DNA of 46,894 bases from positions 1-46,894 of the forward strand of contig PLCF01000008.1 of assembly GCA_003135555.1 (NCBI GenBank), in the 5' to 3' direction. A model generated the notes under the pieces. It saw nothing but the letters and a program-made list of their open reading frames with translations. It did not search any database and was not told the origin of the DNA. Shown piece by piece: positions 1-46,894 of the stretch. The translations under genes and the position numbers were made by a program. The stretch's first letter is position 1; every line of letters begins with the position of its first letter. This DNA is from Vulcanimicrobiota bacterium. Lineage in GTDB: Bacteria > Vulcanimicrobiota > Vulcanimicrobiia > Vulcanimicrobiales > Vulcanimicrobiaceae.

Positions 1-78
1 TGGGATTTGAACCCACGGAACCCTTGCGAGTTCGCCGCCTTTCCAAGACGGTGCCATAAGCCGCTCGACCACCTCTCC
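1..78 (-). tRNA. tRNA-Ser(GGA), 3' end cut by the window edge
   Basis: Reverse complement reads GGAGAGGTGGTCGAGCGGCTTATGGCA-CCGTC-TTGGAAA-GGCGG, a long variable arm (GAACTCGCAAGGGTTC), then GTGGGTTCAAATCCCA. Anticodon GGA, class II tRNA. Confidence 0.95.
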
Positions 79-155
79 AAGCGATCCCGAGTCCCTCAGT
101 CGCCCCGGACGGCCCTAATCTCTTCACGCCGCGCCGGACGAACGCCTCGCAGCGA

Positions 156-1019
156 TCAGATGCCGGCGGGGTGCCAGATCGTCTTGAGTTCGGTGAACGC
201 GAGCACGCGCTCCAAGTCGTCGAAGCCGCCGGCGAACCACTCCTCGCGCGGCGGCGCGTCCTCGAAGTGCGCGCGCTTGACGTTCTCGGCCGCGAGCTCT
301 CCAAGGCGCTTTTCAGCGGCGCCGTCGAGCCCGAACGCGCCAAGCGCGTTGACGTTCATGTGGCCGGCGAGCACCGGCGCGAGCTCGGCGCGCGTCCCGG
401 TGAGCACGTTGCACGCGCCTGCGGGCAGATCGCTCGTCGCCAGACACTCCGCGAACACGACGGCGCTGCGCGGATCGCGTTCGCCGGCGACGACAACGAC
501 CGCGTTTCCGCTCACGAGTACCGGCACGACGGCGGTGACGAGGCCCAGCAGCGCGGGCTCATCGGGGGCGAGCACGGCGACGATCCCGGTCGGCTCGGGC
601 GTGGAGAAGTTGAAATGCGGGCCGGCGACCGGATTGCGCGTCGACGCGAGCGCGAGGTACTTGTCGCACCAGCCGGCATAGCAAACGGTGCGGTCGATCG
701 CGGCGGTTACTTCGCGCTCGGCCTCGGCTACGTCGACCGTGCCACCGACCACCAGCTGCGCGGCCAGCTCGGCCCGGCGCGCCTCCATCATCTCGGCCAG
801 GCGATACAGCACCAGGCCGCGCAGCGCCGGCGGATGCGCAGCCCACTTCTCGTGGGCGGCGCGCGCCGCGACAACGGCATCTCGCACGTCCTTGCGCGAC
901 GCGTGGGCGACGTTCTCGCCGCCGATCTGGTCGCTACGGCCCGATTCGCTGCGCGCGAACGCGCCGTTGATGAAGAGCTTGTACATCTTACGGATCGCGA
1001 CGCGCCCGTTGCCTTCCAT
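156..1019 (-). CDS. Short aldehyde dehydrogenase-family protein (non-catalytic, resembles the ALDH16 C-terminal half)
   Basis: RKMYKLFINGAFARSESGR N-terminus, YAGWCDK, EPTGIVAV, ELKTIWHP. About 287 aa with no ELGG or catalytic-Cys domain. Start set at ATG 1019. Confidence 0.85.
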   Translation of the reverse strand: MEGNGRVAIRKMYKLFINGAFARSESGRSDQIGGENVAHASRKDVRDAVVAARAAHEKWAAHPPALRGLVLYRLAEMMEARRAELAAQLVVGGTVDVAEAEREVTAAIDRTVCYAGWCDKYLALASTRNPVAGPHFNFSTPEPTGIVAVLAPDEPALLGLVTAVVPVLVSGNAVVVVAGERDPRSAVVFAECLATSDLPAGACNVLTGTRAELAPVLAGHMNVNALGAFGLDGAAEKRLGELAAENVKRAHFEDAPPREEWFAGGFDDLERVLAFTELKTIWHPAGI

Positions 1020-1103
1020 CCCGGGAGTGTTCCGGTGCGGCGCTGCGGCTCCTCGGCGCCGGAGCCTCGCGGAAGGAGCGCGCGCCGGGGCGAACGCGGC
1101 GGG

Positions 1104-1712
1104 ATGGAGCTTCTCTGCGTCCGGCATGGGCGGACCGCTTGGAACGCGGAAAAGCGGTTTCAAGGGCACACCGACGTGGCGCTCGACGACGAAGGCCTAG
1201 CGCAAGCCCGCGCGCTCGCCGCGCTGCTGGCCGGCGAGCGGATCGACGCCGCGGCGTCGAGCGATCTAGCACGCGCTGTCGAGACGGCCCGGATCGTTTT
1301 GGGCCCGCGGAAGGTCGAGTTGCAGCTCGACCCCGATTGGCGCGAGATGCGGTTCGGCGAGTGGGAGGGGCTGACGTGGGATCAAATTCGCGCCGCCAAT
1401 CCTCAGCTCGACCCCGCGGCGCACGCCTCGGTCAAGGCCTACGCACCACGCGGCGGCGAGACGTTCGCCGAGCTGTGCACCCGCATCGCGCGCGCGGTCG
1501 AGCGGAGCGTCGCCGCGGTGCCCGACGACGGCGTGGCGCTGATCGCGACGCACGCCGGACCGCTGCACGCGTTGCTCGAGGTGCTGCTCGGTGAGTCCGA
1601 GCGCGCGGCGCTTAAGGTGCGTTTTCTGACCGCGTCGATCACGCGCTTTCGGCGGGCCAACGGCGTGTGGACGTTGGCGCGCTTGAATCAAACCGCGCGC
1701 ACGGCGACCTAG
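1104..1712 (+). CDS. Histidine phosphatase (PGM/CobC-like) family protein
   Basis: RHGxTxWN, SSDLxRA, ExxFGxWEG and ATHAG motifs. ATG at 1104. Confidence 0.9.
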   Translation: MELLCVRHGRTAWNAEKRFQGHTDVALDDEGLAQARALAALLAGERIDAAASSDLARAVETARIVLGPRKVELQLDPDWREMRFGEWEGLTWDQIRAANPQLDPAAHASVKAYAPRGGETFAELCTRIARAVERSVAAVPDDGVALIATHAGPLHALLEVLLGESERAALKVRFLTASITRFRRANGVWTLARLNQTARTAT

Positions 1713-1987
1713 CCGCCCGGCGCGTCGATCAGCGCGACGCGTTCGCGCAACGCGGCGTCGTCGACGCCGTCGATTGCCAGCAGCTTGCGCCGGCCGCTGC
1801 CGCCATGGACGAGCTGGACGCGGCTCGCCGCAACCTCGAGCCAGGCCGCGACGGCGCGCACGATCGCGTCGTTCGCTTTGCCGCCGAGCGCGCGTTCGCG
1901 CACCGCGACGACCACGTCGCCGCCGCGCCGCGAGAGACCCGGTGTGCGTGAGCCGGGCCTGGCGACGATCTCCAGCCGCGCGCTCAC
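1709..1987 (-). CDS. DUF167/YggU-family protein
   Basis: VARPGSR...GKANDAI...LVHGGSGRRK pattern, 92 aa, GTGA overlap with the upstream gene. Confidence 0.85.
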   Translation of the reverse strand: MSARLEIVARPGSRTPGLSRRGGDVVVAVRERALGGKANDAIVRAVAAWLEVAASRVQLVHGGSGRRKLLAIDGVDDAALRERVALIDAPGG

Positions 1988-2913
1988 GCGCCGATCCCGT
2001 AGGGCGCGACGCCCGCCTGAGCTAGCGCGGCACCGTCGTTCGAAACGTCGCCGGGGATCGCGGCAGCGAAGAGTTCCGCCGTGTCGACCAGGCGCGGGCC
2101 GGGGCGGTTGACGTAGGCGTTGCCGTCCATGGCGTAGGCGCGCCCGCCGCGGACGGCGCGCAGGGACGCGAACGCGCGCGCCGCATCGGCGGGGAGCGCG
2201 CCGATCTCGTGCTGCGTACGCGCCAAGTCGAAGCCGCAGGGCGCGACGATGACGACGTCGGGATCAGCCGCGGCGATCTCGTCCCAGCCGATCGCGCGAC
2301 TGTTGGCGCCCGGATTCCCGAGCACAGCCTCGGCGCCGGCGAGCTCGACCAAACCCGGTGTCCAGTGGCCCGCGCTCATCGGCGGGTCGGTCCATTCCAG
2401 CACCAGCACGCGCTCGCGTGGGCGCGGGGCGACGTGCTCGCGCAGTTCGTCGACACGCGCGCGCAACGCTTCGAGCAGCCGCGCCGCGCCGGCTTGCGCG
2501 TTGGTCAGGCTGCCGAGAAACGCGATGGTGGAGAAGACGTCTTCGAGCGATGACGGTTCGAGCGAAACCACTCGGGGGTCACCACGCAATCGCTTGGCGG
2601 CGCGGTCGACGATCTCGTAGGAGACCGCGCACACCGCGCACAGTTCTTGGGTGACGATAAGATCGGGTTCGAGCGCGGCGAGCTTCACGTCGTCGAGCCC
2701 GTAGAGCGAGGAGCCCGCATGCACGCTCGCGCGAACGTGCCGATCGATTCCGGCGGCATCGAGCTCGTGCGGCAGCAGCGACGAGGTGAGTGCCGGACGC
2801 GTCCGCGCCTCGGCCGGGTAGTCGCACTCGTGGGTGACGCCGACGACCTGGTCGCCGGCGCCGATGCCGAACAGGATCTCCGTCGCGGAGGGCAAGAGGC
2901 TCACGACGCGCAT
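1984..2913 (-). CDS. BtuF-like periplasmic-binding-protein family (cobalamin/iron) protein
   Basis: MRVVSLLPSATEI, VGVTHECDYP, TQELCAVCAV, NRPGPRL. Confidence 0.85.
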   Translation of the reverse strand: MRVVSLLPSATEILFGIGAGDQVVGVTHECDYPAEARTRPALTSSLLPHELDAAGIDRHVRASVHAGSSLYGLDDVKLAALEPDLIVTQELCAVCAVSYEIVDRAAKRLRGDPRVVSLEPSSLEDVFSTIAFLGSLTNAQAGAARLLEALRARVDELREHVAPRPRERVLVLEWTDPPMSAGHWTPGLVELAGAEAVLGNPGANSRAIGWDEIAAADPDVVIVAPCGFDLARTQHEIGALPADAARAFASLRAVRGGRAYAMDGNAYVNRPGPRLVDTAELFAAAIPGDVSNDGAALAQAGVAPYGIGA

Positions 2914-2963
2914 GCTGCGCGGCTTCGGCTACCGTGATCTCCCGCCCGCCGCGACGGTGCGGA

Positions 2964-3374
2964 TTAGGCTGCGGCCGTCTCCGCGGGTGTCCCCCAGCCG
3001 ACGTAGGCGGCGACGATCGCCGACAGCGCGTGCAGCCAGATGTCGTAGCCGAACAGCGGCGCGAGCCCGAACAGGGTGTTGAGCCCGGGGAAGAACCCGG
3101 CGACCGCGAGGAGGCCGTAGAGCACGGCGATCGAGCGCGCGTAGGTACGGGCGGTCGCGAACGAGCCCGCCGACGTGACGCCCCAGATGCCGATCGCCAG
3201 ATGCACGACGTTGTGAACGGCGTTGACCGGGAACAGCCCCAGCAAGTGGCCGTACGACGTGCCGGCGGTGACGCCCATCTCCGGCATGCTCATGACGTTG
3301 ATGCCGGGGATGAAGCCGACGATCCCGACCAGGATGTAGATGATCCCGAACCAGCGGGCGAATTGACGAGCCAT
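2964..3374 (-). CDS. DUF4383-like membrane protein
   Basis: Four hydrophobic segments, LLGLFPVNAVHNVVHLAIG and DIWLH motifs. AGGAGG upstream of ATG 3374. Confidence 0.8.
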   Translation of the reverse strand: MARQFARWFGIIYILVGIVGFIPGINVMSMPEMGVTAGTSYGHLLGLFPVNAVHNVVHLAIGIWGVTSAGSFATARTYARSIAVLYGLLAVAGFFPGLNTLFGLAPLFGYDIWLHALSAIVAAYVGWGTPAETAAA

Positions 3375-3573
3375 TGGCCCCTCCTGTTGGTACGAGTGAC
3401 GCCAAAAAAGTGCCGGCCCCGATGTGGCTGGCCGGTACGACATCCGTGATCCGGGCTCGAACCTCCTCGCCCTGACGAGGGGAGCGAGCCCGCACCGCCG
3501 CCGAGCCGCCGGGGACGAGGCCCCGGCGCGCTGAACCTTGCGCCTTGCGCCTCTGCCCGCAGGAGTATCCTCC

Positions 3574-4812
3574 CTGAACAAGATCACCGTCCGCAACCCG
3601 ATCGTCGAGCTCGACGGCGACGAGATGACGCGCATCATCTGGCACTTCATCAAAGACAAGCTCATCCTGCCCTATCTCGACGTCGAGCTGAAGTACTACG
3701 ATTTGCGCGTCGAGAACCGCGACGCGACCGACGACGGGGTGACGCTCGACGCGGCGCGGGCGATCAAGCAGTACGGCGTCGGGGTGAAGTGCGCGACGAT
3801 CACGCCCGACGAAGCGCGCGTCGAAGAGTTCAAGCTCAAGAAGATGTGGCGCTCGCCCAACGGGACGATCCGCAACGAGCTCGACGGCACGGTATTTCGC
3901 GAGCCGATCATCTGCCGCAACGTGCCGCGTCTGGTCCCCGGCTGGACGCAGCCGATCGTGATCGGCCGCCACGCGTTCGGCGACCAGTATCGCGCGACGG
4001 ACTTCGTCGTGCCGGGGCCTGGTGCGTTGACGCTGACGTTTGCCCCGCGCAACGGCGGCGAGCCGATCACGCGCGAGGTCTACCAGTTCGAGGGCCCCGG
4101 CGTGGCGCTCGCGATGTACAACCTCGACGAGTCGATCCGGGGCTTCGCGCGCGCGAGCCTGAACTACGGGCTGCAGCGCCACTATCCGGTCTATCTCTCG
4201 ACCAAGAATACGATCCTCAAGGCCTATGACGGCCGCTTCAAGGACATCTTCCAAGAAGTCTACGATGCGGAGTTTCGCGCCGACTTCGAAGACCGCGGCC
4301 TGACCTACGAGCACCGCCTCATCGACGACATGGTCGCGGCCGCGCTCAAGTGGTCCGGCGCGTTCGTCTGGGCGTGTAAGAACTACGACGGCGACGTGCA
4401 GTCCGACACCGTTGCGCAGGGGTTCGGTTCGCTCGGCCTCATGACGTCGGTGTTGATGACGCCCGACGGGAAAACCATCGAAGCCGAAGCGGCCCACGGA
4501 ACGGTCACGCGGCACTACCGCGAGCACCAGAAGGGCCGCGCGACCTCGACCAACCCGATCGCCTCGATCTTCGCCTGGACGCGCGGGCTCGCGCACCGCG
4601 GCAAGGTCGATCGCACGCCCAGGGTCACGCAGTTCGCGCAGACCCTTGAAACGGTGTGCGTCGACGTGGTCGAGGCGGGGAAGATGACCAAGGATTTGGC
4701 GATCTTGATCGGCCCCGACCAGCCCTGGCTGACCACCACGGGGTTCCTCGACGCGCTCGACGCAGAACTGCGCACGCGGATGGGAGCCGCACCCACGCCC
4801 GCGGCGGTCTGA
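3574..4812 (+). CDS. icd: NADP-dependent isocitrate dehydrogenase (type II, eukaryote-like)
   Basis: [48 protein letters not shown]. Start inferred at CTG 3574 behind AGGAG; alternative TTG 3538. Confidence 0.95.
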
Positions 4813-4818
4813 CCGCAG

Positions 4819-6084
4819 ATGCTCAACACAGAGGAAACGCTCGCGATCCTCGTCGGGGGCGGCCCGGCCCCCGGGATCAACGGCGTGATCGCGTCGGCGA
4901 CGATCGAAGCCCGCAACCACGGCCTGCGGGTGCTGGGCATCTACGAAGGCTATCGGCACCTCGTGCTAGGCGATACGTCGCACGTCGCCGAGCTGCAGAT
5001 CGACGACGTCTCGCGGATGCACTTCACCGGCGGCTCGATGCTGCGCACGTCGCGCACCAACCCCGCCAGCGATCCGGAGTCGCTGCGCCGCTGTATTCGT
5101 TCGCTCACGATGTTGGGAGTGCGCTACCTCATCACGATCGGCGGGGACGACACGACCTTCGGCGCGACGCGCATCGCCGCCGCGACAAAAGGGCGCATCG
5201 GCGTGGCGACGGTGCCCAAGACGATCGACAACGATCTCCCGCTGCCCGACAACGCTCCCACCTTCGGCTTCGAAACGGCGCGCTCGGTCGGCTCGGCGAT
5301 CGTCGAGAACCTCATGGAGGACGCGCGCACCGCGTCGCGCTGGTACTTGGCGATCACCATGGGGCGCAAGTCGGGCGCGCTCGCCCTGGGCATCTGCAAG
5401 GCCGCGGGCGCGACCTTGGCCGTGATCCCCGAAGAGTTCCCCGGCGACCAGATCGCCCTCGACGACGTCGTCGACACGATCGTCGGCTCGATCGTCAAGC
5501 GGCTCGCGTCGGGTCAGGACCACGGCGTCGCCGTGATCGCCGAAGGGCTGGCCGAGCGGATCGCCCCCGAAGAGTTGGCCGCAGTATCGACGGCGACGCG
5601 CGACGCCTATGGGCACGTGCGCTTGGCCGACGTCCCGCTGGGGATGGTGCTGCGCGACGCGATCCGCGCCCGGCTCAAGCAGCTGGGCATCGACGAGACC
5701 GTCGTTCCCAAGGACATCGGCTACGAGCTGCGCAGCGCCAAGCCGATCCCCTTCGACGCCGAGTACACGCGCACGCTGGGCTACGGGGCGGTGCGGTATC
5801 TGCTGGGCGGCGGCAGCGGCGCGCTTATCGCGCTCGCCGGCGGGCGCATCGTGCCGGTGACCCTCGAGGAGATGCTCGACCCTGCGACCGGACGCATTCG
5901 CGTCCGCCTGGTCGACGTCACGACCGAGTCGTACGAGGTCGCTCGCAAGTACATGATCCGGCTCGAGGAGACCGACCTGACCGAGCCCAGGCTCTCGCGT
6001 CTCGCCACGCAGACCAACTTGGACCCCGAGGCCTTCGAACAGCATTTCCGGCACCTGTTCGCCCACGCCGCGCCGCCCGGCTAA
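4819..6084 (+). CDS. pfp: Phosphofructokinase, probably PPi-dependent
   Basis: GGGPAPGIN, GGDD (Asp at the phosphoryl-donor position), PKTIDND, MGR, GYELRS. Confidence 0.85.
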   Translation: MLNTEETLAILVGGGPAPGINGVIASATIEARNHGLRVLGIYEGYRHLVLGDTSHVAELQIDDVSRMHFTGGSMLRTSRTNPASDPESLRRCIRSLTMLGVRYLITIGGDDTTFGATRIAAATKGRIGVATVPKTIDNDLPLPDNAPTFGFETARSVGSAIVENLMEDARTASRWYLAITMGRKSGALALGICKAAGATLAVIPEEFPGDQIALDDVVDTIVGSIVKRLASGQDHGVAVIAEGLAERIAPEELAAVSTATRDAYGHVRLADVPLGMVLRDAIRARLKQLGIDETVVPKDIGYELRSAKPIPFDAEYTRTLGYGAVRYLLGGGSGALIALAGGRIVPVTLEEMLDPATGRIRVRLVDVTTESYEVARKYMIRLEETDLTEPRLSRLATQTNLDPEAFEQHFRHLFAHAAPPG

Positions 6085-6146
6085 GTCCCCAGGTGGTGGT
6101 GTCACCTGGGAAGGAAATCCCGCTGGGGCGCCGCAATCCCGCGCTC

Positions 6147-6168
6147 TGGTATATTGTATGCAAAATAC
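6147..6168 (+). promoter_or_regulatory. Extended -10 promoter overlapping a palindromic GntR-type operator
   Basis: TGgTATATT (6147-6155). GTATATTGTATGCAAAATAC (6149-6168) matches its reverse complement at 16/20 positions and is AT-rich within GC-rich DNA. Confidence 0.65.
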
Positions 6169-6186
6169 GAACCCGGGCCGAGGCCG

Positions 6187-6870
6187 ATGGCCGCTCTAGC
6201 GCTCGCCGCCCTCCGCTCCGACGTCAGCCTTTCGGTTCAGGTCTACGAGGGGATCCGAGCGGCGATCACGGCGACGAACCTGTACGAGATCGACGAGGCC
6301 AACCTACGTCTCGACGAGCGCGAGCTCGCCGCGCGCTTGGGCGTGAGCCGAACCCCGATCCGCGAGGCTCTGGTGCGGCTCGAGCACGAGGGTCTGGTGA
6401 CCAGTATTCCCCGGCGCGGCTACTATATCGCACGTAAGAGCAAAACCGAGCTGCTCGAGATCATCGTCGTCTGGGCCGCGCTCGAGAGCATGGCGGCGCG
6501 CCTGACCGCGCTGCAGGCTTCCGATGAGGCGATCGCCTCGTTGCGCACCATCTTCGCCACATTCGATGGCGAGCGAATCGCCGCCAAGCTCGATGAGTAC
6601 TCCGACGCCAACATCCGCTTCCACCAGCGGATCATCGAGCTGTCCGGCTGCGAGCAGTTGCGCCGCACCGCCGGCAGCATCTTCATTCACGTGCGCTCGA
6701 TCCGCCACCGCACGATCGCGGAGAACCAGCGCTTCGAACGGTCGATCGTCGACCACCTGCAGATCATCGAGTCACTCGAAGCGCGCGACGCCGACCTGGC
6801 GGAGCGGCTGGTTCGCGACCACGCGCTGGCGCTCGCCGCGCATGTCAACGCGAACGACAACGACCTCTAG
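6187..6870 (+). CDS. GntR (FadR/FCD) family transcriptional regulator
   Basis: LDERELAARLGVSRTPIREAL wHTH; FCD motifs NIRFH and DHLQII. ATG 6187 preferred because the upstream start lies inside the operator. Confidence 0.9.
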   Translation: MAALALAALRSDVSLSVQVYEGIRAAITATNLYEIDEANLRLDERELAARLGVSRTPIREALVRLEHEGLVTSIPRRGYYIARKSKTELLEIIVVWAALESMAARLTALQASDEAIASLRTIFATFDGERIAAKLDEYSDANIRFHQRIIELSGCEQLRRTAGSIFIHVRSIRHRTIAENQRFERSIVDHLQIIESLEARDADLAERLVRDHALALAAHVNANDNDL

Positions 6871-6901
6871 TATCACCGGCGACCGCGCGAGGGGACAGGC
6901 T

Positions 6902-8623
6902 ATGGCACAAGCAGCATCGGCCACGACCGATCTACCGAAACTCGACGCCGACCAGCCGGTGCAGACCGTGTCCGGTGGGCACCTCGTCGCCAAAGCGTTG
7001 AAGAACGAAGGCATCGAGGTGATCTTCACGCTGTGCGGTGGCCACATCATCGACATCTACGATGGCTGCATGGACGAGGGGATCAAGATCATCGACGTGC
7101 GCCACGAGCAAGTCGCGGCGCATGCCGCCGACGGCTACGCGCGGGTCACTGGGCGGCCGGGCTGCGCCGTCGTCACGGCTGGTCCGGGCACGACCAACGC
7201 GACCACCGGCGTCGCCAACGCGTTTCGCGCCGAGAGCCCGTTTCTGCTCATCGGCGGCCAAGGCGCGCTCAACCAGCACAAGATGGGCTCACTGCAAGAC
7301 CTTCCGCACGTCGAGATCATGCGGCCGATCACCAAGTTCGCTTCGAGCGTGGTGACGACCGAGCGCGTCGCCGATATGGTCGCAATGGCGTTCCGCGAGA
7401 GCCACAACGGCACGTTCGGCCCGTCGTACCTGGAGATCGGGCGCGACATCCTCGACGCCAAGGTCCCGCTCGACAAAGCGGTCATCCCGGCTCCGGGCCA
7501 TTACCGCGCCTCGACGAAGTCGATCGGCGACCCCAACGACATCGAAAAGCTGGCCGACATCTTGGCCAAGGCCGAGCGTCCGGCAGTGCTGTTCGGACAG
7601 CAGACGTGGACGTGTCGCGCGACCGACGCCGCGCACGAGTTCGCGCGCCGGTTCAACATTCCGGCGTTCATGAACGGCGCCGGGCGCGGCACTTTCCAGC
7701 CCGACGACCCGCATGGCTTCCAGCTCACGCGCGGCTACGCGTTCGGCAAGGCTGACGTCATCGTGATCGTCGGGACGCCGTTCGACTTCCGCATGAGCTA
7801 CGGCAAACGCCTCAAGGCGCCGACCGTCGTTCAGATCGACATGGGCTACGGAACCGTCGGCAAGAACCGCGACATCTCGCTGGGGCTCGTCGGCGACGTC
7901 GGCGCGATCCTGCGCGCGGTAACACAGGCTGCCTCGGGGCGGCTGCAGGACGGCGCGCGCGGACGCCAGCCGTGGATCGACGAGCTGCGGGCCGAAGAGA
8001 AGAAGCTCTACGACGCACGGTTGCCCAAAATCAAAAATGATGCGACGCCGATCCACCCGTTGCGCCTCGGCTACGAGATCAACGAGTTCCTCACCGCGAA
8101 CACGCGCTTCATCGGCGACGGCGGCGACGTCGTCACGGCGGCCGGCGGCATCGTGTGGCCCAAGGGACCCGGACTCTGGATGGACCCCGGGCCGCTGGGC
8201 ACGTTGGGCGTCGGCGTCTCGTTCGCAATGGCCTCGAAGTTCGCGGAGCCCGACAAGGAGGTCGTCTGCCTGTTCGGCGACGGCACGTTCGGCATGACGG
8301 GCTGGGACATGCAGACCGCGATGCGTTTCGGGCTGCCGTTCATCGGGATCGTCGGCAACAACTCATACATGAACCAGATCCGCGCCGGGCAGATCATGAA
8401 GTACGGCAAAGAGAAGGGCGACATCGGCAACTACCTCGGCGACGTCGACTTCGAGAAGTTCGCGCAGATGCTCGGCGGCTACGGCGAAGCGGTGCGGGAC
8501 CCGAAGCAGATCCGCCCCGCGCTCGAGCGCGCGCGCGAGTCCGGAAAGTGCGCCCTCATCAACGTCTGGATCGACCCGAACGAGTTCGCTCCGGGCACGA
8601 TGAACCAGACGATGTACAAGTAG
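6902..8623 (+). CDS. ThDP-dependent enzyme, oxalyl-CoA decarboxylase / 2-hydroxyacyl-CoA lyase-like
   Basis: DVRHEQVAAHAADGYAR, TAGPG, DPGPLGTLGVG, GDG...NN ThDP motif. Directly upstream of frc. Confidence 0.85.
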   Translation: MAQAASATTDLPKLDADQPVQTVSGGHLVAKALKNEGIEVIFTLCGGHIIDIYDGCMDEGIKIIDVRHEQVAAHAADGYARVTGRPGCAVVTAGPGTTNATTGVANAFRAESPFLLIGGQGALNQHKMGSLQDLPHVEIMRPITKFASSVVTTERVADMVAMAFRESHNGTFGPSYLEIGRDILDAKVPLDKAVIPAPGHYRASTKSIGDPNDIEKLADILAKAERPAVLFGQQTWTCRATDAAHEFARRFNIPAFMNGAGRGTFQPDDPHGFQLTRGYAFGKADVIVIVGTPFDFRMSYGKRLKAPTVVQIDMGYGTVGKNRDISLGLVGDVGAILRAVTQAASGRLQDGARGRQPWIDELRAEEKKLYDARLPKIKNDATPIHPLRLGYEINEFLTANTRFIGDGGDVVTAAGGIVWPKGPGLWMDPGPLGTLGVGVSFAMASKFAEPDKEVVCLFGDGTFGMTGWDMQTAMRFGLPFIGIVGNNSYMNQIRAGQIMKYGKEKGDIGNYLGDVDFEKFAQMLGGYGEAVRDPKQIRPALERARESGKCALINVWIDPNEFAPGTMNQTMYK

Positions 8624-8629
8624 CGGAAC

Positions 8630-9904
8630 ATGAGCGGCAACGGAGCTTCCTGCGACGGTTCGGCCGGCGGCCCGGTTCGCAAGGCCCTCGACGGGGTCAA
8701 GGTCCTGGACATGACGCATGTCCAGGCGGGTCCGTCGTGCACGCAGATCCTCGCCTGGCTCGGCGCCGACGTCATCAAGGTCGAGCTGCCGGGCCGCGGC
8801 GACATCACGCGCGGTCAGTTGCAAGACATCCCCGACGTGGACAGCCTCTACTTCACGATGCTGAACTGCAACAAGCGCAGCATCACGCTCAACACGAAAA
8901 CGCCCGACGGGAAAGCGATCTTCGAGCGCCTGATTCAGCACTGCGACGTCCTGGTCGAGAACTTCGGCCCGGGCGTGCTCGATCGACAGGGCTTCACCTG
9001 GGATCGCATCCGCGAGCTCAACCCGCGCATCTCCTATGCCTCGATCAAGGGCTTCGGCCCCGGCAAGTACGAGGACTTCAAGGCGTACGAGACGGTGGCG
9101 CAGGCGATGGGCGGCGGGATGAGCACGACCGGGTGGCCCGACGGTCCGCCGACGAGTAGCGGCCCGCAGATCGGCGATTCCGGCAGTGGGATTCACATGG
9201 TCGCCGCGATCCTCGCGGCGCTCTTCCAGCGCACGCACACCGGACGCGGCCAACGCGTCTCGGTCGCGATGCAAGACTCGGTGCTGAACCTGATTCGCGT
9301 GAAGATTCGCGATCAGCAGCGCTTGGCGCACGGACCGCTGCGCGAGTATCCCAACAAGACGTTCACCGACTACGTCCCGCGCTCGGGGAACGCGTCGGGC
9401 GGTGGACAGCCCGGCAGTGCGCTGCGCTGCGCGCCCGGCGGGGAGAACGACTACGTCTACGTGATCATCCAGCCGCAGGTCTGGGCGCCGCTGGCGCAGC
9501 TGATCGGCCGGCCGGACCTAGTGGACGATCCCGCCTTCGCGACGCCGGCGGCGCGCCTCAAGCGCTTGGACGACGTGTTTGGCGCCGTCGAAGCGTGGAC
9601 GAAGGGGCGCACGAAATTCGAGGTGCTCGACGCGCTCAACGAGATCGACGTGCCGTGCGGACCGATCCTGAGCACCAAGGACCTGATCGAAGACGAGTCG
9701 CTCCGCGCGCGCGGGATGATCGCAGACGTCCACCATCCCGAACGCGGCACGTTCAAGAACGTCGGCTGCCCACTCGTACTTTCGGATACGCCCGTCGAGA
9801 TAAAGACCTCGCCGCTGCTGGGCGAGCACAACGAAGAAATTCTCAAAGAGATCGGCTGGAACGGTAAGGACGCGAAGGCGCTCCACGCCGCCGGCGTGCT
9901 GTAG
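8630..9904 (+). CDS. frc: Formyl-CoA transferase (class III CoA-transferase)
   Basis: [31 protein letters not shown] catalytic Asp, [10 protein letters not shown] tetraglycine-type loop. Confidence 0.93.
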
Positions 9905-9920
9905 GAAAAGGAAGCCAGAC

Positions 9921-12068
9921 ATGCTGCTCGAGCGCCAGACCATCGACCAGGCCGCGGTGCGCGCGGTCCTCGAACGCGTCAAAGCCGACAACCGCAGCGC
10001 GCTGAGCGCGCCCGAGGCCAAAGAGGTCGCGGACGCGTACGGCCTGCCCGTTCCGCAAGAGGGTCTGGCGACGTCGGCCGACGACGCGGCTCGGCTGGCC
10101 GAGAAGATCGGCTTCCCGGTCGTGCTCAAGATCGTCTCGCCCGACATCCTCCACAAGACCGAGGCCGGCGGCGTTTTGGTCGGGGTCGAGAACGCGCAAG
10201 CCGTCCGCAGCGGCTACGATACGATCGTCGCCAACGCGCGTACGTATCAAAGCGACGCCAAGATCAGCGGCGTCCAAGTACAGCAGATGCTGCCGACCGG
10301 TGCGCAGGAAGTCATCGTCGGCGCGGTCACCGACCCGAGCTTCGGCAAGCTGGTCGCGTTCGGTCTGGGCGGCGTGCTGGTCGAAGTCCTCAAGGACATC
10401 ACCTTCCGCCTCGCGCCGGCGTCGCGCGAGGACGCGCTCTCGATGCTCGACGGCATTCAGGCCGCCGAGATGCTCAAGGGCGTACGCGGCTCCCAACCGG
10501 TCGACCGTGAGGCCCTCGCGACCATCATCGAGCGCGTCTCGCAGCTGGTGAGCGATTTCCCCGAGATCAGCGAGGTCGACCTCAACCCGGTGTTCGCGAC
10601 CCCGCGCGGCGCGACCGCGGTCGACGTGCGCATCCTAGTCGACTTCAACCCGCCGCCGCAACGCTATCGTCCGTCGCAAGACGAGATCGTGCGAGCGATG
10701 AACCGGATCATGCGGCCCGATTCGGTCGCCGTGATCGGTGCGTCGAGTGAAGACGGAAAAATCGGCAACTCGGTGATGAAGAACCTCATCAACGGCGGCT
10801 ACAAGGGCCAGATCTATCCGATCAATCCGAAAGCCAACGAGATCCTGGGCTACAAGGCGTACGCGTCGGTCAAGGACGTTCCGGGCGACGTCGACGTGGC
10901 AGTGTTCGCGATCCCGGCAAAATTCGTCGCCGCCGCCTTGATCGAATGCGGTGAGAAGAAGGTCCCCGGAGCGGTGTTGATTCCGTCGGGCTTCGCCGAA
11001 ACGGGCAACGAAGAAGGGCAGCGCGAGATCCAGGTGATCGGGCGCAAGTACAACGTGCGCATGATGGGGCCGAACATCTACGGCTTCTACTACACGCCCA
11101 AAGATCTGTGCGCGACCTTCTGCACGCCCTACGACGTGAAAGGCAGCGTCGCACTGTCGTCGCAGAGCGGCGGCGTCGGGATGGCGATCATCGGCTTCAG
11201 CCGCTCGGCGAAGATGGGCGTCTCGGCGATCGTCGGCTTAGGAAACAAAGCCGACATCGACGAGGACGACCTGCTGACGTTCTTCGAGCAAGACGACGCG
11301 ACGCAGGCGATCGCGATGCACATGGAAGACCTCAAGGACGGCCGCTCGTTCGCCGACGTCGCCAAGCGCGTCTCGAAGAAGAAGCCGATCTTGGTGCTCA
11401 AGGCCGGCCGTACCGCGCTCGGCGCGCGGGCTGCCAGCTCGCACACCGGGGCGCTGGCCGGCAACGACAAAGTGTACGACGACGTGCTGCGGCAGAGCGG
11501 CGTGATTCGTGCGCGCGGGCTCAACGAGCTGCTGCAGTTCGCCCGCGCGGTGCCGATCCTCCCGACCCCCAAGGGCGAGAACGTCGTGATCATCACCGGA
11601 GCGGGAGGCTCGGGCGTCCTGCTCTCCGATTCGGTGGTCGACGCGGGGCTGACGCTGATGAAGTTCGAGCCCGACCTCGACGAGGCGTTCAAGAAGTTCA
11701 TCCCGCCGTTCGGCGCGTCGGGAAACCCGGTCGACATCACGGGCGGCGAACCGCCCAAGACCTACCAGAACACGATCCGTCTGGGGCTTGAGGACGATCG
11801 CATCCACGCGCTCATCCTGGGCTACTGGCACACGATCGTCACGCCGCCGATGGTCTTCGCTCGGCTCGTCGTCGAAGTGGTGGAGGAGTTCCGCGCCAGG
11901 GGCATCGACAAGCCCGTCGTCGCGTCGCTGGCCGGCGACGTCGAAGTCGAAGAGGCCAGCGAGTACCTCTTCGACCACAAAATCCCAGCCTATCCGTACA
12001 ACACCGAGACGATGGTCGCCGCTCTGGGCGCGAAGTACCGGTGGGCCCGTGCGGCCGGCCTCCTGTAG
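9921..12068 (+). CDS. ADP-forming acyl-CoA synthetase (acetate--CoA ligase family), ATP-grasp domain first
   Basis: KIVSPDILHKTEAGGV, VAVIGAS, MGPN, SQSG, ASSHTGALAG (phospho-His), NPVDITG. Confidence 0.9.
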   Translation: MLLERQTIDQAAVRAVLERVKADNRSALSAPEAKEVADAYGLPVPQEGLATSADDAARLAEKIGFPVVLKIVSPDILHKTEAGGVLVGVENAQAVRSGYDTIVANARTYQSDAKISGVQVQQMLPTGAQEVIVGAVTDPSFGKLVAFGLGGVLVEVLKDITFRLAPASREDALSMLDGIQAAEMLKGVRGSQPVDREALATIIERVSQLVSDFPEISEVDLNPVFATPRGATAVDVRILVDFNPPPQRYRPSQDEIVRAMNRIMRPDSVAVIGASSEDGKIGNSVMKNLINGGYKGQIYPINPKANEILGYKAYASVKDVPGDVDVAVFAIPAKFVAAALIECGEKKVPGAVLIPSGFAETGNEEGQREIQVIGRKYNVRMMGPNIYGFYYTPKDLCATFCTPYDVKGSVALSSQSGGVGMAIIGFSRSAKMGVSAIVGLGNKADIDEDDLLTFFEQDDATQAIAMHMEDLKDGRSFADVAKRVSKKKPILVLKAGRTALGARAASSHTGALAGNDKVYDDVLRQSGVIRARGLNELLQFARAVPILPTPKGENVVIITGAGGSGVLLSDSVVDAGLTLMKFEPDLDEAFKKFIPPFGASGNPVDITGGEPPKTYQNTIRLGLEDDRIHALILGYWHTIVTPPMVFARLVVEVVEEFRARGIDKPVVASLAGDVEVEEASEYLFDHKIPAYPYNTETMVAALGAKYRWARAAGLL

Positions 12069-12164
12069 GGCTCGGCCGCCCACTCCGCGGAAGAAGATTC
12101 CTTCACTACGCTTCGAGAAGAAGATTTCTGACCCAAAACAGCACGGCTACATTGAGGGGAGCAT

Positions 12165-13481
12165 ATGACCAGCTCGATGGCACTGGCGCCCACTAGCCCG
12201 CTTCGAAATCGTTGGCTTCAACTGTTTCTTGGCATCGTCGCCATGATCATGATCGCCAACCTGCAGTACGGGTGGACACTCTTCGTTAATCCGATCAAGG
12301 ACAAGTTCGCGTGGTCGACAGCGGCCATCCAAGTGTCCTTCACCGTCTTCGTCGTCGTCGAGACCTGGCTGGTCCCGGTCGAAGGCTACATCATCGATCG
12401 CTTCGGTCCGAGCGTCATCACGATCGTCGGCGGGGTTCTCGTCGGCATCTCGTGGGTGATGTTCTCGATGGCCACGTCGCTGTGGACGTTCTACATCGGC
12501 GCGGCGATCGGTGGTATCGGCGCCGGCATCGTGTACGGCTGCACGGTGGGTCAGGCGCTGAAGTGGTTCCCGGATCGCCGCGGGCTCGCGGCCGGGCTGA
12601 CCGCGGCAGGTTTCGGCGCCGGCTCCGCGATCACGATCGTGCCGATCGCGCAGATGGTCCAGAGTAGCGGCTACCAGCACACCTTCCTGGTCTTCGGTAT
12701 CATTCAGGGCATCGTCGTCGTGCTGGTCGGCATCATCCTGCGCGCGCCGCTGCCGGGTGAAGTGCCACAAGCCATCGCTTCGACGGCGCTCAAACAGACG
12801 CTGCGCGATTTCAAACCCGGCGAGATGCTCAAAACGCCGCTGTTCTACGTCATGTACTTGGCGATGCTGTGCGTCGCGATCGGCGGCGTCATGGCGACCG
12901 CGCAGCTTGCCCCGATCGCCAGGGACTACATCGTCGACGAAGTCCCGGTCAAGGTGCTGTTCTGGATCTTGCCCGCGCTGCAGTGGGCGCTGGTCTTCGA
13001 CCGCGTGCTCAACGGCCTAGCGAGGCCGGCCTTCGGCTGGCTCTCCGACCAGATCGGTCGGGAGAACACGATGTTCATCGCATTCGGCAGTCAGGCGCTC
13101 ATCATCTTGCTGTTCATCAAGGTCGCCGCGATCCCGATGCTGTTCGTGGTCATGTCGGGCCTCGTGTTCTTCACCTACGGCGAGATCTTCAGTCTGTTCC
13201 CGTCACTGAGCGCCGATACGTACGGCCGCAAGTTCGCAACCACGAACTACGGCTTTCTCTACACAGCAAAGGGGACGGCCGCGCTGCTCGTCCCGTTCGC
13301 GAACATCATCAAAGACGCAACCGGCAGTTGGGTACCGATCTTTCAGACCGCGGCGGCGTTGAACGTCTGCGCGGCGCTGATCGCCATGTTCGTCATCAAG
13401 CCGATGCGCGCCCGAAAGGCACGAGACGAGGCCGGCCTCACCGGCGGTCCCGGGATCACTCCAGCCCCCGCCATACCGTAA
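12165..13481 (+). CDS. oxlT: Oxalate/formate antiporter (OFA family MFS)
   Basis: ANLQYGWTLFV, KWFPDRRGLAAG, GEIFSLFP, NYGFLYTAKG with the OxlT Lys. About 12 TM segments. Confidence 0.92.
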   Translation: MTSSMALAPTSPLRNRWLQLFLGIVAMIMIANLQYGWTLFVNPIKDKFAWSTAAIQVSFTVFVVVETWLVPVEGYIIDRFGPSVITIVGGVLVGISWVMFSMATSLWTFYIGAAIGGIGAGIVYGCTVGQALKWFPDRRGLAAGLTAAGFGAGSAITIVPIAQMVQSSGYQHTFLVFGIIQGIVVVLVGIILRAPLPGEVPQAIASTALKQTLRDFKPGEMLKTPLFYVMYLAMLCVAIGGVMATAQLAPIARDYIVDEVPVKVLFWILPALQWALVFDRVLNGLARPAFGWLSDQIGRENTMFIAFGSQALIILLFIKVAAIPMLFVVMSGLVFFTYGEIFSLFPSLSADTYGRKFATTNYGFLYTAKGTAALLVPFANIIKDATGSWVPIFQTAAALNVCAALIAMFVIKPMRARKARDEAGLTGGPGITPAPAIP

Positions 13482-13495
13482 GGAAGAGGTATTCT

Positions 13496-14311
13496 ATGAA
13501 GTTGCTTTTACGTTCCGCGGTTGTCGCATCGGCATGCGCCCTGGGCCTGACGTCGATGCCCGCACCGGCTGCCGACAAAGTCGAACTCACGGCCGAAGTC
13601 GCCTCGAGCGTCAGGCCGCCGTTCGAACAGTTCGTCAAGATCTACGAATCCAAACACAAGGACATCACGATCAAGACGAAGTTCGGTGGTGGCGGGCCGA
13701 TCCAAGCCGATGTCGAAGGTGACAACCCGATCGACATCGTCGTTGTGGGCAAGAACCAGACCGACAAAGTGACCGCGCACATCAACACGCCGGTCGCGGT
13801 TTTGACGAACCGCGAAGTCCTGATCGTTCGCCGGGGCGAGACGAAGGTGAAGAGCCTCAAGGACCTCGCGAACCCCGGCATCAAGGTCGGAATGGCGAAC
13901 GGCGCGGGCTCCGCAGTCGGAACGCTTGCACGGCAGATGCTCAAGAAAGCCGCCGACGATCCTGCCTTCGGCGCGGATTTCCCGGTGAAGGTGCGCGGTA
14001 ACTCCCCGGCCTACTTCGAGAAACTGCAGTCGGAAGAAGAAGTGATGGCGGGCCTGGAAGCGGGACAGGCCGACGTGGCGATCGGTTTCGTCTCGTCCGT
14101 CGACCCGTCGAAGTTCGTGGCCATCCAAATCCCGGAAAAGTACAACATCGACTCGGTGTACTACATCTTCATCCCGAAGTCGGCGAAGCATCCGAAGGAA
14201 GCGGCCGACATGATCACGCTCATGACCAACGCTCAGGGCAAGGCGATCCTCCACAGCCATCGCTACCTGCCGGCGCCGTCGGGCGCCTACGTCCCGCCGC
14301 CCAAGACCTGA
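13496..14311 (+). CDS. ModA-like molybdate/tungstate substrate-binding protein
   Basis: Signal peptide, VASSV, FGGGG, SLKDLANPGIKVGMA, ADVAIGF. AAGAGG upstream of the ATG. Confidence 0.7.
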   Translation: MKLLLRSAVVASACALGLTSMPAPAADKVELTAEVASSVRPPFEQFVKIYESKHKDITIKTKFGGGGPIQADVEGDNPIDIVVVGKNQTDKVTAHINTPVAVLTNREVLIVRRGETKVKSLKDLANPGIKVGMANGAGSAVGTLARQMLKKAADDPAFGADFPVKVRGNSPAYFEKLQSEEEVMAGLEAGQADVAIGFVSSVDPSKFVAIQIPEKYNIDSVYYIFIPKSAKHPKEAADMITLMTNAQGKAILHSHRYLPAPSGAYVPPPKT

Positions 14312-14321
14312 CCTCAGGGCA

Positions 14322-14378
14322 CGCAGCGACGAGCGAAGGGCGCGCGCACCGCAAGGTGCCGCGCCTTTCTCGTTTGCG
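14322..14378 (+). terminator. Long hairpin ending the oxalate operon
   Basis: GAAGGGCGCG-C-GCACC-GCAA-GGTGC-CGCGCCTTTC with a GNRA loop and a T-rich 3' side. Confidence 0.6.
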
Positions 14379-14415
14379 GTAGGCGCTTTCACGCGGTACG
14401 CCGCATTCGGACCGC

Positions 14416-15315
14416 ATGCGCGCGCTGCTCGTTGCCGTTGCATTCGCGCTCGTTCCGACGCTGGCGCCGGCAACGCCGCCCGCGATGCAGCGTCCCACGC
14501 ACTGGTCGCACGACGTGCACGCGTACCTCGCGTTCGTCGGCGGGTTTCCCGGCGAGGAGAGTTCGGTCGAGGCATACATCGTCACGTATCACGGCGAAGT
14601 CGAGCCGTTCGAGGTCGATCCGGCGAAGGTTCACGTCGACCGCGCCGCGGTCGACGGGCACGTCGAGCGTCGGGATGTCGGCCGCATCGGCGGTCTGCGG
14701 TCCTGGTCGCCCGCGTCGGACTATACGACGCACGCCCAGCTGAGCGTCGTGGTCCCGCGCTCGATGCTGCGGCGCGGGATGCAGCTGCTCGTGTTGCGCC
14801 TCGAGCCCGGCACCGTCACCCGCGGCGGAGCAGCCCAGACCTTCGCGGCTGAGGACGAGCCGCTTGGCCGCCGTTCCCGTCGTGTCTACGTCCCCGAGCC
14901 GGACACCGGGCCAGCCGCCGTGGCCGATCTCAGCGGGGCCGACGTCACGACCCGCGAGACGCTGCGGCTGCACTGTGACCTGCCGGCGGACTTTGTCGCG
15001 TGGTTCGACGCGCAGCCCGACGCGCGGTTTCGGATCGCCACGGTGACGCGCGAGATCGGTCACGCTGCCGTGCTGCAATTAGAAACGGATGCCGGCCGGA
15101 CCTGGAACTCAACCTACAAAGCACTCGACCCGTTACACGTGAGGATCGATCGGAATCACCGGCCGCCGGTGGGGCAGCCGACGGTCGTGTCGCGACGCTT
15201 TCCGCCGGCCGGTCCGCCGCCGCGCCGGACGGGGCCGGACGTCGACCACTGCACGCCGCTGGAGTTTTTCGCGGCCGACCGTGCGGACCTGGGGCGAATG
15301 ATCGCGCTTCCCTAG
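14416..15315 (+). CDS. Hypothetical secreted protein
   Basis: Signal-like N-terminus MRALLVAVAFALVPTLAPA. Fills the gap between genes; no recognised family. Confidence 0.6.
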   Translation: MRALLVAVAFALVPTLAPATPPAMQRPTHWSHDVHAYLAFVGGFPGEESSVEAYIVTYHGEVEPFEVDPAKVHVDRAAVDGHVERRDVGRIGGLRSWSPASDYTTHAQLSVVVPRSMLRRGMQLLVLRLEPGTVTRGGAAQTFAAEDEPLGRRSRRVYVPEPDTGPAAVADLSGADVTTRETLRLHCDLPADFVAWFDAQPDARFRIATVTREIGHAAVLQLETDAGRTWNSTYKALDPLHVRIDRNHRPPVGQPTVVSRRFPPAGPPPRRTGPDVDHCTPLEFFAADRADLGRMIALP

Positions 15316-16589
15316 CGGTCGTAAGCGCGGCGGAACGTCGTGTACACGTAGGGGTAGTCGAAATAGAACCAATTGCGGAACGAGCGCCGGATCATCGTCG
15401 GCGCAGTGACCGGCGAGGCACCCTTCATCACGTAGTGCATGCCGTCGAAGAAGTCCGCGGAGTAGCGCGGATAGGACGCCATCGGCGCGAATCCTTCGAA
15501 CGGCGCAAACGGCGTCGCTGTCCACTCCCAGCCGTTGCCGATCAGGTCGTGCACGCCGAACGCGCTCGCGCCCTGCGGGGACGAGCCGACGGGTTCGGGG
15601 TCGAATCGGCGCCAGCCGAAGTTGCCGTGACGGCCGGGGTCGGGCGCGGTATCGCCCCATGGTTGCGCCCGCTCATCGCCGCCGGGCGTGCCGTACGCGG
15701 CGCGTTGGTATTCCGGCTCGGTCAACAGGCGCGCGCCGCTCCAGCGCGCGAACGCCGCGGCCTGCTCCTGCGTGCAGTACACCGGCCAGGATTTCGGCAG
15801 CGGCAGATCCTCGAAGCATCCCAGCAGCATGAACTCCCCGTCGCGCTCGAACCAGAAGGCCGGGACCGGCCCACCGGCCCGCACGAACTCGAGGTACTCG
15901 GCGTTGGTCACCTTGTATGCGTCGACGGCGAACGCCGGGACGTCGACGACATGCTCGTCGAACTCGTTGTCCCAACCGAAGGCGATTGCATCGCGGCGCG
16001 CGCCGAGCGTCGCGACTCCGGAAGCGATCGCGATGGGATCGCGGCGCGCCGGCATGACGTCGCGGTGCACGCCCCGCGGGCCGCGCTGCTTCGGGCGCGC
16101 CAGCCGGTGGATGATGTAGGTCAGCGTCTCGTGGTGCATCTCCTCGTGCTCGAGGATGTTGTGGGCGGCCTGCGCGTGCACGAGGCGCGGGTTCGACGCA
16201 TCGTCGAGCTGCGCGTGCGCAAACGCGTCGAGGACCGCGGCGTCGCAGGCGGCGCCGAACGCTTGCACCGCGGCGCGATCCGGCCAGCCCGTGCGTTGGA
16301 GCTCCGCTGCGGCGGCGACGTCGCGCGGATCGATTCCGCGGTCGAAGAGCTGCTCCAACCGTGCGTCGATCGAAGGGCGGCCCAGCGCGTCGCGCACCAG
16401 CGTATAAAACGAGAACGCCGGGATGTGTCCGTCGTAGAAAATGAACGGGTTTCGAAGCGGGAGCGGCCGTTCGAGGTATGCCTCGGGCGCAAGCAGTCCG
16501 AACAGGTCAGCGGTGCGGCGGCGGTTGGCGCGATAACGCGCTGCGAACGCCTCCCGGTCGAGGGCTCCGGCGGGAGCGAGCGTGTCCAC
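15312..16589 (-). CDS. Non-heme iron sulfoxide synthase-like protein (EgtB/Egt1/OvoA family; DinB_2 + FGE-sulfatase domains)
   Basis: PLRNPFIFYDGH and EHEEMHHET (3-His iron site), RLLTEPEY, DLIGNGWEWT, RRSFRNW. GTG start at 16589. Confidence 0.85.
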   Translation of the reverse strand: MDTLAPAGALDREAFAARYRANRRRTADLFGLLAPEAYLERPLPLRNPFIFYDGHIPAFSFYTLVRDALGRPSIDARLEQLFDRGIDPRDVAAAAELQRTGWPDRAAVQAFGAACDAAVLDAFAHAQLDDASNPRLVHAQAAHNILEHEEMHHETLTYIIHRLARPKQRGPRGVHRDVMPARRDPIAIASGVATLGARRDAIAFGWDNEFDEHVVDVPAFAVDAYKVTNAEYLEFVRAGGPVPAFWFERDGEFMLLGCFEDLPLPKSWPVYCTQEQAAAFARWSGARLLTEPEYQRAAYGTPGGDERAQPWGDTAPDPGRHGNFGWRRFDPEPVGSSPQGASAFGVHDLIGNGWEWTATPFAPFEGFAPMASYPRYSADFFDGMHYVMKGASPVTAPTMIRRSFRNWFYFDYPYVYTTFRRAYDR

Positions 16590-16633
16590 GCCCGCGCTTT
16601 TACCCGGCCGCACGGCGATTCCCGCGCGACCGC

Positions 16634-18067
16634 CTAGACGCTGAGGTAGGGGTGCAGGCCGGCGACGCCGCCTTCGCGCCCGAAGCCCGACTCGCGGTAG
16701 CCGCCGAAGGGTGAGCTGGGATCGAACTGGTTGAAGGTGGAGCACCACACGACGCCGGCCTGCAGCCGCTGCGCGACGTACATCGACTTTGAGCCCTTGT
16801 CGGTCCACACGCCCGCCGAGAGGCCGTAGGGCGTGTTGTTGGCCTTCTCGATCGCTTCGTCGGCGGTGCGGAAGGTCATGATCGAAAGCACCGGGCCGAA
16901 GATCTCCTCGCGCGCGATGCGGTGCGACTGCGAGACGCCGGTGAAGAACGATGCCCGGTGGAAGAAGCCGCGCGCCGGCAGCGCGCACGACTGCTGGTAG
17001 AGCACCGCGCCTTCGGCGACCCCGCTCTGGACGAGCTCGCTGATCTTGGCGTGTTGCGCCGCGGAGTTTATCGCGCCGATGTCGGTGTTCTTGTCGAGCG
17101 GATCGCCCAACCGCAACGTCTCGATGCGCGCCTTGAGCTTGTCGACGACCTCGTCGTGCACCGATTCCTGCACCAGCAGACGCGAGCCGGCGCAGCAGAC
17201 GTGACCCTGATTGAAGTAGATCCCGGTAACGACGCCCTCGATCGCTTGGTCGAGCGGTGCATCGGCGAACACGATGTTGGCCGCTTTTCCGCCCAGCTCG
17301 AGCGTCATGCGCTTGCGCGTTCCGGCGACGGTCTTCTGGATGATCTTGCCGACCTCGGTCGAGCCGGTGAACGCGATCTTGTCGATCCCCGGATGCGCGA
17401 CGAGCGCGGCGCCGGTGCGGCCGTCGCCGGTGAGGATGTTGACGACGCCCGGCGGCAGCTCCGCCTCTTCGCAGATCTCCGCCAGCAGCAGCGCGGTGAG
17501 CGGCGTCGTCTCGGCCGGCTTGAGCACGATCGTGTTTCCGCAGGCGATCGCCGGCGCGATCTTCCAGGCCGCCATGAGCAGCGGGAAGTTCCACGGGATG
17601 ATCGAGCCGACGACGCCGACCGGTTCGGGGTGCTCGCTGCCATGGATGGCGTAGCGCAGCTTGTCGGCCCAGCCGGCGTAGTAGAAGAAGTGCGCGGCGG
17701 CTTGCACCACGTCGAAATCGCGCGACTCCTTGATGGGCTTCCCGCCATCCATGGTTTCGAGCACCGCGAGCTCGCGCGAGCGCTCGGTGATCGCGCGCGC
17801 GATGCGGTACACGAACTTCGCGCGATCGGCCGGGCGCATCGGGCGCCAGTAGCGCTCGTAGGCTTCGCGGGCCGCGGCGACGGCGCGCTCGACGTCCTCG
17901 GGCGTGCCCACGGCGACCTGGGCCAGCTCTTCTTCGGTCGCGGGGTTCACCGTCGCGAAGGTTTGGCCGCTCGACGACGGCACCCACCGGCCGCCGATGA
18001 AATGGTCGTACCGGGCCGCGATGCGGACCGGCGTGGATTCCAGCGCTGGGGCATAGGCGAGTGCCAT
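16634..18067 (-). CDS. Aldehyde dehydrogenase (deoC-associated type)
   Basis: PWNFP, KPAETTP, FTGSTEVG, LELGGK, FNQGHVCCAGS, EEIFGP. Confidence 0.95.
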   Translation of the reverse strand: MALAYAPALESTPVRIAARYDHFIGGRWVPSSSGQTFATVNPATEEELAQVAVGTPEDVERAVAAAREAYERYWRPMRPADRAKFVYRIARAITERSRELAVLETMDGGKPIKESRDFDVVQAAAHFFYYAGWADKLRYAIHGSEHPEPVGVVGSIIPWNFPLLMAAWKIAPAIACGNTIVLKPAETTPLTALLLAEICEEAELPPGVVNILTGDGRTGAALVAHPGIDKIAFTGSTEVGKIIQKTVAGTRKRMTLELGGKAANIVFADAPLDQAIEGVVTGIYFNQGHVCCAGSRLLVQESVHDEVVDKLKARIETLRLGDPLDKNTDIGAINSAAQHAKISELVQSGVAEGAVLYQQSCALPARGFFHRASFFTGVSQSHRIAREEIFGPVLSIMTFRTADEAIEKANNTPYGLSAGVWTDKGSKSMYVAQRLQAGVVWCSTFNQFDPSSPFGGYRESGFGREGGVAGLHPYLSV

Positions 18068-18098
18068 GGACGAGACTTCGGCGGGCGCGCTGGGCGGC

Positions 18099-19991
18099 CT
18101 AGCCGTTGAGGTCGACCACGATCTCGGTCGCCAGGGCGAGCACGAAGCCGGCACCGACCATCGACGCCGAACGGAAGCCGATCCCGGTCTTCTTGAGCAC
18201 GGCCCACAACTCGCCGATCACGTAGATCAACGCCCCGACCGCGGTCGCGAGAAACAGCGTCGAGAGCAGCGGTGAGGACAACGCATAGCCGACGATGGTG
18301 CCGATGAACGTCGGCCCGCCGGCGACGAGTCCGGCCAGCCCGAGCTGTTTCCAGGTCGGGACCGTGCCGCGCCCGGCCAGCGGCGCGGCGATCCCGAAGC
18401 CCTCGGTCGCGTTGTGGAGCGCGAAGCCGACGATCAGCCCCACCGCGACGACGGTAGCGCCGGCCGCGGCCGACGCGCCGATCGCGAGCCCTTCGGCGAA
18501 GTTGTGCGCGCCGATCCCGACCGCGATCATCATCGCCAGCGCGAGCGGGTTGTCGGCCACCTTCGCACCGTGCCGCGCGACCCGCGACGACGCGACCCCG
18601 AGACCGCCCAGCCCGAGCATCAAGCCCAGTACAAACACGACCGCCGACGCGACGGGCGCCGGCGCGCCGCCCTTCCAAGCGATCGCCCCCGAGGTGATCG
18701 GACGCAACGCGCCTTGCGCGATCTCGACGACCAGGTACGCCAGGATCCCGATCGCCAGCGCGTTGAGCAGGCCGATCGTGTGCGGCGACAAGTTGCGCGC
18801 ACGCGCCACGGGCAGCCCCAAGAAGATCGTCAGGCCGGCGAATGCGCCCAACAGAACCGTCGCGAGAAACGACAGCTTCCCGGGCCCCTGCGGGTTCGCC
18901 GGCGGCATCGCCATGTCGCGCATCGCGGCAAGCATCGCGCCGAACTTCTGCGGGGTTCCAGCGTAGTGCAGTGCCGTGATCAATCCCGACGGCATCCCTG
19001 CGGCGTCCTCGATGTGCGCCAGCACGTGGCACTGGAGCATCCACGTTCCGGGTATCGCGTTGGCCGGTACGATCACGTCGACGCGCTGCGACGGCAAGAG
19101 TGCGATGCTGTCCTCGCGCTGCGGGCGATCGAGCGGCCACGCATCGCGCGCGATCACGATCTGTTCGTGGCCGTGGATGTGCATTGTGTGCACTTCCTCG
19201 GCTGACATCGAGACGTAGCGGATGCGCACCCGCTCGCCGCGGCGCACCTCGAGCTGCGTGGTGTCCGGATACTCCTTCCCGTTGATCGTGTTGTCGGTCT
19301 CGTTGGTGGACTGCACCGGCCACGACGACACGAACAGCAGGTAGTCGCGGTCGGCGCGTTCTTCGGGTCGCGGCTGCGCCGGATGCACGATGATCGCGCC
19401 GTACAGCCCGGCATCGAGCGCGGCCTTGCGGTCGTGGGTGTGGTAGATGAACGTTCCGGGCTGGGTCGCGGTGAAGGCGTAGCGATAGCGGCCGTGCGGC
19501 GGAACGGGGTCCTGTTCCCAGCCGGCGACGCCGTCGGCGGCGGGCGGCGTGCCGTGGATCCCGTGGAGGTGGATCGTGTCGGGGGTGTCGAGCTCATTGC
19601 GATAGTCGATCACGACCCGGTCGCCCTCGCGCACGGCGATGACCGGCCCCGGGACCACCCCGTTGTAGGTGCGCGCCATCAGCGTCAGCCCGGCTTTGAG
19701 CGTCCATGGCGCGGGGCGCCCGACGATGTGGAAGATTTTCGTGCGACCGTGAACCTCGGGCACCGCGTCGTAGGCCCCGTCGGGGCGGCGGACGATCCGG
19801 GACTCCCCCGGGAACGGGGTTGCCTGCGGGAACGGCGGTCGCAACGGCTGCATCCCGACTTGGGCCGGGTTGACGGCCATCCCCGGCATGTCGTCGGCCG
19901 AGGCCTGTCCCGGGAGCGGCGCCAGGACGGCCCAACCCACGGCGAGGGCGAGGCCGAGCTTGTAGGCCAACCTCACGGCCGACGTAGGCAT
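18099..19991 (-). CDS. Two-domain multicopper oxidase fused to a ZIP (ZupT-like) metal transporter
   Basis: Signal peptide; HLHG, YHTH, HTMHIHGH and QCHVLAH copper motifs; then about 8 TM segments with HNFAEG and LHNATEG ZIP signatures, all in one ORF. Confidence 0.88.
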   Translation of the reverse strand: MPTSAVRLAYKLGLALAVGWAVLAPLPGQASADDMPGMAVNPAQVGMQPLRPPFPQATPFPGESRIVRRPDGAYDAVPEVHGRTKIFHIVGRPAPWTLKAGLTLMARTYNGVVPGPVIAVREGDRVVIDYRNELDTPDTIHLHGIHGTPPAADGVAGWEQDPVPPHGRYRYAFTATQPGTFIYHTHDRKAALDAGLYGAIIVHPAQPRPEERADRDYLLFVSSWPVQSTNETDNTINGKEYPDTTQLEVRRGERVRIRYVSMSAEEVHTMHIHGHEQIVIARDAWPLDRPQREDSIALLPSQRVDVIVPANAIPGTWMLQCHVLAHIEDAAGMPSGLITALHYAGTPQKFGAMLAAMRDMAMPPANPQGPGKLSFLATVLLGAFAGLTIFLGLPVARARNLSPHTIGLLNALAIGILAYLVVEIAQGALRPITSGAIAWKGGAPAPVASAVVFVLGLMLGLGGLGVASSRVARHGAKVADNPLALAMMIAVGIGAHNFAEGLAIGASAAAGATVVAVGLIVGFALHNATEGFGIAAPLAGRGTVPTWKQLGLAGLVAGGPTFIGTIVGYALSSPLLSTLFLATAVGALIYVIGELWAVLKKTGIGFRSASMVGAGFVLALATEIVVDLNG

Positions 19992-20040
19992 GCCTAACTG
20001 TTACGCGAAAGGCGGACCCGCGGCCTTCCGTGCGGCGGCG

Positions 20041-20931
20041 CTAGTCCTTGGCGAAGTAGTCGAGCGAGCTGTAACGGCCGGTCGCGAGCTTCTCGCGCTG
20101 CATGAGCAAGTCGTCGAGCAGCGCCGAGGCGCCGATGCGGAACAGGCCGGGCGACAACCACGGATCGCCCAGGGTCTCATCGAGCAGCACCAGGTAGGCG
20201 ATCGCGGCTTTGGTGTTGCGCACGCCTCCGGCGACCTTGAGGCCGCGCTGCTCGCCGGTGCGGCGCGCGAAGTCGCGCAGCGCTTCGGCCATCACCAGCG
20301 CGGTCGCGAGCGTCGCGGACGTCCCGATCTTGCCGGTCGAGGTCTTGATCACGTCGGCGCCGGCTTCGAGCGCGAGGTCGCTGGCGCGGCGCGTCGCGTC
20401 GTACGAGCCCAGCTCGCCGGTTTCCAGAATGACTTTGAGGTGGATCGGGCCGCACAACGTCTTGACCGCCGCGATCTCGGCGAAGACGTGGTTTTCGTCG
20501 CCGGCGAGAAACGCGCCGCGGTCGATCACCATGTCGATCTCGTCGGCGCCCGACGCCAGCGCTGCCTCGGTGTCGCGCAGCTTCACGTCCAGCGACGAGA
20601 GGCCGCTGGGGAACGCCGTTGCGACCGAGGCCACCAGCACGCCGGTCCCGAGCAGGGCCTGCTTGGCGACGGCGACGAGGTTGGGATAGACGCACACCGC
20701 TGCCACCCGCGGCGCGCCGGGTGCGGGATAGGCGGCCTTGGCGCACAGCGAACGAACGCGGCCCGGCGAGTCCCGGCCTTCGAGCGTGGTCAGGTCGATG
20801 CAGCGAATCGCCAAGTCGATCGCCGCGAGCTTGGCCTCGTTCTTGATCGAGCGTTTGGCGAAGCCCGCCGCGCGGGCTTCGAGCATCACCGCGTCGACCG
20901 TCGGCGACGCCGATGACAGGAGAAGGGGCAT
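20041..20931 (-). CDS. deoC: Deoxyribose-phosphate aldolase
   Basis: IDLTTLEG, AAVCVYP, GADEIDMVI, LKVILETGEL, IKTSTGK, FRIGAS. Confidence 0.95.
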   Translation of the reverse strand: MPLLLSSASPTVDAVMLEARAAGFAKRSIKNEAKLAAIDLAIRCIDLTTLEGRDSPGRVRSLCAKAAYPAPGAPRVAAVCVYPNLVAVAKQALLGTGVLVASVATAFPSGLSSLDVKLRDTEAALASGADEIDMVIDRGAFLAGDENHVFAEIAAVKTLCGPIHLKVILETGELGSYDATRRASDLALEAGADVIKTSTGKIGTSATLATALVMAEALRDFARRTGEQRGLKVAGGVRNTKAAIAYLVLLDETLGDPWLSPGLFRIGASALLDDLLMQREKLATGRYSSLDYFAKD

Positions 20932-20961
20932 GCCTCCGTACGTTCGAGAAAGTCGCGCTGC

Positions 20962-22128
20962 GTGACCTCGTACCGCCCGCCGCTCGACGGCATCCGCGTA
21001 CTGGAGCTCGGCTCGTCCGTCGCGGGCCCCGCCGCCGGACGGCTCCTGGCCGACCTCGGCGCGGAGGTGATCAAGGTCGAGAACGACGAGGGCGACGGGC
21101 TGCGCACCTGGGGGCCGCCGGCGCCCGACGGGACGTCGTGGTGGTTCAAGTCGCACAACCGCAACAAACGCTTCGTGCGCTTCGACCTCCACGCCGAGCC
21201 CGACCGCGCGACGGTGCGCGAGCTGGCCCTGCGCTGCGACGTGGTGCTTGAGAACTTTCGTCCCGGGCGGCTCGAGGCGTGGGGCTTGGGCTACGACGCG
21301 CTGCGAATTGACAACCCGCGGCTGGTGTACGCCTCGATCAGCGGCTACGGCCAAGACGGGCCGTACCGCGACCGCGCGGGCTTCGGCAACATCGCCGAGT
21401 CGATGAGCGGGCTGCGCTACGTGACGGGATTCGCCGATGCGCCGCCGGTGCGGGTCGGGATCTCGCTCGCCGACGAGCTGGCGGCACTGTACTGCGTCGT
21501 CGGAATCCAGGCCGCCCTGCTGGCGCGCGAGCGCGACGGGGTCGGCGACTACGTCGACGTCTCGTTGCTCGAAGCGTCGGTCGCGGTTACCCAGGGGATG
21601 CTGCCCGAGTACGATGCGCTGGGGGTGGTCCGCGAGCGCAGCGGCAATTCCCACGTCGCCGTCGCCCCCTCGAACATCTACCCGACCCGTGACGGACGGT
21701 GGATCGCGATCGGCGCGAACGCCAACTCGCTGTTCCGCCGTTTTGCGGACGCGATCGGCCGCCCGGAGCTGGCCGACGACCCGCGCTACCGCGGGAACCG
21801 CGAGCGCACCGAGCACGGGGCCGAGATCGACGCGATCGTCGCGCAGTGGACGCGCCTGCACGACGCGGCCGAAGCCGACGCGATCCTGGCTGCGGCGGGC
21901 GTCCCGGCCGGCCCGGTGAACTCGATCGCCGACATCGTCGCCGACGAACAGGTGCGCGCACGCGGCGTCGTCCGGCACCTCGAAGACGACGCCGGCAACC
22001 GGATCGCGACGACCGCGCCGGTGCCGCGCTTCCGGGTTCACCCGACGGTATCGCATCATGCCGCGCGCGCGGTCGGCGCCGACACCGCCGACGTCCTCGA
22101 CGAGCTGCGCATCGGAGGAGCGTCATAG
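20962..22128 (+). CDS. CaiB/BaiF class III CoA-transferase
   Basis: PLDGIRVLELG, LADLGAEVIKVE, RNKR, ENFRPG, SGYGQDGPY, SLAD. Confidence 0.92.
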   Translation: MTSYRPPLDGIRVLELGSSVAGPAAGRLLADLGAEVIKVENDEGDGLRTWGPPAPDGTSWWFKSHNRNKRFVRFDLHAEPDRATVRELALRCDVVLENFRPGRLEAWGLGYDALRIDNPRLVYASISGYGQDGPYRDRAGFGNIAESMSGLRYVTGFADAPPVRVGISLADELAALYCVVGIQAALLARERDGVGDYVDVSLLEASVAVTQGMLPEYDALGVVRERSGNSHVAVAPSNIYPTRDGRWIAIGANANSLFRRFADAIGRPELADDPRYRGNRERTEHGAEIDAIVAQWTRLHDAAEADAILAAAGVPAGPVNSIADIVADEQVRARGVVRHLEDDAGNRIATTAPVPRFRVHPTVSHHAARAVGADTADVLDELRIGGAS

Positions 22129-22913
22129 CGGCGATCATTGCGTTTCGCGCCGTCGCCAAGACGTTCGAGTCGGGGTACACCGCGCTGCGCGACGTCGAGT
22201 TCGAGGTCGAGCCGCAACGCTTCGTGGCGCTGGTAGGCCCGTCGGGCTGCGGAAAGTCCACGACGCTCGCGCTGGTCTCGGGGCTCGACCGCAGCTCCAG
22301 CGGCAGCGTCAGCGTGCGCGGCACGCCGGTCGACGGAATCACGCCGGGTTTGGGCTTCCTGTTCCAACGCGATGCCTTGTTGCCGTGGAAAACCGTCGCG
22401 GACAACGTGGCGCTGCCCTTGCAGCTGCGCGGCGTGAAGGGCGACGAGGCGCGCCGGCGGGTCGACGAGTGGGTGGGGCGCGTCGGGTTGCGCGGTTTCG
22501 AGGCGTCGTTCCCGTACCAGCTCTCGGGCGGGATGCGCAAGCGCGTCGCGCTGGCACAGACGCTGGTGTACGACCCCGAGATCCTGCTCATGGACGAACC
22601 GTTCTCCGCGCTCGACGTGCAGACGCGCAACCTGATGGAAGCGGAGCTGCTCGAGCTGTGGCAGGGCTCGGGCAAGACGGTGATCTTCGTGACCCACGAC
22701 CTCGAGGAAGCGATCGCGCTCGCGGATGAGGTGATCGTGATGACGGCCGGACCGGCCCGCGTCAAGGCGCGCTACGAGGTGACGCTCCCCCGTCCGCGCG
22801 ACATCGAGCAGGTGCGCTTCGATCAGCGCTTCACCGAGCTGTATTCCCGCATGTGGAACGACCTGCGCGACGAGGTCTTGAAGAGCTATGCGCGAGCAAC
22901 TACGGCCCCTTAA
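22125..22913 (+). CDS. ABC transporter ATP-binding protein (TauB/SsuB-like)
   Basis: [25 protein letters not shown]. Start uncertain; ATA 22125 inferred. Confidence 0.9.
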
Positions 22914-23670
22914 CGCGTGGGTCGTGCTGGGCACGCAGCTCGCGCTGACCGTCCTGGCGCTCGCGCTGTGGGAATGGGGCGGCCGCGCGGGCTGGGTCGA
23001 CCGGGTGTTCTTCTCCAAGCCCACCGATATCGGCTTGCAGATCGGCGACTGGTGGCGGCACGGGTACATCGTCGAAGATGTCGTGGCCACGATGTCCGAG
23101 ACGATCGCCGGACTCATCGCCGGGTCGTTCGTGGGGATCGTCTTGGGCGTGCTGCTCGCGTCCAACCGCTTCTTGGGCGCCGTGTTCGAGCCGCTGCTGG
23201 TGCTGCTCAACTCGATCCCGCGGATCACGCTCGTGCCGCTGTTCATCCTGTGGTTCGGGTTCTCGTTTTCGTCCAAGCTCGTGAGCGCCATGGCGCTGGT
23301 GCTGTTCGTGGTGTTCTTCGCGACCTACGCCGGGATCAAGGACGTCGATCCGACGCTGGTCGCGAACGTCCGCGTGATGGGGGCGACGCGGCTCGACATC
23401 GTGCGGCACGTCCTGGTGCCGTCCGCCCTTTCGTGGATCTTCTCGTCGCTGCGCTCCGCCGTCGGCTTCGCGCTCATCGGCGCGGTCGTGGCGGAATACT
23501 TCGGCGCCAACGTCGGGGTCGGGTATCGCATCGTCAACTCCGAAGCGAGCTACAACACCGCCGGGGTCTTCGCCGGGCTGGTGATCCTCATGGTTCTCGT
23601 GGTCCTCGTCGACACGTTCATCCGCTGGCTCCAGCGACGCCTGATCGTCTGGAAGCCGGCCTCGCTCTGA
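22888..23670 (+). CDS. ABC transporter permease (TauC/SsuC-like)
   Basis: NSIPRITLVPLFILWFG, EAA-like loop VRVMGAT, GAVVAEY. Confidence 0.9.
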   Translation: MREQLRPLNAWVVLGTQLALTVLALALWEWGGRAGWVDRVFFSKPTDIGLQIGDWWRHGYIVEDVVATMSETIAGLIAGSFVGIVLGVLLASNRFLGAVFEPLLVLLNSIPRITLVPLFILWFGFSFSSKLVSAMALVLFVVFFATYAGIKDVDPTLVANVRVMGATRLDIVRHVLVPSALSWIFSSLRSAVGFALIGAVVAEYFGANVGVGYRIVNSEASYNTAGVFAGLVILMVLVVLVDTFIRWLQRRLIVWKPASL

Positions 23671-23684
23671 CAAAGGAGTCCCGC

Positions 23685-24725
23685 ATGACCGCCAGCCGCC
23701 GCACCTTCATCGCCAGCTCCGCCGCGCTGGGCGCAGCCGCCGTTTTCGGCGCGCCCACGATCATCGTCGCCGCAGCCCCCAAAGACAAGCTCACCGTCGC
23801 GGTTGGTGCGGAGCACTCGCTGGTGTACTTGCCGTGGGACATCGCCAAGGCGCTCGGGTATTTCGACGCCGAGGGACTCGACGTCACGATTTTCTACACC
23901 AAGGGCGGCACCGAAGCCGGTTTGGCGCTCATGTCGGGCAACGTCGACTACAGCGGCAACGCGATCGACCACGCCATCGCCGCCGCCGATCAGGGCAAGA
24001 GCCTGGTAATGATCTCGGATTTCATGGATCAACCCGGGATCACGTTCATCACCAAGCCCGAGAACAAGGGCAAGTACCCCAACGGCGCCGCGCTCAAAGG
24101 CAAGACCATCGGGATCACCTCGACGGGTTCGGCGACCGACGTAATCGCGCACTGGGCCGCCCATCGCAACGGCGTGGCGCGCGGCGACATCAAGACGGTC
24201 GGCGTCGGCGGCGGCTCGACGGTGATGGCCGCGATCGCGGGCGGCCAGGTCGACATCGCGCTGGCGACCGACCCGTACGCAACGCTGATGATCAGGCAGG
24301 GCCGGGCGATCCCCGTCGCCGAGCTCTTCACCGCCAAGGCGACGCGCGAGTGGCTCGGCTTCGGCTCCTGGTGTTTCACCGGCGGGCTGACGCGCGCCGA
24401 CGTCATCGCCAAGTACCCCGAGCGCACGCAGCGGGTCGTCAACGCGCTGGTGCGCGCGCAGAAGTTCATGGCGCAGAGCTCGGGCCAAAAGATCGCGGCG
24501 GCGCTGCCCGACGAGTTCCGCGGCGGTGCATCGCCGTCGGATTGGGCGTTAGCGTTCGGACATTCGCGGCCCGCGTTCACGACGCTGGGGCGCATCAACG
24601 TCGACGCGATCCGCAGCGTGATCGAGGCCAACGAGTTCTTCTTGGGCAAGCGCCTGAGCGCCGATCCCAACAAGCTCTACGACAACTCGTTCGTCGAGAA
24701 GGCCGCGCGCTCGGTGAAGGTCTAG
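23685..24725 (+). CDS. ABC substrate-binding protein (NMT1/SsuA-like) with Tat signal
   Basis: SRRTFI twin-arginine motif, GYFDAEGLDV, LKGKTIGIT. AAGGAG upstream. Confidence 0.88.
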   Translation: MTASRRTFIASSAALGAAAVFGAPTIIVAAAPKDKLTVAVGAEHSLVYLPWDIAKALGYFDAEGLDVTIFYTKGGTEAGLALMSGNVDYSGNAIDHAIAAADQGKSLVMISDFMDQPGITFITKPENKGKYPNGAALKGKTIGITSTGSATDVIAHWAAHRNGVARGDIKTVGVGGGSTVMAAIAGGQVDIALATDPYATLMIRQGRAIPVAELFTAKATREWLGFGSWCFTGGLTRADVIAKYPERTQRVVNALVRAQKFMAQSSGQKIAAALPDEFRGGASPSDWALAFGHSRPAFTTLGRINVDAIRSVIEANEFFLGKRLSADPNKLYDNSFVEKAARSVKV

Positions 24726-24737
24726 TGTGCTAGCGCG

Positions 24738-25896
<1,159 letters not shown>

Positions 25897-25904
<8 letters not shown>

Positions 25905-27012
25905 TGCCGCGCTTCGCCTGTTCCTGTTCGATCGACACGAACAGCGCTTTGAAGTTGCCCTTCCCGAACGACAGCGAGCCGCGGCGCTGGATGATCTCGA
26001 AGAAGAGGGTGGGGCGGTCCTGGAGCGGCTTGGTGAAGATCTGGAGCATATATCCCTTGTCATCCTTATCGACAAGAATGCTCAGCTCGCGTAGGACCGC
26101 GACGTCCTCCTCGATCGCCCCCACCCGCTCGCCTAGGGTCTCATAGTAGGAGTCCGGGGTCTCGAGGAGCTCGACCCCGTTGGCGCGCAGGGCCAGGACC
26201 GTGTCGACGATGTCGGTCGTGGCGATCGCCACGTGCTGGATCCCGGGGCCGCCGTAGAAGTCGAGGTACTCCTCGATCTGCGAGCGCCGCAGGCCCTCGG
26301 CCGGCTCGTTGATCGGCAGTTTCACCTTGCCCGACGGGCTCTGCATCACTTTGGAGCGCAGCGCCGTGTACTCCGTTGAGATGTCCTTGTCGTCGAATCC
26401 GATGAGCTGCGTGAACCCCAGCGCCTGGGCATAGTAGTCGCACCAGCGGTCCATCTCGCCCCAGCCGACGTTGCCGACGCAGTGATCGATGCGGGACAGC
26501 CCGACCGGGCGTGCCGGCGGCATGGTCGCCGTCAACGGCCGGTACCCCGGCAGCCAAGCGCCGCGATAGCGCGTGCGTTCGATCAAGGTGTGCACGGTGT
26601 CGCCGAAGGTCGCGATGCGCGCGACGACGGTGCGCCCGTCGTCGTCATCGGTTTCGGCCGGCTCGGCGAGCGGGCGCGCGCCGCCCGCGACCGCCGCGCG
26701 AAACGCGTCGCGCGCATCGGACGTGCGCAGCGCGACGTCACGCACGCCGTCACCGTGGCGCTTGACGTGATCGGCGATCGGCCCGTCGGCCAGCAGCGTC
26801 GACGTCAACACCAGCGTGAGGTCGTTCTGGCGCACCACGTAGGACGAGCGTCCCCGGATCCCGGTTTCAGGACCCGCATATGCGACCGGTTCGAAGCCGA
26901 ACGCGGTGCAGTAGTAGTGCGCGGCTTGCTTGGCGTTGCCGACCCAGAGCTCGAGGTGATCGAATTCCAGCGTCTCCAGCGCCGTCGATCGTCGCGGCGT
27001 CGTCGTGCTCAC
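25897..27012 (-). CDS. hppD: 4-hydroxyphenylpyruvate dioxygenase
   Basis: HGDGVRDVA, IDHCVGNV, SQIEEYL, GIQHVA, LQIFT, FFEIIQR, FGKGNFKALF. Confidence 0.95.
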
Positions 27013-27080
27013 TCACCTGCGAGGTTAGCCGGGCACGCCGCGTTCCCTCGTTAGCGAGCGCAGGCTCGCGGAGCGCGCTG

Positions 27081-29465
27081 CTACGGCGCGACCGTGACGG
27101 GGACGGCGAGCGTCGTGGAGGCGCCGTCGAGGCGCGATGCGGTCACGCTGAGCTGCACGTTGCTGCCCGCGCCGAGGCCGGCTGCGGTGAAATTGTACAT
27201 CGACTCCCAGTGACCGGGGGCTGTCTGCGCGAGCTGCGTTTGAAATCCGGGCGCGCCGACGGCCAGCCGCGCCGCGTTCGTCGTCGTGATCGCGACGACG
27301 CGCACCGGCGTGCCGTTGCGCACGACGGTCGGCGCGAAGCTCAGGTACAGGATGCGCACCGGATCGGTCGCCGCGGCGACGTTGACGGCGGCCGCGTCGC
27401 CGTAGGTGAAGACGGTACTCGGCGCAGCCGGCGGTGAGGGCGGCGGCCGCGGCGACGCGCCGGCCGCGGTGGGGACGAGGCTCGCCGCCACGCTCGGTAT
27501 GGCATGCGGTTTCGCGGCCGGCAGTGACGTGCCCGGCGGCAGCGTCGGCAGGGCGGCAGCGGGCGGGAGCGCGGGCAGCGCCGGCAGGCGTGAGAGGCTC
27601 GTCGCGCCCGGCGAGACGATGTGCGGCGTGACGGCGATGATGAGCTCGTTGCGCTGGTGGTTGAGTTCCTCGTTGCGAAACACGCGGCCCAGCAGCGGCA
27701 GATCCCCGAGGAGCGGGATCTTAGTTTGGTTGCGCGTCGTCGTATCTTGGATGAGCCCGCCGATGACGAGCGTTTCGTCCTCGCGCATCGCGACCGTCGT
27801 CTGGGTGTCGCGCGTCGCGATCTGCGGGATGCCGTTGGCGATCCCGGCCAGGGAGTTCACCGTCGGATGGAGCGCGACGGTGATGAAGTTCCCCGCGTTG
27901 ACGACGGGCGTGATGTCGAGCGTCACGCCGGTTTGAAACGTCTGCAGCTGGGTCGTCGCGACGGTCCCGGTGCCGCCGCCGGTGGTGGTGAGGATGGCGA
28001 TGTTGTCGCCGGCGCGGATCGTCGCGGTGCGCCCCGAGATCGTGGTGATGCGCGGATCGGCCAGTACGCGACCCTTGCCGCTCTGGATGAGCAAGTTCAA
28101 GCTCAGCCCGAACGACAGCGGCGTGCGGGTCAGCGGCTGCAAGTTCAGAAACGGTGGCGGCGTGCCCCCGTCGGGCGACGCCGGCGTCGTCTCGCCCAGC
28201 GACGTGCTGACGACCGGCGAGCTGAAGCTCAGCCCCAAGTTCTTCGCGGCGGTCTCGTCGACTTCGAGGATCTGGGTGTCCAGGATCACCAGCTTTTGCT
28301 CGACGTCGAGCTGATCGATGAGGTTCTTCGCGGCGCGAATCGCGTACGGGCTGCCGGTGAGCACGAGCTGCGTTCCGTTGGGCGGGACGGTGATGTGCAG
28401 GTCGGGCGCCTGCGCCTGCAGCGCTTGCGTCACCGTCGTCGCGATGTCGGTCGCGGACGACGACGGCGCCCCGTTGAGGCCGGGGGCCGCGGCTTTGAGC
28501 GCAATCACCTCGACGCCGCCGTTCCCGACGCCGCCGCCGGATTCGACGCCGCCGGGCTGCAGCACCGGCGGGCCGCTCGCGCCGGCCGCCGCCGTCGTGT
28601 CGAGCTGCGCGATCGCGTCGGCGATGCGCTGGTGCTGCGACGGCGTGGCCAGCACCGACAGCGCGTTGAGCGGCCCGTCCGGGCTCACTTGGGCATCCCG
28701 AAACGAGCGCGCGAGCAGCTCGCCCACGGAGCGCGCGTCGACAAATCGTAAGCGGTAGATCTGGGTGTAGCGCACGCCGGCAACGGGCTGGTCGATCAGC
28801 GCGACGAGCGCCTTGGCCTTGGCGACGTCGTCGGGCGGTCCGCTCAACACGACCGAGCCGCCGGCGACGCTGGCCCGCACGCCGCGAAACTGGTGCGCGA
28901 TCGCGCGCGCGACGTCGCGCGGCGCGGCGCGGGCGACGCGCACCGCGTCGACCGGCGCGGCGCTAGGGGCCGGCGTTACCGGCGGCGCGTCGATGGTCGC
29001 CAGCAGCGCCTTGATCTGCGCCAGATCGGCCGGCGTCGCCGCGACGAGCAACGTCCTGTTCGGCGCCGTCGTGATGCGCAGCGCCGGAAACAGGCGACGC
29101 AGCTGGGCCGCGACCACGCCGGGGACAGCGCTGCGCAGTTGCACGGCTTCGGTGGTCGGCCGGTTCGGATCGTGCACGTCGATGCCTTGCAAGATCGCGC
29201 GCATCCCGGCCACGTCGTCGGCCGGTGCGACGACGATGAGCGCACGCGCGGGCAGGTCGACGCTGATGCGCGCGCGCGGATAGACGGTGCGCAACACCGC
29301 GGCGGCCCGCCCCGGCCCGATAATCGCGATCGGCAACACGGCCGGGATGCTCGCGCTGCGCGACGGTTGCGGCTGCGCCTGCGTCGGCAGCGTCCCCGCG
29401 CCGAACGCGAGCGTCGCGAGGAGTGCGAAAAGGCGCGCATAGCGCGATGTCGATGGCGGTCTCAC
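27081..29465 (-). CDS. Secretin (GspD/PilQ-like) with repeated N-domains and a C-terminal extension
   Basis: Repeats of the NRTLLV...IKALLATID type, QILEV, VLADPRITT, TGVTLDITP, ETLVIGGLI, KIPLLGDLPLLGRVF, ELIIAVTPHI. GTG 29465 with GGAGG. Confidence 0.9.
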   Translation of the reverse strand: MRPPSTSRYARLFALLATLAFGAGTLPTQAQPQPSRSASIPAVLPIAIIGPGRAAAVLRTVYPRARISVDLPARALIVVAPADDVAGMRAILQGIDVHDPNRPTTEAVQLRSAVPGVVAAQLRRLFPALRITTAPNRTLLVAATPADLAQIKALLATIDAPPVTPAPSAAPVDAVRVARAAPRDVARAIAHQFRGVRASVAGGSVVLSGPPDDVAKAKALVALIDQPVAGVRYTQIYRLRFVDARSVGELLARSFRDAQVSPDGPLNALSVLATPSQHQRIADAIAQLDTTAAAGASGPPVLQPGGVESGGGVGNGGVEVIALKAAAPGLNGAPSSSATDIATTVTQALQAQAPDLHITVPPNGTQLVLTGSPYAIRAAKNLIDQLDVEQKLVILDTQILEVDETAAKNLGLSFSSPVVSTSLGETTPASPDGGTPPPFLNLQPLTRTPLSFGLSLNLLIQSGKGRVLADPRITTISGRTATIRAGDNIAILTTTGGGTGTVATTQLQTFQTGVTLDITPVVNAGNFITVALHPTVNSLAGIANGIPQIATRDTQTTVAMREDETLVIGGLIQDTTTRNQTKIPLLGDLPLLGRVFRNEELNHQRNELIIAVTPHIVSPGATSLSRLPALPALPPAAALPTLPPGTSLPAAKPHAIPSVAASLVPTAAGASPRPPPSPPAAPSTVFTYGDAAAVNVAAATDPVRILYLSFAPTVVRNGTPVRVVAITTTNAARLAVGAPGFQTQLAQTAPGHWESMYNFTAAGLGAGSNVQLSVTASRLDGASTTLAVPVTVAP

Positions 29466-29614
29466 CCGGCGATACCTCCGTCCTGTCGTTGTCGGTTCCC
29501 CGATCGTTTCGGCGCGACCTCCGCCGGCTGCAGCGTCGCAAGGGACGCGCCGTTGCGACCAGCGAAGAGCCGGAACGCACAGACGTTCCTTGCGGGGTGT
29601 AGGGATGGTGGCTG

Positions 29615-30382
29615 ATGACGGGTGACATCGATGTGCTGCGCGCCGAAGAGCGCGCTCGGCTGGCGGCGGCGCTCGCCGACTGGGGTACGCCCGACTACCT
29701 GGCGGTTCGCGCGCTGACCGCGCTGAGCGCCGACGGCGACCATCGCGTCGGCCGCCTGACCGCGATGGGGCGCCAATTCGCCGCCGATCTGCGCCGGCGC
29801 GCGCGGGAGCCGGGCGGCGTCGCCGGCCTGCTCGACGATGCGCCGTGCCTGCGCGAGCGGATCCTCGAGGCGGCGTCCACGCAAATCGTGCACGCCGACA
29901 CACGGACGGTCACCGTCGGGACGGTGTCGCGCGAGACCGGGATCCCACGGCGCACGGTCTACAACCTGTACGCCTCGAGCGAGGAGCTGGCCCAAGCGTG
30001 CCGGCGCCGCAATCACACGGTCTGGCGCGCGCACTTCGAGCAGCGCGTCCTGAGCGCGAGCGCGGCCCCGCGCGAACGGCTCCCCGCGGTCTTCGCGACG
30101 GTTGACGAGTGGGTCGGCTCGGCGCGCTTTCGCGGCGACGAGGCGTTGCGCGCCCCGGCGACGTTCGCCGACGAGCTGCGCGACGACGATTTGCGCGAGC
30201 ACCTCGCCGAGATCGAGCGCTTCGCCACGGCGCTCGCGTTTGCCGCGAAGCTCGGCGCGCCGGCGGTGTTCGCCGCTTTCGTAGTCACCTGCGTCGCGGG
30301 GGCGATCGGTTGGCTCGATCGGCGCGGGTCGGCGCGCGACGCGGCGCTGGCCTGCGCGCAACGGTTCATGCTGCCGCCGTAG
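29615..30382 (+). CDS. TetR/AcrR-like regulator with an N-terminal extension
   Basis: RERILEAA...TVGTVSRETGIPRRTVYNLYASSEEL HTH starting near residue 80. Confidence 0.7.
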   Translation: MTGDIDVLRAEERARLAAALADWGTPDYLAVRALTALSADGDHRVGRLTAMGRQFAADLRRRAREPGGVAGLLDDAPCLRERILEAASTQIVHADTRTVTVGTVSRETGIPRRTVYNLYASSEELAQACRRRNHTVWRAHFEQRVLSASAAPRERLPAVFATVDEWVGSARFRGDEALRAPATFADELRDDDLREHLAEIERFATALAFAAKLGAPAVFAAFVVTCVAGAIGWLDRRGSARDAALACAQRFMLPP

Positions 30383-30395
30383 CGCCGCTCACGCG

Positions 30396-30430
30396 GCGTG
30401 TTGGCACGCGTGTTGGCACAGCGGTGCCAA
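30396..30430. promoter_or_regulatory. Operator-like element: tandem GCGTGTTGGCAC x2 plus palindrome TTGGCAC-N4-GTGCCAA
   Basis: Direct repeats at 30396-30407 and 30408-30419; perfect inverted repeat at 30413-30430. Confidence 0.55.
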
Positions 30431-30536
30431 GTTCGACGCGGCGACGTCTTGCGCGCCGCGGAGTGCCGATGCATCATGAACTCGCTCGACGACGTCCCGC
30501 CATGCGGGCCCGCCGAAGTCGGAGATGGGGGTGTGG

Positions 30537-30998
30537 ATGTTCCGACGTTCATCGGTGCTGCGGCGTGCGCGCTGCACCATCGTGGTTGCGCTCGTCACGG
30601 GGACCGCCATCCCCGCGGCGGCCAACCCCGTCGCGGCGATTCGCGTCAGCAACGCCTCGACCGCGTTCGACCTGTCGTACGCCGCCAGCGCCTCGACGCT
30701 GGGGGGCTACGTCACCTCGGACAACGCTCCGCTCGCGACGATCGCGCGCCAGAGCGCCGACGCGTTCACGATCGCTTCCGCCAGTGCCCAGGCGCTGGCG
30801 GGCGAGCTGATCTACCGCGCCGCCGGCGACCCGACGCGCGAGTGCACGTTCCGCTACACGCTCGTCTACACCGGCGCACGCTACGTGCTCGCCGGCGTGG
30901 CGCGCGCAAGCTGGACAGGTCAGGTCGCGTGCACGGTCACCACCACCGGCCCCGACAAAGCCAAGGGCGACTTCACCGTGACGTTCACCATGAAGTAG
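30537..30998 (+). CDS. Small secreted beta-rich protein, paralog 1
   Basis: Signal peptide ending IPAAA; two Cys in the mature part. Start may be 30525. Confidence 0.75.
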   Translation: MFRRSSVLRRARCTIVVALVTGTAIPAAANPVAAIRVSNASTAFDLSYAASASTLGGYVTSDNAPLATIARQSADAFTIASASAQALAGELIYRAAGDPTRECTFRYTLVYTGARYVLAGVARASWTGQVACTVTTTGPDKAKGDFTVTFTMK

Positions 30999-31016
30999 TC
31001 GGCGCCGCTCGAGCGA

Positions 31017-31059
31017 CGAGCGGACGGCGATCGTTTCATCGGGCGACGCCGTCCGCTCG
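31017..31059 (+). terminator. Strong intergenic hairpin (terminator or stabiliser)
   Basis: Perfect 13-bp stem CGAGCGGACGGCG/CGCCGTCCGCTCG. Confidence 0.5.
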
Positions 31060-31107
31060 ACCTTTGCCCAGCCGGCTCGTTCGGGCCGGCAGACTGGAGA
31101 ATCTTTC

Positions 31108-31584
31108 ATGAACCGCCTCACCAAAACCCTCGCCCTCGCCGCCGGCGTCGTCGCCGGCGCGCTCGGCGCCACGGCTGCCCAGGCATCAGCCGCGAATTTC
31201 CAGGTCAACTTCGCCTTCCACAACATCGACGCTTCGGCGAGCATGATCCGCGTCACGTCGCCACTTCCAAGCGGCATCGCCGGCCTGATCGACCCCGCCG
31301 CCGCGATCTCGCCCGGCGGGTACGACCCCGCCAGCGGGAACGCGGTGTTCTCGGGTCTGCTCACGAGCCTCCCTGCGCTGGCCACGATGAAATACGTGAA
31401 CGCCGGCGACGGCGTCAGCAACGCCTGTAACTTTACGATCAAAGTCTCGAAAGACTCGAACCCGTCGCCGTACCTGCTTCACTTTTCGGTCGACGCTACA
31501 AGCCATTGCAGTGTCCCCGGTGACGTGCGCAGCAGCAACGGGCAGTTCACCAGCCAAACCTACGTCCTGAACTGGGCCACGTAG
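31108..31584 (+). CDS. Small secreted beta-rich protein, paralog 2
   Basis: Signal peptide ending AQASA, GGAG upstream, two Cys. Confidence 0.8.
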   Translation: MNRLTKTLALAAGVVAGALGATAAQASAANFQVNFAFHNIDASASMIRVTSPLPSGIAGLIDPAAAISPGGYDPASGNAVFSGLLTSLPALATMKYVNAGDGVSNACNFTIKVSKDSNPSPYLLHFSVDATSHCSVPGDVRSSNGQFTSQTYVLNWAT

Positions 31585-31586
31585 CC

Positions 31587-31644
31587 GGCGGACAATCGCT
31601 TGGGCGAGCCTCACATAGCGAGCGCCCGTCCAAGCGATCCGCCC
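31587..31644. terminator. Hairpin between convergent genes
   Basis: ATCGCTTGGGCG ... CGTCCAAGCGAT inverted repeat flanked by GGCGGA/CCGCC. Confidence 0.55.
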
Positions 31645-31655
31645 CCTGACACGAA

Positions 31656-34600
31656 TCAGTACGTGTACGGCTGAACCTCAAGGCTGGTTATGAAGCGGAA
31701 ACTGCTCGACTGTTGCCCCAGCCCCACGCCGCTGCGCATCGATCCGTTGACGCCGCCGAAAATGGGACTGTAGTCGCCGTCCGGGAACACTCCGGGCACG
31801 GTCTTCACGAGCCGGCCGGTCTCGTCGTATTCGTTCAGACAGGGTCTGGCGTTGAGGTCGACGTTGGCCAAGACGTTCGGGCAGAACATCGAGCGTTGCA
31901 GGATCAGATGGTTCACCTGGTCGACTCCGATCGTGCTCGAATCACCGCCGACCATGGCCGCAAATCCCCGGAAGAGCTGTTCGACGGTTAAGGTGTGCGT
32001 GAACACGCGACGCTCGGCGTTCGTGTTGAGGTCGACGAGCGCCAGCTCAGCTCGAAAGGTATCATCTGTTTGGCCCGGCTGAAGGTATTGGCAACTCGTT
32101 GCGATCGCCGCAGTATGCGTGCCCGAATCGACGGCCATCTGGTACCCGCCGCCGCCGCTGAGGCCGCCGCCGATCGCCAAACCCCGAGCACTCGCCGAAC
32201 CGGCGGCGAAATCGATCGTCACCAGCTGCGGCGATTGCTGGTCACACGGGAGGGTTGCGTCCTGCAGCACGAGGTAGCCGCGGTCGGTGCCCGGATCATA
32301 CGAGAACGTGAACGTCCCGCCGAAATCCGGGTTTGGACCGAGCACCGCGGTGAGGTCGATTGCGGGCGCGAAGCCCGTCCCGGTCGTGACGTCGCCTCGA
32401 GTGGCGACGTATGCGAGCGTTGCAAAGTCGAATGCGAGGTAAGCCGAGCGGGTGGGCGTGGAGTTCTGCGCGGCGGCGAGGACCCAGGCGGTATTCGAAA
32501 ACGTCCCGGGCGGATATGCGAACTGCGCGAAGCCGGCTGCTATCGGGACCGCCCGCAGATAGTTGAACGTCGCGGAATCCGGCGAGCTCATGGCCAGGAC
32601 GACGTCGTTCTGCACAAACGGGTAGGCTTCAAAGCCTCCGACTCCGGTCGCGGTCAGCGCCAGAGGCAGGCTGTTCACGGATGAAGCGTTGGCGTCGAAC
32701 GGCTCGGCCGTAAAGAAGCCGGCGGCCACTTGGGCTGGTCCGAGTCCCGCGGATTCATCGAGGTAGCCGTCGGTGCCGTTGGGGTTCATGTGCGCGCCGG
32801 CGAGCGGAAGCCCAAAGATGCTTGTGATGCCGTGGTATTGGACGGTGCCGGCGTCGCTCGCCTCGGCGATCGGCGCAGAGCCGGCCGTTGGTATCACGCG
32901 CACGTTCACCGTGGCTGTAGCAGGGATCTTCGCCGTAGTCGGGTCGATCGTGATCGAGCCTTTGACGCCACTTGCCGACGCGTGATAGAGCGAGCCGGTA
33001 ATAAGGCCGTCGTCGTCGAGCGTGTTCCCATTGGGATTGCGGAACGTATTGAACCCGCCGTTCAAGCCTTGATTGTAGAAGAATGGACCCGGGGGCGGCG
33101 CGGCGAGCTCGACGATCGCACCGGTCGCGCCCGGAACGTTCGACACATCGTATGCTATGCTGAACGACGACTCGTACGGGACGTCGAGCGTGTGCGCATC
33201 CGGGCCACTCGAACCCAGCGAGAGCAGTGGTGCTGGGGGCCGCGCGGTGCCCGAATCGACGCGCGTGAAGGCCAGGTCACTGATGTCGGACTGGAATGCG
33301 GTCGTCCCGGGACTGAGATCGACCCAGAGCGTGTACGTCCCGGCACCGGCGAGCGCCGATACCGGGACGTCGACCGATCCGCTCGTCGATGCGAGAGGGA
33401 ACGTGTAGTACGGGTACAGTCCGAAGCCCTGAAAGAACAGGCTGCCGATCCCCGGCATCGAGACGTTCAACGTCGGCGCGCGCAGCAGGCTGCTCGGGTA
33501 CCCGCGCAGGTCGTATGCGACGGGAATGCTGCCGCCGCTCACGACGGCAGGAACCTTCGGAGCCAGCACGAGGCGCGAGGTCGCGGCGGGCGGACCGAAG
33601 GTCACCGCAAACGTTGACTCGGCGACGGCGTGCAGACCGACCGACGCCTGGTAGGTGAAGGAAATCGTTCGCGTGATCCCCGGAGTCATCGGAACGCCCG
33701 CCCGTGCGAAGAGCTGCGCCGGCAGTAGGCGCGCATACGGCGTCGTAGCGATCACGCGCGCCGGCTGGCCCGCGACGCTGAGGCGATAGTTTGCGTTCGC
33801 CGGGATCCCTTCCCAGTCGGGCGCAATAGTAATGTACGAGTTCAGGTCCGCCGCTGTGTCGCTTCCGGGGTACGAGATACGATGCGCTTGGATCGAGCTG
33901 GTGAACGGGCCGTCGAGCTTGATATACGACGGGTCCAGCGCGGTGACGAACACCCCGTCGTTGAGGAAACGCGTATTCGTCTGCGCGATGAAGGAGCCGG
34001 TGCGGCGCCCGTTGACGGCGACACGTGCGATCCCCGGCGCGACAGGCTTTCCGGCACTAGCGAGCAGCTGCTCGACGATGCGGCGCACGTTGACCTGCGG
34101 CCCAACGTTCGCGGTCACATCCGATTGGGGCGGGTTCGCGACGGGCGTCCCCGTTGCGACGAGGAAGTCGCGCACCTGGGTCGCGTTGGTAAATGGGTGT
34201 CCTGTCAGCCGCGCGACTTGCAGCGCGACGGCCGCCGTAGCCGCGACCTCCGGCGCGGAGGCCGACGTGCCGCCGGTGTTCTCGAGCGCGACGGCGTCGT
34301 AGGCGTTACCGGCGCGGAACAACGCATCGATGTTGTCGCCCGGTGCCGAGACGTTCACCCGGGTTCCGAACCCGCTGGAGAATCCGAGCGTTCCGTTGTA
34401 GCGCGTTTCGGTAAACGCTTTGACGTTGGCGAGCGCGCCGAACGCCGGATCCTGCGGGTTCGCCGAGAAGATGTCGTCGAGCGTCGACGAGCCGACGTCG
34501 ATCGCACCGCTGTCGGGGATCACCGACGGCGCGGTGGTGAAGAAGAGGTCGGAAAGGTTCGTCGTACCAATGCTGCCGGCGTTCGTTGCGGCACTGCCGC

Positions 34601-36221
34601 CGGACGGCCCGATCGCCGCCGTCGTGAACATACGCGTCCCGTCGTTTGCGGCGATGCAGACCACGACGTTCATGCTGACGATCCCAGCAACCACGCTTTG
34701 TGCCAGCGGGTCGTCTTCGAGATAGCGCCCCGGGAAACCGAATGCATCGGAACCGAAACCGATGCTGACGGTCATGACGTCGGGCGCAGGGCGCTGCCGG
34801 GCGGCGCCGATCATGGCGGCCAGCGTATCGGACGTGAGGACCGCGCCGTTGGTTGTGCCGGGTGCGACCCAGCGATACGACGCACCGGGCGCGATCCCCA
34901 GCAGGTCGGCGCTAAAGGCGGGCTGCTCGCCGGGACGTTGCACGTCGTCGGGTAGCGGCGCCATGACCGAGAAGTCCAGCCCGACCTCGGCCAATGACGG
35001 GTCGACGTTGCAGACTTCGCCGGTCGGTAAAAGGTTTGCGTTTGCGTCCGACACCCAGACCGGGATCAGCGGTAGCGACGGCAGATCGAGGTAACGTTGG
35101 CCCCCGATGAGGTGCGTCGTCGGCCCGCCGTTGCTCACCGTGCTATTGCACGGATCAGCCGGGTTCGCGGCCGCCGATGCGTCGTCGGCGTCACCCAGGC
35201 CGACGTTGGTGATGATCTCACCCGCGCCGGGAAGCTGGCCAAAACGCTGTCCGATCTCGTCGAACGCGGCGACCGCGTCGACGCCGGGCGCGTTGAGCAT
35301 CGCCTGCAGGTTGAAGGCTACCGCGGTGTTGCCCGGGATCGACGTGGACCGAGTCGTGCTCTTCATCGAGCGCCCGAAGGTTTTGGTCGAGCGCCGGTAG
35401 CCGGAGATCTCCTTGAGCGCCTCGGCGGGGACGGCCCGCCGTCCGGCGATCATCGATTGCACCGCGAAGTCCGGTGCCGCGTAGGCCACGCTCGCGTCCG
35501 CGCGCAGACGCCGCACGGCGTTCTCGACCGAGCCCGCGCCGACGTGCAGCGCAAAGGCATTGTCGAACGCGACCAAGCTGCGGCGAGCACGTACCTCGGC
35601 CTTGGCCCGCATCGAGCTCAGCGTTCCGCGGTCAAGCTGCGAGAAGAGGCGTTCGCTGCGGTCGACGCCGAGTTGCATCAGCGTGAGGTTGAGGCGCGCA
35701 TCGGTGGTGAAGCGCTGCGGGCTGACGTCGAGCCGTTTGGACAGGATCGCGCGCCGCTGCGCGAGCAACGCCGACGGCGACAGCTCGACCCGGTCTTGCG
35801 GGATCGTCACGCCGGGTTTGAAGACGACCAGCACGCGGCCCGGTGCATAGCGCTGCGGCGGGTGCTCGAGGTCGAACAGAACCTGCGCGCGCACTGCCGG
35901 CGGGATGTCGCCGTCGAGCGGCCCGTAGCGTGCCGGGGAGAGCATCGCGAGCGCGAGCTTCTTCCCGCTTGGCGCCAGTTGCTGGAGCTTGCGCCGCTTC
36001 GAGGCGGGCATCAGTCCGCGCGGCTCCGCCAGGGTGACGCGCCCGTCGGAGTAGACCGTAGCGATGCGCCCGTCGTGCAGCGCGCCGGTGAACGCGACGC
36101 GATGCGACGGCGGCGTGAGCGGAACGGAGAGGGGTCGACGATAGGGGCGCGCGTCACCTATGCTCGCGCACAGCGCGGCGGACAGCGCGAGCGCCGTCGC
36201 CCAGCAAAGCTTAGAAGACAT
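31656..36221 (-). CDS. Large secreted subtilase-clan (S8/S53-like) serine peptidase, about 1520 aa
   Basis: Signal peptide; prodomain-like YAPGRVLVVFKPG; EVGLD, GIAPGA, IAANDG, VNVSAPG, GGTSASAPEVA. AAGGAG upstream of ATG 36221. Confidence 0.85.
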   Translation of the reverse strand: MSSKLCWATALALSAALCASIGDARPYRRPLSVPLTPPSHRVAFTGALHDGRIATVYSDGRVTLAEPRGLMPASKRRKLQQLAPSGKKLALAMLSPARYGPLDGDIPPAVRAQVLFDLEHPPQRYAPGRVLVVFKPGVTIPQDRVELSPSALLAQRRAILSKRLDVSPQRFTTDARLNLTLMQLGVDRSERLFSQLDRGTLSSMRAKAEVRARRSLVAFDNAFALHVGAGSVENAVRRLRADASVAYAAPDFAVQSMIAGRRAVPAEALKEISGYRRSTKTFGRSMKSTTRSTSIPGNTAVAFNLQAMLNAPGVDAVAAFDEIGQRFGQLPGAGEIITNVGLGDADDASAAANPADPCNSTVSNGGPTTHLIGGQRYLDLPSLPLIPVWVSDANANLLPTGEVCNVDPSLAEVGLDFSVMAPLPDDVQRPGEQPAFSADLLGIAPGASYRWVAPGTTNGAVLTSDTLAAMIGAARQRPAPDVMTVSIGFGSDAFGFPGRYLEDDPLAQSVVAGIVSMNVVVCIAANDGTRMFTTAAIGPSGGSAATNAGSIGTTNLSDLFFTTAPSVIPDSGAIDVGSSTLDDIFSANPQDPAFGALANVKAFTETRYNGTLGFSSGFGTRVNVSAPGDNIDALFRAGNAYDAVALENTGGTSASAPEVAATAAVALQVARLTGHPFTNATQVRDFLVATGTPVANPPQSDVTANVGPQVNVRRIVEQLLASAGKPVAPGIARVAVNGRRTGSFIAQTNTRFLNDGVFVTALDPSYIKLDGPFTSSIQAHRISYPGSDTAADLNSYITIAPDWEGIPANANYRLSVAGQPARVIATTPYARLLPAQLFARAGVPMTPGITRTISFTYQASVGLHAVAESTFAVTFGPPAATSRLVLAPKVPAVVSGGSIPVAYDLRGYPSSLLRAPTLNVSMPGIGSLFFQGFGLYPYYTFPLASTSGSVDVPVSALAGAGTYTLWVDLSPGTTAFQSDISDLAFTRVDSGTARPPAPLLSLGSSGPDAHTLDVPYESSFSIAYDVSNVPGATGAIVELAAPPPGPFFYNQGLNGGFNTFRNPNGNTLDDDGLITGSLYHASASGVKGSITIDPTTAKIPATATVNVRVIPTAGSAPIAEASDAGTVQYHGITSIFGLPLAGAHMNPNGTDGYLDESAGLGPAQVAAGFFTAEPFDANASSVNSLPLALTATGVGGFEAYPFVQNDVVLAMSSPDSATFNYLRAVPIAAGFAQFAYPPGTFSNTAWVLAAAQNSTPTRSAYLAFDFATLAYVATRGDVTTGTGFAPAIDLTAVLGPNPDFGGTFTFSYDPGTDRGYLVLQDATLPCDQQSPQLVTIDFAAGSASARGLAIGGGLSGGGGYQMAVDSGTHTAAIATSCQYLQPGQTDDTFRAELALVDLNTNAERRVFTHTLTVEQLFRGFAAMVGGDSSTIGVDQVNHLILQRSMFCPNVLANVDLNARPCLNEYDETGRLVKTVPGVFPDGDYSPIFGGVNGSMRSGVGLGQQSSSFRFITSLEVQPYTY

Positions 36222-37854
36222 GACACACTCCTTGCGGTTGGCTGAGGCCGAGCGCGGCCGGAGTCGCGAACGAGCGCGAGGCGACCGTCGCGCTGAGGTC
36301 GTCGAGATAGCTGGTGAGCGCGTTGCCGCCGCGCTCGGTGACCGCAGCCAACCGCGAGTTCGGATCGAGAGCGATCCCGAACGGACTCCCGCTATCCGTG
36401 ATCGTCGCTTGCAGCGTTCCGAAGACATCGAGCGCGGTAACGCTGCTCGCGCTGGTGACGTAGAGCTGCGCCTGCGTCGAGGGCGAGCCGTTGACGCCGA
36501 CGGGGTCGCCGTACGCGACCGCGAGCGGAGCCGATGCTAGCGCAGCCGCGCCTAGCGCAGCCCCGCCTTCGGAGAAGCTCGCCAGCTTCGGCGTGGCGGA
36601 GGCGTTGCCGACGACGATGCGGTTGAGCGGACCGTTGAACGACGCCGCGACGTACGCGATACCCGCCGGCGAGGTCGCCGCGAAGCTGCTGGGCGCGCCA
36701 CCCAGCGGCGGCCCGCCGTTGGGCGCAAAGACGCTCACGCCGGCGCTGCCCGAAACGTAGACGTTGCCGTTGTGCGGATCGTAGGTAACGCCGTTGGCTC
36801 CCGCGACGGCGCGCGGGGCGAAGCCGGCGACCGGTGTGCCGTTTTCGTCAAACGCGAGCACCTGCCCCGATCCGGAATCGGCGACGAAGATCGTGCGGTC
36901 GACGGCGTCGTAGGCGAGCGCGACGGGGTTCGTCAGCCCGGCGAACGCGCCGGAGGGCAATGCGCGCGCATTGCCGTGCGCGTCGTAGCGCGCCACCGCC
37001 GCCGCGCCGCCGTTCGCGTACGCGACGTAGAGGTCGCTGGTGACGTCGACGATCGTCGTCGACGTCGCGAGCCCTCCGTTGGCGTCCCGGGCCGTCGCGA
37101 CGACCGAGGTCGGATAGGTGGTCGTGTTCGGCGCCGTCGCCTGTACCGTGAACTGATCGGAGGTTCCGTTGACCGGCGCCAGGGTCAGGACACCGGCCGC
37201 GCGCGGGTCGACCGCGAGCGACAGCGCCGGCGGGGCGTCGGGCTGGACGATGACGTTGCCGCCGGCGTCGAGCGGCGCGACGGCGAAGGTCGCCGGAGCG
37301 CGTCCGTACAGCTCGTACGCGGCCGGGCTGGCCGCCGCGACCGGCACGACGTTCCCCTGGTTGGGCAGCGGCCCGATGCGTACGCTCGCCACCGTCCCGA
37401 TCACCGTCGCGCCCAGCGTGTTGGTGACGTCGGCGACGATCGTCTGCGCGACCCGCACGCGTCCGAGCTCGTTCCCGACCGGGGTCGTCTCGCCGGGGAC
37501 CTGCGCCGCATCGTAGAGCGAGATGACGAACACGTCGGCGCCGACCGGCGCGTCGACGTTGACGTTGGACGTGCCCCCGCCGACCCCCGGCGCGTTGGCA
37601 AAGGTGACCGGACCGGGTGTCGCGCCGTCGGGGTTGACTTCGACGATCACGCCGGCGGTCGACGGCGAAACGAATCGCGGGCTGCGCCGCGAGCTCGCGG
37701 TGCGGATGGGCCAATGCATGGTGAATTGCACGGCCACGCGCGCGGTCGAATCGCCCGCGCGCTGCGGAGCCGGAACGGCATGTCGGGCGCCGCCGGTGCA
37801 ACCGGCGACTGCGAGGCTCACCGCGAGTGCCGCTGCGCTGCCGCGCGCCGTCAC
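36211..37854 (-). CDS. Lipoprotein with a C-terminal NHL/beta-propeller-like region
   Basis: Lipobox VAGC; repeats PVALAYD..IFVAD, GVTYDP..VYV, PAGIAY, PFGIALDP. GTGA overlap with the upstream gene. Confidence 0.8.
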   Translation of the reverse strand: MTARGSAAALAVSLAVAGCTGGARHAVPAPQRAGDSTARVAVQFTMHWPIRTASSRRSPRFVSPSTAGVIVEVNPDGATPGPVTFANAPGVGGGTSNVNVDAPVGADVFVISLYDAAQVPGETTPVGNELGRVRVAQTIVADVTNTLGATVIGTVASVRIGPLPNQGNVVPVAAASPAAYELYGRAPATFAVAPLDAGGNVIVQPDAPPALSLAVDPRAAGVLTLAPVNGTSDQFTVQATAPNTTTYPTSVVATARDANGGLATSTTIVDVTSDLYVAYANGGAAAVARYDAHGNARALPSGAFAGLTNPVALAYDAVDRTIFVADSGSGQVLAFDENGTPVAGFAPRAVAGANGVTYDPHNGNVYVSGSAGVSVFAPNGGPPLGGAPSSFAATSPAGIAYVAASFNGPLNRIVVGNASATPKLASFSEGGAALGAAALASAPLAVAYGDPVGVNGSPSTQAQLYVTSASSVTALDVFGTLQATITDSGSPFGIALDPNSRLAAVTERGGNALTSYLDDLSATVASRSFATPAALGLSQPQGVCHVF

Positions 37855-38258
37855 TTGATGCTCCCTTGCGTCACGGTCACCCCTACGGCGACCGTCGCGC
37901 GCTGGCCGAAGCGGTCGGTGAACGCGATCGTGCAGGCGCCCGAACCTTGCGCGGTGATCGTAAAGGTCGCCGGTGCCGGGGCCGCCGACGGCGTGACCGC
38001 CGCGACGCCGTTGCAGCCGGTCGCGTCGGCGGCGACCAGATCGGCATACGACGGTTCGGCCACGGTGACGTTCACCTGCTGTCCCGCGAGCGTGAGGGCA
38101 GCGCTGCTCTGCGAGGGCGTCAAGGCCCCGGCCGGCGGCGAACTTGGCGACGGCGACGGCGTCGGTGCCGGCGCGACGAACGCCGGGGTTTGCGCGCCGC
38201 CGCCGCCGCACGCACACGCGAGCGCCGGCACGGCGAGCATGACGAAAAACCGTTGCAT
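37851..38258 (-). CDS. Small lipoprotein with a Pro linker and an Ig-like domain
   Basis: ACAC-GGGG lipobox, PAPTPSPSP linker, beta-rich domain with a Cys pair. Confidence 0.75.
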   Translation of the reverse strand: MQRFFVMLAVPALACACGGGGAQTPAFVAPAPTPSPSPSSPPAGALTPSQSSAALTLAGQQVNVTVAEPSYADLVAADATGCNGVAAVTPSAAPAPATFTITAQGSGACTIAFTDRFGQRATVAVGVTVTQGSIK

Positions 38259-38415
38259 ACAACGAACGAGATCAGGCATTCGCGTCCTTCCAGACGACCT
38301 GGTGCACGTGGCGTGCACCCATGCTGCGCGAGGTACGCGACCGCGGCGAGTCCGACTTGTTGCTACGGCTCGACGCGGGCGATGTTGGCCGAAAGGTACG
38401 CAGCGTGTTGCGGCT

Positions 38416-39999
38416 TCATCCCGCGTTGACCCGGCGCGCGATCTCGCGCGCCTGGGCGAGCGCCTGCTGCGTGCCGTAGTTCACCAGCAGCGTAAGCGCT
38501 TCGGTGATGTAGCGCCGCGCCGTGCCGGGCCGACGTTGGGCCACGGCGACCATCGCGAGATAGCGCGCCGCCGAGCCGCGCACGCGCGCGTTTCCGGCCA
38601 GCTCGGCGTCGGCGCGCACCGCGAATGCCAGCGTCCAGGCGTCGGCGTAGCGCCGTTGTTCCAGGGCGTGGCTCGCGCGCATGCAGCGCGCCAGGAGCGC
38701 CGTCGCGCTGCGCGGCGAGGCCAACCGTTCGGCCAGCGCAGCCGCCGCATAGACGTTGCACGGGTCGCGCTCGCACTGCACGACGATCAGCGCCGCCGCG
38801 GCCACCGCGGCGGACATCGTTCCGCGCTCCGCCGCGCCGAACGGTTCGAGCACCGCGTCGAAGATGCGCTCGCCGCGCGGCGTGGTCACCGCGCTGCCGA
38901 TGCGCTCGGCGCGCGCGCCCAGCATCGTGCGCAGGTAGCCTTTACTGCGCGCCAGCGCTTCGAGCTTGGCAAAGCGCTCTTCATCGGCGCCGGGCGCTTC
39001 GCGCAACCCGAACAGCCGCGCATCGGCATACAGCAGCGCGAGCCGTTCCTTGGCGCGCAGCGGGCCTAGCGTCGCCGCAGCCGCGTACCCGCGCACGAGC
39101 GCCTCACGGCCATGCGTCACGTCGCCGACCTCCCAACGCTGCTCGGCGTAGGCGGCCAGCGCCCGCGCGAGCAGCGCTCGACCGGGTTCATCCCGCTCCC
39201 GGGCAGCTGCCCGCGGCGTCGTGATCTCGGGCGGCGGCGCGGCGAGCCCGACCGAGACGCCGCTCTGCCAGCGCAGCAGCCACTCGCCGAACTCGATGCG
39301 TTCCTCAGCCGCGGTCACAGCGGCCGCGTCGAGCTCGTGCGCCCGCAGCTCCAGGACGCCGCGTGCTTGGGTGAGCTGCGCCGCGGCTTCGTCGTAGCGA
39401 AGCGCGTCGAGCTGGATCTCGGCGGCCAGGCACAGCGCCTCGATGCGCTGAGTCGGGCTCGGCGCGGACGTCGCGATGCGCGCACAGGCGGATTGCGCGA
39501 GCCGCGACTGTCCCAGCTCGTGCAGCTCGGCCGCCTCCGTCAGCCGCAGCATCGCGAGGTCGGGTGAGGCCGTCGCCGGCCGGCTCGCCGGCGCCGGCAG
39601 CGCAAACGCATCGGCGAACGCGTCGTGCGCGGCGCGGCGCTCGCGCCGCAGTTGGCGCTCCGAGAGGTTCAGCTCGGCGGCCACGACGGCGAGCGGCTGA
39701 CGGTCGATCTCGCAGCGCAGCAACGCCGCGTGCATCCGGCCCAGGTCACCGCGCGCGCGCCCTACGCCCGGAGGCGGGCGAAACCGCGCCAACGCGCAGT
39801 GCACCTGAGCGCGGATTCGGTCGAGGGCGTGCTGTTCGTCGGCGCGATCGCGCCGCGTCGTTGGGCGTGATGCGAAATAGGATTGCGTTAGCGGATTGCG
39901 CCGTAACTCCACAGCGTCGTCGAGGTTGCGCAAGAGGTGGCGCGACGAGCAGTACGCGGAGCGGTTCGGTTCAGCGCGCGGCATCGCGCGCGCTCCCAT
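38416..39999 (-). CDS. Putative regulator: HTH followed by TPR-like helical repeats
   Basis: LAVVAAELNLSERQLRRERR HTH, then Ala-rich helical repeats. Start at 39999 or 39984. Confidence 0.7.
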   Translation of the reverse strand: MGARAMPRAEPNRSAYCSSRHLLRNLDDAVELRRNPLTQSYFASRPTTRRDRADEQHALDRIRAQVHCALARFRPPPGVGRARGDLGRMHAALLRCEIDRQPLAVVAAELNLSERQLRRERRAAHDAFADAFALPAPASRPATASPDLAMLRLTEAAELHELGQSRLAQSACARIATSAPSPTQRIEALCLAAEIQLDALRYDEAAAQLTQARGVLELRAHELDAAAVTAAEERIEFGEWLLRWQSGVSVGLAAPPPEITTPRAAARERDEPGRALLARALAAYAEQRWEVGDVTHGREALVRGYAAAATLGPLRAKERLALLYADARLFGLREAPGADEERFAKLEALARSKGYLRTMLGARAERIGSAVTTPRGERIFDAVLEPFGAAERGTMSAAVAAAALIVVQCERDPCNVYAAAALAERLASPRSATALLARCMRASHALEQRRYADAWTLAFAVRADAELAGNARVRGSAARYLAMVAVAQRRPGTARRYITEALTLLVNYGTQQALAQAREIARRVNAG

Positions 40000-40140
40000 G
40001 CGGAAAGTGTTTGGGTGACAACTCGGCCTCCGGCTAGCCGAGCGGTTACGCCTACACCCGTTCGAATGCGCAGTTTACCGCCGCGCGCCGCAACATCCTG
40101 CGACGCCGCAGCGCGCGGCTAACCGAATCAGCGTTGCGGA

Positions 40141-42192
40141 TCAGTGTTGCGGCGGTGCGATCCCGAGTTCGTGGTAAAACGCGTTGGGATTCATCGGCCG
40201 TCCGAGGAACGCGCGAATCTCGGCGTCGGGCTCGCGCAAACGCGCGGGCGCCAGGATGTCGTCGCGATAGGCTTTGCCCACGCTCGGATCGGTGAGCCCG
40301 CGCGCGCTGAAGCGCGAGAACATGTCTTGCGCGTACACCTTCGACCACAGATAACCGTAATAGCCCGCGTCGTACCCGCCCATGAGGTGGCCGAACTCCG
40401 ATTGCGGGTGCGTCCCGCGCACGTAGTCGTTGGGCGTCGTCGCGCTCACCGTACCGGCCCAGACCGCCGTGGTGTCGACGGGCGGCTTGCGGGTGTGGTA
40501 CGCGATGTCGACCGTCGCGTAGAGGATCTGCTGGGTCGTCTGCAGCGCGTAGTGCACGTAGCGCGCGGCGATCATCTTTTGGATGAGGTCGTCGGGCAGC
40601 GGCTGGCCGGTGGTGACGTTCGAGCTGACGCGCTTGAGGATCCCCGGGTCCCAGGCCCAGTTCTCGAGCATCTGCGAGGGCGCTTCGATGAAGTCTTGGC
40701 GGAAGCCGTTGGTCAGCGTCTCGTACGGTTCGTCGGCGAGCATGGCGGCCATGTTGTGGCCGAACTCGTGGAAGAACGTCTCGACGTCGCCGTGCTGCAG
40801 CAACGCAGCTTTGCCGGGGGCCGGCTGCGGCCAGTTGCCCACGATCGCGCTCTCGGCGAGCCGCACCGTGCCGTCGGGCAGCACGCGGCGCGGGATGATC
40901 GGGAAGTTCGCGAAGTGGTCGTACTTGCCGGGGCGCGGGAAGAGGTCGAGGTAGAAGCGTCCCAACGGTTTGCCCGAGGCCGCGTCGGCGACGTCGTAGG
41001 CCTGCACCTGCGACTGCCAGACCGCGACGTTGGCGCGGGCGAACTTCACGCCGAGCAACTCTTGGTAAATGCTCAGGACGTTGTCGACGACGGTCTGCAC
41101 CGGGAAATACTGCTTGATCTCGTTCTGGTCGACCGCGTACTTCGTCTTGCGCAGCTGGTTCTCGTAGTAGGTCTGGTCCCACTGGTCGAAGGTCGTTTTC
41201 CCCTCGGCCTTCGCCAGCGCTGCGTCCTCGGCGCGCTCCGCGCGCGCCTTGGTCAGGATCGCGGTGTCGATCTGCGCCAGGAAGCCCGCGACGCGCTGCG
41301 GGGTTCCGGCCATCCGGTCGGCCAGCACGAACGCCGCCCAGTTGGGATATCCCAGCAGGTGCGCGAGGCGGTCGCGGGCCAGGAGCGCGTCCTGCAGCAG
41401 CGCCACGTTGGCGTCGCCGCCGCGGTTGTTGTATGCGATGTAGTACGCCTTGCGCGCCGCGCCGTCGGTCTCGTTTTGCAGAAACGGTCCGACCGTCGAC
41501 TCGTTGACGGGAACGGTGTAGCCGCCGTCGGCGGTCTTCTTGAGCGAGGCGGCGACGAAATCGGCCGGCAACGACTGCGCCTGCGCCGCGGTGATCGCGA
41601 TCGTCGACGCGTCGTTGCCCAGATTCGCCTGGAACTTGTTCTGATAGTCGGTGAGCTTCTGCTGAAGGGCGACGAACTCGCGGCGCTGCGCGTCGGGCAG
41701 TCCCGCGCCGCTGCGCTTGAGCGAGGTGAGCCAGAGCTGGGTGAGCTTCTGCTGCGCCGCGCCCCGCGCGGTTCCGCCGGCCTGGGCCGCGGCGAGCGCG
41801 CGGTACAGATCGGGGCGCGCGCCGATCTCGCTGAGCACGTTGCCGGCATCGGTCGAGCACTTCAGCGACGCCTTGCGCACGGCCGGGTCGGTCGAGACGT
41901 TGTAGAGGAACCCTTGGGCGGCGAGGTCGTCGTTGAAGTCCGACGATCCGTTTTCGAGCGGCAACACAATGCTGGCGAACGTCCGCGGCGCGCGGCTGCG
42001 GACCAGCGCGTCGACGCGCCCCTTGAGCGTCGCGATCGAGCTCGTGCAGGACGCGGCGATGCGCTGCGGCGTCAGCGTCCAGTCGATCGGGAGCACCGCC
42101 GCGCCCGGCTTCGCCGGCGAGGTCAGCGGGAGCGTGACCAGCAGCGTGGCGCTCAGCATGGCGGCCGAGCTACGCGAGAATACGGAGTTCAT
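40141..42192 (-). CDS. M3 family metallopeptidase (thimet oligopeptidase-like), exported
   Basis: FFHEFGH, DFIEAPSQMLENW, GYDAGYYGYLWS, FLGR; N-terminal signal peptide. Confidence 0.93.
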   Translation of the reverse strand: MNSVFSRSSAAMLSATLLVTLPLTSPAKPGAAVLPIDWTLTPQRIAASCTSSIATLKGRVDALVRSRAPRTFASIVLPLENGSSDFNDDLAAQGFLYNVSTDPAVRKASLKCSTDAGNVLSEIGARPDLYRALAAAQAGGTARGAAQQKLTQLWLTSLKRSGAGLPDAQRREFVALQQKLTDYQNKFQANLGNDASTIAITAAQAQSLPADFVAASLKKTADGGYTVPVNESTVGPFLQNETDGAARKAYYIAYNNRGGDANVALLQDALLARDRLAHLLGYPNWAAFVLADRMAGTPQRVAGFLAQIDTAILTKARAERAEDAALAKAEGKTTFDQWDQTYYENQLRKTKYAVDQNEIKQYFPVQTVVDNVLSIYQELLGVKFARANVAVWQSQVQAYDVADAASGKPLGRFYLDLFPRPGKYDHFANFPIIPRRVLPDGTVRLAESAIVGNWPQPAPGKAALLQHGDVETFFHEFGHNMAAMLADEPYETLTNGFRQDFIEAPSQMLENWAWDPGILKRVSSNVTTGQPLPDDLIQKMIAARYVHYALQTTQQILYATVDIAYHTRKPPVDTTAVWAGTVSATTPNDYVRGTHPQSEFGHLMGGYDAGYYGYLWSKVYAQDMFSRFSARGLTDPSVGKAYRDDILAPARLREPDAEIRAFLGRPMNPNAFYHELGIAPPQH

Positions 42193-42266
42193 GATCGGTG
42201 CTACGTTCGCGGACCGGCCGCGCGTTCCGGCAGGGTCGTGACGGGGGCCCGCCGCAGAGGCCGCTT

Positions 42267-43373
42267 ATGCTTCGGTCGCTCCTCCGTGCCGGCGCCGCGG
42301 GCGCGTTCGCGCTGCTCCTGTCGCCGGCGGTGCCGGCCGCGGCCCCGCCTGCCGGGATCGCCTACGACGAGATCCTGCGCGTCGTCGTCAACGCGACGCC
42401 GCCGCCGCCCGGAAACTTTCAAGCCGATCTGGCTGCGTTGAGCGCGCCGCAGGCGGTCGCCGCGTCGCCGACCCCGGCGCCCAAGAAGCGCGGCATCAGC
42501 TTGGGCAACATCGCGGGCGCGCTGGCCGGCGGGGGCGACGTGGCCGGCGCCGTCGCCGGCAACCTCATCTCGAACGCGGTCGAGAACTCGCTCTCGGCAT
42601 CGCTGGGCTCGCAGTTCGGGGCCTTCGCCGCGAGCGCACGGTCCTTTCTGACGCCGCACCTGATGCGCTACGCGTATTGGAACGGTTGGGAGCGGGTCGA
42701 CGACCCCAGCGCGCAAACCGCGACGATCCGCAAGTGCGACGCGGGCCAGGTCATCCATCTCGACCTCGCGGCGAAGACCTACACCGTTTACGATCCCAGC
42801 GCGGAACCGACTCCGGCTCCGCCGCCGCCGCGGGCTCAACGCGGCCGTGCGCAGCCGGCCGCCGATCCGGCGCAGCCCGGGACCGCGGTGGTGAGCCTGA
42901 CCGAAACGACGCGGGCGCTGGGTGCGCAGCTGCTCGAGAGCATCAAGACGACCGGCTACGACACGGCCACCACCGTGGCCACCAGCGGGTCGACCGGAAG
43001 CTGCCGCAACGGCGGCGCGACGATCGAAACCGTGCAGTACCTCTCCGCCCTGCCCCGGCCGACGGTCAACTCGTGCCCGGTGCGCCGGCCGCCGCTCCCG
43101 ACAACCGCCGGGGAGGCCGTCACCCCGCCCAGCGGCGGTTGCCGGCCGAGCTTCACGGCCACCCGCAGCGGCCCGACCCCGCCGGCGAGCCGGCTGGCGC
43201 TGTACTCGCTGCTGACCTTTGGGGCCGGGGCGGGCGCGACGCCCGCGCCGCAGCCGAGCGGGAGCGCCGGGGGGCTCGGGTTTCTCACCGAGCGCGGCAA
43301 CCTCAAGACCCTGGGCTCAGCCGACGCCGCGCTGTTCGCGCCCCCGCCGGGGTTCACCAAACTCACGCCCTAA
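42267..43373 (+). CDS. Hypothetical secreted Pro-rich protein
   Basis: Signal peptide, WERVDD, TIRKCD, ends LFAPPPGFTK. Confidence 0.7.
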   Translation: MLRSLLRAGAAGAFALLLSPAVPAAAPPAGIAYDEILRVVVNATPPPPGNFQADLAALSAPQAVAASPTPAPKKRGISLGNIAGALAGGGDVAGAVAGNLISNAVENSLSASLGSQFGAFAASARSFLTPHLMRYAYWNGWERVDDPSAQTATIRKCDAGQVIHLDLAAKTYTVYDPSAEPTPAPPPPRAQRGRAQPAADPAQPGTAVVSLTETTRALGAQLLESIKTTGYDTATTVATSGSTGSCRNGGATIETVQYLSALPRPTVNSCPVRRPPLPTTAGEAVTPPSGGCRPSFTATRSGPTPPASRLALYSLLTFGAGAGATPAPQPSGSAGGLGFLTERGNLKTLGSADAALFAPPPGFTKLTP

Positions 43374-43384
43374 CGGCCCGGACC

Positions 43385-43413
43385 TTGTCGAAGAGGGCCC
43401 GGACCGGTATCAT
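43385..43413 (+). promoter_or_regulatory. Sigma70-type promoter of the SRP RNA
   Basis: TTGTCG-N17-TATCAT ending 7 nt before the RNA 5' stem. Confidence 0.75.
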
Positions 43414-43420
43414 GGGCGGA

Positions 43421-43538
43421 GCCTTGACGAGGGTTGGGCCTCGCGCAACGGTAACCCGTGAACCCCGCCAGGCCCGGAAGGGAGCAACGGTAAGCGGACC
43501 ATCCCGTGTGCCGCGAACCACCTGGTCCTCGTCCTGGC
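43421..43538 (+). ncRNA. ffs: Signal recognition particle RNA (small bacterial type)
   Basis: Helix-8 motif CCAGGCCCGGAAGGGAGCAACGG; ends pair (GCC..GACGAGGG / TCCTCGTC..GGC); followed by a T-tract. Confidence 0.9.
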
Positions 43539-43551
43539 GTTTTCTTTTTTG

Positions 43552-44043
43552 ATGCAGATTTTGATGACGGCCGTGCTCGCCGGCCTGGCAAGCGCGCTCG
43601 TCGTGACGCTCGGGTACCACCTGATCGTCGCGGCGCCGCGCTCGCGCAGGCTCCGGGCGATCCTCGACACTCACGACGGGCTCCTCGGCGGCGGCGCAAG
43701 CGGCGCGGTCGATCGGCTCGCCGCGCTCCAACGCGACGCCGCCGCGGCCGCCGCGGCGCGCGAGGTCGCGGTTGCGCGCATCGACGCGCTCGAGAAAATC
43801 GCGCGCAGCGAGCTCCCCAGGGTCGGGTTCGTGCGCTACAACGCGTTCAGCGACGTCGGCTCGGACCTGTCGTACGCGCTGGCGCTGCTGACCCGCGACG
43901 GCGACGGCGTCGTGCTGAGCAGCATCTATTCGCGCGAGGACACCCGCACCTACGGCAAAGCCGTGGCCGGTTTCAAACCCGCGCAAGACCCCTCCGCAGA
44001 GGAGCTCGCCGCGATCGCCAAAGCGCGCGCGGCGGCGACGTGA
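43552..44043 (+). CDS. DUF4446-like membrane-anchored protein
   Basis: N-terminal TM, VGFVRYNAFSDVGSDLSYALALL, SREDTRTYGK, SAEE. Confidence 0.8.
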   Translation: MQILMTAVLAGLASALVVTLGYHLIVAAPRSRRLRAILDTHDGLLGGGASGAVDRLAALQRDAAAAAAAREVAVARIDALEKIARSELPRVGFVRYNAFSDVGSDLSYALALLTRDGDGVVLSSIYSREDTRTYGKAVAGFKPAQDPSAEELAAIAKARAAAT

Positions 44044-44049
44044 ACGAAC

Positions 44050-44982
44050 GTGCATAAGACTTTTTTGATCAAGATCATCCCGCCCAGCGGCTACAGCGTG
44101 TACCGGCTGGCGCTCACGCGCCGTCACCTCGCCATGCTGGGCAGCTTCATGCTGATCGGCCTGCTCGCTGCGGCCGGCCTGCACAGTTACCAGTTGCATC
44201 AGGCCGAAACGAACGTCCGCGCCCTGCAAGCGCTGATGGCCGAGCAGCAGACGAAGCTGCAGAGCATCGACAAACAGGCCGACGCGCTCGCCAACCAGCT
44301 CAAGGCCGTGCAAAAGGAAAACGCCGAGATCAAAACCCTCATCGGCGCCGATCGCGGCGGCAAGAAGCAGCACGCCTTCGTCGCCGCGCCCGACGCGGTG
44401 CCGCACGCCGACTTCGCCTCGGTGCAGGCGCGGCTGCGCAGCTTGGCCCGGGCGTCGAATGCGACGCGGGTCGACGCGCAGCGCATGCAGCAGCTGGCGG
44501 TGCGCGTGCTCAACCTGCAGCGTTTGGCCTCGATCGCGCGCGAGCGCATGATCGCCTCGATCCCGTCGATCAATCCCGTCGGGGGCGCGATCGCAGCCGG
44601 ATTCGGATGGCGTACCAACCCCTGGCCGGAGTTCCACAAGGGGCTCGACCTCGAGGCCAACTACGGCGACATGGTCCGCGCCGCCGCGGCCGGCACGGTC
44701 GCCAGCGCGGGTTGGGACGGCGGGTACGGCAACAAGGTCGACATCGATCACGGCAACGGCTACCACACCTGGTACTGCCACCTTTCCCGCATGGCGGTCA
44801 CCCCGGGACAACGCGTGACCAAGGGCGCGCCGATCGCCTACGTCGGCTCGACCGGTGAGTCGACCGGACCCCACCTGCACTATCAGGTCATGTACGCCGG
44901 GGCGGCGATCGATCCGCAGCCCTTCCTCAACGGCGTTCCGGAGAAGGTCATGGCGACACTCGCCGACCCGTCGAACGGTTAA
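44050..44982 (+). CDS. M23 family peptidase with TM and coiled coil
   Basis: FHKGLD, GYGN, YCHL, STGPHLHY. Confidence 0.92.
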   Translation: MHKTFLIKIIPPSGYSVYRLALTRRHLAMLGSFMLIGLLAAAGLHSYQLHQAETNVRALQALMAEQQTKLQSIDKQADALANQLKAVQKENAEIKTLIGADRGGKKQHAFVAAPDAVPHADFASVQARLRSLARASNATRVDAQRMQQLAVRVLNLQRLASIARERMIASIPSINPVGGAIAAGFGWRTNPWPEFHKGLDLEANYGDMVRAAAAGTVASAGWDGGYGNKVDIDHGNGYHTWYCHLSRMAVTPGQRVTKGAPIAYVGSTGESTGPHLHYQVMYAGAAIDPQPFLNGVPEKVMATLADPSNG

Positions 44983-44992
44983 GCGCGCCACC

Positions 44993-45265
44993 GTGTGCAG
45001 CATCTGGGGCCTCGTCGACATCATCTTCAAAGCCTATCTGTTGATCATGATCCTCTACGCCGTCGTGTCGTGGGTTCCGAGCTTGCGGGGGCGCTGGTCC
45101 GACTATCTCGCGATGCTCGTCGAACCGGTGCTGGCGCCGGTGCGCTCGGTGATCCCGCCGCTGGGCGGACTCGACCTCTCGTTCCTCGTCGTGATCATCA
45201 TCATCCAGCTCGTCGACTCGAACATCGTGCAAGCACAGCGGGTCGCCGCGTGCTACTTCCAATAG
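44993..45265 (+). CDS. yggT: YggT family membrane protein
   Basis: [27 protein letters not shown] start at 44993. Confidence 0.85.
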
Positions 45266-45293
45266 CGCGCCCGTGATCCAACGGGAGTCGGCC

Positions 45294-46894
<1,601 letters not shown>

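Follow-up and report, generated by a model that had tools for sequence, protein, structure and literature searches.

A fused oxidase and transporter in a single gene

What could a copper oxidase and a metal permease do for one another within a single polypeptide, and for which metal? The question is raised by a gene on contig PLCF01000008.1 of a Vulcanimicrobiota bacterium, which was analysed over 46,894 nucleotides (the window, meaning this whole stretch). To our knowledge, oxidase-permease coupling has been described only with FTR1-type permeases, and we know of ZIP transporters only as carriers of divalent ions that work without a redox partner. The initial annotation had described one open reading frame (ORF) with two cupredoxin domains and a ZIP domain of eight transmembrane helices, and this architecture is borne out by the ORF itself, by Pfam matches to Cu-oxidase_3 (residues 101-206, E 2.6e-32), Cu-oxidase_2 (230-329, E 1.2e-24) and Zip (485-591, 37.7 bits against a cut-off of 35.1), and by an AF2 model built from a 150-row alignment (pLDDT 91.3, pTM 0.73), in which two cupredoxin sandwiches are followed by a linker with a helix (352-361) and a flexible part (364-368), and then by eight long ZIP helices (Table 1). 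Every motif quoted in that description is in its place: HLHGIH (141-146) and YHTHDR (183-188) in domain 1, HTMHIHGH (268-275) and QCHVLAH (320-326) in domain 2, MLAAMRDMAM (353-362) in the linker, and HNFAEG (496-501) and HNATEG (526-531) in the ZIP domain.

The signal peptide, also part of the initial annotation, is a predicted Sec peptide, judged from hydropathy, an N-terminal hydrophobic helix (3-23) and an A-S-A/DD site; the A-x-A/D site is present in 183 of the 213 multicopper oxidase (MCO)-ZIP fusions that we compared, and a Tat motif in 0 of the 213. Two methionines of the linker are nearly invariant among 120 relatives (M353 in 118, M357 in 119), with two to six Met per linker. The gene holds both the only MCO match and the only ZIP match of its genome, which is 84% complete, and its GC content by codon position is like that of the neighbouring genes. 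Docking of the MCO and ZIP domains scored 0.00, a value that counts neither for nor against contact, and a search of the ESM Atlas returned the protein's own cluster alone.

Table 1 Features of the fusion gene and its operator, in positions of the window
Feature	Positions	Strand	Remarks
MCO-ZIP fusion gene	18099..19991	minus	630 aa, no internal stop
Predicted Sec signal peptide, residues 1-32	19896..19991	minus	alternative GTG start at 19976
Cupredoxin domain 1, residues 84-206	19374..19742	minus	cluster ligands H141, H143, H184, H186, plus D153
Cupredoxin domain 2, residues 215-343	18963..19349	minus	T1 H268, C321, H326; cluster H271, H273, H322
QCH motif	19026..19034	minus	Gln320 codon CAG; T3 His at same place in 205/213 fusions
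Linker, residues 346-372	18876..18956	minus	predicted Met-bearing helix 352-361; low-confidence stretch 364-368
ZIP domain, eight helices	18102..18875	minus	from Pfam, profile alignment and AF2 model
Operator TTAGGCATGCCTAC	19984..19997	read on minus strand	centred on ATG; one mismatch to TTAGG-N4-CCTAA

The fusion is real and conserved, an assembly artefact being ruled out by fused relatives, by the genomes of the class and by metagenome contigs that run across the junction. Among 881 database matches, the best 120 are 58-88% identical to the fusion, and 119 of these cover at least 92% of the query and one 90%; the relatives are fused and do not carry two unlinked genes. Where a relative is named to a taxon, which is the case for few, this is mostly Eremiobacterota/Vulcanimicrobiota, and the same taxa account for most of the 80 loci that came from named genomes. 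A fusion match was found in 106 of 141 class genomes (counts that include G065 and G075, both flagged unpublished), with the junction in one open frame in 104 of the 106. Counted from match rows, the gene is full length in one frame in 96 of them, source genome included, and in eight further genomes the junction is in one frame but contig ends or upstream breaks cut the gene. G104 has a stop somewhere in its fusion match, and the G009 match is an oxidase without a ZIP that has just one membrane anchor. Metagenome contigs were compared from four of the 13 listed runs, all four being peat metagenomes: three studies (X2, X5 and X6) have runs with overlapping contigs that span 18537-19260 at 0-2 differences, and the junction is free of breaks in them, while one X5 contig of lower identity has a compensated +1/-1 at 18925/18930. 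No RNA dataset is among the listed runs that contain the sequence.

The gene neighbourhood of the fusion is not conserved across the 80 loci, and neither deoC, the aldehyde dehydrogenase nor the EgtB-like gene is within their 22 commonest neighbour clusters; aldH lies within 1.5 kb of deoC in one of five same-genus genomes. A functional link of the fusion to these three genes is therefore unsupported, and we do not propose that the fusion was inserted into a deoC-aldH operon; the neighbourhood is uninformative on function.

A type B two-domain oxidase with an acidic signature

By fold and T1 site, the oxidase part is a type B two-domain MCO (2dMCO). Among solved structures, two-domain MCOs are closest to it (2zwn, E 4e-43), and the model matches 2zwn in fold (Z 33.2, rmsd 2.1, 271 residues aligned); domain 2 by itself gave no match in the PDB, and a fold search with the whole model returned cupredoxin matches only, so that the ZIP assignment rests on sequence and profile. 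The T1 set H268/C321/H326 is present in all 213 fusions, and domain 1, which has H-T/S-H (HTH in the window copy) where HCH would be expected, is without a T1 site. An excerpt of PMC13151041 describes T1 in domain 2 as the mark of type B 2dMCOs, enzymes that form trimers and hold the cluster between their subunits; the fused oxidases, with their T1 ligands confined to domain 2, therefore belong to this type. All eight T2/T3 cluster histidines (HxH, HxH, HxxHxH, HCH) are found in 205 of the 213 fusions, and seven of the eight in the window copy. The T1 axial position is likely L337, because this residue is invariant (213/213) and precedes the last strand, where it matches the domain-1 repeat position; M333 is disfavoured as the axial ligand (Met in 187/213). 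A copper nitrite reductase was considered and set aside, with no Cys in domain 1 and a score of 58.5 bits against the TIGR02376 cut-off of 296.3.

Acidic residues at 231, 265/266 and 325 are all present in 35 of 38 ZIP-fused oxidases versus 6 of 61 free 2dMCOs, in a count over MCO regions with an intact domain-2 T1 (18 of 117 rows dropped) whose kin are not independent. Two of the three positions flank T1 histidines, as judged by their place in the sequence. The ferroxidase activity of Fet3p depends on acidic residues near T1 (D283, D409 and E185), and O2-dependent Fe(II) oxidation has been described for a type B 2dMCO domain (both from an excerpt of bioRxiv 10.64898/2026.07.28.741245). The window copy keeps E231 and E265 and has Ala at 325, a position that is Asp in 211 of the 213 fusions.

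A ZIP subfamily with several redox partners

The transporter part is assigned by its sequence to the ZIP (SLC39/ZupT/GufA) family. When 27 ZIP domains were combined into a profile, it aligned with residues 59-306 of BbZIP over all eight helices (E 3e-11); a PDB search with the single ZIP-domain sequence gave no match, and the profile was needed. The ZupT equivalog NF003243 gave 30.8-33.4 bits, against a cut-off of 252. H496, N497 and E500 of TM4 and H526, N527 and E530 of TM5 are invariant in the 213 fusions, E423 (TM2) and E594 (TM7) are each present in 212, and T561 occupies the position of the TM6 Glu in BbZIP. Characterised ZIPs transport divalent ions, and the His2/Glu2 site of the fusion ZIP resembles a normal divalent site.

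In a library clustered at 50%, the same ZIP subfamily also stands alone, and it is fused before a 2dMCO (P0126, P0129, and also P0209, whose ZIP-like region is degenerate and unmatched by Pfam), before a cupredoxin (P0227, P0236, P0262) and before cytochrome c (P0171). The opposite domain orders, MCO-ZIP and ZIP-MCO, imply at least two fusion events.

A clade with glutamine in place of a copper-cluster histidine

The initial annotation quoted the QCH motif correctly and overlooked that a conserved copper ligand is missing from it. Across the 213 fusions, 205 have HCH and eight have QCH, these eight being the window copy and its seven nearest relatives, which form one clade (SH-aLRT 100 in a quick IQ-TREE run on 60 of 117 rows; FastTree 0.992). 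Pairwise identity inside the clade is about 70%, and Gln is fixed in 8/8. A sequencing error at Q320 was rejected, since zero-difference contigs in X2, X5 and X6 cover the same codon and Gln is fixed in eight clusters. T1 is kept in 8/8, as are the other seven cluster histidines, and six further positions that are each at least 90% conserved in the HCH group have also changed (E219, W259, M152, S159, T272 and D291), with D325 additionally lost in the window copy (P0001) and P0002. Two single sequences outside the clade also have QCH: the reverse-order fusion P0129, whose separate branch has strong support, and the free MCO P0239.

With one histidine of the trinuclear cluster missing, the oxidase of the window copy may therefore be weakened. 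The same His-to-Gln change in Fet3p reportedly left copper in place and impaired O2 reactivity, so the oxidase of the window copy may be slowed or altered, not lost.

An iron-type operator and two kinds of DtxR regulator

A TTAGG-N4-CCTAA box stands at the start of the related loci: of the 80, 76 have it with no more than one mismatch, 64 of these without any, whereas none of 1499 control windows has it. It fits the half site of IdeR (excerpt of PMC10317159) and is a single-dimer half site, not the full 19-bp IdeR box. In the window copy the operator contains the ATG and is centred on it; no Shine-Dalgarno sequence was seen, and the gene is therefore likely leaderless. This operator is the second-best matrix match genome-wide, and because shuffles yield 0-3 equally good sites, it is its position that carries weight. 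The box scan found no further strong box-bearing uptake gene in the source genome.

FTR1 (over the cut-off) and FeoB_C occur in two of the 141 class genomes, G038 and G108, both without the fusion. In both, the same box lies just upstream of feoAB, whose ORF starts 37-40 nt past the first box base, and also precedes FTR1. This replacement pattern comes from one genus and so represents one event, kin not being independent in the counts. Nramp is present in 141/141 genomes, and 33 class genomes are without the fusion, FeoB and FTR1 alike, so the fusion is not the sole iron route. PF03239 (FTR1) had no match in the fusion protein or in the source genome. Other box-bearing genes include a CxxCH porin-like gene with YceI or a three-domain MCO, TonB-plug proteins and a HiPIP-like gene, and the box also precedes an Nramp without the DPGN-type motif in G030 and G115. 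Several exact box matches are situated inside or near unrelated genes.

The 30 DtxR proteins of 22 genomes split in two, into 22 of a Cys type and eight that are MntR-like. All 22 of the Cys type have Cys at the 102 position, together with Met (8) or Glu (14) at position 10. Directly upstream of the fusion and behind the box, a gene for the Met10/Cys102 type was found in both of the family-f3 genomes examined (G034 and G060). The MntR-like proteins, with Asp/Glu ligands, go with a different palindrome, six of the eight stand beside an MntH-type Nramp, and in some genomes such a regulator with its own box co-occurs with the fusion. The source genome has the Cys type only, with Glu at position 10 and Asn in place of His79, and the best NCBIfam and PDB matches of this protein are MntR-like or mixed, all NCBIfam scores being below cut-off. 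Sulfur ligands in DtxR-type regulators are described as favouring Fe (excerpt of PMC10317159), and a Cys-containing DtxR protein, or mixed sites, as able to bind Mn (excerpt of PMC4805248).

Iron as the probable target of the fusion

Taken together, the IdeR-type operator, the presence of its box before feoAB and FTR1, the FeoB/FTR1 pattern and the acidic signature make iron import likelier than copper import, and we consider iron the probable target of the fusion, whether its uptake is coupled to oxidation or not. The redox-coupled or metal-capturing uptake module proposed in the initial annotation thus stands as the best reading, while its lead example, copper, is less likely than iron. We tentatively favour an iron-starvation importer, similar in logic to Fet3/Ftr1 but made of different parts, in which Fe(II) would be bound and oxidised by the oxidase and then delivered to the ZIP domain. 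When iron is sufficient, the Cys-type DtxR repressor would block the fusion promoter. The oxidase domains would trimerise as in all 2dMCOs, with the cluster between subunits, and E231/E265/D325, placed by sequence only, would constitute an iron site beside the T1 copper, where the periplasmic oxidase would oxidise bound Fe(II) and pass it to the tethered ZIP, which, like Ftr1 beside Fet3, would take up the ion once it is oxidised or freshly released. For the QCH clade, O2 turnover would be slower or altered, with T1 and the other seven histidines kept. The joining of the same ZIP subfamily to cytochrome c, to a cupredoxin and, in reverse order, to a 2dMCO argues for import coupled to oxidation. 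Several observations argue against it, namely that ZIPs carry divalent ions and the fusion ZIP site looks divalent, that the ferrous importer FeoB stands under the same box, that the source-genome DtxR is without Met10 and His79 and the Cys type can bind Mn, that Nramp stands under the box in two genomes and 33 genomes do without all three systems, and that the window copy is without H320 and D325.

Iron could instead enter without obligatory oxidation, the ZIP carrying Fe(II) and the copper domain acting as a trap, a one-electron relay or an overflow oxidase for surplus Fe(II) at the membrane; the relay would possibly reduce Fe(III), and the QCH clade would have partly given up O2 reduction. 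We regard this, the main rival, as somewhat unlikely. It shares the iron-regulon evidence and agrees with the divalent cargo of ZIPs, with the retention of T1 (8/8) alongside changes at H320, E219, W259, M152, S159, T272 and D291 in the QCH clade, with the fusion of related ZIPs to the one-electron carriers cytochrome c and cupredoxin, and with the origin of the matching contigs in peat metagenomes, Fe(II) being commonly available in peat. Against it, retention of all eight cluster histidines in 205 of 213 fusions, and of seven in the QCH clade, implies selection for a loaded cluster, and no electron donor gene is nearby in a neighbourhood that is itself unconserved. Copper acquisition, with Cu(I) bound by the Met-bearing linker and oxidised to Cu(II) for the ZIP, appears improbable. 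Cu(II) would suit the charge preference of ZIPs, linkers carry 2-6 Met, and excerpts of PMC7785015 report a Leu axial position in the MCO1 of Nitrososphaera viennensis and increased MCO1 and permease under Cu limitation; yet the initial proposal of Cu(I) oxidation followed by import is at odds with an operator that is IdeR-type and elsewhere precedes feoAB and FTR1, no copper gene is among the inspected conserved neighbours or box-bearing genes, the conserved linker Mets sit on a predicted helix, and the archaeal copper proposal is, by its authors' own account, a hypothesis.

Manganese handling, in which expression would respond to Mn, the ZIP would import Mn(II) and the oxidase would bind or oxidise it, is to our mind quite improbable. 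Glu at position 10 in 14 of 22 Cys-type regulators (the source genome's included), the MntR-like or mixed matches of the latter (NCBIfam all below cut-off) and the box before Nramp in two genomes point towards it; they are opposed by the separate MntR-like regulator with its own box beside MntH-type Nramps in fusion-bearing genomes, by feoAB and FTR1 under the same box, and by the consideration that oxidation of Mn(II) lowers its availability for import. Least of all do we expect the window copy to be a decaying or oxidase-dead variant whose ZIP works alone: H320 is lost, D325 is lost in P0001 and P0002, and the operator has one mismatch, but this is an old clade, with about 70% pairwise identity, and a well supported one (SH-aLRT 100), Gln is fixed in 8/8 with the other ligands kept, and within the clade the MCO domains have been conserved no less than the ZIP domains (0.71-0.73 versus 0.71).

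Returning to oxidation-coupled iron import, a broader version would hold that this ZIP subfamily, repeatedly wired to periplasmic redox partners, is an oxidation-coupled and possibly ferric iron permease, that the fusion is the main iron importer of a soil/peat class almost without FeoB and FTR1, and that QCH is a Gln-ligated cluster tuned for slow or low-oxygen turnover; as a whole we hold this to be possible though doubtful. If true, it would explain the iron supply of an abundant, mostly uncultured soil lineage that is almost without FeoB or FTR1. With both halves in one polypeptide, coupling can be tested with a single construct and domain deletions, and the QCH clade is a natural experiment on the limits of change in a copper cluster.

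Comparison with known systems

Full-text literature searches, largely of open-access papers, turned up no published description or prior characterisation of an MCO-ZIP fusion, the nearest being the archaeal MCO1 and ZIP pair. The present analysis adds the acidic signature of the fused oxidases, the QCH clade, the split between two kinds of regulator and the pattern of FeoB and FTR1. The bacterial EfeUOB and FtrABCD systems combine a periplasmic copper or heme redox partner with an FTR1-family permease, as separate polypeptides. Yeast Fet3p-Ftr1p likewise couples an MCO outside the membrane to an iron permease (excerpt of PMC7785015), and Fet3p has acidic residues near T1, a place that the acidic positions of the fused oxidases may share, to judge by sequence. 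The fusion is nevertheless not an OFeT (Fet3/Ftr1-type) system, as it is one polypeptide with a two-domain, trimer-type oxidase and a permease of ZIP fold, not FTR1.

Among oxidases, two-domain MCOs come closest: mgLAC (2zwn), the N. europaea BCO (3g5w), 3gdc and the type B CjMCO. 2zwn and 3g5w carry T1 in domain 1, whereas the fusion oxidases carry it in domain 2, and the latter differ from those 2dMCOs in their longer T1 loop, in the Leu that likely holds the axial position, in having a membrane partner and, in the clade, in QCH. Among transporters, ZIPs of the BbZIP/ZupT type have the same eight-helix fold and TM4/TM5 metal motifs; the fusion ZIP differs from them in that neither motif contains Pro, Thr replaces the TM6 Glu, a His-rich TM3-4 loop is absent, an acidic residue in outer TM2 is invariant and the N-terminal domain is an enzyme.

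The archaeal MCO1 and ZIP (NVIE_000600/NVIE_000590) place a 2dMCO with a Leu axial position beside a ZIP permease, and oxidase-assisted Cu uptake has been proposed, as a hypothesis, for this pair in ammonia-oxidising archaea (excerpts of PMC7785015 and PMC7819960). Under Cu limitation, MCO1 and the adjacent permease of N. viennensis are moderately up (log2FC 0.81 and 1.33; excerpt of PMC7785015). The fusion differs from this pair in being one gene, bacterial and under an IdeR-type box, and it bears on the archaeal MCO1 and ZIP proposal.

Genes around the MCO-ZIP fusion

In the window, the gene for a protein with DinB_2 and FGE-sulfatase domains overlaps the stop codon of the aldehyde dehydrogenase gene, and its product is matched equally by the OvoA, SenA and EgtB models, in every case below the cut-off. 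The GC-rich spacer that separates the deoC stop from the operator has a weak predicted fold and lacks a U-tract. Elsewhere in the window, a row of four consecutive genes is likely an oxalate-use cluster, as judged from domain matches.

Features located in the window and in genomes of the class (bare coordinates refer to the window; G000 is the genome that carries it)
Feature	Position or locus	Strand	Remarks
TPP enzyme, CoA-transferase III, acyl-CoA ligase, MFS transporter	6524-13481	+	consecutive
DinB_2 + FGE-sulfatase protein	15315-16640	-
GC-rich spacer, deoC stop to operator	19998-20040		43 nt
Secretin	27084-29903	-	near 1590-aa protein
1590-aa protein	31659-36428	-	weak subtilase match only
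G000 DtxR	L081:1300-1986		G000:C56
MntR-like DtxR paralogue	L164, L166, L171, L174, L175, L177, L178, L179
Oxidase without ZIP, in-clade derivative of fusion	L146:5832-7049		G009; also P0123, P0124
CxxCH secreted protein	L098:1521-2648		also L103, L104, L105, L111, L119, L121, L122, L123, L193, L206, L207, L208, L221
Distant CxxCH porin-like gene	G000:C58:84671-85639		L188
Distant CxxCH porin-like gene	G000:C16:3301-4248		L189

Variants of the oxidase and the ZIP

In the derivatives within the fusion clade that lack the ZIP, the oxidase ends in a short C-terminal tail or a single membrane anchor, and in one of them (P0123) the T1 Cys is gone, as are several histidines. Two further proteins (P0236 and P0257) join a ZIP to a cupredoxin-like domain and an extra helical domain of ~230 aa, for which Pfam returned no match.

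DtxR regulators, and genes behind the operator

In the G000 DtxR the ancillary-site residue His79 is replaced by Asn (RRNRLAE), as it is in 10 other Cys-type copies. The MntR-like paralogues, whose genes mostly adjoin an MntH-type Nramp gene, have a palindrome of their own, GTTA(A/C/G/T)CCA(T/A)(G/T)G(C/T)TAAC, ~25-44 nt upstream.

An exact operator precedes a ferredoxin-reductase-like gene (L101, G038:C1:1077701), from which a NifH-family gene diverges. In many genomes of the class, TTAGG-N4-CCTAA also precedes the gene for a secreted protein of 360-380 aa with CxxCH at its N-terminus; downstream of this gene comes YceI or an MCO lipoprotein with three domains. The CxxCH protein, which is similar to Cyc2-type cytochrome-porins, had no match in Pfam, and its look-alikes in the Atlas were without names, one coming with a porin family at 20%. 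Both of the distant CxxCH porin-like genes of G000 have a small putative cupredoxin-like gene directly upstream, read by eye, and no strong operator was seen in the vicinity of the C58 copy. Cyc2-like genes of Eremiobacterota have been taken as markers of Fe(II) oxidation (PMC8357290). If the promoter of the gene for the secreted CxxCH protein is iron-repressed, uptake would be indicated rather than Fe(II) oxidation.
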